Shown: piece by piece, positions 1-64,000 of the stretch
Layout of the letters: each line of letters opens with the position of its first letter
Position numbering within the stretch: position 1 is the first letter of the stretch
Virus record (IMG/VR): IMGVR_UViG_3300030098_002348
Source of the DNA: an uncultured virus (IMG/VR IMGVR_UViG_3300030098_002348)
Lineage: Duplodnaviria > Heunggongvirae > Uroviricota > Caudoviricetes
Strand: one strand, 5' to 3'
Length of the DNA: 64,000 nt
Program-made: the position numbers and the translations under genes
Notes under the pieces: model-generated
What the model was told of the DNA's origin: nothing
What the model saw: only the letters and a program-made list of their open reading frames with translations
Database searches by the model: none

Positions 1-469
1 CATTAACTGTTAAATCTCCTTTAACATAAATAGCTGTGAATAATTTTCTATTTGATGGTTTAAAAACTTGACATGCGTTGATAGTCAAATTTCCATTTAT
101 GTAAATTAAAGCTGATCTTGAATCAGCTGTTGTTGTAAAAAAATCAGAATTAGAAAAAGATGAAACTGTTTGAGGTCCGTTATAAAACGTATAATCATAA
201 GACCCTAGTGGTTGACTATTGACTGTCATGGTTCCACCTGGTTGAGCAACAGCGTTAGACACAGCACCTAAATCACCTGCCCAAGTTCCATCTTGTTTTT
301 TACTAAACTGCTCTCTTAAAGTCCAAACACTAGATGCACTTCCTTGACTTACTAAACCACCATTTATAAAAGCTCTTAAATCATCTGCTGATTTATTACC
401 TGCAGATATAGAGGCTGCAGTGCTGGTTTTTTGTTTTCCAATTAATCTAGAACCTTTTCCTCTAGGCAT
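1..469 (-). CDS. Partial (3'-truncated by window) putative tail fibre/receptor-binding protein
   Basis: Hand-translated from ATG at 469 behind a GGAGG SD: MPRGKGSRLIGKQKT...SVWTLREQFSKKQDGTW...IYVKGDLTVN; open to the window edge; same syntenic slot as 55384..57249. Confidence 0.7.
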   Translation of the reverse strand, partial: MPRGKGSRLIGKQKTSTAASISAGNKSADDLRAFINGGLVSQGSASSVWTLREQFSKKQDGTWAGDLGAVSNAVAQPGGTMTVNSQPLGSYDYTFYNGPQTVSSFSNSDFFTTTADSRSALIYINGNLTINACQVFKPSNRKLFTAIYVKGDLTVN

Positions 470-478
470 TATGTCCTC

Positions 479-997
479 CTATGCGGACACCCAAGATGTG
501 CCGTTCCAATCATATATTGTTTTAGGGTCTGCTGTGTCGTTTGATTTTGTTGCTTCCCAACCTTTAGTGTTGTCAGCTTGATATTTTGTATCGTTCCATG
601 AAATATTATACCACCATACAACAGGATCTTGACCATCATCAGTAATTGTTGGATTAGCTATTGGTGGTTGCCAATCATCATTATCATCTAATGACCAAGA
701 TGCAAAAGGTTGTGGCATAATAAATTTATCTTTAGCTGCATCATACCTATAACCAATACCTGCATATTGTTTCCTGAAATTATGATTATATGATGTTTGT
801 TTAAATTCTGTGTTTGGTTTATTAAAAAAATTTTTACACCAAAGTTCACCATCAACATGCATGTCGTTACTTTCTAAAATTCCTCCATTTGCAGGAATAT
901 CATTACCCACAACAGTAACTGCCACGACAATTTTGTGTGTGTCAGACGTAAATCCAGTTGGATCTATTTTTGTTTCTAATTCTGCGAAATGTGCCAT
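479..997 (-). CDS. Tail-fibre-associated protein (MAHFAEL family), copy 1
   Basis: 172 aa; QTSYN..FRK.YAGIG..YD..KDKF..PQPF.SW motif; homologous to 57259..57750; lies between Gly-rich fibre genes. Confidence 0.65.
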   Translation of the reverse strand: MAHFAELETKIDPTGFTSDTHKIVVAVTVVGNDIPANGGILESNDMHVDGELWCKNFFNKPNTEFKQTSYNHNFRKQYAGIGYRYDAAKDKFIMPQPFASWSLDDNDDWQPPIANPTITDDGQDPVVWWYNISWNDTKYQADNTKGWEATKSNDTADPKTIYDWNGTSWVSA

Positions 998-1034
998 TTT
1001 TTTACTCCTTAAAATATTTTATACCAATTTTATA

Positions 1035-2000
1035 TTAAAATCCAGTCCATTCTCCGGATAGACGTAGATCATACACCTGCTCTAAATTCCAAATTCCAGG
1101 GGCCGAAGCGGGTGCAGATGGTTCTTTAATAATAACCACACCAGGTCCGCCAGCTCCACCTGATCTTGCTGTGCTAGTAGAAGGTCCACCAACTCCACCG
1201 CCACCACCGCCAGTGTTGGCTGTTCCTGGTGTTGCATTAGCGTCACTAGCTCCTGCACCGCCTCCACCTGCACCGCCAGCTCCTCCTGGAGCACTTGTAT
1301 AACCTCCACCACCGCCACCACCAGCGTATGTTACAGCAGAACCTGTAATTGCATTTGGTGCACCTGCACCTCCAGCTCCTCCAGATCCAGGTTGTCCCCC
1401 TTGCCCTGAAGCTGTAGCTCCACCTCCAGCTCCTCCTTTATTGCTAGATTCATTTCCTCCAGGGTTACCTTGAGGTGGATTTACAAATGGTGTGTTACCT
1501 GAACCTTGACTACAGAAAGGTGTTCCACCTCCTGCTCCACCACCAGATCCTCCAGAGCCACCACCAGGTGGGGCTCCTCCTGAGTTTCCTCCAAAACCAC
1601 CTCCTGCTGATGTTATACAAAAAGCAGATGAATTGCCCCCTACAGAGCCTTGTCTTGTCGGACTACCGGATGGCCCAGGTGCGTTAGGACCTCCAGCTCC
1701 ACCACCTCCTACTACTATTGAATAACTTGTATCTTTTGTGACTGGAACAGATGGTGCTTGTAAAGGAGATGGACCAAAACCTGATGCACGATAACCTCCT
1801 GCACCGCCACCGCCGCCACCGCCAACATCTTCTTGTCCTTTTCCAGATCCACCACCGCCGCCACCAACGATTAAATAATCAACGTTAGCTGTTCCTTGTG
1901 CTGTAAAAGTTCCATTTGCATTAAAGGTACTTATTTTTACTGGTAGTGCAGCAGTGACTGTTTGAACTGGTCCAATTACTCCGCCGTTTCCTTGCGCCAT
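1035..2000 (-). CDS. Glycine-rich tail fibre/adhesin protein, copy 1
   Basis: 321 aa; YLIVGGGGGG, ANTGGGGGG and GGPGVVII polyglycine motifs; homologue at 57799..58725. Confidence 0.75.
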   Translation of the reverse strand: MAQGNGGVIGPVQTVTAALPVKISTFNANGTFTAQGTANVDYLIVGGGGGGSGKGQEDVGGGGGGGAGGYRASGFGPSPLQAPSVPVTKDTSYSIVVGGGGAGGPNAPGPSGSPTRQGSVGGNSSAFCITSAGGGFGGNSGGAPPGGGSGGSGGGAGGGTPFCSQGSGNTPFVNPPQGNPGGNESSNKGGAGGGATASGQGGQPGSGGAGGAGAPNAITGSAVTYAGGGGGGGYTSAPGGAGGAGGGGAGASDANATPGTANTGGGGGGVGGPSTSTARSGGAGGPGVVIIKEPSAPASAPGIWNLEQVYDLRLSGEWTGF

Positions 2001-2012
2001 AATTTAAACCTC

Positions 2013-2408
2013 CTACGCGTCGTCTAGTACTTCATACGATATAAATAAATCTAAATCTCCCGTAGCACTAGCTCCACCTTTTAAAATGTCGCCTTCCATT
2101 AGATAGATAGGCGTGTCCGAAATAACTAACGTTGCGTCAGCTGGGACAGAAACTGTTTTTGCTAAGTAAACTGTTGCATCAGCACCTGTTGGTGTAATAC
2201 CTGTTGCTCCGGCAGTTGTTAAACCATCAACAAATAAATCCACATTTGCTGCGCTTGATCCATCAACATTAGCTACGGTAATTCTATTAATTTTTACAAT
2301 TTTATCATTATCAACTGTAAGTAAAGTTGCAGTTGTCGTGTTAGATAAATTAAAACCTAGATTTCCACCTACTATTGATGTTACGTTTACTATATTTGGG
2401 TTTGCCAT
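2013..2408 (-). CDS. Small virion structural (tail fibre base) protein, copy 1
   Basis: 131 aa, beta-rich; near-identical homologue at 58738..59127; GGAGG SD. Confidence 0.6.
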   Translation of the reverse strand: MANPNIVNVTSIVGGNLGFNLSNTTTATLLTVDNDKIVKINRITVANVDGSSAANVDLFVDGLTTAGATGITPTGADATVYLAKTVSVPADATLVISDTPIYLMEGDILKGGASATGDLDLFISYEVLDDA

Positions 2409-2420
2409 AATTTACTCCTT

Positions 2421-3074
2421 TTATCCGAAAACGATTGCCATTGCAATAGCTTTTCCGGTAGTTATACCCGCATCTGCAAAAGATAACGTTCCAGCCCCGT
2501 CAGAAACCAAAGCCTGGCCTGAAGAAGTAGCGTCTGCGTTAGGTAATGTTAATGTTACACTAGAACCTATAGTTGCTGGTGCTTTTAATGCAAAAAAGTG
2601 TGAATCATCTGCATCTTTAAATTTTAAAGGGTTTTGATTAGATAGTCCTATTTCTGAAAAATCTGCAAAAACATCAACAATATTAGTTCCGTCAGAGTAT
2701 ACTATTTTGTGACCCTTATCTGTAGTTGCCCAAGTAGTACCAGTTCCTGTTGCAGTTTTTAATTGAACAGTTTGAGCTCCTGTAGAACCATTGTGAGCTA
2801 TGTAAAGATTTTCTACACTATCTGGAACAGTAACAATTGATGATCCTGTCAAAGCACCTGTCAGTTTCCAAACTCTATTTGCAAGAGTTGCTCCAGTTGC
2901 ACCATCGCTTTTACTTAAAGCTAAAGTTCCGCCATTAGTTAAAGCTTGTTCTTGATAACCACCTGTAATTTGTTGGACTATTTGTAAATTAGTATTTGTT
3001 TTATTTCCCCATGTACCAGCGTTTTCACCAGTAGCCATTAGTTCAATACCTAAATTCGTAAAAGTTGATGCCAT
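2421..3074 (-). CDS. Virion structural/tail fibre protein, copy 1
   Basis: 217 aa; N-terminal GENAGTWG..TN.NL and C-terminal TTGKAIAMAIVFG motifs; homologue at 59140..59793. Confidence 0.65.
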   Translation of the reverse strand: MASTFTNLGIELMATGENAGTWGNKTNTNLQIVQQITGGYQEQALTNGGTLALSKSDGATGATLANRVWKLTGALTGSSIVTVPDSVENLYIAHNGSTGAQTVQLKTATGTGTTWATTDKGHKIVYSDGTNIVDVFADFSEIGLSNQNPLKFKDADDSHFFALKAPATIGSSVTLTLPNADATSSGQALVSDGAGTLSFADAGITTGKAIAMAIVFG

Positions 3075-3084
3075 AATTTATCCT

Positions 3085-4065
3085 CTATGCTGCCGTAACA
3101 TCTGTATAAGATGTATTTCCATTTATGTCAATATCAGTATAACTCGTATTTCCATCAATTACAACATTTTGATAAGCCCTTATTCCTAGAGCTCCTACCG
3201 CTGATATCGCCTCTTGACCATCTAATCCAATAACCATTTCTGTAGGAGTAATGGCCCCCACACTCGATGTTGCAGCTGATGGTGCTGTTAATGGAACACC
3301 TATTTGAGATATTAAAGAACCAACTCCAGATGTTGCGACCTGTCCTGTTAATGGAACACCTATTCCAACTATTAATGATCCTACACCAGCGGTTGCAGAC
3401 TGACCTATTATCCCTATTTCTACAGCATCTAAAATTATTCCACCAACTGCAGATGTTGCCTGTTGACCTGTTAATCCCACTGTCATGTTAGTAGGAGAAA
3501 TAGCTCCTACACTAGACGTTAGTTCTGAAGGTGCTGTTGGAGTTATTATAGAAGTTAAATTTAAAGTTAAAGAACCTAAACCTGCTGTTATTTCACTTGG
3601 TGCAGTTAATGGTACAAAATTTTCGACAGCTGGTGTTAAAGATCCAACAGAAGATGTTGCACTAACTCCAGCTGGTTGAACTAATTTATTAAATGAATCA
3701 CCATAAGGTTCTTCACCCCAACCGTTTCTACCCCAACCAACCAATGTTCCAGCGTTATCAAAATCCCCAACTTCCGATGTCATTTGACTCGGTGCTGTTA
3801 AAGTTACAAACTCAACTGATATGGAACCTACTGAACTTGAGGCCTGTTGACCAGATAAGCCAACGACATCTGCAGGGGTAATTGAACCTATTGAAGAAGT
3901 TGCCGGTAGACCACTTAAACCTACAGACATTTCAATAGGAGTAATTGAACCTATTGAAGAAGTTAATCCTGACGGTGCGGTTAAAGCAATTGTGACAGTA
4001 TTAGATTGCCAAGAGTTCTGACCCCAGGCTACTGAAGGACTATCTCCACCCCAGACTGATGCCAT
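3085..4065 (-). CDS. Repeat-rich virion structural protein (WG motifs, LTAPS..TSSVG repeats), copy 1
   Basis: 326 aa with ~20-aa imperfect repeats and GWGRNGWGEEPYG; homologue at 59802..61127. Confidence 0.65.
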   Translation of the reverse strand: MASVWGGDSPSVAWGQNSWQSNTVTIALTAPSGLTSSIGSITPIEMSVGLSGLPATSSIGSITPADVVGLSGQQASSSVGSISVEFVTLTAPSQMTSEVGDFDNAGTLVGWGRNGWGEEPYGDSFNKLVQPAGVSATSSVGSLTPAVENFVPLTAPSEITAGLGSLTLNLTSIITPTAPSELTSSVGAISPTNMTVGLTGQQATSAVGGIILDAVEIGIIGQSATAGVGSLIVGIGVPLTGQVATSGVGSLISQIGVPLTAPSAATSSVGAITPTEMVIGLDGQEAISAVGALGIRAYQNVVIDGNTSYTDIDINGNTSYTDVTAA

Positions 4066-4079
4066 AAGGATTTACCTCC

Positions 4080-4511
4080 TTATGCTATTCTTACTATAGC
4101 TGTTGTTGCTGCTTTTGCTGGGAACTGAATTGTGAATGTTCCAGAAGAAACTGTTTTGTCTCCACCGAAAGCTACCGCACAGACCGCAGGATCACCTGTT
4201 GCAGTGTCATTGAATATTAAACACCCATTAGCTGTAAAAGATGCGCTTGTGAAACTTACATCATCAAAGTCACAACAAGCTGTTGTAGAATCCAACGTAG
4301 GAGTTATGCTTGTTAAAGCAGCTCCTTTCGCAGTATACCCAGTCCCTGTAATTTCTTCAGATGTTGTGTATGCAGTTGTGCCTGCTCCTAAAGTTGCAGA
4401 ACTTGTGTAAAGAGCTAAATTAAATGTATTACCAGTAGAGGCTGTGAAGTTGTGAACTCCTTTTAAAATTTCTACTTTAAAACTGTTACAAATTGCCGAT
4501 GTTATTGCCAT
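4080..4511 (-). CDS. Virion structural protein, copy 1
   Basis: 143 aa; near-identical to 61141..61572. Confidence 0.65.
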   Translation of the reverse strand: MAITSAICNSFKVEILKGVHNFTASTGNTFNLALYTSSATLGAGTTAYTTSEEITGTGYTAKGAALTSITPTLDSTTACCDFDDVSFTSASFTANGCLIFNDTATGDPAVCAVAFGGDKTVSSGTFTIQFPAKAATTAIVRIA

Positions 4512-4524
4512 AGTTGTTCTCCTT

Positions 4525-5277
4525 TTACGGTGAAGGTGACTGCACTGGGATTCTTATTGTTCCATCAGTATAGTCATCTCTTCTACGTCTTCCAATTTGC
4601 ACTCCTGCAAACTTCTGTACCTCTTGTTTATATTTATTTTCATATAATGTCAACATATCCATTGGACCTTTTAAAAACCCATATGCTTCTACAAGACATG
4701 CGTATAATAATCCACTTGGAAAATATTGACTAATGTATGTGCCACTAGTCTCTGTAACCAGACTTTTAGGCATCATGGTATAATATATCCTAAATTTATA
4801 GTTTTGATCAGGTGTTGGCGCTATGTACATGCCACCTGATGTGGTGCTGGTCGTGCCAGTTGCTCCACCAAACATGGCATAATATTTAGGTAAGCCAGTT
4901 GTATCTTGATTAGTTAAATCTCCCTCAGATCCAGTTAGCCGTCCTACATACTCTGATAAATAAGTTTGATCTTTTTTCTGTAACCAAACTCCTTGACCTG
5001 TTGTAGCTGATGTAGAATTAAATACCTCTATCCCCCTAACAAACACTGCACCAGTAGCACCCTGTGTGCCTTTACCAGGAGCGTTTATTGTATTATCATC
5101 GGTTACAAAAGCTCCTTCACTAACATATCTATATGCATCAATTGGAACATCATAAAAAATTCTAAATTCAGCATCTTCAATAAATCTATTGATGATAGCT
5201 GCTGTTAGCACACTATCTCCCACTTCTGTGTAGTTTCTAATATCGGTCACTAAGTTTGCGTAATTAAATCCTGACAT
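4525..5277 (-). CDS. Head-tail adaptor / tail tubular-like protein, copy 1
   Basis: 250 aa; G.PKYYA, APTPDQNY and LLYACLVEAYGFLKG motifs typical of podophage adaptor rings. Confidence 0.6.
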   Translation of the reverse strand: MSGFNYANLVTDIRNYTEVGDSVLTAAIINRFIEDAEFRIFYDVPIDAYRYVSEGAFVTDDNTINAPGKGTQGATGAVFVRGIEVFNSTSATTGQGVWLQKKDQTYLSEYVGRLTGSEGDLTNQDTTGLPKYYAMFGGATGTTSTTSGGMYIAPTPDQNYKFRIYYTMMPKSLVTETSGTYISQYFPSGLLYACLVEAYGFLKGPMDMLTLYENKYKQEVQKFAGVQIGRRRRDDYTDGTIRIPVQSPSP

Positions 5278-5280
5278 AAT

Positions 5281-6066
5281 TTATGCTCTTTGATTTACAG
5301 GTCCTGCAAATACAAAGAATCCTCCTCCTGTTTCTGTGCTTGATGCATTTGATACTAAACTAAAAGTAAATTTATTACTATAGCTCTGAGCTGTATTTGC
5401 ATCGTTTGTAGCTGTCTCAGAAACTTTTGTTATTATATACGATCCAAAAACTTTTGCACCTGAATTATGTGATGCCGCTGTCGTATTTGAATATGTTCTA
5501 CCGTACGCTGGTGCGGATGTACCTCGAGTGCAACCAGTTAGGTCATTACTAGATTTACCGGTATATTCTATTGTTTCATCTTCAATAACTATAAATCCGC
5601 TTGTTGGAAAAGCACCAGCATCAGCAAGGGTTATGGTTGTGGCTGTAGCTGAAATATTACCATTTAATGTTGTTTCTAATTGAAGAGTGTTGATTGCAAC
5701 TCCACCAACAGGTTCTTTAACTTCTCTAAATCTTATTGCATCACCCGTTGACCAAGGATTACTGTCCTGTAATACTTCATCTTCACCAGTAAAAACTGTT
5801 ACAACTTTAGATGCAGCTGTCATTACAAACGGATCATTTCTTAAAACATTAGGCGTAGGAAAAGCTGTTCTACTTGGTTTTGGATGTTTTAAAGCTTGTG
5901 GATCAGCGCTAGTAGGTCTTGGTTGTAATTGTGGTTGCTTTGGTTCAAACTCAGATATGTGCACCCAAGAACCATTCCACTCTTGAACCATCTCAGTATA
6001 CGGAAATCGTAAACCTGATCGGTCTGAAATCATGTATGCATATTTACCAGATGCAAAACTTCCCAT
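5281..6066 (-). CDS. Virion structural protein with inserted beta modules, copy 1
   Basis: 261 aa; ISDRSG.RFPY..M..EWNG..VH..E.EPKQPQL N-terminus; homologue at 62342..63172. Confidence 0.6.
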   Translation of the reverse strand: MGSFASGKYAYMISDRSGLRFPYTEMVQEWNGSWVHISEFEPKQPQLQPRPTSADPQALKHPKPSRTAFPTPNVLRNDPFVMTAASKVVTVFTGEDEVLQDSNPWSTGDAIRFREVKEPVGGVAINTLQLETTLNGNISATATTITLADAGAFPTSGFIVIEDETIEYTGKSSNDLTGCTRGTSAPAYGRTYSNTTAASHNSGAKVFGSYIITKVSETATNDANTAQSYSNKFTFSLVSNASSTETGGGFFVFAGPVNQRA

Positions 6067-7010
6067 TATCCCAACTCCGGATAGTAAACTTTTGGACTTA
6101 TAAATGTGCTGACCGGAGATCCATCTTCTGAAAGAGCTCTGGCAAATTCATCTTCATATAATAATTTTAGTTCTTGCACTCTTTGAGGGGCATATTTAAT
6201 AGCAAGATAGTATGCTAAACCTGAAGTCATGCAAGGTATAAATCTAAAAGGAACATCGGTTGCATTTGTATATGCACCTACATCTTGTATCCTTTGTGTG
6301 TAATAAAAATTTATGCAATATCCAGTTTGAGCTTGTTCACTTCCTGGTGTTAGATACAAAGTTATTGTAACCTTATCTATGAATCTTTGAACAAAATATT
6401 GATTTGGTGTTCCTTTATCTGTTTTATTTGAAAATGCTTGATACTGTGATCTACTAATTTTTGTCATGGGAGCATCGACATTTTGATCATTTCTATAATT
6501 AGATTCTAAAATATCATTGACGCCTGCAGGAAATTGTAAAACATTGTCTCCAGAGGTGTGAGTAGCAGCGGTTGTTCCGTTTACACCTCTGACACAACCA
6601 GTTAAATTTAAAGCAGATATACCTGAGTAAGTTATCTCTTCGTCATTTATTTTTACAATGCCTGAACTAGCAAGATTAGTTACAGATGCAACACCGATTG
6701 TTGTTACTGTAGCGTTGATTCCTGCAGATAAAGTGGTTGTAACTCCAGCGCTCGTGCCATCAGCCGTTGATCTAAAAAAGCTATATTCAGCTTGACCATC
6801 AACCATCTCAATACTTTGGTTTCTAACTTCCCAATAGTGTAAACCTCTATTACCCCACTCTGAAAAAAGAATATTTAAAGATCTTCTGGCTGTTTTTAAT
6901 TGATAGCCAGATACACCTTGCATACCTATTCTTTCATATGCCTCTTCAATAATCTCTTCGACTGGAAGAGTCTTTCCAAAAGTATAAGAACCCGAGGTGA
7001 TATTAGCCAC
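6066..7010 (-). CDS. Head-tail adaptor (tail tubular protein A-like), copy 1
   Basis: 314 aa; ARRSLNILFSEWGNRG and GLAYYLA.K..P.R...LK..YE.E motifs. Confidence 0.6.
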   Translation of the reverse strand: MANITSGSYTFGKTLPVEEIIEEAYERIGMQGVSGYQLKTARRSLNILFSEWGNRGLHYWEVRNQSIEMVDGQAEYSFFRSTADGTSAGVTTTLSAGINATVTTIGVASVTNLASSGIVKINDEEITYSGISALNLTGCVRGVNGTTAATHTSGDNVLQFPAGVNDILESNYRNDQNVDAPMTKISRSQYQAFSNKTDKGTPNQYFVQRFIDKVTITLYLTPGSEQAQTGYCINFYYTQRIQDVGAYTNATDVPFRFIPCMTSGLAYYLAIKYAPQRVQELKLLYEDEFARALSEDGSPVSTFISPKVYYPELG

Positions 7011-7019
7011 TTAGACCTC

Positions 7020-7337
7020 CTAACTTAAGTTTGGACCAGAAAATTTATCTGTAAGTAAAGTATAAGCTGTAACTTTAGTTTTAGTTTTACAAAAAATTCC
7101 TTTTGGAAATAAAATTCCGTCTTCAGGAAAATTAAAATTAATTACATCTCCAGAGGGTACATCAGCTTGAAACAAAGTTGTTCCTGAATTTGAAGTAGTC
7201 GATAGTTCTAAAGTTCCAGCTCCAGTGCCATCAGAGGCAACAATTATACCTCTTAATCTTACTGGTGGCTCTACGATGGCTGTTGCGCCTGCAGCGGCGT
7301 CAGATCTAGTAGCCTGTATATCAGTTTTTGCTGCCAT
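7020..7337 (-). CDS. Small virion structural protein
   Basis: 105 aa ORF with SD in the structural operon. Confidence 0.55.
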   Translation of the reverse strand: MAAKTDIQATRSDAAAGATAIVEPPVRLRGIIVASDGTGAGTLELSTTSNSGTTLFQADVPSGDVINFNFPEDGILFPKGIFCKTKTKVTAYTLLTDKFSGPNLS

Positions 7338-7352
7338 TTATTTTCTCCTTAG

Positions 7353-7362
7353 NNNNNNNNNN
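7353..7362. other. Assembly/scaffold gap (10 N)
   Basis: Run of n in the sequence. Confidence 0.99.
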
Positions 7363-7375
7363 CACTCTAATTATA

Positions 7376-8317
7376 TTAGTTAGTGTCGTTAATCTGTTGA
7401 GTCCAATAAATGTTTAACACACCTTCTCCGGCTGTTAATGCATCATCAGTCTTAGCAGAAATAACAACTGCTTTGTCCATCTCAAAACCAGAAGCATCGT
7501 CATCTGAAACATTTAAACAATTTTTCATTTGAGCTACTGTTTGGTCCATTCCAGTTGGAATGTGATGCGAAGCAACAGTTCTTACATCGTTATCAGCGTC
7601 ACCTGCAAAGTAGTCAAGATCTAAACTGTTTAAAGTAGCTCCTGCTGCTTGTGCAACGTTAGCACCGATTTGCATGTCAAAACCAGCTGTATCGAAAGCC
7701 TCGTTAACTACAAATCTAATATCATTGATTCTAGAAAATTTAGGGATCACGATATTGTTTGCTAAGTTTTTGCCAGATGTTGTTGATGATTGACCAAGTG
7801 GATATTCGTTAAATAACGATCTACACACAACAGAAATCAATCCTGAAAGAATTACACCAACTTTTAAAGTTCCTGCAGATCCTGAATCTAATGTGATAGA
7901 AGTTACAGTTTTAAAAGTTTTAGTTGAAGTAGCAGTGCCAGTATCTGCTAATGTTAGATCTTCAGTTTGTGCATTATCTAAAACATCAGTACCAGTGATC
8001 GTAGCAGTTTTGCTAGAGTCATCGCCACCAGATATAATAGTTATTACAGACGCAGCTTCGAAACCACCATCAGAAGTTATTCCTGGTACGTTTTGAGTAG
8101 CATCTACTAATGTAACAGTAGTCGTGCTAGCTCCATTAGAACCAGTTACAGCTAATTTGTCATCATCAGTTGTTACAGTAAAGTTACTGTGGTTTACAGG
8201 AAAAGACGCATGACACTCTACGAATGCAACGTTTCTTATATTTTCTGAAATACTTGTTCCTGTAGTATTTTGTATTCGGCCAACGTTAATTGGTCCCGAA
8301 AAGTTAGTTCTTGCCAT
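7376..8317 (-). CDS. Putative capsid decoration/head fibre protein
   Basis: ATG at 8317 (MARTNFSGP) behind GGAGG at 8326-8330; Thr/Ser-rich; downstream of the capsid gene. Confidence 0.55.
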   Translation of the reverse strand: MARTNFSGPINVGRIQNTTGTSISENIRNVAFVECHASFPVNHSNFTVTTDDDKLAVTGSNGASTTTVTLVDATQNVPGITSDGGFEAASVITIISGGDDSSKTATITGTDVLDNAQTEDLTLADTGTATSTKTFKTVTSITLDSGSAGTLKVGVILSGLISVVCRSLFNEYPLGQSSTTSGKNLANNIVIPKFSRINDIRFVVNEAFDTAGFDMQIGANVAQAAGATLNSLDLDYFAGDADNDVRTVASHHIPTGMDQTVAQMKNCLNVSDDDASGFEMDKAVVISAKTDDALTAGEGVLNIYWTQQINDTN

Positions 8318-8407
8318 AATTATATCCTCCAAGTTTAGATCACATAGTCTCTTGGCCGTCGACTATACGCGTCCATGTGAAATGTTAATAATTTGTATAG
8401 TGTGATT

Positions 8408-8436
8408 TTTATACAACAGTTTTAAGTAGAGCGCAA
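8408..8436 (-). promoter_or_regulatory. Sigma70-like promoter TTGCGC-N17-TATAAA
   Basis: Read on the minus strand upstream of 7376..8317. Confidence 0.5.
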
Positions 8437-8483
8437 GAGGGCCTGTGATGTGGATTGGATTTTTCCAACGATGTAGCTTTTTA

Positions 8484-8726
8484 TTAAGTAGCTACGGAAA
8501 CTTGTGGTTGCGAAGCCTCTATTTTATTTTGTGCGTCAGCTTTTTTAGCTTCTGCCATTTTAATATGGCTAATTACTTCTCTGACTTTTCTGTCAATCTT
8601 AACCATATCGAGAGTATACCTACCCTCTTTAAGATGCTCCTGCTCCCATTGAAGATCTAGTCCCTTCTTCTGTGTGTAAAGGGTCTCCAGATGTTGCATT
8701 ATCGCCTCCATTGATAACCTCCTCAT
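8484..8726 (-). CDS. Hypothetical small helical protein
   Basis: 80 aa ORF (true start may be internal), co-oriented with the operon. Confidence 0.5.
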   Translation of the reverse strand: MRRLSMEAIMQHLETLYTQKKGLDLQWEQEHLKEGRYTLDMVKIDRKVREVISHIKMAEAKKADAQNKIEASQPQVSVAT

Positions 8727-8907
8727 AGGTTATTCTTTGTACTCTTGGGTCCATCATTTCTCCAAGATGTTCCCATTTTATATCACCTTTTCCCAATCTG
8801 TCAACTATTGCATTTTCTATATCTATTGGGCCATCCAGACAGGTAATAATAAAGTCTGCATGATACTGGTAGGCGTTGATTTGTACTCTGAAGTTTTTGG
8901 GGTGCAT
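8629..8907 (-). CDS. Hypothetical protein
   Basis: 92 aa ORF after the capsid hairpin, with AGAAAG SD. Confidence 0.5.
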   Translation of the reverse strand: MHPKNFRVQINAYQYHADFIITCLDGPIDIENAIVDRLGKGDIKWEHLGEMMDPRVQRITYEEVINGGDNATSGDPLHTEEGTRSSMGAGAS

Positions 8908-8927
8908 TTTTTCTTTCTATTTAGAGA

Positions 8928-8954
8928 TTGAGGCGGGATTATGTCCCGCCTCAA
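8928..8954 (-). terminator. Stem-loop after the major capsid gene
   Basis: TTGAGGCGGGA-ttatg-TCCCGCCTCAA, perfect 11-bp stem; weak U-tract. Confidence 0.65.
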
Positions 8955-8963
8955 AATTAGTTA

Positions 8964-9872
8964 TTACGCACCTGGTGATGCAAAAATACCTCTAGGGTCA
9001 GATACGCCAAATACGTATCTTTCTCTAGCTTTGTATCTTACGTTACCAGTATCGAAATCACCTTCCATTTTTGTAGTTAATGGAGCTCTTTCGAAATGTT
9101 TCATACCATTTGGCACATCTGTGATTAGATAGAATGCATCAGGATCAGTGAAGAAGTGATTGATAGAGTATCCTCCAGGAATCATTCCCATGTTTCTGAT
9201 TGCATTGATATCGTTATCAGCAGTTCCAGTTCTACCGGCAGAATTCATAAGTCTGTCAGCAGTAAACTGTAATGCAGATGGTACTATCATGCTAGTCGCT
9301 TTTGCAGCAATTTTTAAACCTCTTTCATCAGTGAATGCATTAATATCAATTAATGACTGCTCTAATGAAGTTTCGTTTAAGTCCGCTGCAACTGCCAATG
9401 TATTGCTGAAACTTCCAGCAATAGTTGGGTGCGCTGTATTAAATAGCGTTACACCATCACCTGAATTAAATGTTCCTCCAGGTAAACCATTGTTTAATGG
9501 TGACGCTGCTTTAACTTGTTTTGTTTGAGCCATAGATCTTGCTAAAGCTTTTGTATATCTAGAAGCAAGTCTGTCGTACAAGTTATCCTCAATAGCTTCC
9601 TCAGTGATAGCAAAAGCGAGAGCAACTGTCTCGTTAGTGTATCTTGCTGTGAAAGATTCTTGAGCTTGATCAAACTTAACAGCTGAACCTTCTGGTTTAA
9701 CTGATGCTTGAGCAAATCCTGATAACATGACTTCTTCTTCAAAAGCTCTGTCAGATGACTCAGTTGTGTATATAGCAGTATGCTCTTGGTCATACTGTTT
9801 ATATTCCAGGCCGAACAAGGCGTTCAAACCTGGCTCTAGTTCTTTAACTAGTTGATTACGTGATATAGCCAT
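8964..9872 (-). CDS. Major capsid protein
   Basis: 302 aa MAISRNQLVKELEPGLNALFGLEY...RYKARERY.FG.SD.RG..ASPGA, a recognisable marine podophage capsid family; follows the scaffold gene. Confidence 0.88.
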   Translation of the reverse strand: MAISRNQLVKELEPGLNALFGLEYKQYDQEHTAIYTTESSDRAFEEEVMLSGFAQASVKPEGSAVKFDQAQESFTARYTNETVALAFAITEEAIEDNLYDRLASRYTKALARSMAQTKQVKAASPLNNGLPGGTFNSGDGVTLFNTAHPTIAGSFSNTLAVAADLNETSLEQSLIDINAFTDERGLKIAAKATSMIVPSALQFTADRLMNSAGRTGTADNDINAIRNMGMIPGGYSINHFFTDPDAFYLITDVPNGMKHFERAPLTTKMEGDFDTGNVRYKARERYVFGVSDPRGIFASPGA

Positions 9873-9886
9873 AGTTTATAACCTCC

Positions 9887-10468
9887 TTATATCCCTGCTC
9901 TCTGAGTGTTATTTCCGACCAAGATGTGTTCTCTGATCTGAACTCTAAGAGCAAAGCCCTCAGCAGTTGTGTCAGAGTGATCTGGATCTCTAGAAACACC
10001 CATGATGAACAATTGAGCCTGTGTATTCGCTGTTGTAGCCGAGATTTTTGATCTCGAAATAAACAACGGTGATGTTCCATTTGCAAACACTTGGTCTGCA
10101 CAATGTCCAACTTCATTTGCATTGAACGCTGTATCAGCAGACATAACTTCATACATCTGCATAGGATCATCATTTACAAAACCAACAATATCAGTTGCAG
10201 TATTACTTGCAGCTAAAAAGTTGGCAAACGTTGGTTTACTAGTCGTAGCGTCAGTAAAAAACACTCCATTCAGTACACCCAGATTATTAGTATCTGTGTT
10301 TCCTGAAGAAAGTATTACTCCATCTGCAGTTAATTGCACCATTGCTGCGTGCGAGATTAAAGCAGAAGAAGCCGCAATGTTGTACTCAGAGAGTCCTTCA
10401 TTGTTGTAATTCTGACCGACTTTTTTAATGGGTCTAAAACCGAACCCAGTAGTTGACGCGTTAGCCAT
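9887..10468 (-). CDS. Putative minor capsid/cement protein
   Basis: 193 aa MAN....FG.RP and V.DDP...YEV motifs; directly upstream of the capsid gene. Confidence 0.55.
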   Translation of the reverse strand: MANASTTGFGFRPIKKVGQNYNNEGLSEYNIAASSALISHAAMVQLTADGVILSSGNTDTNNLGVLNGVFFTDATTSKPTFANFLAASNTATDIVGFVNDDPMQMYEVMSADTAFNANEVGHCADQVFANGTSPLFISRSKISATTANTQAQLFIMGVSRDPDHSDTTAEGFALRVQIREHILVGNNTQRAGI

Positions 10469-10546
10469 ATTGTTTCTCCTTATGTACCTGCCCTTGCGGG
10501 CCTCCAGTACGGTTAACTATTTCGCTGGGTTTGAATTGTTAAAAAA

Positions 10547-11041
10547 TTAACTTTTCTTGCCACCGAAGGTTGTACGAGATTGTCTATCAATATCGATAGG
10601 CATTCCCTTATGCTGTTCCTTCAGTAGATCGTTGTCAATTGCCGTCATTTGATCCTGCGCCTGTCTCATGTAATAGTCAGTACGCTGTCTCGCGATCTCT
10701 TCTGGTACCCTAGTCAGCACTAGGCCTCCGTGCCCGATCACCCCTGCGTATTTGCCGTCTTGGACTATTGGGAAGTCTTCTTCAGGATATTCGTCAGCTC
10801 TAACTAATTCGTATCCAGATCTTAATCGACCTTGTACGTTTTTAGTGTCTACGAACCCTAGGATTTCTACCCTGACCCATCTGTGTCTGAATCCTTCTGG
10901 CGCGTTGGGCGTATCTAAGTACGATGGTGGAGTCCAAACTTTTGGTCTTGCTTTTGGCTTAACCGCTTTAGCTTGTGATTGTACTTTTGTCGAATCACTC
11001 TGCTTAGCTTGGCTCGCACGAGTTGGTTTATTCTTTTCCAT
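10547..11041 (-). CDS. Conserved head-module protein
   Basis: 164 aa; W.PPS.LD.P.AP.GFRHRW.R and GGL.L.R.PEE motifs. Confidence 0.55.
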   Translation of the reverse strand: MEKNKPTRASQAKQSDSTKVQSQAKAVKPKARPKVWTPPSYLDTPNAPEGFRHRWVRVEILGFVDTKNVQGRLRSGYELVRADEYPEEDFPIVQDGKYAGVIGHGGLVLTRVPEEIARQRTDYYMRQAQDQMTAIDNDLLKEQHKGMPIDIDRQSRTTFGGKKS

Positions 11042-11045
11042 ATGC

Positions 11046-12065
11046 CTATACCTCCTTCGTGTTCATAAGTTGTTTCGCATACTCTTCCAATGGCACACCT
11101 AATTTTCTAGCAATTGCTACTTGAGAAGATGTGAGTCTCACACTTTTGCGACCAGTCTTTGAACTACGCGTTGCAGAGGCAACGTTTTGTGTAGGTTTAC
11201 TAGTCTGTTTTTCTACAGATGTATCAAATTTATGCGGAAATTCAAGTCTTATTCTTTTATCAATTTCAGCATAATAATCGTCTGATTTAGGGTCATACCC
11301 CTCTTCCTCTGTAAGTTTTCTATGTAAATCAAATGCAGTGTAAGTCATTGCATTATCTTTACCAAACCAATCATTTTTTTCTGCCCATGCTTCTGCCTTT
11401 GGATCAGGTGCAGTTGGACGTGTTGGTTGTTTTACTTGCGGTTGATCTTTAGCAGCTTTTTCTTGCATTTGTTGTGCAGTCTTCAGTTCTGCTAATTTAC
11501 CCTGCTCATAACCAAGTTGAGAGATAGCAGTTAATGCTTCTACCTCTGCTTTTGAATCTTGAGATTCTCTGGCAGCGGCTAACTTAGCTTGAGCTGCAGC
11601 AAGAGATGATGATATTCTACCTTCCATCTCTGTTGCATAATTTTTATCTAACGATGTGGCTTGAGTTTTAAATTCATCTCGTTCTTTCTTAACACTCTCA
11701 GCATAACGTAAAGCCTCTTCTTTTTGTCTTTCAGCTTCACGCATTTTTTTAGTTAGTTTAGCTATTCTTTTTTTGACTCCTTCAGAATATTCTTCAACTT
11801 CCCTAGTGTTACTTTGTTGTTTATCACTCCCTTTTTCATCAGTTGTCTGTTCAGTCTTGTTCTCTTCCACTCGAACATCAGACTGCTGATCAGATTCCTT
11901 AGATGAATCATCGGCGCTACCACCGTCTTCCAACTTTGTTTCACGTTCATTTTCATATGTTTTGTCCTCTTCATTTTTAGTTTTATCTTCTGGCAGTTCT
12001 ATATCAACACTAGGACCTGACGTGTCGATATCAACTGTATCTTTTTGTTTTTCTTCTTCTGGCAT
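11046..12065 (-). CDS. Capsid scaffolding protein
   Basis: 339 aa acidic coiled coil; C-terminal VRLTSSQVAIARKLGVPLEEYAK; position upstream of the capsid gene. Confidence 0.7.
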   Translation of the reverse strand: MPEEEKQKDTVDIDTSGPSVDIELPEDKTKNEEDKTYENERETKLEDGGSADDSSKESDQQSDVRVEENKTEQTTDEKGSDKQQSNTREVEEYSEGVKKRIAKLTKKMREAERQKEEALRYAESVKKERDEFKTQATSLDKNYATEMEGRISSSLAAAQAKLAAARESQDSKAEVEALTAISQLGYEQGKLAELKTAQQMQEKAAKDQPQVKQPTRPTAPDPKAEAWAEKNDWFGKDNAMTYTAFDLHRKLTEEEGYDPKSDDYYAEIDKRIRLEFPHKFDTSVEKQTSKPTQNVASATRSSKTGRKSVRLTSSQVAIARKLGVPLEEYAKQLMNTKEV

Positions 12066-12083
12066 AGTTTCTCCTTATCTATG

Positions 12084-12494
12084 TTAAAATTCGTGGAATA
12101 TATCTTCAGGGTTTTCCACGGTCGCTAAAACTTCATCATCATTAAGAAGTCTTATCTCACCCCCATCTATTTTAATTCGTGACCCGGCATATCTTGCAAA
12201 GATAATCCAATCACCTTTCTTGCACCAGGGACCCTCTGGATATCTTTCTTTGTCATAGCAGTGTGGGCCCATGTCTAAAACTAAACCACAAGTTGATGCT
12301 ACTTGTGATCGTTCTACTGTTTCATCTGCTAGTAATATTCCACCTTTTGTTTTTTCTTTTTGTTTAAAAGGTAAAACTAATATTCTCCAACCTGTTGGTT
12401 TGGGTAATTTTGACGTGTCTGATTTTTCTAATCCGACCAAATTTTTATTTGGTAGGTGTATCTTTGTTTTTGATACTGATGACTGTTCCTTCAT
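12084..12494 (-). CDS. groES: Co-chaperonin GroES (Cpn10)
   Basis: PTGWRILV, KTKGGILL mobile loop, GDWIIFARYAG and LLNDDEVLA motifs. Confidence 0.9.
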   Translation of the reverse strand: MKEQSSVSKTKIHLPNKNLVGLEKSDTSKLPKPTGWRILVLPFKQKEKTKGGILLADETVERSQVASTCGLVLDMGPHCYDKERYPEGPWCKKGDWIIFARYAGSRIKIDGGEIRLLNDDEVLATVENPEDIFHEF

Positions 12495-12687
12495 TTTCCG
12501 TTTGCTCCTTTTTATTTAGCAGGGTGGATATTTCCTGATTTAAATATTGATACGTTCGTATCTGCCCTAACATATACTGGTATTTTTCCATGTTGTCAAC
12601 ACCCCCAGAAACCATAGCAGATACAACATCATCATGTCTCATTTTTATAATTCTTTTAATTTTACTCACAAAACTCATATCATCCAT
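12445..12687 (-). CDS. Hypothetical protein upstream of groES
   Basis: 80 aa; G.V...E.Y.Y..GQI pattern; coupled to neighbours. Confidence 0.6.
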   Translation of the reverse strand: MDDMSFVSKIKRIIKMRHDDVVSAMVSGGVDNMEKYQYMLGQIRTYQYLNQEISTLLNKKEQTENEGTVISIKNKDTPTK

Positions 12688-12893
12688 TATCTTTCTCCTA
12701 ATTGTTTTTTATATTTATGCACTCGGTTACGTGCCTTACGTTCGAGTGTTTTGTCTTTTTTCTTTAATGCAGTTCCGACATCACGTCTAGCTTTCATTAA
12801 ATTTTTTACCAACCTAGTTTTTTTAGGTCCCTTGGGTAAATCTGAAACTCTATACAATCTACCTTTAAACTTTCTTCGTTTTTCTGATGGCAT
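12687..12893 (-). CDS. Small highly basic protein
   Basis: 68 aa K/R-rich; stop overlaps the next start. Confidence 0.6.
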   Translation of the reverse strand: MPSEKRRKFKGRLYRVSDLPKGPKKTRLVKNLMKARRDVGTALKKKDKTLERKARNRVHKYKKQLGER

Positions 12894-13149
12894 CTTTGCC
12901 TTTTTTAAATATAGCAGCTACTTTGTTTTTACCCATAACTTTGGCTCGCTGTTCTCCAACCGTTAAAATTTGAATTTTCCTAGCAAACGGTTTACTAATT
13001 TTTTTAACCTTCGCCACTGTCTTACGCGCATCCGTTGGCGTCGCGAACTTGATGCTAACAGTGTCACGAGGGTTTTCGTCAGTATAAAGTCTCCGACCAT
13101 ATTTTTTACCAGGATGCTTACCCGTTCCTTTTTTTGGATCTGCCACCAA
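12865..13149 (-). CDS. Small highly basic protein
   Basis: 94 aa; DPK.GTGK.P...GRRLYTDENP.DTV motif. Confidence 0.65.
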   Translation of the reverse strand: MVADPKKGTGKHPGKKYGRRLYTDENPRDTVSIKFATPTDARKTVAKVKKISKPFARKIQILTVGEQRAKVMGKNKVAAIFKKGKDAIRKTKKV

Positions 13150-13243
13150 TAACTCCTTTCAAAGTTTTTGCTTGTTTTGCGTGTAACTTAGAGGCTTTTT
13201 TTAAACCTTTAATTACACCTTTAATTGCTTTTCTTTTTTTCAT
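13118..13243 (-). CDS. Tiny basic protein (41 aa), not in the ORF track
   Basis: MKKRKAIKGVIKGLKKASKLHAKQAKTLKGVIGGRSKKRNG; AAGGAG SD; ATGA overlap with the upstream ORF. Confidence 0.6.
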   Translation of the reverse strand: MKKRKAIKGVIKGLKKASKLHAKQAKTLKGVIGGRSKKRNG

Positions 13244-13347
13244 TTTTTCTCCTTATATTTTTCTTGCCAATATTTAGCTCTTTCCAATCTTCTAACTCTA
13301 TAATCTAGTTTGTCTAGGCCTAATATTTTTTTAATAAAATTTATCAT
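13240..13347 (-). CDS. Tiny protein (35 aa), not in the ORF track
   Basis: MINFIKKILGLDKLDYRVRRLERAKYWQEKYKEKK; ATGA overlaps at both ends. Confidence 0.55.
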   Translation of the reverse strand: MINFIKKILGLDKLDYRVRRLERAKYWQEKYKEKK

Positions 13348-13553
13348 AGTTTAAATGCTTGTAGTTCTTTTAATTTTTCTTGTGCGTCTACAATTTTTTG
13401 CATAAGTTTATCTATCTCCTCTAAATGTTGTGGGTGTTCTCCAATACCCACAGAGTGATCTAAATAAATTTTTATTGTTGCGTCTGCTTCTGATATTTGT
13501 GCTTGATATTTATCTTCTAGTGCTTGTAGTATTGCTTGCCTTAACATTTCCAC
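13344..13553 (-). CDS. Small helical hypothetical protein
   Basis: 69 aa; VGIGEHP motif. Confidence 0.65.
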   Translation of the reverse strand: MEMLRQAILQALEDKYQAQISEADATIKIYLDHSVGIGEHPQHLEEIDKLMQKIVDAQEKLKELQAFKL

Positions 13554-13822
13554 CTTCTTCTAGCCTGACGTAGTCTAGAATTAGGATCTCTTGCAGCTTT
13601 AGGAAATTTTTTCATTTGTCCGGCGCTTCTTGCGCAGAAAGACTTACGTCTTTTCGCAGCTTTAGATCCAGGTTTTACTTTACCCGTCACGGCTGTTTTT
13701 AGTTTTGAACCAGGATTCATTCTTCTATAGGCAGCGACCCCGGCCTTTGTCATGCCTGCGCCCGACTTAGTCGAACGAAAGTTTTTTTTATTTCTAGCAG
13801 GCATCTTGTCTTGCTTTCTCAT
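13541..13822 (-). CDS. Small highly basic protein
   Basis: 93 aa; NPGSKLKTAVT, RRKSFCARS and DPNSR...ARRRWKC motifs, seen in marine phage basic proteins. Confidence 0.7.
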   Translation of the reverse strand: MRKQDKMPARNKKNFRSTKSGAGMTKAGVAAYRRMNPGSKLKTAVTGKVKPGSKAAKRRKSFCARSAGQMKKFPKAARDPNSRLRQARRRWKC

Positions 13823-14106
13823 TAGGCAAGACCCCCCATGCTCATGCTTTTTCTTTTTGTAAATGTTTTAACGTTTGTTGGTTTTGGTCCCACATTGGCA
13901 GCTGCCCGTTTCCTTGCAACGGCAGATCTTCTTTGCCCTTCTGACATACGTCTTGCTTTTGCAAGTGGGACACACTTGGGATACTTCCTCTTCGCGTCCT
14001 TCTTCTGTTTTGAACGGCCACACTTTGCGAAGGATCCATCTTTTCGCTTGCTCCCAATATCTACCCATTTTTGTTTGAACCATTTATCCAGACCATTTTT
14101 AGCCAT
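13822..14106 (-). CDS. Small basic protein
   Basis: 94 aa; L.KWF.QKWVDI, CGRS and YPKCVP motifs. Confidence 0.7.
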   Translation of the reverse strand: MAKNGLDKWFKQKWVDIGSKRKDGSFAKCGRSKQKKDAKRKYPKCVPLAKARRMSEGQRRSAVARKRAAANVGPKPTNVKTFTKRKSMSMGGLA

Positions 14107-14110
14107 ATTA

Positions 14111-14386
14111 TTAAATTATTTTAGTTTTTTTCTTTCGATTTGACATGATCGCACCGCAACCTTTAGCCACGAAACCACCATTTTTATAACCTCGGTTGGG
14201 TCTATTAAGTTCACCCATCAAACCACCTTCGGCTTTGCTTCCTCTAAAATCTTTTCTTTTTAATCCAGAGGGATCTTTAATTTTACCCGCACAAATTTTG
14301 CTAGCATATGCGTTCGCGTATGCACTGGGATATACCTTAAATTTTCTCTTCGCCGCTGCTTTTCCTCTAGGACATAATTTTGTCAT
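14111..14386 (-). CDS. Small basic protein
   Basis: 91 aa; KRKFKVYPSAYAN motif. Confidence 0.7.
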   Translation of the reverse strand: MTKLCPRGKAAAKRKFKVYPSAYANAYASKICAGKIKDPSGLKRKDFRGSKAEGGLMGELNRPNRGYKNGGFVAKGCGAIMSNRKKKTKII

Positions 14387-14520
14387 TATCTTTTCCTCGC
14401 CGTTTGTGCAGCTCTTTTAAAATTAGCTGCGGTGGGTGCACCCTTTGCACCCTTCTTACGCATCTTACCACCACGTTTACGTTTAGCATGAATGTTTGCA
14501 TACAAACCTTTTCCTGCCAT
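14386..14520 (-). CDS. Tiny basic protein (44 aa), not in the ORF track
   Basis: MAGKGLYANIHAKRKRGGKMRKKGAKGAPTAANFKRAAQTARKR; TAATG overlaps at both ends. Confidence 0.7.
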   Translation of the reverse strand: MAGKGLYANIHAKRKRGGKMRKKGAKGAPTAANFKRAAQTARKR

Positions 14521-14636
14521 TATTTTTTCCTTTTCTTAGCAAGTCCACCTTTCTTCATAAAGCCCATTTTATTTCTAACAGCTTTAGGAAGTTTACGAAG
14601 ACCTTTTCCTTTTTTACCTTTAGGTACTGGTTTCAT
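14520..14636 (-). CDS. Tiny basic protein (38 aa), not in the ORF track
   Basis: MKPVPKGKKGKGLRKLPKAVRNKMGFMKKGGLAKKRKK; stop/start overlaps. Confidence 0.7.
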   Translation of the reverse strand: MKPVPKGKKGKGLRKLPKAVRNKMGFMKKGGLAKKRKK

Positions 14637-14785
14637 TTTTTTCTCCTCTTGCTTATTCCAGCTTCAGAAAGAGCGATCGCAATCGCTTGCTTTCTGTTTT
14701 TTACTTTTTTCTTAGAACCGCCAATGTTGAGTTTACCTTTTTTAAACTCACGCATAACTTTTCTAACTTTTTTCTGGCCTTTCAC
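14633..14785 (-). CDS. Tiny basic protein (50 aa, GTG start), not in the ORF track
   Basis: MKGQKKVRKVMREFKKGKLNIGGSKKKVKNRKQAIAIALSEAGISKRRKK; TAGTG and ATGA overlaps. Confidence 0.7.
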   Translation of the reverse strand: MKGQKKVRKVMREFKKGKLNIGGSKKKVKNRKQAIAIALSEAGISKRRKK

Positions 14786-15135
14786 TATCTATTAATCTTT
14801 CCAGATTTTTTAGCTTTAGAACCAAATCTTCCATAAGACTCGTCTCTAGAAGCTTTTAATTGCTTCTTAGTTCTTTTCTTACGAATTCTCATAGCAATAG
14901 ACTCATCTTTTCTTGCTTTGTAACCTTGTTTCTTCTTACCGACTTTACCGCCTTTTTTCATAGCGCCTCTGTCCATAAGCTCAGTTGGCATTCTTTTGGA
15001 TTTCATGTTCATTCCTTGTCCACGCGAATACATCATGTCTCCAGTTCTGCCACCCATTCCGCCGCCTCTCATTTTTTTTCGGCCGACTTGTCCTCTAGGT
15101 TGAGCAACTTGTGTGTTAAATCTAAAATTAGGCAT
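14785..15135 (-). CDS. Small highly basic protein
   Basis: 116 aa rich in K/R/G/M; coupled to neighbours. Confidence 0.65.
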   Translation of the reverse strand: MPNFRFNTQVAQPRGQVGRKKMRGGGMGGRTGDMMYSRGQGMNMKSKRMPTELMDRGAMKKGGKVGKKKQGYKARKDESIAMRIRKKRTKKQLKASRDESYGRFGSKAKKSGKINR

Positions 15136-15521
15136 TATTTTTTTCCTCCATTTCTAAAAATTTGTGTACCCTTTATACCATATATCGACGCCACGACAAG
15201 GATCCACAGGTTGGTGAACCATGACGGGAGCTGCGAGAACATCTCGAAAAATAATTTCACTTTGTCCATCGCTGTTGGGTCATCTGAGATAACCGCATAT
15301 GCGAGCACCAACACGGGCAAACTGAGAATTACGAGAACTGCCTCGTCCTTCCAGTCTGACTGTCTAGCCTCTAGCAATTTACCCTGGTACTGCTCCTCGC
15401 CCCGGGCCATTTTCTCGGCATGCATAAGTTGTGCATCCGACATTGCCATTTTCGTTCTCTGCTTGTTAGCATAAATCTTACTTCCAGCAGAAACGGCTAA
15501 TTTAATCGCCGATAACCACAT
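15135..15521 (-). CDS. Membrane protein, probable holin (GTA 3TM-holin-like)
   Basis: 128 aa; DWKDE followed by two hydrophobic segments and LP.W.......V.A..G.K. Confidence 0.55.
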   Translation of the reverse strand: MWLSAIKLAVSAGSKIYANKQRTKMAMSDAQLMHAEKMARGEEQYQGKLLEARQSDWKDEAVLVILSLPVLVLAYAVISDDPTAMDKVKLFFEMFSQLPSWFTNLWILVVASIYGIKGTQIFRNGGKK

Positions 15522-15524
15522 GAT

Positions 15525-15707
15525 TTAGTACCAAGTAGCTTTCACCGGTTTTTTATCCGGTCTAATTCTTCTTGTTCCTTTTACATCCACAGTCTGTGAC
15601 TCGTTTGGCATAGTAGTTTCGATAACGATACCACCTTTTTGCATGCCATCCTTGTCTGCACCCAACTCTGGAGTAATTTTTGGATCTTTTACGTTATTTT
15701 TTTTCAT
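15525..15707 (-). CDS. Small hypothetical protein
   Basis: 60 aa with AAGGAG SD, directly after the portal gene. Confidence 0.6.
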   Translation of the reverse strand: MKKNNVKDPKITPELGADKDGMQKGGIVIETTMPNESQTVDVKGTRRIRPDKKPVKATWY

Positions 15708-15721
15708 AGTTTCTCCTTATA

Positions 15722-18235
15722 CTATCTTTTTGGACCTTTCAAGATCTCTACATCAGCCATTTTGAATAAATCGTTCTGAATTTTAGCTGTTTGAGACATT
15801 GCTTGCTTTGTTAATGATGTACTTGCTCGTAAATTTGCTAATTCTTCATTTTGTTCGAGCTTTTCATCAAACTGTTGTTGCCCCATTAGCTGTTTTGAAC
15901 GATCCAAATCAATTTTTTCTTGATCTTGTTCACGTTTCATACTTTCATTCAACGCTCTGAGGTCTAATTCTCTTGCTTTTAGTTGTGCAACTGGATCATT
16001 TCCGAATGCACCCATAATTTCTTGCTCTTCTTGTCTAAATTCTCTCATCATTTCAGCAATTAATTTTGATTTTCTTGATTCCATTTGAGTTGTAAGCGTT
16101 AAAATCTGTTGTTGCACTTGTGGATCTTGTTGCAGCTGTGGGTTTATTTGAATTGCTTGTTGTAATTGTGCAATTTGTTGTATCTCTTGTGCAAATTCTA
16201 ACTCTAGTTGCTCTTGTGCCATCAAAGAAATGTGTTCAAAAATATTTTTTTCTAACGATGCGGTGATAACCGGATTATTTTTTGCCATATTCATAGCCAT
16301 AAAATTTAAGTGGGCTGTAATGTGTGCTCTGTGGTCTTGACCTTTGAATGCTTGAAATGGTTTTCCTGTCATTGCCATGATGTTTTCTGCAGCAGGATCC
16401 ATTGGCATTGGTTGTTGTGGTGGCGGCAATACTTGATCTATATTTTTTACACCGATTGCTTCGTACATGTCTCTGTACGCTTCGTATAAATTATGTATTT
16501 GTGGATTAGACATTGCTAATTGTAACTCTGTTTGTGCTAAACTTATTCTTTGTGATTGTGAAAATATATTTGGATCAGCAACAGGTATAATATCTATCTT
16601 GTCATCAAAGTCTGTAAGTTTTACTGTTCGTTGAGCGCCCACGACATCGTAAGGATACTCTGCTGGTAAATAAGTTTTAAATACCCCAGCTAATAATTGA
16701 AACTCTTGTTTCATCGCCACATACATTCTTTTGTGTATGGCTGACATGACTCTTGAACCACGTTCTAACAGAGCTATGGTCGTACCAACAGCTGCCTGCT
16801 GGTTGCCGTCACCGACCTGCATGTCAGCTATGGCGGCAAATCGTTGTCCTGCCTGAACTACAATTCCCATCAATTGCAATAAAGTCTGTGATGGTTCTTT
16901 AAAAGGTAAAGGCATAAATGCATCTCTGATGTTTCCACCAGGTGCATCCACATCTCTAAACTCTCCAGGTTGGATTGAATTTGCTTCGTCTCTAACACGA
17001 ATACCTCGTTGTTTGAAACCTGCAGGCATGTTTGAAAAAGTGCCTGCATCTATTAGCTGTCTTAATGCGTTAGTCGCTGTTCTTGATAAGCCACCAATCA
17101 TGTGTATTAAACCAAAGCCATAAAAACCTAGACCAGGTAAAAATTTAAAATGAACAAAATATTCTATTTTATTTTTTAATGGATCGTTAGGTTGATAATT
17201 TCTTCGGATGGATAACACTTCTCTGCTACCTGCATCGAGTGTTACAATGTAAGGAAGTTTGATACCTGTCATGTCTCCAGCACTATCTTTGTCTTCAAAA
17301 CCTTCTAGATCTAAATTCATGTGAAACTCTAAAATAGTAAAGATATCATCATCCCTAGTTTTCTTGACACCCTCTAACTCTCTTTCTTTTTTTTCTACTT
17401 CTGATTCTTGAGAATAGCCGGGTGTAATTTCTATATCTCTATAAAAACCTGAAACTTGTTTTTTTCTTAAATCATTTTCTGACATTTTTAATTTGTGTAC
17501 AACTGCCTCTGCATCTTCAATAGATGTTGCAGTGTACGGAACTATCAAATCATCAGCTGGTACAAACTTTGAGACAGCTCTGCCTAAGAGCTCGTCATAA
17601 TAGACTTTCTTGAAGGCAGAGCCACTAAGAGGGAGATAAAAAAGCATTTGATCGAACTCGGGTTCATACTCTTTCATCACATTCATGAGCTGATAGTTCA
17701 TGAAGTTTTTTACTCTAACAGATTGATCTTCTTTCTGTCTGCTCGGTGCACCCATAGTTTGAGTGTGCACTGGTCCATTCGCTGGAAGTAATTCTTTGTA
17801 AGCCTGTGCTTGAAACTGTGTAACAGCTTCACCTAATACTGGGTGTGTTACACCACTTGCATTTTGAAACGGTTGTGTTCTATTTTCATATTTAAAACCA
17901 AGAAGATCTAAACCTTTTGTATAACTATCTTCCCAATCTTTTCTAGATGTTTTGTAGTTTTCATAATTCTCGTAAATTTCAGACCCTAATCTACCTAAAA
18001 GTTCTTCTGGTAAAAGATCTGCTAAATTATCAAAGTGTGTTGCAGTGCCCGGTTGATTGACAGCTTCTGGATCAAAATTAATTTCAACGGAACCATCTTC
18101 TTGCTCCTCAATTTTTACATCTTCAGGACCAACTTGTTCTTGAATTTTTTGTTCCGTAGCTACTTCTAATTCTTTTTCGCTAGGCGTTTTTATTGTTTGC
18201 TCTACGTTTGGAAGAGCTTTGTCTATTTCTGCCAT
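15722..18235 (-). CDS. Portal protein (P22-like, long Gln-rich barrel)
   Basis: 837 aa; SRKDWE, GSAFKKVYYD, PGLGFYGFGL, PGEFRDVD motifs; coiled-coil C-terminus. Confidence 0.85.
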   Translation of the reverse strand: MAEIDKALPNVEQTIKTPSEKELEVATEQKIQEQVGPEDVKIEEQEDGSVEINFDPEAVNQPGTATHFDNLADLLPEELLGRLGSEIYENYENYKTSRKDWEDSYTKGLDLLGFKYENRTQPFQNASGVTHPVLGEAVTQFQAQAYKELLPANGPVHTQTMGAPSRQKEDQSVRVKNFMNYQLMNVMKEYEPEFDQMLFYLPLSGSAFKKVYYDELLGRAVSKFVPADDLIVPYTATSIEDAEAVVHKLKMSENDLRKKQVSGFYRDIEITPGYSQESEVEKKERELEGVKKTRDDDIFTILEFHMNLDLEGFEDKDSAGDMTGIKLPYIVTLDAGSREVLSIRRNYQPNDPLKNKIEYFVHFKFLPGLGFYGFGLIHMIGGLSRTATNALRQLIDAGTFSNMPAGFKQRGIRVRDEANSIQPGEFRDVDAPGGNIRDAFMPLPFKEPSQTLLQLMGIVVQAGQRFAAIADMQVGDGNQQAAVGTTIALLERGSRVMSAIHKRMYVAMKQEFQLLAGVFKTYLPAEYPYDVVGAQRTVKLTDFDDKIDIIPVADPNIFSQSQRISLAQTELQLAMSNPQIHNLYEAYRDMYEAIGVKNIDQVLPPPQQPMPMDPAAENIMAMTGKPFQAFKGQDHRAHITAHLNFMAMNMAKNNPVITASLEKNIFEHISLMAQEQLELEFAQEIQQIAQLQQAIQINPQLQQDPQVQQQILTLTTQMESRKSKLIAEMMREFRQEEQEIMGAFGNDPVAQLKARELDLRALNESMKREQDQEKIDLDRSKQLMGQQQFDEKLEQNEELANLRASTSLTKQAMSQTAKIQNDLFKMADVEILKGPKR

Positions 18236-18344
18236 TTATTTTCTCCGAGTTCCGAACCACTATAGTCGGTTTATAAGGAACATTCAACCCTTGTGGGTTG
18301 GGTCCTCTGAGTGGTGGAATTGTTCTAGTTAATCGTTTTATCAT
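18180..18344 (-). CDS. Small ORF (54 aa) overlapping the portal start
   Basis: MIKRLTRTIPPLRGPNPQGL...; ATGA overlap with the upstream stop; fills an otherwise empty gap. Confidence 0.45.
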   Translation of the reverse strand: MIKRLTRTIPPLRGPNPQGLNVPYKPTIVVRNSEKINGRNRQSSSKRRANNKNA

Positions 18345-19987
18345 CTATTTTCACCACCACCAAATGTTTTAGTAAAACTTATAAAAGCCCCTGGATCTTT
18401 CATAAGTCCCTCTTTTGTTATGCCTACGCCATAGTTAAGATTGCCCCCAAATAAAGGCGTTGAACCACCAAAACTTAATTCGGGATTAAGATCTATATCA
18501 TCAGGATTTATAAAATCACTAAATCGTTGTCTAAGATTTAATAAGCCATAATTAGTGGGTAAACTAAAATCTATAAATTTAGGCACACCAACATCAAAAA
18601 ATTGATCCTTTCCAATGTTTACTGTAAATTTATCAAAAAGAGGAACAGTATTTTTTGGTGGTGAGATATTTGTGGGTTTATCATCTCTTGAATCATCTCT
18701 ACCTATTGGACCACCTGGTCTGTCGGGGTTAGCAGATCTATCAAAAGATTTAGTAGAAGCATCCATGCCGCCACCTTGAAAACCTACTCTGCCACCATTT
18801 TTAAGTCCCATGATTCCTTCTTCTTCCACAGACTCAACATCTAAATTTCTATCTTTGTAATCAGAATATTTTTTAGCTAACTCTGGACCAAGAAAATATG
18901 CAATACCTAATTCTTCACCCTCTAGTCCTTCATCTTTTGCTTTTGCAACATCCGATACACCAAGTGCAACACCAACTGCTCCTACAAACGGAATGAATGG
19001 TGCAACAGCTCTAATTGTCCCTTTGCCAAGACCTTTTAAGATTGTACTAGTTGGAATATCAATATCTTTTATTTTATTAATTTTTGATTCTATGGGAACT
19101 TTTTTAAGTTCATCCCGCACATAAGTTTTAGATGGATAACTTGTTGGATCTAAGTTATCATAATTTTTTAACTTAGCTGTAAATGCTTTAAACTCGTCTC
19201 TTAACAAAGCATCCTCTGGTCTATCTATTTTAGATGCAGTTGTAATTCCAGGAAGAGTTTTTAATTTTTCAATATTGGATATTTTTTTCTCAAAAGTTTT
19301 TCTTTCTTTTCCTGTCATGTCTCTAAAAATTTTATCTTCTCCCTCTATACCTGCAAAAGTTTTTTTAAAGTTTCCACCTTTTTTTAAAAACTCTCCTGTA
19401 TCAGGATTAACTTTAAAATAACCAATCGTGCCTTTAAAATTTTTCCCTAAATTTTTAACAGCTGTTTCACTATTCTTTTTTGCTAATGCATTTAATTCTA
19501 ATATTTTTTTCTTATAACCCTCTGGTTTATTTTTAATTAATAACTCTTGCTCCTCTGCAATTGTTTGTCCAACTCTATTATAACCCTCTAATGCTCTATT
19601 CATTTTTGCATCAATTACACCAGTTGATTTTGTGCCTGGAGGAGCGCTTTTAATAATGGGAAATATGTGACTAAAATTTTTTCCTATCTCTTTACCACCT
19701 CTGATAGAAATTTCTCCACCTTGTGCTATTTTTATTTTTTTAGCTCTTTTAATATTTTCTAGATTAGGTTCTTTAAATTTTCTTTTACCTTCAAATTTAA
19801 ATTTTAGTCCAGGTCTTTCTGTTTCTTTTCTAGTTAAAATTTTTATTTTGTTTAACTTACCTTCACCTCTAAAATCTTTTTTAGTCCAGTTATCAGGATA
19901 ACTATCAATGATAGCTTGTATCTCTTCATCTGTTCTAAGTATAAATTGATTACTACCTAAAGGATTTCTATTAAAAGAGGTGGCCAT
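18341..19987 (-). CDS. Hypothetical, probable internal virion protein
   Basis: 548 aa, Lys-rich, one hydrophobic segment, repeated xxGG motifs; between TerL and portal. Confidence 0.55.
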   Translation of the reverse strand: MATSFNRNPLGSNQFILRTDEEIQAIIDSYPDNWTKKDFRGEGKLNKIKILTRKETERPGLKFKFEGKRKFKEPNLENIKRAKKIKIAQGGEISIRGGKEIGKNFSHIFPIIKSAPPGTKSTGVIDAKMNRALEGYNRVGQTIAEEQELLIKNKPEGYKKKILELNALAKKNSETAVKNLGKNFKGTIGYFKVNPDTGEFLKKGGNFKKTFAGIEGEDKIFRDMTGKERKTFEKKISNIEKLKTLPGITTASKIDRPEDALLRDEFKAFTAKLKNYDNLDPTSYPSKTYVRDELKKVPIESKINKIKDIDIPTSTILKGLGKGTIRAVAPFIPFVGAVGVALGVSDVAKAKDEGLEGEELGIAYFLGPELAKKYSDYKDRNLDVESVEEEGIMGLKNGGRVGFQGGGMDASTKSFDRSANPDRPGGPIGRDDSRDDKPTNISPPKNTVPLFDKFTVNIGKDQFFDVGVPKFIDFSLPTNYGLLNLRQRFSDFINPDDIDLNPELSFGGSTPLFGGNLNYGVGITKEGLMKDPGAFISFTKTFGGGENR

Positions 19988-20416
19988 TTAGACCTCCAGT
20001 AATTTCGACAAACCACCTTCTGCGAGGGATATAACTTTTTTCTCTTTAACAACTTCTTCTGTTTCTACTGGAGCTTTTGCTTCACCAGCGAAAGCCGCTG
20101 ATCTAAACTGTTCAAAAGACATTGGTTCTAATCCTTGTTCTAACATATCGAAAACATATTTTTCATATTCTTCAACTAACAACGGATCTCTTTCAGCCAC
20201 TGTCATATCTTTTTTAGGACGATCTGCAACTAACATTGCTTCATCAGTTGCCATGATACCTTCTTTTGGTTTGGATGATTTACCAAACGTCATATCTAAA
20301 AATTCCATCATGTCAGAGATTTCTTGTAAACTCATTGTATCTAACTTATCTTTCACACCCTCGTAACTTGACGGGTATTCTTTCTTCATCATTTCTATAA
20401 GTGTTTCTTTATCCAT
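19988..20416 (-). CDS. Acidic hypothetical, probable internal virion protein
   Basis: 142 aa ending LAEGGLSKLLEV. Confidence 0.55.
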   Translation of the reverse strand: MDKETLIEMMKKEYPSSYEGVKDKLDTMSLQEISDMMEFLDMTFGKSSKPKEGIMATDEAMLVADRPKKDMTVAERDPLLVEEYEKYVFDMLEQGLEPMSFEQFRSAAFAGEAKAPVETEEVVKEKKVISLAEGGLSKLLEV

Positions 20417-20417
20417 A

Positions 20418-21899
20418 CTAATAATACTCCAACTGTCGTTTTATAATCGGCTCATCTTTTTCATCCTCTGGATGACGAATTAAACCGCCTTGTCGTATTC
20501 TCATCAACGCCTGTGTTGTGCTATCAACATAGTCATCATGGTCCCCATGTGGAAACGCTGCACATTCTTCGACCACTTCTTGCGCAAAGTGTTCATGCAT
20601 AGGAGCCCAAACTTTTCCGCTTTCAAAAAGCGGAGATATTGAGTTTACTCTCGCTTGTTTATCATTTCCACGGCTCGGTGTAAAGTTAATTACAGGTATC
20701 CCCATTCTTCTTAATTCTGATGTTAACGGTATCCCCGATGCCTTGGCCTCGATTAAAACTGAGTCAGGCCTCCAAAATAGATACTCTTCATGAGCCACCC
20801 TACGTAATTCAGGAAACTCGAACCTATCTTTGAAAGCATTTAATAATATAATATTATAGCCATTGTCTTCATCTTCAAAAACTCCCCATGTAGTTATCGC
20901 ACTAAAGTCGGCTGTTTCTCTTTTTAAAAATGCTGTATCGTAACTTTGGATAATATAATCTACACGAGGTGGATTTTTACCTTCCCAGTTTTGCCACCAC
21001 TCTCGTTTTATAATAGCTCCTTCTTCTGCTGTTGGCTGTTGCATATATTGTGCATTCCAGTTTGAAACAGGAATAGATGCTTTTGTTTTTTCTAATTCAT
21101 CTTGGGTCCAATACTCTGGCCACACAGGTTTACCACTTGGTAACAATGCTGGCAGTTCAACAACTTCCCATTGATCAGAGTCATTTTCTCCCTGAGCCCT
21201 GATTAATTGTCCAGTTAGATCTTTGGTATTCCACCGTGTCATGACGATAACGATTCGTCCGCCTGGTTGTAAACGTTGACGTGGACCTGATGTATACCAG
21301 TTCCATGCTTTCTCGAAAGACTTACTATCTTTTCTAATATCTTGTTCTTTGTGTGGATCATCGATGATTAGTAGATCAGCACCACGACCTGTTATTGCTC
21401 CACCAACACCGGCAGCGAAATATTCTCCTCCCTGTTCCGTTTTCCATTTACCAGCGGCTTGAGAGTCTTCTTGCAGTCTCGTATCAAACAGTTCCCGGTA
21501 TCGGGGCTCATCGACCAGGTTTTTTGTTTTACGTCCGAAGTCGACAGCTAGATCAGCCGTGTGAGTTGCTTGAATAATCTTTAATCGGGGATCACGGCCA
21601 ACCATCCATGCCGGAAGTAAGTATGAGGCAAACTCCGACTTTGTGTGTCTTGGCGGCATGTTGATGATTAGACGTTTTATTTTGCCAGAGGCAAGTTCGT
21701 TAAATTTTTTATTAATAATTTTGTGATGTGAACCTTCGATAAACTCAGGCCAAACATATTTCACAAAACTTAAAAAGTTGTTTTCTATTCTTGGTTTGGC
21801 TTTTGCTAGTTCCAGACTTCTTTCCAATTCCAAAAGTCTTTCACTTTCTTCTTTGGTCAATCCGTCAAAATTTTTTGAAAAATTTTTTTCATTAGACAT
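20418..21899 (-). CDS. terL: Terminase large subunit
   Basis: INMPPRHTKS (Walker A variant), LLIIDDP (Walker B), SYDTA and HDDYVDS nuclease motifs; likely start MSNEK at 21899. Confidence 0.92.
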   Translation of the reverse strand: MSNEKNFSKNFDGLTKEESERLLELERSLELAKAKPRIENNFLSFVKYVWPEFIEGSHHKIINKKFNELASGKIKRLIINMPPRHTKSEFASYLLPAWMVGRDPRLKIIQATHTADLAVDFGRKTKNLVDEPRYRELFDTRLQEDSQAAGKWKTEQGGEYFAAGVGGAITGRGADLLIIDDPHKEQDIRKDSKSFEKAWNWYTSGPRQRLQPGGRIVIVMTRWNTKDLTGQLIRAQGENDSDQWEVVELPALLPSGKPVWPEYWTQDELEKTKASIPVSNWNAQYMQQPTAEEGAIIKREWWQNWEGKNPPRVDYIIQSYDTAFLKRETADFSAITTWGVFEDEDNGYNIILLNAFKDRFEFPELRRVAHEEYLFWRPDSVLIEAKASGIPLTSELRRMGIPVINFTPSRGNDKQARVNSISPLFESGKVWAPMHEHFAQEVVEECAAFPHGDHDDYVDSTTQALMRIRQGGLIRHPEDEKDEPIIKRQLEYY

Positions 21900-22037
21900 A
21901 TGTAAATTTATTTTCAAAACCTTTACCATAACTATGTGAATTCGACAATATATACGCTGTCTGGGACCCCTTTGCGTAGAAAGGGGGGTCGATGTTTATA
22001 AATACAATAAAAACGTCGACCGGTCTGGTACCTCTAT

Positions 22038-22066
22038 GGGTGGGCCCGCCCGTGCACAAGCCCCCC
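22038..22066. repeat. GC-rich near-palindrome GGGTGGGCCCGCCC...CAAGCCCCCC, copy A
   Basis: Same 14-mer plus CAAGCCCCCC recurs at 24058-24088. Confidence 0.85.
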
Positions 22067-22214
22067 ACGGCGCGGCCCATTTTGGACACTGTTGCATATT
22101 TACAATATTGACTGTGGTTTTTATGCCAGGATTCCTGGAGCTATGCAGTTTTTGCATGGGATATTCTGGGAAAGGGTATGCAATTATTGCATGGGATATT
22201 ATAGGATTATAAAT

Positions 22215-22247
22215 AAAAAAACCGGGGCGCATTTCTGCGCCCCGGTT
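22215..22247 (-). terminator. Rho-independent terminator
   Basis: AACCGGGGCGC-N6-GCGCCCCGGTT stem followed by a T run on the minus strand, downstream of 22274..22537. Confidence 0.8.
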
Positions 22248-22273
22248 CAGGATACACTATGGAAAGTGTTCGG

Positions 22274-22537
22274 TTAAAATAAAGTGAGTTGTTTGTCCTC
22301 TACTTCATCTGTTAATACTAATGGTTCAGCCTCAAACAGTACCGCGTGAAACTCTACATTATTTTTAGTATTAATTAAATTATGGGCCTCAATTAGTTTA
22401 GTAGCCTGTTCATAAGTCTTAGCAGTTCCTACTACTGAAAAAATTGAGGGCTGACTTCCCCATGTCTCTTTTTTAATTATTAGATGCATGTTTATTTTCC
22501 TCCTTATTTTTTTTAAACGATTTAGCCAACTGTTCAT
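22274..22537 (-). CDS. Small hypothetical (early-region) protein
   Basis: 87 aa; may start at the internal MHLII behind AAGGAGG. Confidence 0.55.
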   Translation of the reverse strand: MNSWLNRLKKIRRKINMHLIIKKETWGSQPSIFSVVGTAKTYEQATKLIEAHNLINTKNNVEFHAVLFEAEPLVLTDEVEDKQLTLF

Positions 22538-22653
22538 TTAAGAATAGTTGTCGATCAATTTCTCTGATCCTCATTTCACTATGAAGCCATAGAGCGAAAC
22601 CAGATCCCATCAAAATTAATCCTAGGTATAAGATTATATTCCAATCCATATAC

Positions 22654-22872
22654 TTATCCTGCCTTTCTATTTATGTTGATTGACATCTTAACGGGTCTAG
22701 TTGCGCACCTGTAATTATTTCTGAAGGTGTCATAATAGATAACGTACTTTGATGTTGAAGTACATTTATTGTCCCATAAGAAAGTTCTAGTTATAAACTT
22801 ACCATACTTCTTAGCATAGTAACTTATAAGACCAGTTGTGCCTTCCTTAATATTTATTTCTTTCTGTTTCAT
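22654..22872 (-). CDS. Small hypothetical (early-region) protein
   Basis: 72 aa with AGAAAGGA SD and its own promoter. Confidence 0.65.
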   Translation of the reverse strand: MKQKEINIKEGTTGLISYYAKKYGKFITRTFLWDNKCTSTSKYVIYYDTFRNNYRCATRPVKMSININRKAG

Positions 22873-22895
22873 ATATCCTTTCTGCTATACCTGGG

Positions 22896-22924
22896 ATATT
22901 ATATGATACCCCAGGCATTGTCAA
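22896..22924 (-). promoter_or_regulatory. Sigma70-like promoter (TTGACA...TATAAT)
   Basis: Minus strand TTGACAatgcctggggtatcaTATAATat; spacing 15 to TATAAT or 17 to TAATAT. Confidence 0.55.
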
Positions 22925-22927
22925 TAG

Positions 22928-23488
22928 TTAATTTAAATTATTTTCTATTGATTTTATGTTATTGTGCCATGTGAGCCCGATAACCTTAAAATGTTTATTC
23001 AGGTTCTCAATTAATTCACCTGGCAACCCGCTTTCCATGACGGTAGATATAGCGTCCTCTTTTAGCTGTCTAAGTCTGACAAGTTTTTTGCCGTCCTTAG
23101 TTTTTTCAGCTTCGCGTTCAGCGAGATCCTGGGCCCAGTTTCTTATTTGGTCCAGGCACCTTTCCGCGGTGATGTCTTTTATGTCATCACGGTCCATGGC
23201 TCTTGTAAAATGATAATCCAATTTAGATTTCATTTTATCCGTTGTAGCGGATCTATTAAAAAATGTGGCCAGCATTTTCTTTTTTTCAAAAATCTGATCC
23301 TCCATTTCTTGTAGCTCCTCAATGTCAGCTGAGATATCTAATTTATCAGCCAGCTTTTTTTCTGCGCTTGCTGTCATATCTGCAACTGTTTTTCTTAATG
23401 TCAAATTGGCTTCATCTATTAAAGGTTCAAATTTCTGTTGGACCTTTCTTTTAAAATGTTCCAATTGATACTTGGTCATTGCTTTCAT
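22928..23488 (-). CDS. Helical/coiled-coil hypothetical protein
   Basis: 186 aa; strong SD and promoter. Confidence 0.7.
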   Translation of the reverse strand: MKAMTKYQLEHFKRKVQQKFEPLIDEANLTLRKTVADMTASAEKKLADKLDISADIEELQEMEDQIFEKKKMLATFFNRSATTDKMKSKLDYHFTRAMDRDDIKDITAERCLDQIRNWAQDLAEREAEKTKDGKKLVRLRQLKEDAISTVMESGLPGELIENLNKHFKVIGLTWHNNIKSIENNLN

Positions 23489-23512
23489 AACTTATCCTTT
23501 CTGTTAATTATT

Positions 23513-23553
23513 TTTATAAACTACTTGACAAACATTGTCAATAGGATTATATG
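23513..23553. promoter_or_regulatory. Overlapping divergent sigma70 promoters
   Basis: Minus: TTGACA(23541-23536)-N17-TATAAA. Plus: TTGACA(23525)-N17-TATATG, pointing into the structured non-coding region. Confidence 0.7.
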
Positions 23554-23559
23554 GGATTA

Positions 23560-24057
23560 TAGGCTCCTGGGCATGAGCCTTAATAATAAAGGCCCACTGA
23601 TCCCGGGCTCTATGGGGCTGAGACGCAGGATTCCTGAGACGGCTCAATACTAGTGCGTCGCCGAATAACTGTAGGGCCCGGGATCAGTCCACAAACTCGC
23701 TGGAGACGAAACCAGCGGGGCTGATCCCTGGTCCGAACATCGCTAGCGCCTTAGTGCAAGGAATTACTGGAGCACTCGGACCTGGGATCAGATTTGGTCG
23801 AGACATACAATAGTATTAAATGTCTGGGTATGGTCCAGACATCAACCAAAACTGGTCAGGGAGTTCGTTTGTCCCTGGTGATGGCTGTAACCGAAGCGGC
23901 GACCAGCAGGAAGCGCGTAAGACCTGCATACCTGGAAGGTTAATAATAAAACTAGCAACAGCCGGATTAGCTGGCTCTGTTGAAAGAGAACAGAGAGAAG
24001 CCGCCTGCGGGCGGCCTTGCCAGCTGATCCTATTTTTTTTTTTTTTTTTTTTTTTTT
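23560..24057 (+). ncRNA. Candidate large structured non-coding RNA
   Basis: Series of nested long stems whose mismatches are mostly G-U compatible on the plus strand; upstream promoter; ends in 25 T; no credible ORF. Confidence 0.6.
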
Positions 24058-24088
24058 GGGTGGGCCCGCCCACAAGCAAGCCCCCCCC
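24058..24088. repeat. GC-rich near-palindrome GGGTGGGCCCGCCC...CAAGCCCCCC, copy B
   Basis: Matches 22038-22066. Confidence 0.85.
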
Positions 24089-24109
24089 AGTTTAGAATGA
24101 TTCTAAACT
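24089..24109. promoter_or_regulatory. Perfect palindrome containing an Irr iron control element (ICE)
   Basis: AGTTTAGAAT-G-ATTCTAAACT; core TTTAGAA-N3-TTCTAAA equals the alphaproteobacterial ICE consensus. Confidence 0.7.
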
Positions 24110-24116
24110 AACAGGC

Positions 24117-24145
24117 TTGACAAGTCCGCAAGCATGGGATATTAT
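24117..24145 (+). promoter_or_regulatory. Sigma70 promoter TTGACA-N17-TATTAT
   Basis: Upstream of the ATG at 24161. Confidence 0.75.
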
Positions 24146-24160
24146 GGGAGATAGAAAGTT

Positions 24161-24784
24161 ATGAATATATTGAAAGCAAAAGAAATTACAGGCAGCCTCT
24201 CAAAGCCTTCCAAGATGCCGGGGTGGTCTTATGGTTTACCGGCTAAGGAATGCAAAACCGGGAGCAAGCTCCGAAAGGTTGAGGGCTCAACCTGTTACAA
24301 TTGTTATGCATTAAAAGGCTGTTATGTTTTTAAAGTTGTGCAAGATGCGCAATACTACAGATTAAAAGCAATACGCCACCCGCACTGGGTCCCGGCCATG
24401 GTTATGCAAATAAATAATAAACGATCTAAAGAATTTAGGTGGCACGATTCCGGAGATGTACAAGATTTAAAACACTTATTAAAAATTTTTAAAGTTTGTA
24501 AGTTAACGCCAAAGATTCAACACTGGATGCCGACCCGGGAGGCGTGGGTTAAACCATTTATAAAAATAGCTCCTAAAAATTTATGTATTCGTTACAGCGT
24601 CCCGATGAACGACCAGCCACCGATTAAAAGCTGGCCCAATGTTTCAACAGTAATAACAAAAGACGCGCCCTGGTTCGGGGCCACTTCTCAAGTCTGTCCA
24701 GCTCCAAAGCAAGATAATAAATGTTTAGATTGCCGTGCTTGCTGGAACCGTGATATACATAACATTAGTTATTGGAATCACTAG
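24161..24784 (+). CDS. Cys-rich gp88-family protein (radical-SAM-like, probable Fe-S cluster)
   Basis: SKMPG.S..LPA..C, CYNCYA.KG.Y, FRWHDSGD, HW.PTRE and C-terminal CPA..Q...C.DCRACW motifs. Confidence 0.7.
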   Translation: MNILKAKEITGSLSKPSKMPGWSYGLPAKECKTGSKLRKVEGSTCYNCYALKGCYVFKVVQDAQYYRLKAIRHPHWVPAMVMQINNKRSKEFRWHDSGDVQDLKHLLKIFKVCKLTPKIQHWMPTREAWVKPFIKIAPKNLCIRYSVPMNDQPPIKSWPNVSTVITKDAPWFGATSQVCPAPKQDNKCLDCRACWNRDIHNISYWNH

Positions 24785-24841
24785 CATGTCTATGTATTAT
24801 TGGAGCCCCTCCAGGTTGAAAGATCTGAAAGAGAGAGGCTA

Positions 24842-25004
24842 CAAGCTCAGATTCATGAGCCTTGAAGAAGCGAACGCACAGGCAGAAGGCAACAAGCCTA
24901 CAAGCGCTCAAGCACAAGCTGACAAGCATCCCAGCCACAAGCCAAAGGGCTCAGGCGCAAGCCTTCCCTTACAAGATTAATTATTTCTGATCCAGGGTAC
25001 AAGC
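24842..25004 (+). repeat. Cluster of nine same-strand CAAGC pentamers
   Basis: At 24842, 24893, 24901, 24909, 24915, 24923, 24938, 24958 and 25000. Confidence 0.8.
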
Positions 25005-25272
25005 ATACCTTCCCCTTATCCGGGGAACGTCCTACCAGAATAAATGTGTTATTCTCATGCTTCACATGAAAGGCTATTTGGTGGGGTGAAAATCTAATTT
25101 TGTGTACTGATGTGTACTTTAATTCGACTGTAAAAAAGGTGCTATTAGAATTATAACCCAGTAGATCGGGAGTGCCCAATAAACTACGGTTTTCCAATCT
25201 ATTCCAAGATATTTTTGTTGTATTTCTTTTAAGCTCACGCCACAAATCCCTTTCGTTTTTCAAGTAGTACAC
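24898..25272 (-). CDS. PD-(D/E)XK nuclease (VRR-NUC/Holliday junction resolvase-like)
   Basis: GTPDLLG...FTVELK......SPHQIAFH. Confidence 0.75.
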   Translation of the reverse strand: MYYLKNERDLWRELKRNTTKISWNRLENRSLLGTPDLLGYNSNSTFFTVELKYTSVHKIRFSPHQIAFHVKHENNTFILVGRSPDKGKVCLYPGSEIINLVREGLRLSPLACGWDACQLVLERL

Positions 25273-25280
25273 CTCAAGGG

Positions 25281-25508
25281 TTAGAGCTTGCCAATTATCT
25301 TAGGTAGTTTCCAAGTCCCACTAAGTCTTACACCTTTTAAATTTAAAATATGCGTATCTCTATCACCAATCATTCTACTTTCCAAGAGTTGAATTTCACC
25401 AAGGTCAAGTTTTTCACCGTTGGGCATTTCAATTTGGACCCTAGCATTCTGGGCCGTTGGTGATATTAGGAATTTATCTAAGTATTGACGTAGTTCTTTC
25501 GCTTTCAT
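25281..25508 (-). CDS. Small hypothetical protein
   Basis: 75 aa ORF with a promoter immediately upstream. Confidence 0.6.
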   Translation of the reverse strand: MKAKELRQYLDKFLISPTAQNARVQIEMPNGEKLDLGEIQLLESRMIGDRDTHILNLKGVRLSGTWKLPKIIGKL

Positions 25509-25515
25509 TCAGGTA

Positions 25516-25548
25516 TTGATATATATCCCATATAAATATATATTGCAA
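25516..25548. promoter_or_regulatory. Overlapping divergent promoters for terS and 25281..25508
   Basis: Plus TTGATA-N17-TATATT; minus TTGCAA-N17-TATATA. Confidence 0.55.
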
Positions 25549-25550
25549 CC

Positions 25551-26030
25551 ATGTCTAAAGAAATTGTCAACAAAAAGGCAGCTCACCCACAGGAATTGAC
25601 AGAGATGCAGCGTAGATTTTGTGAGTATCTAATCATGAATGAGGGTAGGACCACACATCAAGATGCAGCAATAGCTGCTGGCTATGCCCCAAAGAATGCC
25701 AGATTTGAAGCGTACGGTCTTATGCAAAACCCAAAGATCCAAAGATACTTGGCTAAAAGAAGCAATGAAGTTAATAGATCTTTTGCAGTAACCAAACACA
25801 ACTACGTTAGAAGACAACAAATACTATCTCAAAAATTAGTAGAAGAAGGTAAGACAGAAAAAGCAGTAGGGTTTGAAAACCTGATAGGTAAAGCTACTGG
25901 GCAATTTGTAGATATACATCTACACGGCAAGATAAGTGACATGACTAACGAAGAGAAGTTAGAAGAAATTAAAAGAATTAAATCTATACAAAGCGAGAGA
26001 ATAAAAGCTCTTTCTAATTCTAAAGAGTAA
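25551..26030 (+). CDS. terS: Terminase small subunit
   Basis: LTEMQRRFCEYL......T...AAIAAGY....A...AY.LMQNPKIQRYL HTH pattern typical of TerS. Confidence 0.75.
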   Translation: MSKEIVNKKAAHPQELTEMQRRFCEYLIMNEGRTTHQDAAIAAGYAPKNARFEAYGLMQNPKIQRYLAKRSNEVNRSFAVTKHNYVRRQQILSQKLVEEGKTEKAVGFENLIGKATGQFVDIHLHGKISDMTNEEKLEEIKRIKSIQSERIKALSNSKE

Positions 26031-26310
26031 TCCTCTCCATCTTTTTAATACAACCAATAGGAAAAACATTACGGTCTGAAAATGAAACGTCTTTATCTTC
26101 ATATGAAGCAAAGGTCCAAACAAACTTGGAAGTTTTTTTGTATATGTATGCGTGTGTTATCATTTTGCTGCATTCGAATTTATCAAATTCTTCGACTGAT
26201 GCATGGCCTGCATCCCCAGTTATGTCAATCCATTCTAAACGATAAAAATAATACTTCTTCGAACCGATCACGACGTGTTTAAACTTTGATTTCTTCTTAC
26301 GTTTGGGCAT
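26020..26310 (-). CDS. Hypothetical protein
   Basis: 96 aa; W.DITGD.G and DRNVFP.GCI motifs. Confidence 0.65.
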   Translation of the reverse strand: MPKRKKKSKFKHVVIGSKKYYFYRLEWIDITGDAGHASVEEFDKFECSKMITHAYIYKKTSKFVWTFASYEDKDVSFSDRNVFPIGCIKKMERITL

Positions 26311-26382
26311 AGGTCTGTATACTCCAGGTTTTATAAAATATAAATCTATAACTAATATTCATATGCGCGCGACCCCTAAATC

Positions 26383-26575
26383 GTTGGTATTACTAGCTTT
26401 TTAATACATTTGTACCAATTGTACCTAATTGTACCAAGGCCTCTTGGTACAAAAATGAACGAATAACTGTTGGTATTACTATCTTTTTTCATTTGTACCA
26501 ATTGTACCTAGGTTTTAAAAAAAATAAAAAAATAAAAAATTTTTTCATAGAAATAGTGTATACAATGGGTACATG
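26383..26575. repeat. Iteron-like TTGTACC repeats plus AT-rich tract (candidate replication origin)
   Basis: TTGTACC at 26410, 26419, 26429, 26493, 26502 and inverted at 26446; ~45-bp imperfect direct repeat; A/T tract 26513-26546; intergenic. Confidence 0.7.
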
Positions 26576-26605
26576 ACCAAATTAGCCAATGATTTCCTGT
26601 ATTTT

Positions 26606-27316
26606 TTAATCATTTTTTGTATCTTGATCCTTTGGATCTTTGGTACAATTCTCATAATACTGGTCTATTTTCTTCAAGAATGCATGCATGTAGCCTTGAA
26701 ATTCTTTGTCCGCCACTTCAAATTTTTGAAAGAAGCAATCTTTAGAACACATTAAAATAACTCCAGACTGTATTTTGGTGCCGTATACATAGTTGTGGGC
26801 CATGGCGTAAGCTGCTAGCTGTATGAAATAATCATCAATCCACTCACGTTGTTTAGGCTTGTTAGTTTGCTTGAAGTCAATTATACTTTCGCGTCCGTTA
26901 TAAATTCCTACAACATCAGTCTGACCTGCGTACAACCCAGGGTAATGTATGGTGACCTCTGTGCCCCAGACCTCCTCTAGTTCCCCGAGCCCCGATCCAA
27001 TAATCACGTCTGCCATGCGCCCTGCTTCCTGGCCCAAGGCGGTGAGGTCTAGGTGTCGTTGATTTTTAATATACCCTTCAAGGTACGTGTGCATGGACGT
27101 TCCACGCATTGCTGATAAATCTCTGATTCGGTCGGCACGGTGCTGTCCAACCCTTGCCTGCCAGTTCGCTAAACTTTTACGCTTTTCTTCTGACTGTGTC
27201 TGTGATAGAATGGTGGTTACAGATGGTAACTTATCATTACCTATTTCGTAGTGTCTTCGACCCATGACTAAGCTCCTACTGCTCTTTGGGTAAACGAACC
27301 TCTGATTCCACTTCAT
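26606..27316 (-). CDS. PD-(D/E)XK exonuclease (RecB/MGME1-like)
   Basis: LPSVTTIL, RGT.MH..LE, YAGQTD, IIDFKQ and Y..QLAAYA motifs. Confidence 0.85.
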   Translation of the reverse strand: MKWNQRFVYPKSSRSLVMGRRHYEIGNDKLPSVTTILSQTQSEEKRKSLANWQARVGQHRADRIRDLSAMRGTSMHTYLEGYIKNQRHLDLTALGQEAGRMADVIIGSGLGELEEVWGTEVTIHYPGLYAGQTDVVGIYNGRESIIDFKQTNKPKQREWIDDYFIQLAAYAMAHNYVYGTKIQSGVILMCSKDCFFQKFEVADKEFQGYMHAFLKKIDQYYENCTKDPKDQDTKND

Positions 27317-27444
27317 TTTTTATCGCTAGTTATTATCCATCTCAAAGTCGATGTCGCCGGATCAAAGCTATCAAACTTACTACTACATCCTGTTAGCCAT
27401 AATATAACTAACGCATAAATTACAATATATCCTATATCTTTCAT
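27313..27444 (-). CDS. Small lipoprotein (43 aa), not in the ORF track
   Basis: MKDIGYIVIYALVILWLTGCSSKFDSFDPATSTLRWIITSDKK; signal peptide with LTGC lipobox; ATGA overlaps. Confidence 0.6.
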   Translation of the reverse strand: MKDIGYIVIYALVILWLTGCSSKFDSFDPATSTLRWIITSDKK

Positions 27445-27572
27445 TCTAAATCATCCCACCGTGTTTTTTCTTTTTTCTCCCTGTTATTAATTACGTAGTA
27501 GCCAATACCTGCAATAATTCCAATCGCAAATAAACCTACAACGAGCATTCCCATTCCATATTCTACAGTCAT
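27441..27572 (-). CDS. Small single-TM protein (43 aa), not in the ORF track
   Basis: MTVEYGMGMLVVGLFAIGIIAGIGYYVINNREKKEKTRWDDLE; ATGA overlaps. Confidence 0.55.
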   Translation of the reverse strand: MTVEYGMGMLVVGLFAIGIIAGIGYYVINNREKKEKTRWDDLE

Positions 27573-27659
27573 TTTTTCTTTTTCTTCTCCTTTCGTTTCC
27601 TATTTATTATCTGCTCTACCAAACCATCCGTTGTAGGATTGCCTAGTATAGCTTTTATA

Positions 27660-28346
27660 TTATCCTGCTTCAACTTTGGCAGGTGCAATAATTTTTGCTT
27701 TTTCATTTTTTTCCACTTGATTTAATGGCACAGAGCTTGCCACGTTCCCTGATACAGATATCCTGGTCACATCAGAATAAAAAGGTGCAACGTAATGTTT
27801 TAACCACGACGGGAATATAAACATATCCCTGTTCTGAGGTATTATCGATTGATAGGTTATGGCTTGTCTATTACCCTCACCATATACAAAAGATAAACTA
27901 CCTGGACCACCGGATTGACCTTTAAATGTTTTTGCTTCTTCCTTAATTTCGCTAGGAACATCAAGAAATATTACAAAAGATAACTGGTCGGCATGGTCGT
28001 GTGGTGGATTATATTCATGTTTTTTCATGAAGTTTACCCATAGAGACGTTAATACGTAGTGTGGTTTAATTTTATATTTTTCATTTTTCCATTTCTGAAA
28101 TGCTTCATCGTACACACCCAGGATCTGTGCAATCTCCGGCACAAACATACCTTTGTCTTTGTATTCATATTCTTCTTTTAATATTCCTGCGAGCCTATCT
28201 GTGTAGTCTTGTTCCTTGACTCTAGATTTAAAAGCCTCATCTAAAAGTTTTTTATGAAACTCTTCTGATATTTTAATATGTACACAACATGGCCCCCAGG
28301 TAAATACCCCGTATTGAACCGTTGGTGAATTTATTTCGTTTGTCAT
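27660..28346 (-). CDS. 2OG-Fe(II) oxygenase superfamily protein
   Basis: WVN....EYNPPHDH, FIFPSWLKHYV.P and RISVSGN motifs. Confidence 0.85.
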   Translation of the reverse strand: MTNEINSPTVQYGVFTWGPCCVHIKISEEFHKKLLDEAFKSRVKEQDYTDRLAGILKEEYEYKDKGMFVPEIAQILGVYDEAFQKWKNEKYKIKPHYVLTSLWVNFMKKHEYNPPHDHADQLSFVIFLDVPSEIKEEAKTFKGQSGGPGSLSFVYGEGNRQAITYQSIIPQNRDMFIFPSWLKHYVAPFYSDVTRISVSGNVASSVPLNQVEKNEKAKIIAPAKVEAG

Positions 28347-28765
28347 TCTGCGTGCATTGCCTCCTTATATTCATTTAAATTAACCACTCTGCCATTAAAA
28401 ACTTTATTATCTTTTTTAGAATAGTGGTCTATAATTTTTTGTAATTTATCTATTTTAATGTGAGCGTATGGATACAAAGCCATGCATACAAAGTATGCCT
28501 CTCTGTGGCTGCATCTCCAACGCCATTGTTTTTTCCAACCCTGGGCTTTTTTAGTTCTGTATCTCTTTGGTGTTACTGTTCCAACACCCAGGACATCACA
28601 AACATTCTGTAGCGCAGGTTTGTCAGTCATAGATATTTCTAATCTAATCTGCCAAGTTGGATACGCTTTTTTGTTTCTATCTCTTTTTCTCATGTATTGC
28701 TTGTATGATACACACCCTTCACCATCAAAAAGCCCGGCAATATATGCTAATTCTGTATCTTTCAT
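28343..28765 (-). CDS. Free-standing single-motif LAGLIDADG endonuclease
   Basis: LAYIAGLFDGEGC at the N-terminus; 140 aa. Confidence 0.8.
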   Translation of the reverse strand: MKDTELAYIAGLFDGEGCVSYKQYMRKRDRNKKAYPTWQIRLEISMTDKPALQNVCDVLGVGTVTPKRYRTKKAQGWKKQWRWRCSHREAYFVCMALYPYAHIKIDKLQKIIDHYSKKDNKVFNGRVVNLNEYKEAMHAE

Positions 28766-28983
28766 AATACCTTTCCTTTGTTTGTCATAATTTTAATGTT
28801 GTTATTTTCTTCCAATAGTCTGTCGTATTCTTTCTCCCAAATTTTATTTTTATCGATTACTTCTCTCAACTTCTTTTTTAATAATTCGTTTTGATTTGTA
28901 AGATATTCTATTTGAAATTCTAGGTCGTTTGGACCCTTTGGATTTATTTCCTCTTTCATCTTTATTTTATGTTTAATGCTCAT
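28762..28983 (-). CDS. Small coiled-coil protein
   Basis: 73 aa with heptad pattern; ATGA overlap. Confidence 0.6.
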   Translation of the reverse strand: MSIKHKIKMKEEINPKGPNDLEFQIEYLTNQNELLKKKLREVIDKNKIWEKEYDRLLEENNNIKIMTNKGKVL

Positions 28984-29125
28984 ACAATTCTCCTTGTGAA
29001 TCGCATGCTTCGCAGTCTGCCCATATCTCTTCTTTAGCTAAGTGATAAGGTATTCTTACATAACCATTACCTCTACACTCAGGACAAATAATTTTTTTAG
29101 TTTCCTTTTGTTTTAATTCTTCCAT
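28973..29125 (-). CDS. Small zinc-finger protein (DnaJ-type CxxCxGxG), not in the ORF track
   Basis: MEELKQKETKKIICPECRGNGYVRIPYHLAKEEIWADCEACDSQGELYEH. Confidence 0.65.
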   Translation of the reverse strand: MEELKQKETKKIICPECRGNGYVRIPYHLAKEEIWADCEACDSQGELYEH

Positions 29126-29276
29126 TTAACTTACTCGCCTTTTCTTTTACTAAAATGTTTATAGTTTGTGACCTACTAAGTGTAGTGTTGGGTACAATTA
29201 CTTTTCGTATTTGATCTAGTTTATTGTAAGTCTCATGGGATAACGAGACATTTTTATATTTTGTTATATCAGTCAT
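29097..29276 (-). CDS. Small ribbon-helix-helix-like DNA-binding protein (59 aa), not in the ORF track
   Basis: MTDITKYKNVSLSHETYNKLDQIRKVIVPNTTLSRSQTINILVKEK...; AAAGGAG SD; beta-helix-helix pattern. Confidence 0.6.
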   Translation of the reverse strand: MTDITKYKNVSLSHETYNKLDQIRKVIVPNTTLSRSQTINILVKEKASKLNGRIKTKGN

Positions 29277-29340
29277 ATGCTGTTATACTCCTTTCTTGTT
29301 TATATAAATCATATGGGATTTATCTCATACATTACAATGG

Positions 29341-29559
29341 GTGTCAATGAAATATTTGTTAATAATGATAATGTGTTCAAACGTTACGGGTACGTGTATG
29401 CCGGGCTATGAATGGCCAAAACAATTTGATACTATGTATGGGTGTCTTGAAAGCGGATATAAACAAAGTTTGATAAAACACGAAGAGATCGGACCAAAAG
29501 ATGTTAACGAAAACGGTATCTATATAAAATTTATTTGTAGAAAAACGGAAACTATTTAA
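29341..29559 (+). CDS. Small Cys-containing protein with hydrophobic N-terminus
   Basis: 72 aa, divergent from the RHH-like gene. Confidence 0.5.
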   Translation: MSMKYLLIMIMCSNVTGTCMPGYEWPKQFDTMYGCLESGYKQSLIKHEEIGPKDVNENGIYIKFICRKTETI

Positions 29560-29809
29560 CACACTCAGATCCAAACCAAGCATTACCAGATCCATCATTC
29601 AACCACCAACGATTTTTTGCATCATCAAAAGTGGCGATAGCTTCTCTATGGTCCTCTGCGAAAGACATACACTCTGCTAGTGTTATCGATCTTGTTAATT
29701 CGTAAACTTCCCTGATGTAGGTTCCGTCTACTTTTAAAAGATAGATTATTAAGTGAGATACCATTTCTTCCATCACTTGTCTTGTTCCATATTTCTGCGG
29801 CTTCGTCAA
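29552..29809 (-). CDS. Small hypothetical protein
   Basis: ORF track; start uncertain (possibly MVSHL). Confidence 0.45.
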   Translation of the reverse strand: MTKPQKYGTRQVMEEMVSHLIIYLLKVDGTYIREVYELTRSITLAECMSFAEDHREAIATFDDAKNRWWLNDGSGNAWFGSECVK

Positions 29810-30003
29810 TTTTTTTCAACAGCATATTTTCTAGTGCCAAACTGCAGTATCTTTTTTAAACCTGGAGCTGACAGCTCAACGCTTACACCATACGGCTGCC
29901 ATGCTTTTTTCATCAAGTTTAATTCTAATAAAAAACTAGCGTATTGTTTTTGAGTTATGCCTTTTGGTTTTATTGTTATAACTTTTTCTTTCATTTGTTC
30001 CAA
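29806..30003 (-). CDS. Small hypothetical protein
   Basis: 65 aa; likely start MKEKV. Confidence 0.55.
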   Translation of the reverse strand: MEQMKEKVITIKPKGITQKQYASFLLELNLMKKAWQPYGVSVELSAPGLKKILQFGTRKYAVEKN

Positions 30004-30392
30004 AAAGTTGTGTTACCAGTTGTTGTGATACTAGTGCCAGTAGTAGGGGCCACACTTCCAGAATGATAGTGATCTACAAACGTTGGACCTCTATTCTCTA
30101 ACAAATAGATTATCTTATCTTTCAAGGATTCTGATTTTCTAAGAGCGTTCAGTTCATCCATCTTACGTTCGTTGTCTGCTATGTTCTTCACTGTTGCTAT
30201 ATCTTCATTGTGGGCATCGTGCAGGTCATCCATTTCTCTTTTGTGTATTTCTTTTTCATTATGAAGATCTACTTCTGCCTTGTCTAACTGTTTTTGCAAC
30301 TTGTTATAATCTCTAACCCAACACTTATCTCTATGTGCTAAATCTTTGATTTTATTAATCAATTGCTTTTTGTTTAGCTTTATGTACATCAT
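29991..30392 (-). CDS. Coiled-coil hypothetical protein
   Basis: 133 aa with AGAAAGG SD. Confidence 0.6.
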   Translation of the reverse strand: MMYIKLNKKQLINKIKDLAHRDKCWVRDYNKLQKQLDKAEVDLHNEKEIHKREMDDLHDAHNEDIATVKNIADNERKMDELNALRKSESLKDKIIYLLENRGPTFVDHYHSGSVAPTTGTSITTTGNTTFWNK

Positions 30393-30412
30393 GTTTTACC
30401 TTTCTTTGTTAA

Positions 30413-30434
30413 TTAAGGGCCCGAAGGCCCTTAA
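30413..30434 (-). terminator. Stem-loop with C(UUCG)G tetraloop
   Basis: Minus strand TTAAGGGCC-TTCG-GGCCCTTAA right after the stop of 30439..31227. Confidence 0.65.
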
Positions 30435-30438
30435 ATGT

Positions 30439-31227
30439 TTATTTATTTGTTTTAAAATCTCTAAACACAATAGGTCTAAATTTCTTTAAACCTTGATTAT
30501 GTTTATTATAGACTTTACTCACTATGTCGACCCACTCTTGACTATTAGTGGCACCTTTAAATTTAGCAGATAATTTCTCTACCTTTTTTACAAAGTGCTC
30601 TCTATTAAAGCCATCGTGGCTCATCGCATGCAATAAAGAGTAATAGAAGAAAGTGTTTTTACATTTACTAGAATCTATTTCTGTTAGAATCTTGTTTATG
30701 TATTCTATTGTTTCTTCAGACTCTTTTCTGTCTACGACTGAAAATAAACCATGTTCGAAGTCAGTCTCTTGAGACCGTTCTCTTCTAAATGAGTTATTAA
30801 GAATAGTAATGGCCACGGAAAATTTATTATTCAAAGAATGTTTTTCCATGAAAGAATTACAATAAATGTAATCTTCATTACCTTTCTCAACCCATTTTTT
30901 TAAATGGTTTTTCATAACCCAATTAGAATTATCAGTATTTGCTATACTAATATCATCAGCCTTGAGTTTTTCCGTCACAATGAAACGAATTGGTTTATTC
31001 AATTCACTTCTTGCAGCGAATCGGTGTTGCCCATCAAAGATAGGGTACTTACCTTTTTTGTTTTTAGATAAAACAAGTATTGGGATTTCTTTTAAATCCC
31101 TTCTCTTAATTTTATCTTTTAAACGATTAACATGTGAACGATTAATATCACGATTGCCCTTAACAAAGTCAAATAGACCATAGTTTCGGGTTTCTTGTAT
31201 TACGCCCACGCTTTGTATTGCGTTCAT
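30439..31227 (-). CDS. ParB/Srx-like N-terminal domain protein (DGQHR motif)
   Basis: GNR.IN..HV..L, PILV......IFDGQHR..A..EL..PI. Confidence 0.75.
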   Translation of the reverse strand: MNAIQSVGVIQETRNYGLFDFVKGNRDINRSHVNRLKDKIKRRDLKEIPILVLSKNKKGKYPIFDGQHRFAARSELNKPIRFIVTEKLKADDISIANTDNSNWVMKNHLKKWVEKGNEDYIYCNSFMEKHSLNNKFSVAITILNNSFRRERSQETDFEHGLFSVVDRKESEETIEYINKILTEIDSSKCKNTFFYYSLLHAMSHDGFNREHFVKKVEKLSAKFKGATNSQEWVDIVSKVYNKHNQGLKKFRPIVFRDFKTNK

Positions 31228-31252
31228 GTTTTCTCCTTTATGTTACTCTTTC

Positions 31253-31281
31253 TATATAGGATAATGCGAGATATTTGTCAA
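31253..31281 (-). promoter_or_regulatory. Sigma70 promoter TTGACA-N17-TATATA
   Basis: Upstream of the ParB-like gene. Confidence 0.7.
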
Positions 31282-31284
31282 GGC

Positions 31285-31416
31285 TTATCTGCCCTGACCA
31301 CGGTATTTTTTATAATTACGTTTTTCTGATTTATTCATACGTTTTTTATGTCTACCTATCTTAGGTTTTGACCGTTCTATGTACGTATTTACACCAAATT
31401 TACTCTTCTTCGCCAT
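31285..31416 (-). CDS. Tiny basic protein ending KKYRGQGR (43 aa), not in the ORF track
   Basis: MAKKSKFGVNTYIERSKPKIGRHKKRMNKSEKRNYKKYRGQGR. Confidence 0.65.
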   Translation of the reverse strand: MAKKSKFGVNTYIERSKPKIGRHKKRMNKSEKRNYKKYRGQGR

Positions 31417-31633
31417 AATTTCCGAAATAATTATCAACCTCAGATTGTAAAGTATTTTTTGTTAAGTGAGGTATATAACTTATTTTGCCATTAATATGTT
31501 GTTCTAAATCTGAACCACAGGTCATACATCTAAAAACTTGTCTGGTTATACCTACCAACATTGTGTGTTCTCCACATGTTGGACAGTTGCCATTAACTAT
31601 CTCTGTTTGAAATTTGAAAAACTTTCCTGTCAT
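31400..31633 (-). CDS. Small zinc-ribbon protein
   Basis: CPTC...CMTC. Confidence 0.65.
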   Translation of the reverse strand: MTGKFFKFQTEIVNGNCPTCGEHTMLVGITRQVFRCMTCGSDLEQHINGKISYIPHLTKNTLQSEVDNYFGNYGEEE

Positions 31634-31714
31634 ATATTCTTTTATTCTTTATCACTTTATTTTTAAAATGTCTTAGTTGTTTTGCAACTGGGTTTCTTTT
31701 TTTGTTGGGCTTTT

Positions 31715-31924
31715 TCATTTAAGGTGAAGTTTTTTGATACTTTTTTCACCCATGTAGATTTCTGTTTCTGCTTCACTACGTATGCATTTGTAAGATATGT
31801 TTGGATTAAATTCACGTTCTGCTACACGACGTGCACGTAAACATTCTGCCATTGATTGTTGTATTCTGTGTTCCTTGATCTCTCCGTCCCAGAACATCAG
31901 CAGGGCCACTACAGTCTCGATCAT
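31715..31924 (-). CDS. Small hypothetical protein
   Basis: 69 aa; ATGA overlaps. Confidence 0.55.
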   Translation of the reverse strand: MIETVVALLMFWDGEIKEHRIQQSMAECLRARRVAEREFNPNISYKCIRSEAETEIYMGEKSIKKLHLK

Positions 31925-32118
31925 CCTAAAACCTTACCTTTGTTTGGTCCTTCTTTAATTTTATATTTACTAGAACCATTTGCATTTATATTTACTTCTT
32001 TTTTTAAATGTTTTACAAACTGCATCTGCTTTGCTTTCTTCTGCATGTCGTTAATGTATTTTATTACTTGTTTAGTTATTCGATCCGTTGCCATTGTATT
32101 TATACTCTCTGTTTGCAT
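31921..32118 (-). CDS. Small basic hypothetical protein
   Basis: ORF track; likely start MATDR. Confidence 0.5.
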   Translation of the reverse strand: MQTESINTMATDRITKQVIKYINDMQKKAKQMQFVKHLKKEVNINANGSSKYKIKEGPNKGKVLG

Positions 32119-32512
32119 CTTTTAATTTTTCAATATCAGACAAAACTTTATCCATTTGTTTACGTAAAAATTCAATGTTAACTTTGTTTAGGGCCATGTC
32201 TTCTATGTGTTTATTAATACGGTCGGTCGACTTATAAAGATCCTCGATCATCATGAATTGCTCAGAATCGGCGGGCAATGAACCTAGTTGTCCACGTGGC
32301 CATTTAATTCTAAACTCTGTGTTCTCTTCTAAATCTTTTTCCATTAGTTGTAGTCTAGTGTCCGCAACATTTAACCTCTCTACAATCTGAAAGTAGCCCA
32401 TAGTGCCGAGTGCTACGATTATAATCAAAGACGCAACCGTCTTCATCGGCATTTGCACTGCCGCTTCTTCAGAAATGTTTAGTGGTTTTTTAGTAGCCAC
32501 TTGGACCTCCAA
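32072..32512 (-). CDS. Membrane-anchored coiled-coil protein
   Basis: N-terminal TM segment followed by a coiled coil. Confidence 0.55.
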   Translation of the reverse strand: MEVQVATKKPLNISEEAAVQMPMKTVASLIIIVALGTMGYFQIVERLNVADTRLQLMEKDLEENTEFRIKWPRGQLGSLPADSEQFMMIEDLYKSTDRINKHIEDMALNKVNIEFLRKQMDKVLSDIEKLKDANREYKYNGNGSNN

Positions 32513-32679
32513 ACAAAGCTAGCAATGTAATAAGAATAATTAATATTCCTGTAAAATAATAATTCATCCTGGCTACCTCTGGTGACATATTTATTTTAAA
32601 AACCTGCTTTTTATTTTATTCCAGATGTTTTTTATTTTATAAACCCATCGGTCCCAAATTTTTTGAGTATTACTTCTTT

Positions 32680-33324
32680 TCATTTTTTCTCCTCAATTTC
32701 GTAAAAGAAATCGTCAGTGTCTGCCGTTTTCCATTTACCAGTATCTTCTACATTCCACTCAGTTGTTTGCACTTTCCATTTTGGTATTTCGTCCTTAACT
32801 GTAAATGAAGGAAGATCCCAAATTATTCTATTGTTTGGTTGTGCTGCAAAATTGCCATCATCTAGGGCAATAATGTGAGCGCACTTGTGTTCGTGCGGTA
32901 TCTCTGAATGTTCAGTATCTAGTATATTACTCTCTGGGTGGGCAAAATCAATAGTAAATAGATATTTTCCTGGGTGCCACTTACGGTCTTTACCTATATA
33001 TTTACCAGATGTTCCTTGAATTATATCCCAAGAAGTAACAGCAGGATAATAACTAAAACAATTCCAAAGCTGAAGCTCATCAAGTCTACGTTTAGGTACG
33101 TTCTCAATCTTAAATCCGCGTTGAATAAAAGCTGTGATAGGTAGTCTGTAAAAGATTGCACCATTTTCCATAATGGCGTGGAAGAGTAAAGCACTTCCCG
33201 CAATCGACGTAACACCGAATACAATACAGTCTTCAACTTCTCCATGATGTTTTTTACAATCGAATAAATATTCTCTTCTTATTTGTGCGTAAGTCGCTGG
33301 TATGTTTGCATTTAAATAAGCCAT
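32680..33324 (-). CDS. Conserved marine phage hypothetical protein
   Basis: 214 aa MAYLNANIP...LQLW.CFSY...EHKCAH..ALD.GNFAAQPNNR. Confidence 0.7.
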   Translation of the reverse strand: MAYLNANIPATYAQIRREYLFDCKKHHGEVEDCIVFGVTSIAGSALLFHAIMENGAIFYRLPITAFIQRGFKIENVPKRRLDELQLWNCFSYYPAVTSWDIIQGTSGKYIGKDRKWHPGKYLFTIDFAHPESNILDTEHSEIPHEHKCAHIIALDDGNFAAQPNNRIIWDLPSFTVKDEIPKWKVQTTEWNVEDTGKWKTADTDDFFYEIEEKK

Positions 33325-33427
33325 AGGTCATTACAATAGTATTGCCCCAATAATAAGACCAGCTATAAAACACACTATTTCTCTTCTGTAGTATAGTTGC
33401 CATACCAAAAATTTATCATAATATTTT

Positions 33428-35299
33428 TTAACCATTTATTTCTCCCCAGTTATTTCCAAACTCATAATCTACTTTATTTGGAACCTCTAGTGTAACAGCC
33501 TGCTCCATAATCTCAATAATTTTTTTAGCCTGTGCGTCATCTTCTATGGATAGATCTAACTCGTCGTGTATTTGTATATGTGGTACAATACCCTCTTTAT
33601 ATAATTCTAACATTGCTTTTTTAGTCATGTCCGCAGCGCTTCCTTGAATTAACTTGTTTAGTGCTTTGTATGTGTAGGCTCTCCTGATCCCCGGTCCATG
33701 TTCCCTGAGTGCTTCCTCATGAGGTAATGCCTTATGCATCCCGAACTGGTTCGGTTCCCAAAGATGAAACCTACACAACCTACCTAGCAACGTTCTTATT
33801 TGCCCCCGATCCTGTGCTCTATTCGACGCTTTTTCCATAAGCTGTTTAACAAATGGTACACGTGAATGATAAGTATTAAATAAATCTGCAGCCTTATCTT
33901 TTGTTACACCTAGCTCAGCCTGAAGTTTAGCCTTACCCATACCATAAAATAATCCAAGGTTAATTGTTTTAGCCTGGGACCTGGGTATCTGAGCCATGTC
34001 TGCTACAGTCTGGTGAAAGTCTGCGCTTGAGTCATTGCTATAAGACTCAACAACATCATATACTGATGGTAATTTATACAGAGATGCATAGTGAACAACT
34101 AATCTAGGTTCTTGTTGTGAATAGTCAAACACACCCCACTTACAGTCTTTTTCTGGAATAAACAACGATCTAATTTTAGGACCAAGATCTTTGTTACGTG
34201 CAGGTATCTGTTGTAGATTTGGATTTTGATAACTAAATCTACCAGTGACTGTGCCACCACCTGCGTTTCTTAGTTGGTTTATCTCTGCATGTATCCTACC
34301 TTCATGTTCATATCGTATGATAGAATCTATAAAAGTTGTATGTGCTTTATTTATTTCTCTTGCCTGCGCTATCATTTTAACAACGGGATGATTATGTTCT
34401 TGTAAAAAATTTTTAGTAAAACTTGGCGCTGCTGTTTTTTCTGTGCGTGGATATTCTAATCTTAATATGTCAAATACATTTGCAATAGATCTTGCTGCCC
34501 AGATCTGTGTATCAATATTAGTTTCACCTTTTATTTTATGTAGTAACTCTTTTTCTTGTGAGATTAATTCTTTTTTCATTGCATGTGCTTTTTCTATATC
34601 TACACGTACACCTTTGAATCTCATGTCAACCAGGCAGTGAAATAGGTCAGACTCTAGATCAAATATATCCTCCAGGTCTTGGCTCATAATTTCTTTTTTC
34701 ATTTCTTGCCAAAGCCCTAGTGTAACTTCAGCATCACGTTCTGCATATGCACCAACGTGCATTGCAGGTAGTTTGTACATTTCTGATTTTGGATCTATGC
34801 CCCATTCTTCTGCAGCCTCTGCAAGTGCAGCTTCGTTTTTACCATAACCAAGATAGTGCCATGATAAACTATTGAGATCATATCTAAATCTGTTCTCATC
34901 AGTCAACGCTGCAGCTATCATCGTGCATGCAATGTCGCCGTTAATTTTAAACCCCATTGCTCGCAACCAACAAACGTCATAGATCGCATTGTGAAAAATT
35001 TTTGTTGATGATGTTTCGAGTATATCTTTTAACCAAGATAGAACTCTGGTCCTATCCATGTTACCACCACCTTCATGTGCTATTGGAAAATATCCTTTAA
35101 AATGTTTTGTTGCAACAGCAATACCTATGACTTCACCATTACCAATAACAGAACCAGACCCCTTTTTTAATAAGTCAGGATCTTTTGTTTCTAGGTCAAT
35201 TGCTATTTCATCTACATGACGTAAGTCAGGAAACTCTGTGGGTTTTACCCACTCCGTTTGCGCTTCAAACTTAGGAATTTTCACTATAATCCCTCTCAA
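33428..35299 (-). CDS. polA: DNA polymerase family A (3'-5' exonuclease plus polymerase)
   Basis: IAIDLET, FHNAIYD, TGRFS..NPNLQQIP, DYSQQEPR, AKTINLGLFYGMG, QIHDEL. Confidence 0.95.
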   Translation of the reverse strand: MRGIIVKIPKFEAQTEWVKPTEFPDLRHVDEIAIDLETKDPDLLKKGSGSVIGNGEVIGIAVATKHFKGYFPIAHEGGGNMDRTRVLSWLKDILETSSTKIFHNAIYDVCWLRAMGFKINGDIACTMIAAALTDENRFRYDLNSLSWHYLGYGKNEAALAEAAEEWGIDPKSEMYKLPAMHVGAYAERDAEVTLGLWQEMKKEIMSQDLEDIFDLESDLFHCLVDMRFKGVRVDIEKAHAMKKELISQEKELLHKIKGETNIDTQIWAARSIANVFDILRLEYPRTEKTAAPSFTKNFLQEHNHPVVKMIAQAREINKAHTTFIDSIIRYEHEGRIHAEINQLRNAGGGTVTGRFSYQNPNLQQIPARNKDLGPKIRSLFIPEKDCKWGVFDYSQQEPRLVVHYASLYKLPSVYDVVESYSNDSSADFHQTVADMAQIPRSQAKTINLGLFYGMGKAKLQAELGVTKDKAADLFNTYHSRVPFVKQLMEKASNRAQDRGQIRTLLGRLCRFHLWEPNQFGMHKALPHEEALREHGPGIRRAYTYKALNKLIQGSAADMTKKAMLELYKEGIVPHIQIHDELDLSIEDDAQAKKIIEIMEQAVTLEVPNKVDYEFGNNWGEING

Positions 35300-35492
35300 T
35301 AATCATCTCTAAGAAATGTATGGCCTTCAATATATCTTCCTTTCCGTTCTTATCTTGATGACGGATTATGTATTTTATAGCACAACCTTCAGGATATAGC
35401 AATTTATTCTCTACTACAAACTTGCTTGGCTGTATTTTATATTTTTTATAATGAGATCCTCCGTGTTGTTTATCCCAAACTTTCGATGTCAT
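35271..35492 (-). CDS. DUF3310-like protein
   Basis: Q.GGSHY....IQP..F...N....EG..IKY..R...KNG.ED..KA.H.LE. Confidence 0.8.
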   Translation of the reverse strand: MTSKVWDKQHGGSHYKKYKIQPSKFVVENKLLYPEGCAIKYIIRHQDKNGKEDILKAIHFLEMIIERDYSENS

Positions 35493-36963
35493 ATCCCCTG
35501 TCCTCCTTTTTTGCGGCTAGTATATAAAGATTTTGTTTTGTTCTAGTCACACCCACATACCAAACTCTATTTTCTTCATCTGACTTGTCATCATTTTTTT
35601 CTGCTGATTCTCTGATTGTTTTTGTGTTGTCTAAAATTAATAATACATTTTCTGCCTCTCCACCTTTCGCAGAATGTATAGTGGATAATTTAACTCTAGC
35701 ATCTTTTGATAATTCTTCTCCGTTTCTTAACATTTCACGTATGTATAAATTTTCTTCAGGATTAGATTTAAATACTTCATACCATTCTTGATGTGTAAAA
35801 TACCCAAACTCGTAAAGATCGTACATTCTTTCTTCTGATATTTCTGTATCTTCCTGTAAAAATTCAAACAAATCTCTGCACTCTGAGAGAGATAATTTAT
35901 CTCCGTTTGTCCACCTGGTGTAATTTTTAATAGATGTGTACAATCTTTTTCCATAGCTTTTACGTCCTTTGTATTCGTAGTAAATAGCCATATCTTTTAA
36001 TATTGGCATAAGTTTGTTCAGTCTATCGTTATACCTGGCTAACACTAACCATTGTCCGGTGTGTAACGGAACATCTTCAATAGAAGTTATGTGGTGAACG
36101 GATCCCATGTCTGGTCTAGGTGACCATTGTTTTTTTATTCTCCTTTCGTCTGGTATACGATTTAAAATTTGATCAGCTATATGTTGCACCATGCTTGGCA
36201 CTCGATAAGATTGTGGCAAAATAATGTCTTTCTTTGCTGTAATATTTTGAAACATTTTAACATCTGCACCCGCCCAACCATAAATTGCTTGGTCATCGTC
36301 GCCTGCTAAAATTACGTACTTACTATTTTTTATTATTTCTTTACACATCTTCCATTGTATCGGAGATAAATCTTGAGCCTCGTCTATAAAAGCTATGTCT
36401 AATTTTGGACACATTTCTGACACAATAAATTTTTCAATCATGTCAGTAAAATCTACCAGTTTAAACGAGTCTTTATAATTAATAACTTCTGTTTGAAGTA
36501 TAGATAACAATCGTTTATCCAGTGTTTCTGAATACATGCCTGTATTATATTCATCTTCAACGGATATTTCTTTTATCCTCGCTGCATTTATTAAATTAAA
36601 ATATTCACTATCAGAATCTACAAACCCAGTTTTTTCTTGACCCTCAGAGTAGACCGTAACTTCAATACCTAATTTTCTACCTATGTCTTCATAGTGCTCA
36701 TCCTGCATGACCTCAGATTTTTTTAATCCTAATCTTGTAAACGCTAGAGAGTGTAGAGTTCTAAAATGTTTTAAGTCTTTTCTATTGTATCTTGGATATT
36801 GTTCTAACATTCTATCAATCGCTTCCTCTGCAGCTTTTTTAGTAAAAGCAAAGTACCCTATCTTATCTATGGGCGTGCCTAATTTTAAAAATGTCTTCAC
36901 ATATTTTAAAAGTTTGGTTGTCTTGCCAGTGCCTGGGGGTCCAAATAATTTTCTACTAATCAC
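35470..36963 (-). CDS. Superfamily 1 (UvrD/Rep-like) helicase
   Basis: GPPGTGKT, DEAQD, GDDDQAIY, STIHSAKGGE, YVGVTR. Confidence 0.93.
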   Translation of the reverse strand: MISRKLFGPPGTGKTTKLLKYVKTFLKLGTPIDKIGYFAFTKKAAEEAIDRMLEQYPRYNRKDLKHFRTLHSLAFTRLGLKKSEVMQDEHYEDIGRKLGIEVTVYSEGQEKTGFVDSDSEYFNLINAARIKEISVEDEYNTGMYSETLDKRLLSILQTEVINYKDSFKLVDFTDMIEKFIVSEMCPKLDIAFIDEAQDLSPIQWKMCKEIIKNSKYVILAGDDDQAIYGWAGADVKMFQNITAKKDIILPQSYRVPSMVQHIADQILNRIPDERRIKKQWSPRPDMGSVHHITSIEDVPLHTGQWLVLARYNDRLNKLMPILKDMAIYYEYKGRKSYGKRLYTSIKNYTRWTNGDKLSLSECRDLFEFLQEDTEISEERMYDLYEFGYFTHQEWYEVFKSNPEENLYIREMLRNGEELSKDARVKLSTIHSAKGGEAENVLLILDNTKTIRESAEKNDDKSDEENRVWYVGVTRTKQNLYILAAKKEDRGYDIESLG

Positions 36964-38594
36964 ATTATCTCCGTTTTATGTTTCAATGGTTTATGATTGA
37001 TTGGTATCTCCTCAAAAGATTTTAAATTAATTTGCACCACATTTTTTACAGATGCATTATATTTTCCTTTTTCTTTTGTAGGAAATCTTTTTTGTTCTAA
37101 AAACTCTATCTCACATTCTCTATAGGCTAACTCCATGATACGACCTGTTTTTTCTTCTTTATATTTCCAATCTTTTGCTTTCAATCTTTCAAAAAATTTA
37201 TCAAATTTAAAAAATGCATAGTCACCTTCAATTAACACTGACCCAGTTTTAAAGGCAGCATCGTTAGTCGCTTTTGGTCCATTTATTTTTGCATGTAGAA
37301 CATCGTGTAGTTTTTCTTTTGGTGAAGTTCCTATTGGTGGTTGCACTGTTTTCTGTGTAGAGTAAAGAGCGTCCATTACTGTTTGTTCTTGATCTCCTTT
37401 TATTAGAGGTGGTAAAAAACCTGCAGCCTTTGCTATGGCATTTCTACGCTTACGTTGATCGTTTAAATGTTCTATTGATTTACAGTGCACTGTTGCTGTT
37501 CCGATACCATCAGGTTTAGTCACATCAAACTCATACTCAGGTTCTTCAAATATTTCTATCTTTCTTAAATTGGTTAATACAGGATACGCTCCTTTAGATC
37601 CTGCCAACACTCCAAATTTTTTCTTAACACAAATACCTTTTTTACAAAAATCACTTATCGGACTTTCATTACAGGTGTATCCTTTTTCTGATCTCTTCCA
37701 AGATTTTAATTTAGCGCTTAATTTTTTATCGTCCCATGCATTAGCATGTGATTCTTCAAAAAATTTTACTGGTGCATTTTTAACCTTGCGTTCCCAATCG
37801 TCGGGGTACTTCATCTTCACAAACACATGATAATTATACATAAATCGATCTTTGCCATCGAAACCTTTTTGGTTAGAAATCTTGGAAATGTCTGCAAGAC
37901 AAGGTGGACCATCAATTAAATCTTCATCTACGCCTCTGTATATTTTTAAATCTATTTCGTTAGTAATAATTTCTAGATCTTTTTTAGATACTAGATTTGA
38001 CTCAACTACTTTTAAAAATTGATCTAACTCAAACTTAGTCCCATCTAAGTTCATGGCTTTTCTTTTATCACCGTAGTAAGGTAAATTAATAAATTGACCT
38101 GGTTTTAAATTACCTGTCTCCTCGTCTCTAGTTAATTCTGTTTGCTTTGGAAATATTTCAGTGTCTTGTTTTAATTTAAATAAGGGTAATAAATTAGTTA
38201 AAAAAGATTTTACAATTTTAGCATTCGTAAATGCATCCATGAAAATACATAAATGCAAACCACCGCTTTTAGATTCTATTGGTATGAGAGGAAGATCGTA
38301 TTGTTGTATTGTATCTATAAAAAATTTTTTATCAAAATCATCATATTCTTTTGGATCAATGTCTATGACTCCAAACTTAACTTCTTTGTTTTCATTACAT
38401 GGTTGAATACCAATTGACACCTTGCCTTGCAAGTGAGAGCTATAGACAGATTCTGTTAACTTCTCAAAGTTCCAACGATAGACTGGTTTTTTCTTGCCGC
38501 TGTCAGGATCAACAAAAGCCTCGGGATGATCAAAGTCAGCTAATCCATATGCCGATCTATATCCATCAAAAAATTTTATATATCTAGTATCCAT
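36960..38594 (-). CDS. Archaeo-eukaryotic-type primase (AEP) domain protein
   Basis: FGVIDID, ESKSGGLH and FINLPY motifs, GPPCL, Cys cluster; likely start MDTRY at 38594. Confidence 0.75.
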   Translation of the reverse strand: MDTRYIKFFDGYRSAYGLADFDHPEAFVDPDSGKKKPVYRWNFEKLTESVYSSHLQGKVSIGIQPCNENKEVKFGVIDIDPKEYDDFDKKFFIDTIQQYDLPLIPIESKSGGLHLCIFMDAFTNAKIVKSFLTNLLPLFKLKQDTEIFPKQTELTRDEETGNLKPGQFINLPYYGDKRKAMNLDGTKFELDQFLKVVESNLVSKKDLEIITNEIDLKIYRGVDEDLIDGPPCLADISKISNQKGFDGKDRFMYNYHVFVKMKYPDDWERKVKNAPVKFFEESHANAWDDKKLSAKLKSWKRSEKGYTCNESPISDFCKKGICVKKKFGVLAGSKGAYPVLTNLRKIEIFEEPEYEFDVTKPDGIGTATVHCKSIEHLNDQRKRRNAIAKAAGFLPPLIKGDQEQTVMDALYSTQKTVQPPIGTSPKEKLHDVLHAKINGPKATNDAAFKTGSVLIEGDYAFFKFDKFFERLKAKDWKYKEEKTGRIMELAYRECEIEFLEQKRFPTKEKGKYNASVKNVVQINLKSFEEIPINHKPLKHKTEIM

Positions 38595-38604
38595 AACTGA
38601 GTTA

Positions 38605-38637
38605 CGTGGGCCTTCCACTCTCGCTTCCCGGCCCACG
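38605..38637. terminator. Intergenic stem-loop
   Basis: CGTGGGCC...GGCCCACG between the SSB-like and primase genes. Confidence 0.5.
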
Positions 38638-38657
38638 CTGCGCATACCCCGTAGGGA

Positions 38658-39419
38658 TTAGATAATGCTATCCTTTGATTTTGTTTCAGTCTCACCGTGT
38701 TTTGCTTTCACAGCACCTTTTGAGATGCTTTCTGAAAACGATTTAGCTTGACTGTATAAGGATTGATCAGTTATTGGGCCCACTTTACTAACTTCCCAAC
38801 CAAACCATGTGCCTTTATCATTTGACATTTGTGTGGTTTTTAGTTTGTAAATGTGGCTGAAAGATGCTGGTGTGAATAAACCTTTTGCTCCTTTCAATCT
38901 TATACCATTCATCATTGTATTCCACTTTCTACTAATTTTTAATTGAGTAGATTTCATGGATATCAATGCTGTTGATGGATTATCTCCCATGATTATGACA
39001 AAGTGAGACGCAGTCTTCTCAATATAATTACCATTTGGTAATCTATCTTTGTAGTTTGCATCTGGTGTTGTCTTGGACATGATATCAGATGAAGAATCAT
39101 AAATTGCAACTGGTGCACCTAATCCCTCTCCCCTATCTTTCCATTCGATGTACTCTAGTTTATAAAAACATGGAATTACATCTATACCTTTTACTCCATC
39201 ATGCAGTTCACCTGATACTGAATTAAATATCATACCTGGTTCTGCACCTTCGACATACTTACCGTCACGTTTATTAACTTCTGGTGAAAGCTGTCCAAGG
39301 ATTTTTAGAAAAGGAAGGGCTAGATCTTCTTGACCTATTTTACCCAAACCTTTTGCTGCATCTTCTTCAAACACATTTGCTGGAAGACCTGCAGACTTTT
39401 TCTCTGTTACTTGGTTCAT
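38658..39419 (-). CDS. Putative ssDNA-binding/annealing protein
   Basis: 253 aa; DLALPFLKIL.QLSPEV, MKSTQLK.SRKWN and NDKGTW.GW motifs; in the replication module. Confidence 0.55.
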   Translation of the reverse strand: MNQVTEKKSAGLPANVFEEDAAKGLGKIGQEDLALPFLKILGQLSPEVNKRDGKYVEGAEPGMIFNSVSGELHDGVKGIDVIPCFYKLEYIEWKDRGEGLGAPVAIYDSSSDIMSKTTPDANYKDRLPNGNYIEKTASHFVIIMGDNPSTALISMKSTQLKISRKWNTMMNGIRLKGAKGLFTPASFSHIYKLKTTQMSNDKGTWFGWEVSKVGPITDQSLYSQAKSFSESISKGAVKAKHGETETKSKDSII

Positions 39420-39421
39420 GT

Positions 39422-39976
39422 TTATTTGCTCCTTGTTACTTTAGTTCTGTTTCCTGAGAACACGTTAAATAGATCAGAGGGCATCTCTTGTCCAGACTCG
39501 AGACGCTCCCTGACCAATGCTTTGAGAGTCATGGGCTCGACCTTTAATTTCTGGACGGGTTGATATCCTTGACCCTGCGCAAGGACAGCGTATTGCTGTG
39601 CCTTGTTATCTTCGTTACGACCAAAGGAAACTGTAATCTCATTTTTAATAAGATCACCTAGGCCGTTTTCTCGAAGCCATTTAAATGCTGCCTCTTTATT
39701 AGCTGCTGTAATAGAAGCACCATAAACTGGTTTTACTTCAACTGAAGAACCATCTGCTAATTTTAACGTAGAGATATTCATCTCTTGCATCATAGTGGGT
39801 ATGACCTCACCAGATAATAGATCTAGATGCCTCTTTAGTTCTTTCAATTCTTTTTCTTTTTCTTGAAACTCATCTTCTAATTTTTTAAGTTTCACTACTT
39901 GATCTGACAAAGATTTAGCGTCATTGACTGAGTTTAAATCTTCTCTTTGATCCTGTTCAAAATTAATACTACTCAT
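39422..39976 (-). CDS. Conserved replication-module hypothetical protein
   Basis: 184 aa; AF.WLR.NGLGDLIKN and VEP.TLKA.VRER motifs. Confidence 0.65.
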   Translation of the reverse strand: MSSINFEQDQREDLNSVNDAKSLSDQVVKLKKLEDEFQEKEKELKELKRHLDLLSGEVIPTMMQEMNISTLKLADGSSVEVKPVYGASITAANKEAAFKWLRENGLGDLIKNEITVSFGRNEDNKAQQYAVLAQGQGYQPVQKLKVEPMTLKALVRERLESGQEMPSDLFNVFSGNRTKVTRSK

Positions 39977-40325
39977 TAGTTTCTCCTTTCTCGTATAAGT
40001 TTATTGCAATAGGATAATATTGCCTTTCTTGCTTATCCCATTTTAATAAGTTGTATTTTCCATTTGTAATATCAGATACAATAGAACATGCAACACCAAT
40101 TAGTGCAGGGTCGCCTGTCAATAATAAATAATCTTCTGAGTTATAATTTTTTAAAAGTTTTCTTAATTTAAAAATTAATGGTCCAGGAGAAAATATCATC
40201 TGTGAAAGTTCAGGTAATAAAAATTTTAGAGTGCCATATTTTTGTGCACCTATAATGTTTATTTTAGGGTTACCTGCTTTTGTGCCTGGCACCTCCTGTA
40301 TCACATAAACTATTCTTTCTGACAT
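39969..40325 (-). CDS. Conserved hypothetical protein
   Basis: Likely start MSERIVYVIQE at 40325; DYLLLTGDP and LLKWDKQ motifs. Confidence 0.65.
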   Translation of the reverse strand: MSERIVYVIQEVPGTKAGNPKINIIGAQKYGTLKFLLPELSQMIFSPGPLIFKLRKLLKNYNSEDYLLLTGDPALIGVACSIVSDITNGKYNLLKWDKQERQYYPIAINLYEKGETNE

Positions 40326-40361
40326 TGACAAACAATATAAAGATGTTATATACTTTGTCAA
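40325..40361. promoter_or_regulatory. Divergent overlapping sigma70 promoters
   Basis: TTGACA on both strands (40325-40330 and 40361-40356) with TATACT / TATATT at 18 / 16 nt spacing. Confidence 0.6.
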
Positions 40362-40379
40362 TAGAAAGTAGAAAATATT

Positions 40380-41813
40380 ATGAAATATAAATTTAAGACT
40401 ACGCCATATGAGCATCAACTTAAAGCATTGGAGATGTCCTGGAACAAACCATACTTTGCATATTTTATGGAAATGGGTACCGGTAAATCCAAAGTGCTAA
40501 TAGATAATATATCCATGCTTTATGACAATGGTAAGATAAATGGTGTTTTAATTGTGGCACCAAAAGGTGTCGTAAAAAACTGGTATGAATCTGAGATACC
40601 TACGCATTTGGTAGATCATATTGAACACAAAACGGTGTTATGGCAATCTAATATAAATCAAACACAACAGAAAAAATTAAACACTTTGTTTGAAACTGGT
40701 GAAGATTTACATATTTTAATCATGAATGTAGAGGCTTTATCAACTAAAAAAGGTGTGGACTTTGCAGAAAAATTTTTACTTTCTCACAGGTCTATGATGG
40801 CTATTGATGAATCTACTACGATAAAAAATCCAGAGGCCAAACGTACAAAAAATATATGTAAATTAGGGTTATCTACTAAATATAATAGAATACTAACTGG
40901 ATCACCTGTAACTAAATCACCACTAGATTTATATAAACAATGTGATTTTTTAATGCCAGAACTGTTGGGCCACTCTTCTTATTATTCTTTTAGAACCAGG
41001 TATGCTGTAATGCGAACCGCTAACTTTGGAGGACGGTCTGTTCAAATTGTAGTTGGTTATAGAAATTTGAATGAACTATCAGAAAAATTAAAACCATTTT
41101 CTTATCGTGTATTAAAAGATGATTGTTTAGATTTACCTAAAAAAACTTATATGAAACGAACTGTATCTTTGACTACAGAGCAATCAAAAGCCTATCGACA
41201 AATGAAGGAGATGGCTCTTGCTAGTTTTAATGGTAAAATGATGACCACTGCTACAGTTTTAACTCAACTCATGAGACTCCAACAAATAACTTGTGGTAAC
41301 TTTGTAGCGGATGATGGCACCATGGTTGATTTGGATACAAATAGAATACCTGAGCTAATGGATTTATTAGATGAAGTAGAGGGTAAGGTAGTTATCTGGG
41401 CACATTTTCAAAAAGATGTGAATAGAATTATAAAAGAAATTAGTAAAAAGTATGGTGAGAATAGTTACGTAGACTACTATGGTAAAACACTTCAAGAAGA
41501 CAGACAGAAAAATATTAAAAAGTTCCAAGATCCCCGGTCCCCGGTCAGATTCTTCGTGGGCACTACACAAACCGGTGGATATGGCATCACGCTCACCGCT
41601 GCATCAACCATGGTGTATTATTCTAATGGTTATGATTTAGAGAAAAGACAACAGTCAGAGGCTAGAATAGATCGTATTGGTCAAGAAAAACCTATGACTT
41701 ATGTTGATATAATATGTGAAGATACTGTTGACGATAGAATTGTACAGGCTTTACGTAAAAAAGTAGATATTGCAACTCAAATTATGGGTGAAGAATTAAA
41801 GGCCTGGATCTAA
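40380..41813 (+). CDS. SNF2-family helicase/ATPase
   Basis: EMGTGKS, DEST.IKN, LTGSP, QSEARIDRIGQ. Confidence 0.92.
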   Translation: MKYKFKTTPYEHQLKALEMSWNKPYFAYFMEMGTGKSKVLIDNISMLYDNGKINGVLIVAPKGVVKNWYESEIPTHLVDHIEHKTVLWQSNINQTQQKKLNTLFETGEDLHILIMNVEALSTKKGVDFAEKFLLSHRSMMAIDESTTIKNPEAKRTKNICKLGLSTKYNRILTGSPVTKSPLDLYKQCDFLMPELLGHSSYYSFRTRYAVMRTANFGGRSVQIVVGYRNLNELSEKLKPFSYRVLKDDCLDLPKKTYMKRTVSLTTEQSKAYRQMKEMALASFNGKMMTTATVLTQLMRLQQITCGNFVADDGTMVDLDTNRIPELMDLLDEVEGKVVIWAHFQKDVNRIIKEISKKYGENSYVDYYGKTLQEDRQKNIKKFQDPRSPVRFFVGTTQTGGYGITLTAASTMVYYSNGYDLEKRQQSEARIDRIGQEKPMTYVDIICEDTVDDRIVQALRKKVDIATQIMGEELKAWI

Positions 41814-42266
41814 TTTTTTATACCAAGTAGCAACAACGTACCTTGTTTCTTTTTCAATAGTTTTAACTCCATGTCTATAATGCCTGCCATCAAAAAATAA
41901 AGTTCTACCCAACTTTGGTTTGAAAATAGTCCCCTCTTCAAAAAAAGTTTGACCACCTTCGTAGTTGTCATTTAAGTAAGTTATTGATGAAATAGTTGTG
42001 TTGTCGTGCACATTATCTACGTGAATACTTTTTCTTGACCCAACGGGCCACTCTACTATTTGAATATAGTCAATTGTTGAATTATATTCTTTTACAACAT
42101 TATTTAATTTAGGTGTAAAAAAATCTAAGCCCTCACTAGCTATATTTAAGACTAAAATTTTAGTATCATTAAATTTTTCAACTTTATCTGTATTATCTTT
42201 ATAAAACTGTATTAAAAAATTACACTCAGACTTTGATAAAAAATTATCAATTATTATTGTTTTCAC
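41796..42266 (-). CDS. 2OG-Fe(II) oxygenase (prolyl-hydroxylase-like)
   Basis: HVD, YLNDNYEGG, HGV.....RY motifs. Confidence 0.85.
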   Translation of the reverse strand: MKTIIIDNFLSKSECNFLIQFYKDNTDKVEKFNDTKILVLNIASEGLDFFTPKLNNVVKEYNSTIDYIQIVEWPVGSRKSIHVDNVHDNTTISSITYLNDNYEGGQTFFEEGTIFKPKLGRTLFFDGRHYRHGVKTIEKETRYVVATWYKKLDPGL

Positions 42267-42739
42267 ACTAAGTCTACAGCGTTACCAATAACAGGTTTGT
42301 ATTTAGTTTTACCTTCTTCTTTGTACGCTCTTAATAATTGTTTTCTTGGTTTATCAGATACATAGCTGCAGTGGATCCACCCCGAGTTTGGTTCACCCGG
42401 AGTAAAAAACTCTAATATCATTTGATCATACGGTAGGTTTGCTTTGATCCAATCAAAGACTTCAGCGTTGCTTGTGCCTAGACATTCGAAGTCCGCCGCC
42501 TCCGCACGGGTATGTTGCGAATTTAAACTGCTGCCAATTTTTACACATAACTCAGGACTACGAAAGCAGCTGGTCACCGTTACTCTGCCGAAGTGGTCAC
42601 GTACCGGTTGTAAAATATTTTCACAAAGTAGTTTTAATTTTTCTATTTGATCTGCATTAGGATTGTTATCAATACCCAGCCTGATAGCTGTGTCTGATTT
42701 AATAAGCTCTGAGAGGTTGAAGTTACGTGAAAGATTCAT
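42263..42739 (-). CDS. Peptidase M15 family endolysin
   Basis: NF.LSEL.KS.TA.R.GIDN, SQH...AADF, WIHCSY. Confidence 0.85.
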   Translation of the reverse strand: MNLSRNFNLSELIKSDTAIRLGIDNNPNADQIEKLKLLCENILQPVRDHFGRVTVTSCFRSPELCVKIGSSLNSQHTRAEAADFECLGTSNAEVFDWIKANLPYDQMILEFFTPGEPNSGWIHCSYVSDKPRKQLLRAYKEEGKTKYKPVIGNAVDLV

Positions 42740-42927
42740 TATTTTGTTAATAACATAAATATCATATTGGCCATTCCCATTATTAGCATACCTGCTGATA
42801 CCAATACAATTTTTTCAAGTCTATTTATCTGTGACTCAATTTTATGTATTTTATCATGCGTTTGCTTTTGCATTATCCTGCAAAGCTTTTCATGATCTTC
42901 TATTTTTTGTAATGCGTTTTTAGCCAT
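42739..42927 (-). CDS. Small coiled-coil plus TM protein (possible holin/lysis accessory)
   Basis: MAKNALQKIEDHEKLC...IVLVSAGMLIMGMANMIFMLLTK; directly upstream of the endolysin. Confidence 0.55.
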   Translation of the reverse strand: MAKNALQKIEDHEKLCRIMQKQTHDKIHKIESQINRLEKIVLVSAGMLIMGMANMIFMLLTK

Positions 42928-45900
42928 TTGGAAAGAGAATAGCAAAACGGTCGGCGTTTGTCGAGTCCGTTCCTTGTACTTGTGAAGATAAAATATTAGG
43001 GTTAATTGGTGCTGTATTGACTCCAACAGGTAGTTGTGCCGCATCAGACCCACCAGCTTTAGGTAATAATGGATTTTCAAAAAATGGAAAATTACCTTCA
43101 GTTAATCTAATTCTAAACATATTGTTTCTCATGTTAAAAATTATATTAGCAGCAGCTCTAAATGGATTTGTATAAGATGGATCTTTTTCTCGTAATTTTC
43201 TAGTATTCTCATCAAATTTAGCAATCACTCCATCTGAAATAGATAATGGCACAAATCTTTCAGCCTCTAGATTAGCTAGATCACTTTTGGTTAATCGTTT
43301 TGTATTGTTATAAAACTCCTGACCTTCTAAACCTAATAATTTTGCAGCGTCTAAATCAAACTTCATTTCTTTTTTAACACCAAACAAAGCCCTATTTGCA
43401 TTTATGTATGCATCAACAACTTCATAGGGTTCTATTGGACCACCTTTTAAAACAGTTGATGTAAAAAGTTTTCTAGAATCTCTAACACCTTCTTGATAAT
43501 CTGCTATTTTAAATTGTATACTTTTACCAGGATCTAGTTCTACAGCTCTAAAACCAAATAATCCTCCAAATTCTGGACCAAACTCATAATCTTGTCCGTA
43601 TTCATTAAATCTACCTTTTGTAATAACATCAACTTCTTTTATAGATTTATCTATTCTTGCTAATTGATTTAATGAAAATGGCATTTGTGCCTCTACTAAA
43701 TGTCTCATAATTTTTGAAGCTTTAGTTCCTGGTAAATCTTCATCATTAAATACTTCAGACCCTGATCTTGTTCTACCACCTCTTGCTATAATATCTAATA
43801 CGGCTTCAGTCCAAATAGATTCACTGATAAATGGCTCACCTATTTCTCTCATACCAATAAACGAACCTAATATAAAATCATCTACTATACCATCGTCATC
43901 TTTTTCACCTGCTGCAACAGCATTTATCACCGACTGTATCGGTCTAATTAAAGTATCATACGCATTAGCATGACTAAAATCTATGTATTTAAATTTACCA
44001 GTTTCTTTATCTTTAATTGGTATAATTGTAGAATTTTTAGACCAATCAGCTACATATCTTCTTATAGCTTGTAGTTCATCATCTGTTACATCATATAATG
44101 TTTTACCAAGTTCTACTGCGCCTGCAGGCACAGCTGCAACCGTTGCACCAAAACCAAATAATCTTTGGTACCCTATTCTTTGAAAAGGTTTAATAACAGT
44201 GCCATCTGCTTTTGTGATTGTGCCATTTATTTCACTTAATGCTCTTCTTACAATATTTGTACCCGTTCTTAATATTTCTGCTGGAAAAGATACAAAGTTT
44301 CCTATTGGATATTTTCTAAGACCTTGAATAAATTCAGATACATAGTCATAGTTTGGTATATTATTTTTAACAATGTCGGCTGCCTCTTCTTTTAAATATC
44401 TTTCAAAGTTTTTATTGTTTGGTCTAAATACTCTTTGCACACCATTTCTATCTGTAAATATTTCTCCTACTTTTAAATTTCTAGCAAAAGCGGCAGCTAG
44501 TCTATCTTTTTCTACCGCAAAAGAATATATCTTCCAAAAGTCATCCTCAGCTGTGTATAAATCTTGTGACACAGATTTAATTTTAGATAGAGGTTTTAAC
44601 AATGCTCTTAAACCTTTGTCAGTTGTCATGGTTGCACCAAAGTTTACATCTTCTAAAAGTCTTGATAAATCTCCTAGTCTAACGTTTGAATTTACAACAC
44701 CAAGTTCTAATAACTCTTCATACAGTTCATTTTGTTTTCTTGTTCCTACTAAACCAGTTTGTAATGCTTGATACGCGTTTTTAATCGCTTTTGCTTTTAG
44801 CGGGTTAAGTGGCAGTATGCCGTTTGCTGCTGCAAACGCACCTGCACTAACAAAATTACGTAAGTGTGTTACTGGAGATAAAATTGTTTTTGCAATTTGT
44901 GATGTAGCTTTTGGATATAAAATTAAATTATTATAAACCTGTATACCAAAACTAGGATCTTTAGTTACTGTAGATGTCTGTTCTAATGCATCAGCAACAC
45001 CTTTTAATGCGTACTTACCATTTAATGGATTGACTACTCCTGCCTCTAATTTTTTACCAAGATCAATCCTAATTTCTTTTACGTCTGTTCCAAGAGCATC
45101 GACTGCTTCATCGTACGTATCATATACTACACCTTTTTTACCATTTTTTCTTAATGCATTTGATTCGTTTATAATATTATCAAAAAATACATTACGTCTT
45201 GATATTACAGATAACTTAGATGTCCCTGCTAAAATAGTTTGCATTGGGTTTTTATTTTTACCTAATAAGTTTTCAAACACCTCTCGGTCTGCTTGTTTAG
45301 TAATGTTATCAATATTTACAGTGCCATTAAAATCAGCAACATCTTTCATGGCAGTTTTACCAACAAAGAAAGTTGGTATTTTAAAATACGGATCATTTGG
45401 TTTATTCATTTTAAAACCACCAGGAACTTTTGCAGTATCAATAATTTGTTTTACATATCCTTGTGCCTGTTCTTTACTTATTGGTTTGCCTTGTTGCCTA
45501 GCTGTAGTCATAAATAAATTTTCTGCTGCCTCAATCGCTTCTCTTGATGGTGTGTAAGATAAAAATGGTAAAATAGATTTGTTCTGAAATACTTCGTACG
45601 TTGAACCAAGATAGGTTTTAAATTTTGTACCAAATAATTTTTTAAACTCAGCTAATTCCTTATCATCAAGTCTCTTTCCTAAATTAGAAAATAAATCTTG
45701 CCACCTTGTTCTTATTGCATTTATGTTAGCAAATAATTCTGTTTCTACTTCAGTTGCTTTTTTACCATCTAAATGTTTTCTAATAGTATCAGATACTTTA
45801 AATTTTTTCTTACTAGGATCTAGAAATTCAAAGGTAACTCTACCTTTTTTATCAATTGTTGGTTTACCAGTAAATAAAAGATCATTTACTTCTTCTAAAA

Positions 45901-46858
45901 ATACATTTCTATTTTTTGCAGATTGATTATTAGCCACAGTTCTCCATGCAGGAAATACGGCATCAATTAATCTATCTGTATCTCTTGATATATTTTTTGC
46001 AAGAACAGTATCACCAGATCGTAAACCTTTTTCTGCTCTTTCTAATTTAAAAAATTCTTCTGTTTTTTTACCTCTTGCTCTTAGTGCACCACCAATCTTA
46101 TCATAAAATTTATCTAATAGGTCATTACTGTATTGTAATTCATTGCCCCGCTTTGCAAGATTTCTTATTATAGCTCCTGTGCCACCAAGTATGCCTGTAA
46201 ATAATGCACCCTCTGTTCCAAACTTTACTCTGTTTACAATATTTCTTAATGCTTCCTCTTCGCCTTCTAAGCCTTCTGTTCTATCTAATTGTGTTGGTCC
46301 ACCGAGAGATTCTCCTAACGTTCCTGCACTTTCTACGTCACCAATAAACACACCTTCTGCAACACCGCCTGCTGTTGTGCCTGCAAAAAATTTTGCAGCT
46401 TTACCTTTTTTATTTAATTCTGCAGCAACGTCTGCACCTTTTCTTAATTTTTTACCGGCATCCCCTGTTATCGTAAAATAATTACCAGCTTTTTTTGCTC
46501 TGATTGCAGTGTTGGCTAAACTAGATCCCACTTTAAAAGCAACACCTCCAGGTATACCTACATTAACCAATAGTTCTGTAATTTTACCAGCAGTGGTTGC
46601 CTCTGCCATTTCGTCTAATTCTGTTAGATCATCAAAATATTTTTCTATTTCTGCTGCTTTATTTGTATCGTTTATAAGATCATATACACTTGCGCCCAAA
46701 GACATGACACCTTTTGGTATCTGTATAAGTCCTGAACCCATACCTGCAAAGATTGATTGTAGTGTGCCAATATCAGAATATTTATCTGCATCTGGTCTTA
46801 AATTTACTTCGCTTTCTTGGAGTGTGAGGTTATCGTCTACGCCTAATATTCTAGCCAT
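42920..46858 (-). CDS. Large internal virion/ejection protein
   Basis: 1312 aa, helical with Gly/Ala-rich hydrophobic patches; last of a set of ejection-type genes after the tail nozzle. Confidence 0.65.
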   Translation of the reverse strand: MARILGVDDNLTLQESEVNLRPDADKYSDIGTLQSIFAGMGSGLIQIPKGVMSLGASVYDLINDTNKAAEIEKYFDDLTELDEMAEATTAGKITELLVNVGIPGGVAFKVGSSLANTAIRAKKAGNYFTITGDAGKKLRKGADVAAELNKKGKAAKFFAGTTAGGVAEGVFIGDVESAGTLGESLGGPTQLDRTEGLEGEEEALRNIVNRVKFGTEGALFTGILGGTGAIIRNLAKRGNELQYSNDLLDKFYDKIGGALRARGKKTEEFFKLERAEKGLRSGDTVLAKNISRDTDRLIDAVFPAWRTVANNQSAKNRNVFLEEVNDLLFTGKPTIDKKGRVTFEFLDPSKKKFKVSDTIRKHLDGKKATEVETELFANINAIRTRWQDLFSNLGKRLDDKELAEFKKLFGTKFKTYLGSTYEVFQNKSILPFLSYTPSREAIEAAENLFMTTARQQGKPISKEQAQGYVKQIIDTAKVPGGFKMNKPNDPYFKIPTFFVGKTAMKDVADFNGTVNIDNITKQADREVFENLLGKNKNPMQTILAGTSKLSVISRRNVFFDNIINESNALRKNGKKGVVYDTYDEAVDALGTDVKEIRIDLGKKLEAGVVNPLNGKYALKGVADALEQTSTVTKDPSFGIQVYNNLILYPKATSQIAKTILSPVTHLRNFVSAGAFAAANGILPLNPLKAKAIKNAYQALQTGLVGTRKQNELYEELLELGVVNSNVRLGDLSRLLEDVNFGATMTTDKGLRALLKPLSKIKSVSQDLYTAEDDFWKIYSFAVEKDRLAAAFARNLKVGEIFTDRNGVQRVFRPNNKNFERYLKEEAADIVKNNIPNYDYVSEFIQGLRKYPIGNFVSFPAEILRTGTNIVRRALSEINGTITKADGTVIKPFQRIGYQRLFGFGATVAAVPAGAVELGKTLYDVTDDELQAIRRYVADWSKNSTIIPIKDKETGKFKYIDFSHANAYDTLIRPIQSVINAVAAGEKDDDGIVDDFILGSFIGMREIGEPFISESIWTEAVLDIIARGGRTRSGSEVFNDEDLPGTKASKIMRHLVEAQMPFSLNQLARIDKSIKEVDVITKGRFNEYGQDYEFGPEFGGLFGFRAVELDPGKSIQFKIADYQEGVRDSRKLFTSTVLKGGPIEPYEVVDAYINANRALFGVKKEMKFDLDAAKLLGLEGQEFYNNTKRLTKSDLANLEAERFVPLSISDGVIAKFDENTRKLREKDPSYTNPFRAAANIIFNMRNNMFRIRLTEGNFPFFENPLLPKAGGSDAAQLPVGVNTAPINPNILSSQVQGTDSTNADRFAILFPNG

Positions 46859-46868
46859 GGCTACCTCC

Positions 46869-47999
46869 TTATCTTATTTGTTTTAATAAAACTTCATCGC
46901 TATTTGGATCTTTATAACCAACAAATATTTTTTGATTAAATACAACATACTCGCCATCTTTTGCAGAATATGCTTCAATAGTTGCAGCATCATCTTTCTC
47001 AAATACAGCATCTACTTTTTCACCAGACGCTCTAATTGCATCTCCTAATTGTGCTGGTGCCACATATCCACCTTGTGATTTACTTGTAACTTTAAATACG
47101 TTTTCTGCTACGGAGCTAGATTTATTAGCATATGCTAATGCTTCGTCGTCTGTCATTTTTAATACATTTTTAGCAAAATTATAATCTTTAGTTCTTACGG
47201 AATCAGAGTATTGTTTTGTATCAATTTTAGCTTTAAGTTTTAATTTTTTCTCATAATCTTCTAGATCAGTTTTTCTCTCGTATTCTTTTAATGCAGCTGC
47301 TTGTTTAATTTTACTAGCCTCACCATAAGGATCTGTAGCTCCTGCAGCAAATGCAGCATCTAGGGCACCTTGTACCCCTCCTTCAGTTAAACCCTTTCTA
47401 ATGGCCTCTACGAGCGCGTAATTGCCCTTTTTAACGGCTCTATCATAGCCAAGCTTTTGTAATAACTCGCTGTCTGCCTCTGGAGCTTTTATTTTTCTAT
47501 CAGGATCAGATAGTATTTTACCTCTATTTCTATCAGGTATTATTGTTTTACTTTTAGACGGGACTGTTTCTGTTTTAGTTTCATCTACAATTTTTAAAAC
47601 ATCTGAGGTATCAAACTCTGAAGGTTTAAACTGTATATCTTTGAAGGGATCAATATCTGCAGTAGTAATAGTTTCTTGATCTACCATTTCTATGTTTTTA
47701 TTTTTAGGAACTACTGGACTTGTTGAGGCAAATAAATCTCCTCTTATAATAGGTGTTTTATATAAATCAACCATGCTAAAATCTGGTTCGCCTGCAATTG
47801 AAATATTTTTTTCTAATTGTTTTTCTAATAATTTTGGTCCTTTTAACACATCTGAACTCAAAGGTTTATCAAACGTAAAACCAAAAAATCCAGGAGGAGT
47901 TCCGTTTTGAAAACCTACTCTTGGTTCTTCAATACCATCCATGATCCCTTCTTTGATAGGGCCACCCATTCTAAACATTGGTCTATTTAAAACTTTCAT
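46869..47999 (-). CDS. Internal virion/ejection protein
   Basis: 376 aa; VLNRPMFRMGG N-terminus; synteny. Confidence 0.55.
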   Translation of the reverse strand: MKVLNRPMFRMGGPIKEGIMDGIEEPRVGFQNGTPPGFFGFTFDKPLSSDVLKGPKLLEKQLEKNISIAGEPDFSMVDLYKTPIIRGDLFASTSPVVPKNKNIEMVDQETITTADIDPFKDIQFKPSEFDTSDVLKIVDETKTETVPSKSKTIIPDRNRGKILSDPDRKIKAPEADSELLQKLGYDRAVKKGNYALVEAIRKGLTEGGVQGALDAAFAAGATDPYGEASKIKQAAALKEYERKTDLEDYEKKLKLKAKIDTKQYSDSVRTKDYNFAKNVLKMTDDEALAYANKSSSVAENVFKVTSKSQGGYVAPAQLGDAIRASGEKVDAVFEKDDAATIEAYSAKDGEYVVFNQKIFVGYKDPNSDEVLLKQIR

Positions 48000-48850
48000 T
48001 ACGTTCTCGGTCTAAATGCTCCATAAATATTAGCAAACAAGTTACCAATACCAAGGGCATTAGATAATGCTTGTGCTGCAGGATTTGGTAATTGTTGTGG
48101 TATAGAAGGTGCTCCAACTCCACCAGATAATCCAGTCAAAGCTTGACCAAATCTTTCCAATCTTCCAAATGGTTCCATTGCAGTAGCTTGTGCTAATTGT
48201 CGATCTGCTGTTAATTGTGTTTGACCAAGTCCCTGTCTTAATGCACCAAGAGATCCTAGTGCTGAAATATCTTGACCTAGACCTGCTCTTGCAAAATTAG
48301 ATAAACCTAATTGACCTGCAGCTAGTTGAGCTTGATTAGCAAAATCTTGTTGTCGTCTTGCGGCTGCATCTTGAAAACCTTGTTGTAATAAACCAGCTCT
48401 AATTCCTGCTCTACCTGCTAATGTATCGGCATCAAACTGACCTAACATGGCACCCTCTCTACCTCCACCAAAAGCACCTAAACCAACAGCTGCATCTTGA
48501 ATAGATTGTCTGCCTGCGCCTCTTTCTAAATCAAACTGTCTTAGTGTTTCATCTATAACTTGTTGTTGAAATGGTGATTGAAAAGCTGCTATTGATCCAG
48601 GCCCGGTCCCTGTTCCCGGTCCCGCTAATCCTGCTTGTGTTCCTAAAGCAGCTTGTGCTGCAGATAGAAACGGTTGAAAACTTCCTACACCTTGTTGTGC
48701 TAATCCTATTGCTTGAGTTTGTAAAGGATCTAAGCCTTCAACAAACTGTCGACCCATGAACTTAGATGGATCTAACGGTGCACTATAAGCTGTTTTAGCT
48801 TGTTGAGCAAAATCGGTTACAAAATCTTGTAAATAATCAGGTACTGCCAT
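47999..48850 (-). CDS. Internal virion/ejection protein (Gln/Gly/Ala-rich)
   Basis: 283 aa; P.QQQVID and GAFGGGR motifs. Confidence 0.6.
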   Translation of the reverse strand: MAVPDYLQDFVTDFAQQAKTAYSAPLDPSKFMGRQFVEGLDPLQTQAIGLAQQGVGSFQPFLSAAQAALGTQAGLAGPGTGTGPGSIAAFQSPFQQQVIDETLRQFDLERGAGRQSIQDAAVGLGAFGGGREGAMLGQFDADTLAGRAGIRAGLLQQGFQDAAARRQQDFANQAQLAAGQLGLSNFARAGLGQDISALGSLGALRQGLGQTQLTADRQLAQATAMEPFGRLERFGQALTGLSGGVGAPSIPQQLPNPAAQALSNALGIGNLFANIYGAFRPRT

Positions 48851-49797
48851 TATACTACTCTACTCTCTAATTGTTTCATTGTGTCATACATTTTTTGTGC
48901 GCCAGCTTTTATGCTGCCATTGCCAGCACCTCTAACAGCATCAGCCGTCATTACAAACTCATTTTTGCTTAATCGTGCAGGTACGTCGTCTGCTTTTTCT
49001 TTTGATCCAATTGGAACAAAGCCACCATTTGCCCTGAAATCCATTTCTAACCCACCTAGATCCATAAGTCCACCTTTTTCAAACTTAGGTCTCATTAAAG
49101 ATCCTGCTTTACTTCTATCGTATTGAGTAAGTTTTCCACCTTCTTTTTTAGGTGTTCTAACTTCTACACCTCCTGTGGGATAGTCAAATTTATTAAATCC
49201 TGCGGGTGTATCATAACCTTTTACTTTTGAATCAGGAACTGATCCACCATCAGCTGCAAAAAAACTTCTTTGTACAAATTCTTTTTGAGGCATGAACAAT
49301 AAATCTGGATCACCAAAATTATAAAAATCTCTTGCTCGTTGGTTTAACAGAGCTATGGTTTCAGGAGTTTGAGTAATATCTATATCCTCCTCTTCCACTT
49401 CTTCAAATTTAGGGGCAAGTAAATCTGGTTTTACGAAAGGCAGTAATCCACCTAATAGACTAGCTGTCGTACCAGCTCTAGCAATATTAAATTTGTTATC
49501 TTTAAAAAGCAAAGGATTTTGTTTGCTAAAAAATGTTCCTAAACCCGAAGCTAAATTTTCTCCACTAAAAAATCCTTTTGCTAAAGGATTAAATCTTGCA
49601 AAACCTGTACCACCTGCTCCACCTAAAGCACCTAATCCATAAGCTGCTAAGGCTGCTGTAAGAGCTGTTCTTCCAAGGGGGCTTTTGGCTACTTTCTTGA
49701 CACCTCTAACGGCTTTTTTAATAGGTCTAGTTATTTTTCTAACTAAACTACCTAATCCATATAATTGTCGGGGTTCTTGCATTCTAGATATAGCCAT
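48850..49797 (-). CDS. Internal virion/ejection protein
   Basis: 315 aa; basic N-terminus, hydrophobic stretch, ADDVPARLSKNEFVMTADAVR. Confidence 0.6.
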   Translation of the reverse strand: MAISRMQEPRQLYGLGSLVRKITRPIKKAVRGVKKVAKSPLGRTALTAALAAYGLGALGGAGGTGFARFNPLAKGFFSGENLASGLGTFFSKQNPLLFKDNKFNIARAGTTASLLGGLLPFVKPDLLAPKFEEVEEEDIDITQTPETIALLNQRARDFYNFGDPDLLFMPQKEFVQRSFFAADGGSVPDSKVKGYDTPAGFNKFDYPTGGVEVRTPKKEGGKLTQYDRSKAGSLMRPKFEKGGLMDLGGLEMDFRANGGFVPIGSKEKADDVPARLSKNEFVMTADAVRGAGNGSIKAGAQKMYDTMKQLESRVV

Positions 49798-49820
49798 ATT
49801 TTTACCTCAATTTATTGGTT

Positions 49821-49991
49821 TTACTTTGTTTTAGCGAACAAATCAAGAGGTGGCATGATCACTTTTACGTCTTGAGCCATGTCTTCTGGCTTGTAACCTT
49901 TGGCCTCCCACTCGCTTTTTTCCTTAAAAACTTCTCCTGTTTTCTTGTGTCTGTACGTTTCTTCTACTTTTGCTGGTTTTAGTATCTTCAT
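49821..49991 (-). CDS. Small protein (56 aa), not in the ORF track
   Basis: MKILKPAKVEETYRHKKTGEVF...PPLDLFAKTK; TAATG overlap. Confidence 0.6.
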   Translation of the reverse strand: MKILKPAKVEETYRHKKTGEVFKEKSEWEAKGYKPEDMAQDVKVIMPPLDLFAKTK

Positions 49992-50329
49992 TAGTCAGTT
50001 TTCTCCTTTAGTATGTTTAGATAACTAATACCTATATCCACACCGTCACTCACTGTACCTGCTGTAGTGTACTTCAATATCTTACCGCCTTCTAAAATTA
50101 AAGGTAGGGTTAATATTTCAACACTAGTATTTACGGCTAATTGTTGGGTGTGAACAATAAATACACTATCATTCAATATACTTATTGTTGGGGTATTAGA
50201 TCCAGATTTGTTAGTTACTCTTAACGATCTTACAATTATTGTTTCATTGACTCCAGGAGAAAGCATGTTTACTGTTTCAGCTGCAGTTGTAGTTTTAGCA
50301 TAAAATTTATATTGGTTTACTATTGCCAT
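49991..50329 (-). CDS. Small virion structural protein (paralogue of 2013..2408)
   Basis: 112 aa; IVRSLRVTN...PLILEGGKIL...ISYL pattern. Confidence 0.6.
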   Translation of the reverse strand: MAIVNQYKFYAKTTTAAETVNMLSPGVNETIIVRSLRVTNKSGSNTPTISILNDSVFIVHTQQLAVNTSVEILTLPLILEGGKILKYTTAGTVSDGVDIGISYLNILKEKTD

Positions 50330-50496
50330 TATGCATCTAAAAAGAAACTTTTAGCTTCTATCTCCTGTTTTACTTCGTCTTGAAACGATGAGTTTAATTT
50401 TGTTATTACACCGTCAAGATCTCTAATTAACGATTGTAAATTTTGTCTACTATATTCTTCTTCTGCTCTAGTTAATGATTGTACAATTTTAGCCAT
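50329..50496 (-). CDS. Small helical protein (55 aa), not in the ORF track
   Basis: MAKIVQSLTRAEEEYSRQNLQSLIRDLDGVITKLNSSFQDEVKQEIEAKSFFLDA; TAATG overlap. Confidence 0.65.
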   Translation of the reverse strand: MAKIVQSLTRAEEEYSRQNLQSLIRDLDGVITKLNSSFQDEVKQEIEAKSFFLDA

Positions 50497-51184
50497 ATAA
50501 GTCTACTATACCTCCTCTTTTAAATGGAGTTCCCGCTGTATCATCAGTTCCTCCTCTACTTACGGACCCTTCAACATTTGGACCACTAGTAGATCTTCCT
50601 GTTGGTCCAACATCACCTTGATAATCAGATGTGCCAATATTAGGGTCTGGTCGCCCAAATGGATTTTGTTTATCTTGTATGGCCTCTTTAACTTGATTAA
50701 AAGTTAGTCCATAGTTTTGTCGATAAAAATCATCTGCTTTTTGTTTATCTAAACTTCTTAATCCTTCTAGTGCGTACGATCTAAAAGAACTTGTTCCTGG
50801 TTTTAAAAAATTACTTTCCAGTATTGTTGGTCCAACATTGTATCCAAATCTATCTCTAAAAAATCCTGTGCTTGGGTCTCTAAATACACCTATTGCTAAT
50901 GGGTTAGGAACATTCGGCTGTGATGTTCTTGATAAAGCATTAAGTAAAAAACCTGCTCCAGGTATTCCAGATGCTATTCCTGTAAGAGTGTTAATGGCTG
51001 GTCCTACAAACTGTTTTACCGGATCCATGAATCGATTATACATGCTAAACAATCCTTGAAAGTTTGGATCATCTTCGTCTAATTCATCTACAAATCCAAA
51101 ATCTGTTTTATATGAATCAGGTAACTGAATCTCTCCAGACGCTATCATATCTCTAAACTTTTCAGCATCAATTCTAGTTGCCAC
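50489..51184 (-). CDS. Probable internal virion protein
   Basis: 231 aa ending PFKRGGIVDLYG. Confidence 0.55.
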   Translation of the reverse strand: MATRIDAEKFRDMIASGEIQLPDSYKTDFGFVDELDEDDPNFQGLFSMYNRFMDPVKQFVGPAINTLTGIASGIPGAGFLLNALSRTSQPNVPNPLAIGVFRDPSTGFFRDRFGYNVGPTILESNFLKPGTSSFRSYALEGLRSLDKQKADDFYRQNYGLTFNQVKEAIQDKQNPFGRPDPNIGTSDYQGDVGPTGRSTSGPNVEGSVSRGGTDDTAGTPFKRGGIVDLYG

Positions 51185-53355
51185 TATCTTCTACCTCCAG
51201 GGTGTATATCTAATCTAAATGTACCAAGTTTCCAATCTTGGTTAGTTGCTGTATTTGCCACCTTTAACGCTATAGATCTAGCTCTTAATCTAGTGTCAAC
51301 TTTTGTTGTGGTTGGGGTAGCTGTAAAATTAGTTGTCGTTGGTGTACTGTTTGGAAAATCTCTCGTTTGAAAACTAATCTGTGTGTTGCCTGTTTGAGAA
51401 ATAAAGTCAGGAATAAATCTACTAATTCTCATTATAAACTCACCATCTCCTCTTAGATCCATCATGCCTACAGTATCTCCTCTAATTGTTCTTCTAGTAA
51501 TATCAAAATCACCAGACGTTATAGTTCCAATAACTGCAGTAACAACTCCACCGGCATTTACTTGATCGGTCCCTGTTTCCTGCTGATAGTAGATTGTGCA
51601 TCCATCCGTGTTACCTGTAACATCATACGAGGCGTTACTATCTGGATCATAGAACGTAGCATGAGGTCTATCAAAAACAGCGGAGTCTTGCCAAGCTGCT
51701 CTAGGTAATGTGCCCGTAGTCCATATCGGTCTTCTAGGTGTAGAGTCTAAATAATTGTATGTAACAACTCTATCAATTTGATCTGAGTTCTCTGTGCAAT
51801 AAAACCAGTTTACTTCTCCAAATAAATTATTTAATCCAGCGTTAATTAAGTCTCTAGATGTAGCGTTAATATCATCATACACATGGTCTTCAACTAAACT
51901 AGGTAGTGATTTTAATTGACCATCATAAGAAAAGAATCCGTTCTCTGACATCCAATAAGCTGTGCCGTCTACCTCAATACATGCATTCTTACCAAATAAT
52001 CCACAGTTTGTTCCTACTTGTTCAAACGAGAAAGTAAAAGGTTGGCCAACAAATTTCATAAGAAATAGTGCTGTATCAGTCCAAATATAAATTGCATCCC
52101 GACCTCTAATAGCACCCATTATTTCAGAACCGTCAGCTAGTCTTTGTGTTCCAGCTGTGTTGGTTGCAGTAACAGTATACGCATTGGTGCCAGAAATATT
52201 TTCTTGATCAGAAAATCTAATAAACATATCGTCTTGTGTAGTTGTATCACCAACTGTTGTTTCTGTTCCAAAGAAAACTAAGTGACGATCTGGTGTAGAA
52301 ACTAAAACGTGTCTTGATTTTGTAGGAGCGTTTGCAATAATTGTTGCTCTATTACCTGTAGCATTTGCTGCTGCAGCATCCCATTCAAAACATGCACCAT
52401 TATATATTAATGCTATTAACTTTGTTCCAAAGTTGTCTAATACCCATAAACCTGGATCAATCGTAAAGTCAGCAGATGATGGATCACCCCAAGCAACAAA
52501 TTTAGAAATGTCTGTTACAGTTGCACCTGCACTATGTCCTGCTTTAGCTGTTCCATTAACTTCTCTCGAACCACCACTTAAAATATTAGTTGTAGTGTTA
52601 TTGCTTGTAAAACTTATATCCTCTGATCCTATTCTTATTTCACCAGACGCTGGAAAAGCTGCGCTATTGGTTAAAGGTATATCGGTTACGGTGTCGTTAA
52701 TTGTAGAGGCTAAAGTTGTTGTAGATGCACCTAAAGCAGTACCAGACCATAAACCTGTGCCCCAACCAAAACCACCTAATTGTTGTGATGGTCCCACAGT
52801 GTAATATATTTTAACATCTGCAGAACCTGCATTTGTTAAAGCTGAACCGGACTCTACACTTGCCATCGTTATAGTAAATGTTGTAGCGCTTGGAATCGAT
52901 GTCACCATAAATTTTTCGTCTTCAAAAGTAGAGTTACTAAAAGTAGACCCACTTAATCCAGTGACGTTGTCAAATAAAACAATGTCGTTTTCATTTAATC
53001 CATGAGATGAACCTACGGTTATGGTAACAGTATTTGAAGAAGATGTGCTGGTAAAGTTAGCTCCTGATATTGTTGTTCGTATAGGGTGGATATCATAAAA
53101 AATACCACCTGAATAAACGTATAGAATTCTATTAGTGCCTATGGCAGCATATTTAATACCAGCATTATCATCAAAATGGTGTAGAGCTCTGGCTGCTCCA
53201 GTTAATTTATTTTCACCTAATTGTTGCCAACCTCCTATTTTTTCAGGAGTCCCATATCTAAATCTAACATTGTCACCATCAAACCATTGGCCCTCGGCCC
53301 CGGTCTCCGTAACTTGTTTATTAAACCCTGGTGCAAAACCTAATTTCTGTAACAT
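51184..53355 (-). CDS. Tail nozzle/DNA stabilisation protein (P22 gp10 / tail tubular B-like)
   Basis: 723 aa; W.DGDNVRFR.G.PEKIGGW, IRFSDQE, NCGL and C-terminal W.LG..RLD..P.GRR. Confidence 0.7.
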   Translation of the reverse strand: MLQKLGFAPGFNKQVTETGAEGQWFDGDNVRFRYGTPEKIGGWQQLGENKLTGAARALHHFDDNAGIKYAAIGTNRILYVYSGGIFYDIHPIRTTISGANFTSTSSSNTVTITVGSSHGLNENDIVLFDNVTGLSGSTFSNSTFEDEKFMVTSIPSATTFTITMASVESGSALTNAGSADVKIYYTVGPSQQLGGFGWGTGLWSGTALGASTTTLASTINDTVTDIPLTNSAAFPASGEIRIGSEDISFTSNNTTTNILSGGSREVNGTAKAGHSAGATVTDISKFVAWGDPSSADFTIDPGLWVLDNFGTKLIALIYNGACFEWDAAAANATGNRATIIANAPTKSRHVLVSTPDRHLVFFGTETTVGDTTTQDDMFIRFSDQENISGTNAYTVTATNTAGTQRLADGSEIMGAIRGRDAIYIWTDTALFLMKFVGQPFTFSFEQVGTNCGLFGKNACIEVDGTAYWMSENGFFSYDGQLKSLPSLVEDHVYDDINATSRDLINAGLNNLFGEVNWFYCTENSDQIDRVVTYNYLDSTPRRPIWTTGTLPRAAWQDSAVFDRPHATFYDPDSNASYDVTGNTDGCTIYYQQETGTDQVNAGGVVTAVIGTITSGDFDITRRTIRGDTVGMMDLRGDGEFIMRISRFIPDFISQTGNTQISFQTRDFPNSTPTTTNFTATPTTTKVDTRLRARSIALKVANTATNQDWKLGTFRLDIHPGGRR

Positions 53356-53370
53356 ACTAATCCCATATAT

Positions 53371-53415
53371 TAATCAGGCGAGAGATGGTGTGGTGGTGTA
53401 TCTCTCGCCAGATTA
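53371..53415. other. Intergenic stem-loop with purine/pyrimidine-biased 13-nt loop
   Basis: GGCGAGAGAT-ggtgtggtggtgt-ATCTCTCGCC, extended by TAATC/GATTA. Confidence 0.65.
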
Positions 53416-53428
53416 GTATTCTACTATA

Positions 53429-54061
53429 TTATTTTGGTAATTTAAAGCCCTTAAACCATGCAGGTAGCCCTACGAAAGGCCGTTTATCAAATTCATTTTC
53501 TTTAGCCATCTTAGAGCCTTTTTTATTGTAGTGTAGAAATACCTGACCACAATGGTCACCTTTAAATTCTTCTCTCCAATGTTCTAAATCACATCCAGAG
53601 TATATAAGCATATCACCTGGTTCTAGTTTAATTTCAATACCAGCTTGTCTTTCTTTACCCGTTGGGTCTAAATATATAGGCCACTCATCACCACCTAAAT
53701 TTAAAGTTGTAGATATCTCACAACTAAATCTATCCTTATGTCTTTTTAATTCATCTCCTTTTTTATATATCCTAGAATAAGAATATGTTTCTGATAATTT
53801 TAAACCTGTATGTTTTTCCATAATAGGTTTTACTTTTTGTAGTAAAGTTTCCATAACCATGTCACCATAATGTGAGTATGTATTTGGCACTTGAGTATCA
53901 TTCCAAACTCCGAAGTACTCTGTAAATGGTGATATAAATTTTTGGTCAAACAAAAATCTTGCTACCCTTCTTTTGTTTAAGAAATAGGCATAACAAAAAT
54001 CAGCCATTTCTCTATTTATTGCTTTTTTTAAAACACTATATTTATTTTTTTTGAACGACAT
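53429..54061 (-). CDS. 2OG-Fe(II) oxygenase-like protein
   Basis: LKRHKDRFSCEIS.TL, GDMLIY.GC.LEHWRE, QVFLHY; likely start MSFKK at 54061. Confidence 0.75.
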   Translation of the reverse strand: MSFKKNKYSVLKKAINREMADFCYAYFLNKRRVARFLFDQKFISPFTEYFGVWNDTQVPNTYSHYGDMVMETLLQKVKPIMEKHTGLKLSETYSYSRIYKKGDELKRHKDRFSCEISTTLNLGGDEWPIYLDPTGKERQAGIEIKLEPGDMLIYSGCDLEHWREEFKGDHCGQVFLHYNKKGSKMAKENEFDKRPFVGLPAWFKGFKLPK

Positions 54062-54725
54062 TAAGTACTCCTTTCGGTATTGCTTGACAGTTCCAATGTA
54101 TAAATCTAAATGGTTCATACCCTAAATCAACACTATATAAATGTGGCATGTAAGATGGAAAAAACATTATACGACCAGGCTGAACTTTAAAAAAAACTTG
54201 TGAGGTTGCTTGAGTTAATTTTGTTTTATCTTTTTCTGGTAAAAGATTCATTACGTTACCCGCTCTTGGATCTTCAAAGACCGGCATAGATGTTTTTTCA
54301 CTAGCTTTTAAAAAATAAAATCCAGACATATGTCCATTCCAATGTGTATGTAAAGTGTGGTGTCCACCACCTTTTTTTGCAAATTCTTGAACCCACATTT
54401 CAGTCGTAAATACTTGATAATTAGTTAAATCAAAACCCATTTCATTTAATAAATTATGTGATGTTGCACCAATATAGTTTTGTAAATCTTTAAATTTAGG
54501 ATCGTTAATTAAAGTTGTAGAATGAAACACATGGCCCATATCTTCTTTATTACCAAGTTTTTTGTTTCTTTCATCTATTTCTTTTTTTAAATTTTTCTGA
54601 GCCTTTTTAATATAAATATCAGAAGCTTTATTTAATTTGTTTACAAATTTAGGTTGATCTGCCCACCAAATAGGACATTTAAAATATTCTTCTAAGTGTA
54701 ATTGTTTTGGAAAAGTCATGCTCAT
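54042..54725 (-). CDS. 2OG-Fe(II) oxygenase superfamily protein
   Basis: HTLHTHWN..SGFYFL, FFPSY.PH, RFIHWN. Confidence 0.8.
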   Translation of the reverse strand: MSMTFPKQLHLEEYFKCPIWWADQPKFVNKLNKASDIYIKKAQKNLKKEIDERNKKLGNKEDMGHVFHSTTLINDPKFKDLQNYIGATSHNLLNEMGFDLTNYQVFTTEMWVQEFAKKGGGHHTLHTHWNGHMSGFYFLKASEKTSMPVFEDPRAGNVMNLLPEKDKTKLTQATSQVFFKVQPGRIMFFPSYMPHLYSVDLGYEPFRFIHWNCQAIPKGVLNVVQKK

Positions 54726-55354
54726 CTAAACGGCCATCCTAAATTCCATATAACTAAACTATATCTTGATCCTTTTTTAACAGGACATACTCTGTGCCAC
54801 ACGAAACTTGGAAAAACCACTAAAGAACCTTTAGGTAATATTTCTGTGCATTTTTTTATGTTTCGTTTTTTATCTGGATCTGTGTTTCTAAAATCAAATT
54901 CTAACTCACCACCTTTGTAGTCTTTTGGATCTGACAAAGAAGCTGTTACAGATAATTTTCTTATCTTACCATGGTAAGGATCTTGTGTGTTTTGTACTTG
55001 GTAAGGTTTTTCCCAACTATCACAATGCCAATCATAAAATTGACCCTTTTCATATTTTGTAAATTGACAAGCCTCAGAAAAATCCCAAGTAAAATTCCAA
55101 CCTGCTTCTGTATTTGCTAGATTAATATATGGTTGTATTTCATTGTAAATCCACCTATCACTCATCCACACAATATTAGAATCTCTTTTTTGTTTTAAAT
55201 CTTTAATTTGTTTTTTATTTAATTTTTTAGAATTATTAAAACCACCTGTAACGGCTATTTCATCAGAAATAGATTTACCATATCTAACTATTTCATCACA
55301 TATTCTTTCAGGTATTGCAGATTTATAATACCAGTAGTAATTTGTTAAGTTCAT
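54722..55354 (-). CDS. 2OG-Fe(II) oxygenase (PKHD-type hydroxylase-like)
   Basis: QFTKY..GQFYDWHCD, RKLS, Y.GGEL, FPSF.WHRV.PV..G.RYSLV.W. Confidence 0.88.
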   Translation of the reverse strand: MNLTNYYWYYKSAIPERICDEIVRYGKSISDEIAVTGGFNNSKKLNKKQIKDLKQKRDSNIVWMSDRWIYNEIQPYINLANTEAGWNFTWDFSEACQFTKYEKGQFYDWHCDSWEKPYQVQNTQDPYHGKIRKLSVTASLSDPKDYKGGELEFDFRNTDPDKKRNIKKCTEILPKGSLVVFPSFVWHRVCPVKKGSRYSLVIWNLGWPFR

Positions 55355-55383
55355 ATATCTTTATGAACTTAATATAACATTTG

Positions 55384-57249
55384 TTATGAGACTGTCAATG
55401 TTCCAGTTACTGTAAATGTAGCTATTTTCTCTCCCGTAGGACTATGAGTTGTAGATGAATTAGTACCAGGTGTTACCTCAAAAGTAACTGAACTCGGACC
55501 CCTTACTACAACTATTCCTGATCCACCAGCTCCAGCACATCTTCCAGAGGCAGCACCGCCACCTCCACCACCACCGCCAGTGTTAGCGCTTCCAGCTTGT
55601 GCGGCAACTCCAGGGTCATTAGCTGATCCATTACCTCCACCACCAGAACCACCTTGAGTTGGTAATGGTTGTGGGGGACTTCCTGGGTGGTCTTTTGTAC
55701 CACCACCTCCACCACCTCTAGTGACTGATGAGCCTGTAATAGATGATGCTAAACCATTTCCTCCAGAACCACTTGGTCCCGGTCCTCCAGCTGCACCGGC
55801 ACCACCACCGCCTCCAGCTGTGCCTTCTGGTGTACCAGAAGCAACACCTCCTGGAAAACCTTGATTTGCAGTTCCAGCACCAACAGCAGGTGCTGAGGTT
55901 TCACATCTACCAGCTCCACCACCAGAACCTCCAGCAACACCAGCACGAGGAGGGGCTCCTCCACCACCTCCACCACCACCGGTTGAAGTTATAGTTGAAA
56001 ATACTGAATTAGTACCGCTACCGCCATCTGCGCCTGGCGCAGAATCTGGACCTGCTGCACCACCAGCTCCGACTGTAATATCATGAGTACCAGCACCTAA
56101 AAAAATTTGTGCTTCTGTGCTTGCACTTGGTCCACCTGGAGTTTCACTTCCAAAAGAATTTCTATATCCTCCAGCACCACCTCCACCGCCTGGAGTTCCA
56201 CCTCCGCCTCCGCCGGCGATTACTAAGAAACTTACATCAAAACCTTTTGCTGGCCAAGTTCCACATTTTACTGCTTGAAACTGTGATTGCATTGACCATA
56301 CACCAGTTGCTTTATCTAATTCTTTAATTGCTGCAACACCAGATCCTCCGGCTGCTCCTGCATAACTATTAATATTTCCTGGTGGTCCACTACCAGGATA
56401 AAATACACTTCCTCCACCACCTCCACCACCAGTGTTGGCTGTGCCTGCTGTTCCAGCTTCTCCTGTTATAGGGCCATCAGGTGCATTACCAGCGGGACCT
56501 CCGCCACCGGCTCCGCCTAAACCACCTCTTGTGTTTTGGTAAGTGGGTGTTCCATAAGAACCTGAACCACCGCCACCACCACCGACTTTACAACTTGATA
56601 AAAAGGGTTGACCTGGAAAAGCTGTTGGGGCTATTCCAACACCACCGGCTCCAGCATTACCTCCAGGTGTAGTAGATGCATTTCCACCGGCACCTCCCGC
56701 ACCACCACCTCCGCCACCACCTTGGATGTTGGGTGATGAACAATTACCTTTACCACCTGGGTTACCAAAATTTCCTGGTTGAGGGGGAGTATTACCTGAT
56801 GCGCCACAAGCGTTAGCTGTTGAAGCTCCACCACCACCCGAGCCACCTGCTTGTGCAGTGCATGTTGCTTCATAACCACCTCTACCACCACCTTCTGAAG
56901 TGTATGTAGTTCCGCATGCAACTATTGTTGAATCTGTTCCTGAAGCTCCGCCACCACTACTTGGTCCAGCAGCTCCACCACCACCAATTGTGGTTGCAAT
57001 TGTTGCTCCACCAGTTGTAGGTAAATTAAATTCTCTTACACCGCCAGCTCCACCACCACCGCCTCTTTGACCTGGACCTCCGCCACCACCTGCAACTAAT
57101 AATGCAGTTATTTCTCTAGTTCCTGGCTGTGTAACATTTGAAAAATCTCCACTTGAGGTTCTTGTTTGAACAGTGCATTTTCCAAAAGAAGTTTTATTAG
57201 AAACTCCTATTACACCACCATTTGCTGAGCCAGATTTATTTCTAGGCAT
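55384..57249 (-). CDS. Glycine-rich tail fibre/adhesin with two tandem Gly-rich domains
   Basis: 621 aa; two LV.AGGGGG...ANTGGGGGG...GGSG.V units. Confidence 0.75.
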   Translation of the reverse strand: MPRNKSGSANGGVIGVSNKTSFGKCTVQTRTSSGDFSNVTQPGTREITALLVAGGGGGPGQRGGGGGAGGVREFNLPTTGGATIATTIGGGGAAGPSSGGGASGTDSTIVACGTTYTSEGGGRGGYEATCTAQAGGSGGGGASTANACGASGNTPPQPGNFGNPGGKGNCSSPNIQGGGGGGGAGGAGGNASTTPGGNAGAGGVGIAPTAFPGQPFLSSCKVGGGGGGSGSYGTPTYQNTRGGLGGAGGGGPAGNAPDGPITGEAGTAGTANTGGGGGGGSVFYPGSGPPGNINSYAGAAGGSGVAAIKELDKATGVWSMQSQFQAVKCGTWPAKGFDVSFLVIAGGGGGGTPGGGGGAGGYRNSFGSETPGGPSASTEAQIFLGAGTHDITVGAGGAAGPDSAPGADGGSGTNSVFSTITSTGGGGGGGGAPPRAGVAGGSGGGAGRCETSAPAVGAGTANQGFPGGVASGTPEGTAGGGGGAGAAGGPGPSGSGGNGLASSITGSSVTRGGGGGGTKDHPGSPPQPLPTQGGSGGGGNGSANDPGVAAQAGSANTGGGGGGGGAASGRCAGAGGSGIVVVRGPSSVTFEVTPGTNSSTTHSPTGEKIATFTVTGTLTVS

Positions 57250-57258
57250 TGTGTCCTC

Positions 57259-57750
57259 CTATGCGGACACCCAAGCTGTGCCGTTCCAATCGTAAATTGT
57301 TTTGGTTTCCGCTGTATCGTCTGATTTAGTTGCTTCCCAACCTTTAGTGTTGTCAGCTTCGTATTTTGTTTCGTTCCACTTAATTATATAAAACCAAGTT
57401 GGTGGAGATTCGCCGTCATTTTCTATAGATGGATATGTTATTGGTGCTTGCCAATCGTCGTTATCATCTAAAGACCATGAAGCAAAAGGTTGTGGTTCTA
57501 AAAATTTGTCTTTTACAGGATCATAAATATCTCCAATGCCTGCATATTTTTTTCTAAAATTATTATTGTAAGAAGTTTGTTTCCAATCACCACCTTTGAA
57601 AAAATTAACACACCAAGTTTCTCCGTCAGGGTGCATGTCTGAAGGAACACAGTCGTTTCCAACAACTACAACTCTTTGTACTACTTGATGTGAATCTGAT
57701 GTAAATCCAGTAGGATCTGTCATTGTTTTTAATTCTGCGAAATGTGCCAT
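57259..57750 (-). CDS. Tail-fibre-associated protein, copy 2
   Basis: Homologue of 479..997. Confidence 0.65.
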   Translation of the reverse strand: MAHFAELKTMTDPTGFTSDSHQVVQRVVVVGNDCVPSDMHPDGETWCVNFFKGGDWKQTSYNNNFRKKYAGIGDIYDPVKDKFLEPQPFASWSLDDNDDWQAPITYPSIENDGESPPTWFYIIKWNETKYEADNTKGWEATKSDDTAETKTIYDWNGTAWVSA

Positions 57751-57769
57751 ATTTATACTCCTTTTATCT

Positions 57770-57798
57770 TATATACAAAATAATTTTGTTATAGTCAA
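57770..57798 (-). promoter_or_regulatory. Sigma70-like promoter TTGACT-N17-TATATA
   Basis: Intergenic, upstream of 57259..57750. Confidence 0.5.
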
Positions 57799-58725
57799 TT
57801 AAGTGTTAGTCCAATTACCAGCTTTTACAAAGTCATATACTGTGTTTAAATCCCAAATTCCTGGTGCAGCCGCCGCTCGACCCTGTTGTTTTACAACAAC
57901 AACACCAGATCCACCATTACCGCCAGATCCTGGGTTAGCATCTCCGTCTCCACCACCTCCACCACCAGTGTTAGTCGAACCATTACCACCGCCAGTTCCA
58001 GGATAAGATCTAGATCCTGCTCCACCACCACCTGTTCCTCCAGGGGCTCCAGAACATCCTTTATTTCCACCGCCACCACCACCTGCAACTGCAGGTATAG
58101 GTGAACCTGGAAAAGTTGAACTTATGTCAACACCTGCTCCACCAGCAGCTGGAGCACTAGTATAATTAAATCCTGCTTGAGTAGCACCACCGCCACCACC
58201 ACCGCCGTGATCGCCACCACTTACACCTCCACCTGGATTTCCTTGAGGAGGACTCACCGGAGGGGTATTTCCTGCTCCTCCTGCAGCGCAAGCAGAGCTT
58301 CCTCCACCTCCACCACCAGAACCGCCGGCATTTCCAGCTCTTCCTCCGGGCTCTTGTGATCCACCACCTCCACCGCCATGGGAAGTATATGTTGTGCATG
58401 AAACAACAAATGATGAGTTGCTTCCTGAATTACCAACGTTATTTCCTCCAACTCCACTACCTCCACCACCAATAGTGACAGCTCCCAAAGCAGCACCGCC
58501 GCTAACTGAAACACATGTAAATGATCTATAGCCACCAGCTCCACCGCCGCCGCCTCTTTTTCCTGAACCGCCAGCTCCTCCTGCAACTACAATAAAATCT
58601 ATTTTTGAAGTTACTGGATTAGTTGTAACAGCTGAGGGTGTACTTGAAGTTACAGTTGTAATAATATCAGAAGTGCTAGGTGTAACACTTTGTGTTGGTC
58701 CAATTACTCCGCCATTTCCAGCCAT
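57799..58725 (-). CDS. Glycine-rich tail fibre/adhesin, copy 2
   Basis: Diverged homologue of 1035..2000. Confidence 0.75.
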   Translation of the reverse strand: MAGNGGVIGPTQSVTPSTSDIITTVTSSTPSAVTTNPVTSKIDFIVVAGGAGGSGKRGGGGGAGGYRSFTCVSVSGGAALGAVTIGGGGSGVGGNNVGNSGSNSSFVVSCTTYTSHGGGGGGSQEPGGRAGNAGGSGGGGGGSSACAAGGAGNTPPVSPPQGNPGGGVSGGDHGGGGGGGATQAGFNYTSAPAAGGAGVDISSTFPGSPIPAVAGGGGGGNKGCSGAPGGTGGGGAGSRSYPGTGGGNGSTNTGGGGGGDGDANPGSGGNGGSGVVVVKQQGRAAAAPGIWDLNTVYDFVKAGNWTNT

Positions 58726-58737
58726 AATTTAAACCTC

Positions 58738-59127
58738 CTACGCGTCGTCTAATACTTCATATGATAAGAATAAATCTAAGTCTCCTGAAGCACTTGCTCC
58801 ACCTTTTAAGATATCACCTTCCATAAGATAGATAGGTGTATCCGCAATGACTAACGTTGCGTCAGCCGGAACGGAAACTGTTTTTGCTAAGTAAACGGTT
58901 GCAGATCCTGTAGCAGTGATTCCTGCTGCTCCATTACCTAAACCATCAACAAATAAATCGACGTTAGCTGCAGAACTTCCATCTACGTTTGCAACTGTTA
59001 TTCTGTTTATTTTTAAAATTTTATCAGAAGCAACCGTTAATAAAGTTGCAGTAGTTGTGTTAGATAAATTAAAACCTAAATTACCGCCACTAATTGTTGC
59101 TACATTTACTAGATTTGGATTTGCCAT
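58738..59127 (-). CDS. Small virion structural protein, copy 2
   Basis: Homologue of 2013..2408. Confidence 0.6.
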   Translation of the reverse strand: MANPNLVNVATISGGNLGFNLSNTTTATLLTVASDKILKINRITVANVDGSSAANVDLFVDGLGNGAAGITATGSATVYLAKTVSVPADATLVIADTPIYLMEGDILKGGASASGDLDLFLSYEVLDDA

Positions 59128-59139
59128 AATTGTCTCCTT

Positions 59140-59793
59140 TTATCCGAAAATTAAAGCCATTGCAATAGCTTTTCCTGTTGTTATTCCTGCACTAGCAAAA
59201 GATAGTGTCCCAGCTCCATCAGAAACTAAGGCTTGACCAGACGCTGTAGCATCTGCACTAGGTAGGGTTAATGTTACGCTAGAACCAATGGTTGCTGGCG
59301 CTTTTAAAGCAAAGAAATTAGAATCATCTGCATCCTTAAATTTTAAAGGGTTTTGATTAGATAATCCTATTTCTGAGGAATCAGCTAATACGTCTACAAT
59401 ATTAGTTCCATCAGAATATACTATTTTGTGTCCTTTATCTGTTGTTGCCCAAGTAGTTCCAGTTCCTGTTACAGTTTTTAATTGAACTGTTTGAGCCCCT
59501 GTTGAACCATTGTGAGCTATATAAAAATTTTCTACGCCGTCAGTAACAGTAACCACAGCTGATCCTGTTAATGAACCTGTTAATTTCCAAACTCTATTTG
59601 CAATAGTTGCACCAGTTCCACCATCTGTTTTTGCCAAAGTAACTGTACCACCACTTGTTAAAGCTTGTTCTTGATATCCACCTGAAATTTGTTGTACTAT
59701 TTGTAAATTAGTGTTTGTTTTATTTCCCCATGTACCGGCGTTTTCACCAGTAGCCATTAGTTCAATACCTAAATTCGTAAAACTTGATGCCAT
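59140..59793 (-). CDS. Virion structural/tail fibre protein, copy 2
   Basis: Homologue of 2421..3074. Confidence 0.65.
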   Translation of the reverse strand: MASSFTNLGIELMATGENAGTWGNKTNTNLQIVQQISGGYQEQALTSGGTVTLAKTDGGTGATIANRVWKLTGSLTGSAVVTVTDGVENFYIAHNGSTGAQTVQLKTVTGTGTTWATTDKGHKIVYSDGTNIVDVLADSSEIGLSNQNPLKFKDADDSNFFALKAPATIGSSVTLTLPSADATASGQALVSDGAGTLSFASAGITTGKAIAMALIFG

Positions 59794-59801
59794 AATTTCT
59801 C

Positions 59802-61127
59802 CTACGCTGCGTTAACATCTGTATATGATGTATTTCCTTCAAGGTCAACATTATTATAACTTGTATTTCCGTCAATATCAACATTAACATATGCTCTAAT
59901 TCCTAATTGTCCAACACTAGATGTTGCTTCTAAACTAGGTAATCCTACAGTAATTTGATCTGGCGAAATAGCTCCTACAGCAGAAGTTCCTACTCCAGCT
60001 GTGCTTATTGGCACCACTATTTCAGGAACAATTGAGCCCACGCTACTTGTAGCTACTTGACCCGATAGAACTTGACCTATTGTTTCTCCTATAGATCCTA
60101 CACTAGCTGTTAAACCACTTGGAGCAGTTAATCCAATTTCTACTGCATCAAGAATTATACCACCAGCACTAGCCGTTGCTCCACTTGGAGCTGTTATAGG
60201 AACCACTATTTCTTCTACGAATGATCCAACTGATGCTGTTGCTCCACTTGGAGCTGTTATAGGAACTGTTATTTGTGTAGTTATAGACCCTACACTTGAA
60301 GTTGCTTCACTTGGAGCTGTAAGTCCAACAGCCATTTGAACTGTTGTTAAAGAACCAACACTTACTGATGCACCTACTCCAGCAGGTTGAACTAAATCAT
60401 TAAATGAATCTCCATAAGGTTCTTCACCCCAACCGTTTCTACCCCATCCAACTAATGTTCCTGCATTTTCAAACTCACCCACTTCTGCAGTCATTTGAGT
60501 TGGTGCTGTTAATTCTAGAGTAAGTCCACTAGCCCCCCAGTTTTCCACACCCCAAGAATCAGATCCCCAACCTGTTTCAGAAAATGCATCTACTGAACCT
60601 ACTGCAGATGATAAACTAGAAGGTGCTGTTAATGTAAGATCAACAGAATTTTGATCGCCCCATTCATTTTGACCCCATTGCAACATTCCCCATGCATTTG
60701 CATCTACGGTGTTTGCAGTCCATCCCATTCCAGAGTGGTAGTTACAATAATAATAAAGAGTTGGTGCAGATGAAGCAACAGTAATACTTATTTCTCTTGT
60801 AGTTGCTCCATTAAAATTAGATAAATTTACATATTCACTTTTTGTTTTTGTAACACCATCTAGTTTATAAACAACTCCGGTCTCATAAGTGGTGCCTCCG
60901 CCATGTGTTCCATTTGCGGTTGCAGAAAATAATAATGGATGCCCATCTACTGAGCTATCAGAGAGATCAAATTTATATGTATAACCTTCCGCAAGATATA
61001 AAGTTACATCTGCAGTCGCAGTTGAACCATTTATTGCATACTTATTAGATGAACCAAAGTTGTGATATGGGTGATTTGATGGATTACCGCCAACAACCGT
61101 GACTGCAAATGTTCGGATTTCCGACAT
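59802..61127 (-). CDS. Repeat-rich virion protein with extra N-terminal cupredoxin-like domain, copy 2
   Basis: Homologue of 3085..4065 plus ~140 aa containing GHPL and LYYYCNYHSGMG. Confidence 0.65.
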   Translation of the reverse strand: MSEIRTFAVTVVGGNPSNHPYHNFGSSNKYAINGSTATADVTLYLAEGYTYKFDLSDSSVDGHPLLFSATANGTHGGGTTYETGVVYKLDGVTKTKSEYVNLSNFNGATTREISITVASSAPTLYYYCNYHSGMGWTANTVDANAWGMLQWGQNEWGDQNSVDLTLTAPSSLSSAVGSVDAFSETGWGSDSWGVENWGASGLTLELTAPTQMTAEVGEFENAGTLVGWGRNGWGEEPYGDSFNDLVQPAGVGASVSVGSLTTVQMAVGLTAPSEATSSVGSITTQITVPITAPSGATASVGSFVEEIVVPITAPSGATASAGGIILDAVEIGLTAPSGLTASVGSIGETIGQVLSGQVATSSVGSIVPEIVVPISTAGVGTSAVGAISPDQITVGLPSLEATSSVGQLGIRAYVNVDIDGNTSYNNVDLEGNTSYTDVNAA

Positions 61128-61140
61128 AAGGATTTACCCC

Positions 61141-61572
61141 TTATGCTATTCGAACTATAGCTGTTGTGGCTGCTGCGTTTGGAAACTGGATCGTAAACGT
61201 TCCTGAAGAAACTGTTTTGTCCCCTCCAAAAGCTACTGCACAAACTGCAGGGTCTCCAGTTGCAGAATCATTAAATATTAAACATCCATTAGCTGTAAAC
61301 GTTGCAGACGTAAAACTAGTATCTGCAAAATCACAAACTGCTGTTGTGCCATCTGCTACAGGTGTAACACTTGTTAAGGTGTTTCCTTTTGCAGTGTATC
61401 CAGTACCTGTGATTTCTTCAGATGTTGTGTATGCAGTTGTTCCTGCGCCTAAAGTTGCAGAACTTGTGTAAAGAGCTAATCTAAATGTATTACCAGTAGA
61501 AGCTGTGAAGTTGTGAACTCCTTTTAAAATTTCTACTTTAAAACTTGTGCATATTGCCGATGTTATTGCCAT
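61141..61572 (-). CDS. Virion structural protein, copy 2
   Basis: Homologue of 4080..4511. Confidence 0.65.
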   Translation of the reverse strand: MAITSAICTSFKVEILKGVHNFTASTGNTFRLALYTSSATLGAGTTAYTTSEEITGTGYTAKGNTLTSVTPVADGTTAVCDFADTSFTSATFTANGCLIFNDSATGDPAVCAVAFGGDKTVSSGTFTIQFPNAAATTAIVRIA

Positions 61573-61585
61573 AGTTGTTCTCCTG

Positions 61586-62338
61586 TTACGGTGAAGGTGA
61601 CTGCACTGGTATTCTTACTGTTCCATCAGTGTAATCATCTCTTCTACGTCTTCCGATTTGCACTCCTGCAAACTTCTGTACCTCTTGTTTATATTTATTT
61701 TCGTATAATGTCAACATGTCTGCGGGACCTTTTAAAAAGCCATATGCCTCGACTAAACATGCATATAATAGCCCACTTGGAAAATACTGGCTAATATATG
61801 TTCCACTTGTTTCTGTAACCAAGCTTTTGGGCATCATTGTATAGTAGATTCTAAACTTATAATTTTGATCAGGGGTAGGAGCTACATACATGCCACCAGA
61901 TGTCGTGCTAGTTGTTCCAGTTGCTCCACCAAACATGGCGTAATATTTAGGTAAACCAGTAGTATCTTGATTTGTTAAATCACCCTCTGTGCCAGTTAAA
62001 CGTCCTACATACTCTGATAAATATGTTTGATCTTTCTTTTCTAACCAAACACCCTGACCAGTGGTAGCTGAGGTTGAGTTGAACACTTCAATTCCTCTAA
62101 CAAATACTGCACCTGTAGCACCTTTAGTGCCTTTACCAGGGACGTTTATATTATTATCATCTGCCACCAATTGGCCTTCACTTACAAATCTATAAGCATC
62201 AATTGGAACATCATAAAAAATTCTAAATTCAGCATCTTCAATAAACCTATTTATAATAGCTGCTGTTAATACACTATCTCCTACTTCTGTGTAGTTTCTA
62301 ATATCGGTTACTAAATTTGCGTAATTAAATCCTGACAT
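61586..62338 (-). CDS. Head-tail adaptor-like protein, copy 2
   Basis: Homologue of 4525..5277. Confidence 0.6.
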   Translation of the reverse strand: MSGFNYANLVTDIRNYTEVGDSVLTAAIINRFIEDAEFRIFYDVPIDAYRFVSEGQLVADDNNINVPGKGTKGATGAVFVRGIEVFNSTSATTGQGVWLEKKDQTYLSEYVGRLTGTEGDLTNQDTTGLPKYYAMFGGATGTTSTTSGGMYVAPTPDQNYKFRIYYTMMPKSLVTETSGTYISQYFPSGLLYACLVEAYGFLKGPADMLTLYENKYKQEVQKFAGVQIGRRRRDDYTDGTVRIPVQSPSP

Positions 62339-62341
62339 AAT

Positions 62342-63172
62342 TTATGCTCTTTGATTTACAGGTCCTGCAAATGCAAAGAATCCTCCTCCTGTTTCCGTGC
62401 TCGCTGCATTCGATACTAAACTAATAGTAAATTTATTACTATAGCTCTGAGTTGAATTTGCATCATTTGTAGCTGTCTCAGAAACTTTTGTTATTATATA
62501 CGATCCAAAAACTTTTGCACCTGAATTATGACTAGATGCTGTGGTATTTGAATAAGTTCTACCATATGCAGGGGCCGAAGTTCCTCTAACACACCCTGTT
62601 AAATTATTGCTAGATCTACCAGTATATTCAATAGTTTCGTCCTCAATATCTCCAAAATTTGGTGAACTAGAATCAGTATTTGTTTTTTTAATAACAATAA
62701 AACCACTAGTTGGAAACTCACTTGCATCCGTTAAAGTTATTGTTGTAGCGTCTGACGTAATATTACCGTTTAAGGTAGTCTCTAATTGAAGTGTGTTGAT
62801 AGCTACACCTCCAACTGGTTTTTTAACTTCAGTGAATCTTAGAGCATCTCCCGTGGACCAAGGATTACTATCCTGTAATACCTCATTCTCACCCGTAAAA
62901 ACTGTTACAGTTTTAGATGCAGCCGTCATGACAAACGGATTATTTCTTAAAACAATAGGTGTAGGAAAAGCTGTTCTACTTGGTTTTGGATGTTGTAAAG
63001 CTTGTGGGTCAGCGCTAGTAGGTAATGGTTGTAGCTGTGGTTGTTTTGGTTCAAACTCAGATATGTGAACCCAAGAACCATTCCATTCTTGAACCATTTC
63101 GGTATATGGAAATCTTAGACCAGATCGGTCTGAAATCATGTATGCATATTTTCCAGATGCAAAACTTCCCAC
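62342..63172 (-). CDS. Virion structural protein, copy 2
   Basis: Homologue of 5281..6066 with a 15-aa insertion (KKTNTDSSSPNFGDI). Confidence 0.6.
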   Translation of the reverse strand: MGSFASGKYAYMISDRSGLRFPYTEMVQEWNGSWVHISEFEPKQPQLQPLPTSADPQALQHPKPSRTAFPTPIVLRNNPFVMTAASKTVTVFTGENEVLQDSNPWSTGDALRFTEVKKPVGGVAINTLQLETTLNGNITSDATTITLTDASEFPTSGFIVIKKTNTDSSSPNFGDIEDETIEYTGRSSNNLTGCVRGTSAPAYGRTYSNTTASSHNSGAKVFGSYIITKVSETATNDANSTQSYSNKFTISLVSNAASTETGGGFFAFAGPVNQRA

Positions 63173-64000
63173 TAGCCTACCTCCGGATAATATACTTTTG
63201 GACTAATAAATGTGCTTACTGGAGATCCGTCTTCTGCAAGAGCTCTAGCAAGTTCATCCTCATACAATAGTTTTAACTCTTGCACTCTTTGTGGAGCATA
63301 TTTAATTGCAAGATAATAGGCTAAGCCTGAAGTCATGCAAGGGACAAATCTAAACGGCACATCTGTAGCGTTAGTATAAGCACCAACATCCTGTATTCTT
63401 TGTGTGTAATAAAAATTTATACAATATCCAGTTTGAGCTTGTGTGCTACCGGGAGTTAAATATAAAGTTATAGTGACTCTATCTATAAATCTTTGTACAA
63501 AATATTGACTCGGTGTTCCTTTATCTGTCTTATTTGAAAAAGCTTGATATTGCGATCTACTAATTTTTGTGAGTGGCGCATCTACATTTTGATCGTTTCG
63601 ATAATTAGCTTCTAATACATCATTAACACCAGGAGCAAATTGTAAAACACTATCACCAGAAGTATGGGTAGCTGCAGTTGTACCATTAACACCTCTAACA
63701 CATCCAGTTAAATTTGAAGAAGATATTGCTGAATAAGTTATCTCTTCATCATTTATTTTTACAATTCCTGATGAAGCAAGATTAGCGACAGAAGCTAAAC
63801 CAATAGTTGTGACTGTTGCATTTATACCTGCAGATAAAGTTGTTGTGATACCTGCGCTTGTGCCATCACTTGGTGCTCTAAACAAAATATATTCTGCTTG
63901 TCCATCCACCATTTTAATACTTTGATTTTTAACTTCCCAATAGTGTAGACCTCTGTTACCCCATTCAGAAAAAAGAATATTTAAAGATCTTCTGGCTGTT
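63172..64000 (-). CDS. Head-tail adaptor, copy 2 (5'-truncated by window)
   Basis: Homologue of 6066..7010; frame continues past the window end. Confidence 0.65.
   Translation of the reverse strand, partial: TARRSLNILFSEWGNRGLHYWEVKNQSIKMVDGQAEYILFRAPSDGTSAGITTTLSAGINATVTTIGLASVANLASSGIVKINDEEITYSAISSSNLTGCVRGVNGTTAATHTSGDSVLQFAPGVNDVLEANYRNDQNVDAPLTKISRSQYQAFSNKTDKGTPSQYFVQRFIDRVTITLYLTPGSTQAQTGYCINFYYTQRIQDVGAYTNATDVPFRFVPCMTSGLAYYLAIKYAPQRVQELKLLYEDELARALAEDGSPVSTFISPKVYYPEVG

Follow-up and report, generated by a model that had tools for sequence, protein, structure and literature searches.

The pRNA of phage phi29 is a structured RNA encoded by the phage near its packaging genes, and the early mRNA of T7 carries intergenic RNase III hairpins of about two helical turns that have an internal mismatch or loop and related lower stems and are repeated along the operon. 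Integron attC sites have R-box arms of the form RYYYAAC/GTTRRRY, and the PeSLs of T4-type phages, together with BOX, REP and Correia elements, are short conserved intergenic stem-loop repeats that promote modular shuffling. GOLLD and ROOL are described as large structured non-coding RNAs of unknown function that are often carried by phages (PMC5737381; bioRxiv 10.1101/2024.12.08.627333). Each of these two has a single conserved architecture of 500-800 nt that is represented in Rfam, whereas the locus analysed here is a mosaic of small exchangeable modules and has no match in Rfam. It lies in a 64,000-nt stretch of uncultured viral DNA (IMG/VR IMGVR_UViG_3300030098_002348; hereafter the window), whose source is a marine SAR11-type phage of the HTVC023P type, pelagiphages that are among the most abundant marine viruses. 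We favor the reading, with a probability of roughly 60%, that positions 23556-24057 (+) are a non-coding transcription unit that would run from a host-type (sigma-70) promoter to a long U-tract and whose RNA modules fold independently of one another. A recurrent closing helix, here called the clamp, would in this reading be a recognition or processing site and the modules would act in trans.

The non-coding locus and its modules

The original prediction placed a structured non-coding region on the plus strand between terL and terS, and the gene map agrees: terL (20418-21929, minus strand) and terS (25551-26030, plus strand) flank a structured stretch (23556-24057, +) that has no convincing ORF, ends in 25 T and lies 3' of a sigma-70-type promoter on the plus strand. 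The left border of the intergenic region is a divergent ORF (22928-23488, minus strand; 186 aa, no family); in 11 of 121 motif-anchored loci among the matches listed, a homologue of it lies upstream in divergent orientation. GATC sites are numerous in the region. A heptamer of the array, CTGATCC, does recur at 22564 as had been pointed out, but this is probably chance, there being 12 plus-strand copies in the 64 kb.

Promoter P1 (23525-23553, +) reads as TTGACA, a 17-nt spacer and TATATG, and its -35 hexamer lies within a palindrome, TTGACAA-ACA-TTGTCAA, that looks operator-like. A consensus promoter scanner did not call P1 because the -10 hexamer has G instead of T at position 6; the -10 is TATATA or TATATT in homologous loci, and 59 of 97 distinct loci have a TTGACA..TGTCAA..TATAT(A/T) element that stands 72-350 nt 5' of the first unit and shares its strand. 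The T25 run (24033-24057, +), directly 3' of the closing helix of the last module, is probably a terminator U-tract; it was not called by a terminator scanner because the preceding helix encloses a branched domain, and its length differs among contigs (16 T in L001, 28 in L002, 11 in L003 and L004). A promoter scanner assigned a second promoter, P2 (24117-24145, +; TTGACA, 17-nt spacer, TATTAT; 11/12 matches), to the GP88-family gene (PF17338; 24161-24784, +; Pfam E 8e-27), which is the usual downstream neighbour of the arrays: it is downstream of and co-oriented with the units in 67 of 80 motif-anchored loci, and in 67 of the 68 that hold GP88. The possibility that GP88 is the partner of the RNA was rejected, homologues of GP88 being found also in unit-less phages (HTVC033P, roseophages and others).

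All of the helices originally listed are present in the sequence. Compared with dinucleotide shuffles, the plus strand of the region folds with an MFE of -204.6 versus -161.6 +/- 6.1 kcal/mol (z -7.10; 0 of 100 shuffles as good) and the minus strand with an MFE of -193.9 (z -7.11), so that, the two z-scores being nearly equal, energy alone picks no strand. That the region is neither tRNA nor tmRNA was confirmed with ARAGORN (0 genes in the window), and no match at gathering score was found across the 64-kb window in Rfam 15, whose families include pRNA, GOLLD, ROOL, IMES, 6S, Y RNA and the ribozymes in Rfam; at E up to 10, the nine matches over positions 23300-24300 scored 10-21 bits, where the gathering scores are 41-100. 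A blastn search with 23490-24160 against 50,697 phage records gave no match. Two forms had been proposed, one large RNA or an array of hairpin units, and it is the array that fits better than a single monolithic RNA.

From sequence and fold we delimit the following plus-strand modules. M0 (23561-23580) is a 5'-terminal hairpin, AGGCTC-CTGGGCAT-GAGCCT, which appears in L003 with a compensatory change (GGGTC...GACCC) and is also kept in L027. An 11-nt direct repeat, TTAATAATAAA (23580-23590 and 23940-23950), brackets M1-M5; L003 has a single copy and, directly after it, the M6 homologue, which suggests insertion or deletion of a block. Unit 1 (23597-23687), a clamp hairpin whose apical domain is branched and 60 nt long, corresponds to a 20-bp stem (23596-23615 with 23669-23688) whose three non-Watson-Crick pairs, read by hand, are all G.U on the plus strand; it is a variant in which a G-C pair replaces the U.U mismatch of the clamp. 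M2 (23688-23720) consists of ACAAAC followed by the hairpin CGCTGG-AGACGAAA-CCAGCG (stem 23698-23717), and has homologues in six other loci, in one of which (L073) it is the interior of a canonical unit and has a covarying stem (TGCAAG/CTTGCA). Unit 2 (23721-23791) has the canonical clamp, CTGATCCC-T-GGTCCGA...TCGGACC-T-GGGATCAG, in which U.U is the single mismatch of a 16-bp stem (23721-23736 with 23776-23791).

Downstream of Unit 2, M4 (23794-23851; TTTGGT...ACCAAA enclosing ATGTCTGG/CCAGACAT) has homologues in L139, L007 and L185. M5 (23853-23964) comprises CTGGTC...GACCAG (23853-23906) enclosing CAGGGA/TCCCTG and a less structured tail that contains the second TTAATAATAAA; it is present only in the near-identical contigs L001 and L002. 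M6 (23965-24030) is a three-way junction closed by GGATTAGCTGGC/GCCAGCTGATCC and enclosing CTCTGTT/AACAGAG and GCCGCC/GGCGGC; homologues occur in L027 and, at a different place in the array, in L003, and the closing helix covaries (CTGGC/GCCAG versus TTGGC/GCCAA). M0, M2, M4, M5 and M6 are small structured domains in their own right, and other arrays carry them too. Further modules of the arrays are one of about 104 nt, UGUUGUA...ACAACA, and an L003/L192 module. M2 can alternatively be closed by GGGATCAGTCC/GGGGCTGATCCC (23680-23728). A general alternative register, in which GGGATCAG...CTGATCCC would close the linkers between units, was rejected, extension pairing being little above chance (14 of 63 linkers with at least 3 pairs versus about 4.5 expected, and 30 of 63 with none); this register is real for M2 and M6 only.

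A family of clamp hairpins and the strand that folds

The original prediction also called attention to a closing helix, CTGATCCC/GGGATCAG, shared by two domains with unrelated interiors. This has proved to be the key feature of the locus, as it generalises to at least 186 distinct units collected from 187 viral contig loci and the window (66 GP88-anchored loci and at least 121 stretches of viral contigs from a pattern scan). Units are 46-144 nt long. The clamp consensus is CUGAUCCC-U-G(G/A)UCC.../...GGA(C/U)C-U-GGGAUCAG, an 18-19-bp helix of 8 bp, a usual U.U mismatch at position 9 and a further 9-10 bp, frequently with an extra A-U pair at its base (102 of 201 units); it is topped by a hypervariable apical domain, different in nearly all units. 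The search patterns fixed positions 1-10 (1-13 for motif-anchored units), which is why these are invariant in the collected set. At the stem positions free of the pattern, among the matches listed, 88-98% of units pair at positions 11-16 and 67-69% at positions 17-18, with several pair types. In the window, a CM scan gave only two matches, both at this locus: Unit 2 (CM R1, 50.9 bits on the plus and 40.3 on the minus strand) and Unit 1 (36.2 and 23.8 bits, an identical copy from L001 having been in the CM seed). A search of 185,579 prokaryote species genomes for the clamp pattern gave three matches, all on small MAG or SAG contigs. Positions 23597-23687 and 23721-23791 belong to a large hairpin family that is apparently new to description.

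The original prediction asked for a test of covariation in homologues, and the 47 GP88-anchored units show it: (i) 97.1% of cells pair versus 83.5% in shuffles; (ii) 9 of 17 pairs have compensatory changes, in 112 cells versus 33.5 in shuffles; (iii) the covariation score is 0.384, reached by 0 of 500 shuffles, versus 0.119 in shuffles and (iv) in slid controls at most 50% of cells pair. The non-Watson-Crick pairs at positions 14, 17 and 18 are, among the matches listed, G.U in 23, 52 and 32 cases and A.C in 0, 2 and 3. Since these pairs are G.U and almost never A.C, the folded strand is the window's plus strand, for which CM R1 also gives both window units the higher score, and we conclude that the fold is under selection on that strand. 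The apical domains have no universal motif, but where interiors are related their inner hairpins carry compensatory changes, and palindromic hexamers are enriched 7-10 times in apical domains. GGA motifs are not enriched there, and a sponge of the CsrA/RsmA type was rejected on this ground. An antisense regulator of the phage's own genes was likewise rejected, matches elsewhere in the window reaching 12 nt at most in either sense, versus 11-14 nt in 30 shuffles.

G.T wobbles also stabilise hairpins of single-stranded DNA, and the asymmetry therefore proves folding of the plus single strand and not RNA as such; it is also expected if the units are attC-like, structure-specific recombination sites that fold in one DNA strand and delimit short non-coding cassettes 3' of a fixed promoter, with transcription being incidental or serving to express the cargo. 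We consider this unlikely, even though there are likenesses to integrons: co-oriented variable arrays stand directly 3' of a conserved promoter, copy number runs from 0 to 4 with near-identical phages differing in content, and, as in attC hairpins (imperfect, about 57-141 nt, strand-specific), the units are imperfect inverted repeats whose basal arms are conserved, whose central mismatch is unpaired and whose terminal structure varies, the boundaries falling exactly at the repeat ends. However, the arms are CTGATCC/GGATCAG in every unit collected and not the attC R-box consensus, the units have no ORF cargos, and a Pfam scan of 66 of the 85 window ORFs (the other 19 being mostly small, overlapping frames or members of a diverged duplicate cluster at 57259-63912) found no tyrosine recombinase or integrase domain. 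Homologous recombination across identical arms of 14-18 nt would explain the boundaries with no dedicated enzyme. Compensatory changes are also seen within the apical domains, and these domains recur as conserved modules, which points to selection on a folded product and not on a mere recombination site. CRISPR arrays and solitary-repeat anti-CRISPR RNAs do not fit either: a direct-repeat search (minimum length 40) found none in the region, and the conserved elements are the inverted arms of one hairpin with covarying extensions as opposed to CRISPR direct repeats of 23-50 nt.

Turnover of the arrays and their genomic settings

Arrays comprise one to four co-oriented units, and canonical units are absent from 17 of the 48 relatives with more than 1.5 kb of upstream sequence, so the units are dispensable. 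L008 keeps the promoter and operon and has no units, and L003 has a 99% identical GP88 and the same promoter with different modules. The collected units fall into 162 interior clusters. The apical domain of Unit 2 is present in 15 metagenome contigs, in at least six flank contexts and with three further clamp forms beside the canonical one, and the flanks of its copies diverge exactly at the clamp ends; two of its alleles, CGCUAGCG and GGCUAGCC, retain an 8-nt palindrome through a double change. Judged by these contig comparisons, each module is evidently a discrete unit that phages exchange, the boundaries of exchange lying at the clamp ends, and identical clamp arms probably also act as microhomology for recombinational shuffling. 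An invertible shufflon was rejected (0 of 186 interiors are inverted in another unit, with 2 self-palindromes, among the matches listed).

This variability bears on the role in packaging that the original prediction had entertained and that did not hold up. Lying between terL and terS, folding equally well by energy on both strands, rich in GATC sites and ending in a long run of T, the region could be imagined as a packaging or replication signal such as a pac site or an origin, or as a prohead RNA like that of phi29. We find such a signal hardly credible: relatives have the same gene order without units (L008; 17 of 48 loci), the units number 0-4 and have hypervariable interiors, the array stands before terL and not before GP88 in L133 and at another place, right after ORF ends, in L195 and L196, and neither pRNA nor any other Rfam family matches in this terS/terL terminase phage. 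A conserved packaging RNA would not vary so, and is disfavored for this reason.

Variable copy number and dispensability, along with conserved terminal inverted repeats around variable interiors, would also be expected of selfish palindromic repeats of the MITE, BOX or Correia type residing in a tolerant intergenic region and having no function for the phage. Against this, which we regard as very improbable, the units are not dispersed in both orientations as MITEs are: both CM matches in the window are at this one place, orientation relative to promoter and GP88 is single in 67 of 68 loci, no interior is inverted among the matches listed, and the prokaryote genomes gave just the three matches mentioned. 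Confinement to one locus and orientation, together with structured, conserved apical modules, also sets the units apart from PeSL, BOX, REP and Correia repeats, and G.U-biased covariation of the clamp stem indicates selection on the fold.

Assembled contigs from marine RNA libraries lie on 23570-24021 in four of four runs (two studies); contigs of this kind tell nothing of strand, molecule ends or expression level, and such libraries can contain DNA. Two joints in these contigs skip whole modules, one of them joining 23858 to 23965 and so representing a variant without M5, and at 23778 and 23963 contigs end at places where strain variants part from each other. In the same runs next to no contigs fall on the coding flanks (22900-23500 and 24106-24900); this does not speak for a discrete transcript, since the contigs are assemblies and the runs themselves were found via this stretch.

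The units are found in pelagiphages of the HTVC023P type, among them the cultured HTVC027P, which has the same architecture as the window locus. At its homologous locus (MN698241, about 17.3-18.3 kb) we found the orphan structured sRNA motif Flavobacterium-1 (Rfam RF02976; L188, 4477-4597, +; 90.2 bits versus a gathering score of 58.9), 3' of a canonical clamp hairpin and of the same type of promoter. Flavobacterium-1 is a fixed 121-nt structure, in contrast to a clamp hairpin with its variable apex, and is a module in an array of the kind seen here; it had no match in the window, including at E up to 10 over 23300-24300. One of the three prokaryote matches to the clamp pattern lies on a small scaffold assembled from a single Flavobacterium cell, which suggests that the motif owes its name to phage DNA in such assemblies.

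HTVC027P is also relevant to the idea that the units are cis-acting mRNA elements, that is, RNase III-type processing or stabiliser sites of a rightward operon whose apices are largely filler, with no trans-acting RNA. The clamp does have the stem of about 20 bp, interrupted by a single mismatch, of a T7-type RNase III site, and units are also found within the operon itself, following ORFs or separating them (after two ORFs in L192 and one in L027, and likewise in L195 and L196). In addition, gp33 and gp34, downstream of the HTVC027P array, are presented in PMC12753301 as a separate temporal expression class. We nevertheless think this reading unlikely. The T25 run separates the window array from GP88, which has its own 11/12 promoter; processing needs no tandem arrays of two to four units; the apical domains are conserved across contexts, with internal covariation; and modules of the locus include a free-standing Rfam sRNA motif, Flavobacterium-1. 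The T7 sites differ, too, in that the units here are in tandem at the 5' end of a transcription unit and have large, hypervariable, structured apices.

A working model and its implications

We return to the non-coding transcription unit of trans-acting modules. In this model the clamp would be a sequence-specific recognition or processing site, most likely one bound by an RNase III-type enzyme or another protein, so that each module is insulated, excised or stabilised. Modules, freed or still clamped, would then serve as decoys, aptamers or scaffolds that target factors of the host or the phage in trans, and their turnover would resemble that of an arms race. The roles of decoy and regulator raised in the original prediction are both possible. 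The Pfam scan of 66 of the 85 window ORFs found no RNA-binding or RNA-processing domains. A bolder version, which we offer as speculation and consider doubtful, is that the commonest phages of SAR11, itself the most abundant bacterium in the sea, carry an 'RNA cassette array', a fast-turnover library of promoter-proximal modules in which the clamp would be both a protein or RNase handle and the recombination homology for swaps between co-infecting phages. Such an array would be an RNA-level counterpart of integrons and CRISPR, deploying hypervariable decoys or aptamers against SAR11 factors. In this version some modules may self-associate via palindromic loops, candidates being suggested by the palindrome that the Unit 2 alleles keep and by the enrichment of palindromic hexamers.

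The non-coding locus goes unmentioned in two pelagiphage papers, PMC9599517 containing none of the terms intergenic, non-coding and hairpin and PMC12753301 none of intergenic, non-coding and sRNA. A 2023 catalogue drawn from IMG/VR (PMC10690425) is described as holding 8,495 candidate structured RNAs, and some modules may already be listed there, or in PMC5737381. Transcription, processing and partners are directly testable because HTVC027P is in culture on HTCC1062 and infection RNA-seq has been published. For the biology of these phages, the locus provides a new RNA motif that is clearly delimited, covaries strongly and has natural variants in the hundreds. It gives the orphan Flavobacterium-1 motif of Rfam a place in a genome, and it is a natural case of modular, clamp-insulated RNA domains that are shuffled in the wild.

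Fold and strand of the structured region

All of the helices listed in the original prediction were found in place on reading the sequence of the structured region, 23556-24057, and its terminal run at 24033-24057 does hold exactly 25 T. The length of this run varies among near-identical contigs (25 in the window, 16 in L001, 28 in L002, 11 in L003 and L004), which may reflect slippage or assembly uncertainty. The plus strand folds at -204.6 kcal/mol, compared with -161.6 +/- 6.1 kcal/mol for 100 dinucleotide-preserving shuffles (z -7.10); the minus strand is equally exceptional (-193.9 kcal/mol, z -7.11), so the strand cannot be chosen from energy alone. Across the 64 kb no Rfam 15 family reached its gathering score and ARAGORN reported no tRNA or tmRNA gene; a permissive Rfam scan of 23300-24300 gave nine matches, all at chance level. 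Open reading frames covering the region encode 40-91 aa, and several pass through the T or A run.

The region includes two clamp hairpins (units 1 and 2), each with a conserved closing stem, the clamp, and a variable apical domain. We took 186 distinct units (median 69 nt, range 46-144) from 187 loci and the window. Stem positions 1-10 (1-13 in the motif-anchored set) were fixed by the search patterns and are uninformative. Each of positions 14-16 is paired in 88-97% of units, by four or five kinds of pair; at positions 17-18 the pairs are Watson-Crick in 67-69%, the remainder being nearly all G.U, and pairing past position 19 is at background. An alignment of 47 units from loci anchored on GP88, the PF17338-family gene downstream of the arrays, covaries well above its shuffled control: pairing cells amounted to 97.1% (shuffled, 83.5%), compensatory changes occurred in 9 of 17 pairs (6.2) and in 112 cells (33.5), and none of 500 shuffles reached the covariation score of 0.384 (0.119). 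With the 3' partner displaced by 1-3 columns, pairing fell to 16-50%.

The non-Watson-Crick pairs at positions 14, 17 and 18 are G.U in 23, 52 and 32 cases versus A.C in 0, 2 and 3. The folded strand is therefore the one with the U.U mismatch, that is, the plus strand of the window, which is also the strand of the promoter and GP88. A covariance model built from the units matched 23721-23791 (unit 2; 50.9 bits on the plus strand vs 40.3 on the minus) and 23597-23687 (unit 1; 36.2 vs 23.8), both matches being expected by construction from identical L001 copies in the seed; the informative part is that no further match was found elsewhere in the 64 kb. The region thus has a strand-specific, selected fold, and we hold a selected single-strand structure on the plus strand to be very probable. 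Single-stranded DNA also tolerates G.T wobble, so the asymmetry is proof that this one strand folds on itself, but not that it does so as RNA.

Genome context and evidence for transcription

Open reading frames and Pfam domains identify the window as a tailed-phage genome, with genes for portal (15722-18235, minus), terL (20418-21929, minus), GP88 (24161-24784, plus), terS (25551-26030, plus), a PD-(D/E)XK exonuclease (26606-27316, minus), DNA polymerase A (33428-35299, minus), a UvrD-type helicase (35470-36963, minus) and an AEP primase (36960-38645, minus). The 66 of 85 window ORFs scanned contained no domain of a phage RNA polymerase, an integrase or an RNA-processing protein. The closest cultured relatives are the Pelagibacter phages HTVC027P (identity 66% for terL, 51% for GP88) and HTVC023P. 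Window 1-6100 and 57250-63200 are diverged copies (76-89% identity) of one gene cluster, whose members include an SU10-adaptor-like gene and genes for glycine-rich proteins. Since related phages have genomes of about 57-60 kb, close to the 56.7-57.1 kb that separates the copies, the window may exceed one genome length, as a concatemer or mixed-strain assembly rather than a true duplication. A free-standing LAGLIDADG/HNH-type homing endonuclease gene at 28343-28765 adjoins a 2OG-Fe(II) oxygenase gene, and an HNH homing endonuclease occupies the corresponding place in HTVC027P.

Thirteen GP88 homologues share an invariant C31-x13-C45-x2-C48 within CYNCYALKG, FRWHDSGD and a C-terminal cluster (C179, C188, C191, C194). 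An AlphaFold2 model (pLDDT 73) gave weak beta/alpha-barrel matches only, several to radical-SAM enzymes (QueE, Z 5.1-5.7) mixed with GH18 barrels; from this model GP88 is possibly a radical-SAM-like Fe-S enzyme.

The structured region is flanked by a leftward ORF (22928-23488) and GP88. The promoter claimed to precede it, TTGACA-N17-TATATG (23525-23553), is present, and its -35 hexamer sits in a palindrome; our promoter scanner left it out because of the G at the last -10 position, and did not list the T run at 24033-24057 as a terminator. GP88 is served by a separate promoter that matches the consensus at 11 of 12 positions. In 59 of 97 distinct loci the first unit is preceded, at a distance of 72-350 nt and on its own strand, by a conserved TTGACA..TGTCAA..TATAT(A/T) promoter; the palindromic nature of this element makes the reverse-strand control of the count uninformative. 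In many related phages, (NCAAGC)n arrays of 5-10 hexamer repeats stand immediately before internal TTGACA promoters of the rightward operon (HTVC027P, locus L188, 4590-4640 and 4900-4960; upstream of GP88 in L024, L030, L031 and L008; weakly at window 24073-24082); these arrays may be UP-element-like or regulator binding sites. Repeated palindromes, TGCGACA-N4-TGTCGCA, in the same intergenic regions of some relatives (L006 2080-2170; L035 2095-2200 and 2950-2975) look like operators.

Twenty-three public runs match the stretch, six of them RNA libraries, and all four RNA-library runs examined (two studies) have contigs on 23570-24021. Whole modules are missing from two such contigs: one skips 23666-23784, with 17 other letters at the joint, and the other skips 23859-23964; being assembled, these data show presence and module-swapped variants, not strand, ends or level. 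PMC12753301 assigns the downstream HTVC027P genes gp33 and gp34 to an early-to-middle expression class of their own and does not discuss non-coding transcripts. We put the probability that the region acts as an RNA made from the 23525-23553 promoter at roughly 0.75.

Distribution and exchange of modules

We compared the region with viral-contig DNA around 66 GP88 relatives. Full-length similarity is confined to two near-identical contigs, and the other loci share pieces; in L003, GP88 is 99% identical and the promoter and flanks are the same, but the content between them differs. The closing helix with unrelated interiors, originally noticed in two domains, recurs well beyond the window: 36 of the 66 loci (31 of the 48 whose upstream DNA exceeds 1.5 kb) have one to three such hairpins upstream of GP88, of the form CTGATCCC-T-G(G/A)TCC...GGA(C/T)C-T-GGGATCAG. 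Scanning every viral contig for the pattern yielded at least 121 stretches. The arrays are promoter-proximal and co-oriented; among 80 pattern-found loci with flanks, GP88 is downstream and co-oriented in 67 and absent from the flank examined in 12, and the sole rearranged locus (L133) has its array before terL. A packaging or replication signal is one of the main rival explanations. The clamp pattern occurred three times in 185,579 prokaryote species genomes, always on small MAG or single-cell contigs, so the element is phage-borne. Cultured HTVC027P has the same promoter, one canonical unit and one variant unit in its 550-nt gp35-gp34 gap, in phage 023Pt_psg01 a single unit follows two small ORFs, and HTVC033P has none.

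The modules behave like cassettes. Clustered by interior, the 186 units make 162 groups. Single irregular hairpins account for 148 of the units, folds with two apical hairpins for 35 and folds with three for 3. Inner helices of related interiors compensate (AAGCUU..AAGCUU vs AAGGUU..AACCUU; CCCUGCAGGG vs CCUUGCAAGG), so the apical domains are not mere loops but structured entities. That of unit 2 occurs on 15 metagenome contigs in at least six flank contexts, with the canonical clamp in 11, the GTGATCCTTGG variant in one, the CTTGAGCCC-T-GGTC variant (also in L006) in one, and an unrelated clamp, ATTATTAGAGG/CCTCTAATAAT, in two that are identical in the stretch shown; the flanks part exactly at the clamp ends. 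Of the region's other modules, M2 is found in six other loci, once as the interior of a canonical unit with a covarying stem, M4 in three, and M6, whose closing helix covaries, in L003 and L027. The 11-nt direct repeat TTAATAATAAA has copies at 23580-23590 and 23940-23950 that enclose M1-M5; L003 has one copy with M6 directly after, a sequence pattern consistent with block gain or loss.

Further structured domains accompany the units. The HTVC027P locus carries the Rfam motif Flavobacterium-1 (90.2 bits), and a pseudoknot-like domain is common to L003 and 023Pt_psg01. A module of about 104 nt, UGUUGUA-RCUGYGGG...CUAUAGUNCAGGUCGCGAU...CCGCCUGCRCAGGACAACA, whose inner helices visibly covary, is present in at least nine loci (L007, L014, L017, for example at 2645-2750, L040, L059, L084, L123, L130 and L181); it had no Rfam match at gathering score in L007, L014, L040, L059 and L123, among 20 loci scanned, and is a second candidate new RNA motif. 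L003 (about 2770-2830) and L192 (2290-2345) share CGAUUUGUGAG(G/C)GUGUACGG..CUAUAAAGAGUGAC(C/G)CC, whose paired differences fit a hairpin plus pseudoknot. In the apical domains of the 186 units, palindromic hexamers whose core is CUAG or UCGA (GCUAGC, UCUAGA, CUCGAG, ACUAGU) are 7-10 times as frequent as in shuffles, and unit 2 alleles CGCUAGCG and GGCUAGCC both keep an 8-nt palindrome (window 23743-23750); loop-loop self-association is possible.

Role of the clamp and place of the locus

The clamp sequence is kept across phages whose GP88 proteins are only 50-67% identical, and the mismatch between its G-C pairs is conserved; together these features suggest that a protein or nuclease recognises the clamp base-specifically. 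By analogy, its geometry (8 bp, mismatch, 9-10 bp) would suit an RNase III-type substrate; the likeness to T7 RNase III sites is one of architecture only. A processing or protein-binding site is a tentative assignment, to which we give somewhat less than even odds. That the hairpins are purely cis-acting processing and stabiliser sites is a main rival. GGA-based sponging by the apical domains, antisense pairing with the phage's own genome and DNA inversion found no support when tested.

Identical arms could serve as recombination homology, which would explain how whole units move, with boundaries at clamp ends, and without a dedicated recombinase; a PD-(D/E)XK exonuclease is indeed encoded by the phage. 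An integron-like DNA cassette mechanism, also a main rival, would likewise account for mobile units, and the locus is similar to attC sites in architecture only; it failed as an integron, with no integrase among the 66 ORFs scanned and differing arms. Selfish repeats are the remaining main rival; the locus also failed as a member of dispersed repeats, CRISPR arrays, tRNA/tmRNA or any Rfam family.

No description of the locus was found in the literature on pelagiphages, HTVC027P, Flavobacterium-1 and marine phage RNA, though the large candidate-RNA catalogues PMC5737381 and PMC10690425 may already list some of these modules. The predicted structured element is real, and more general than the window alone could show: we regard the locus as a structured non-coding RNA encoded by the phage, unusual in its cassette-like organisation of clamp plus hypervariable module, and it belongs to a widespread, apparently undescribed modular hairpin-RNA array of HTVC023P-type pelagiphages.
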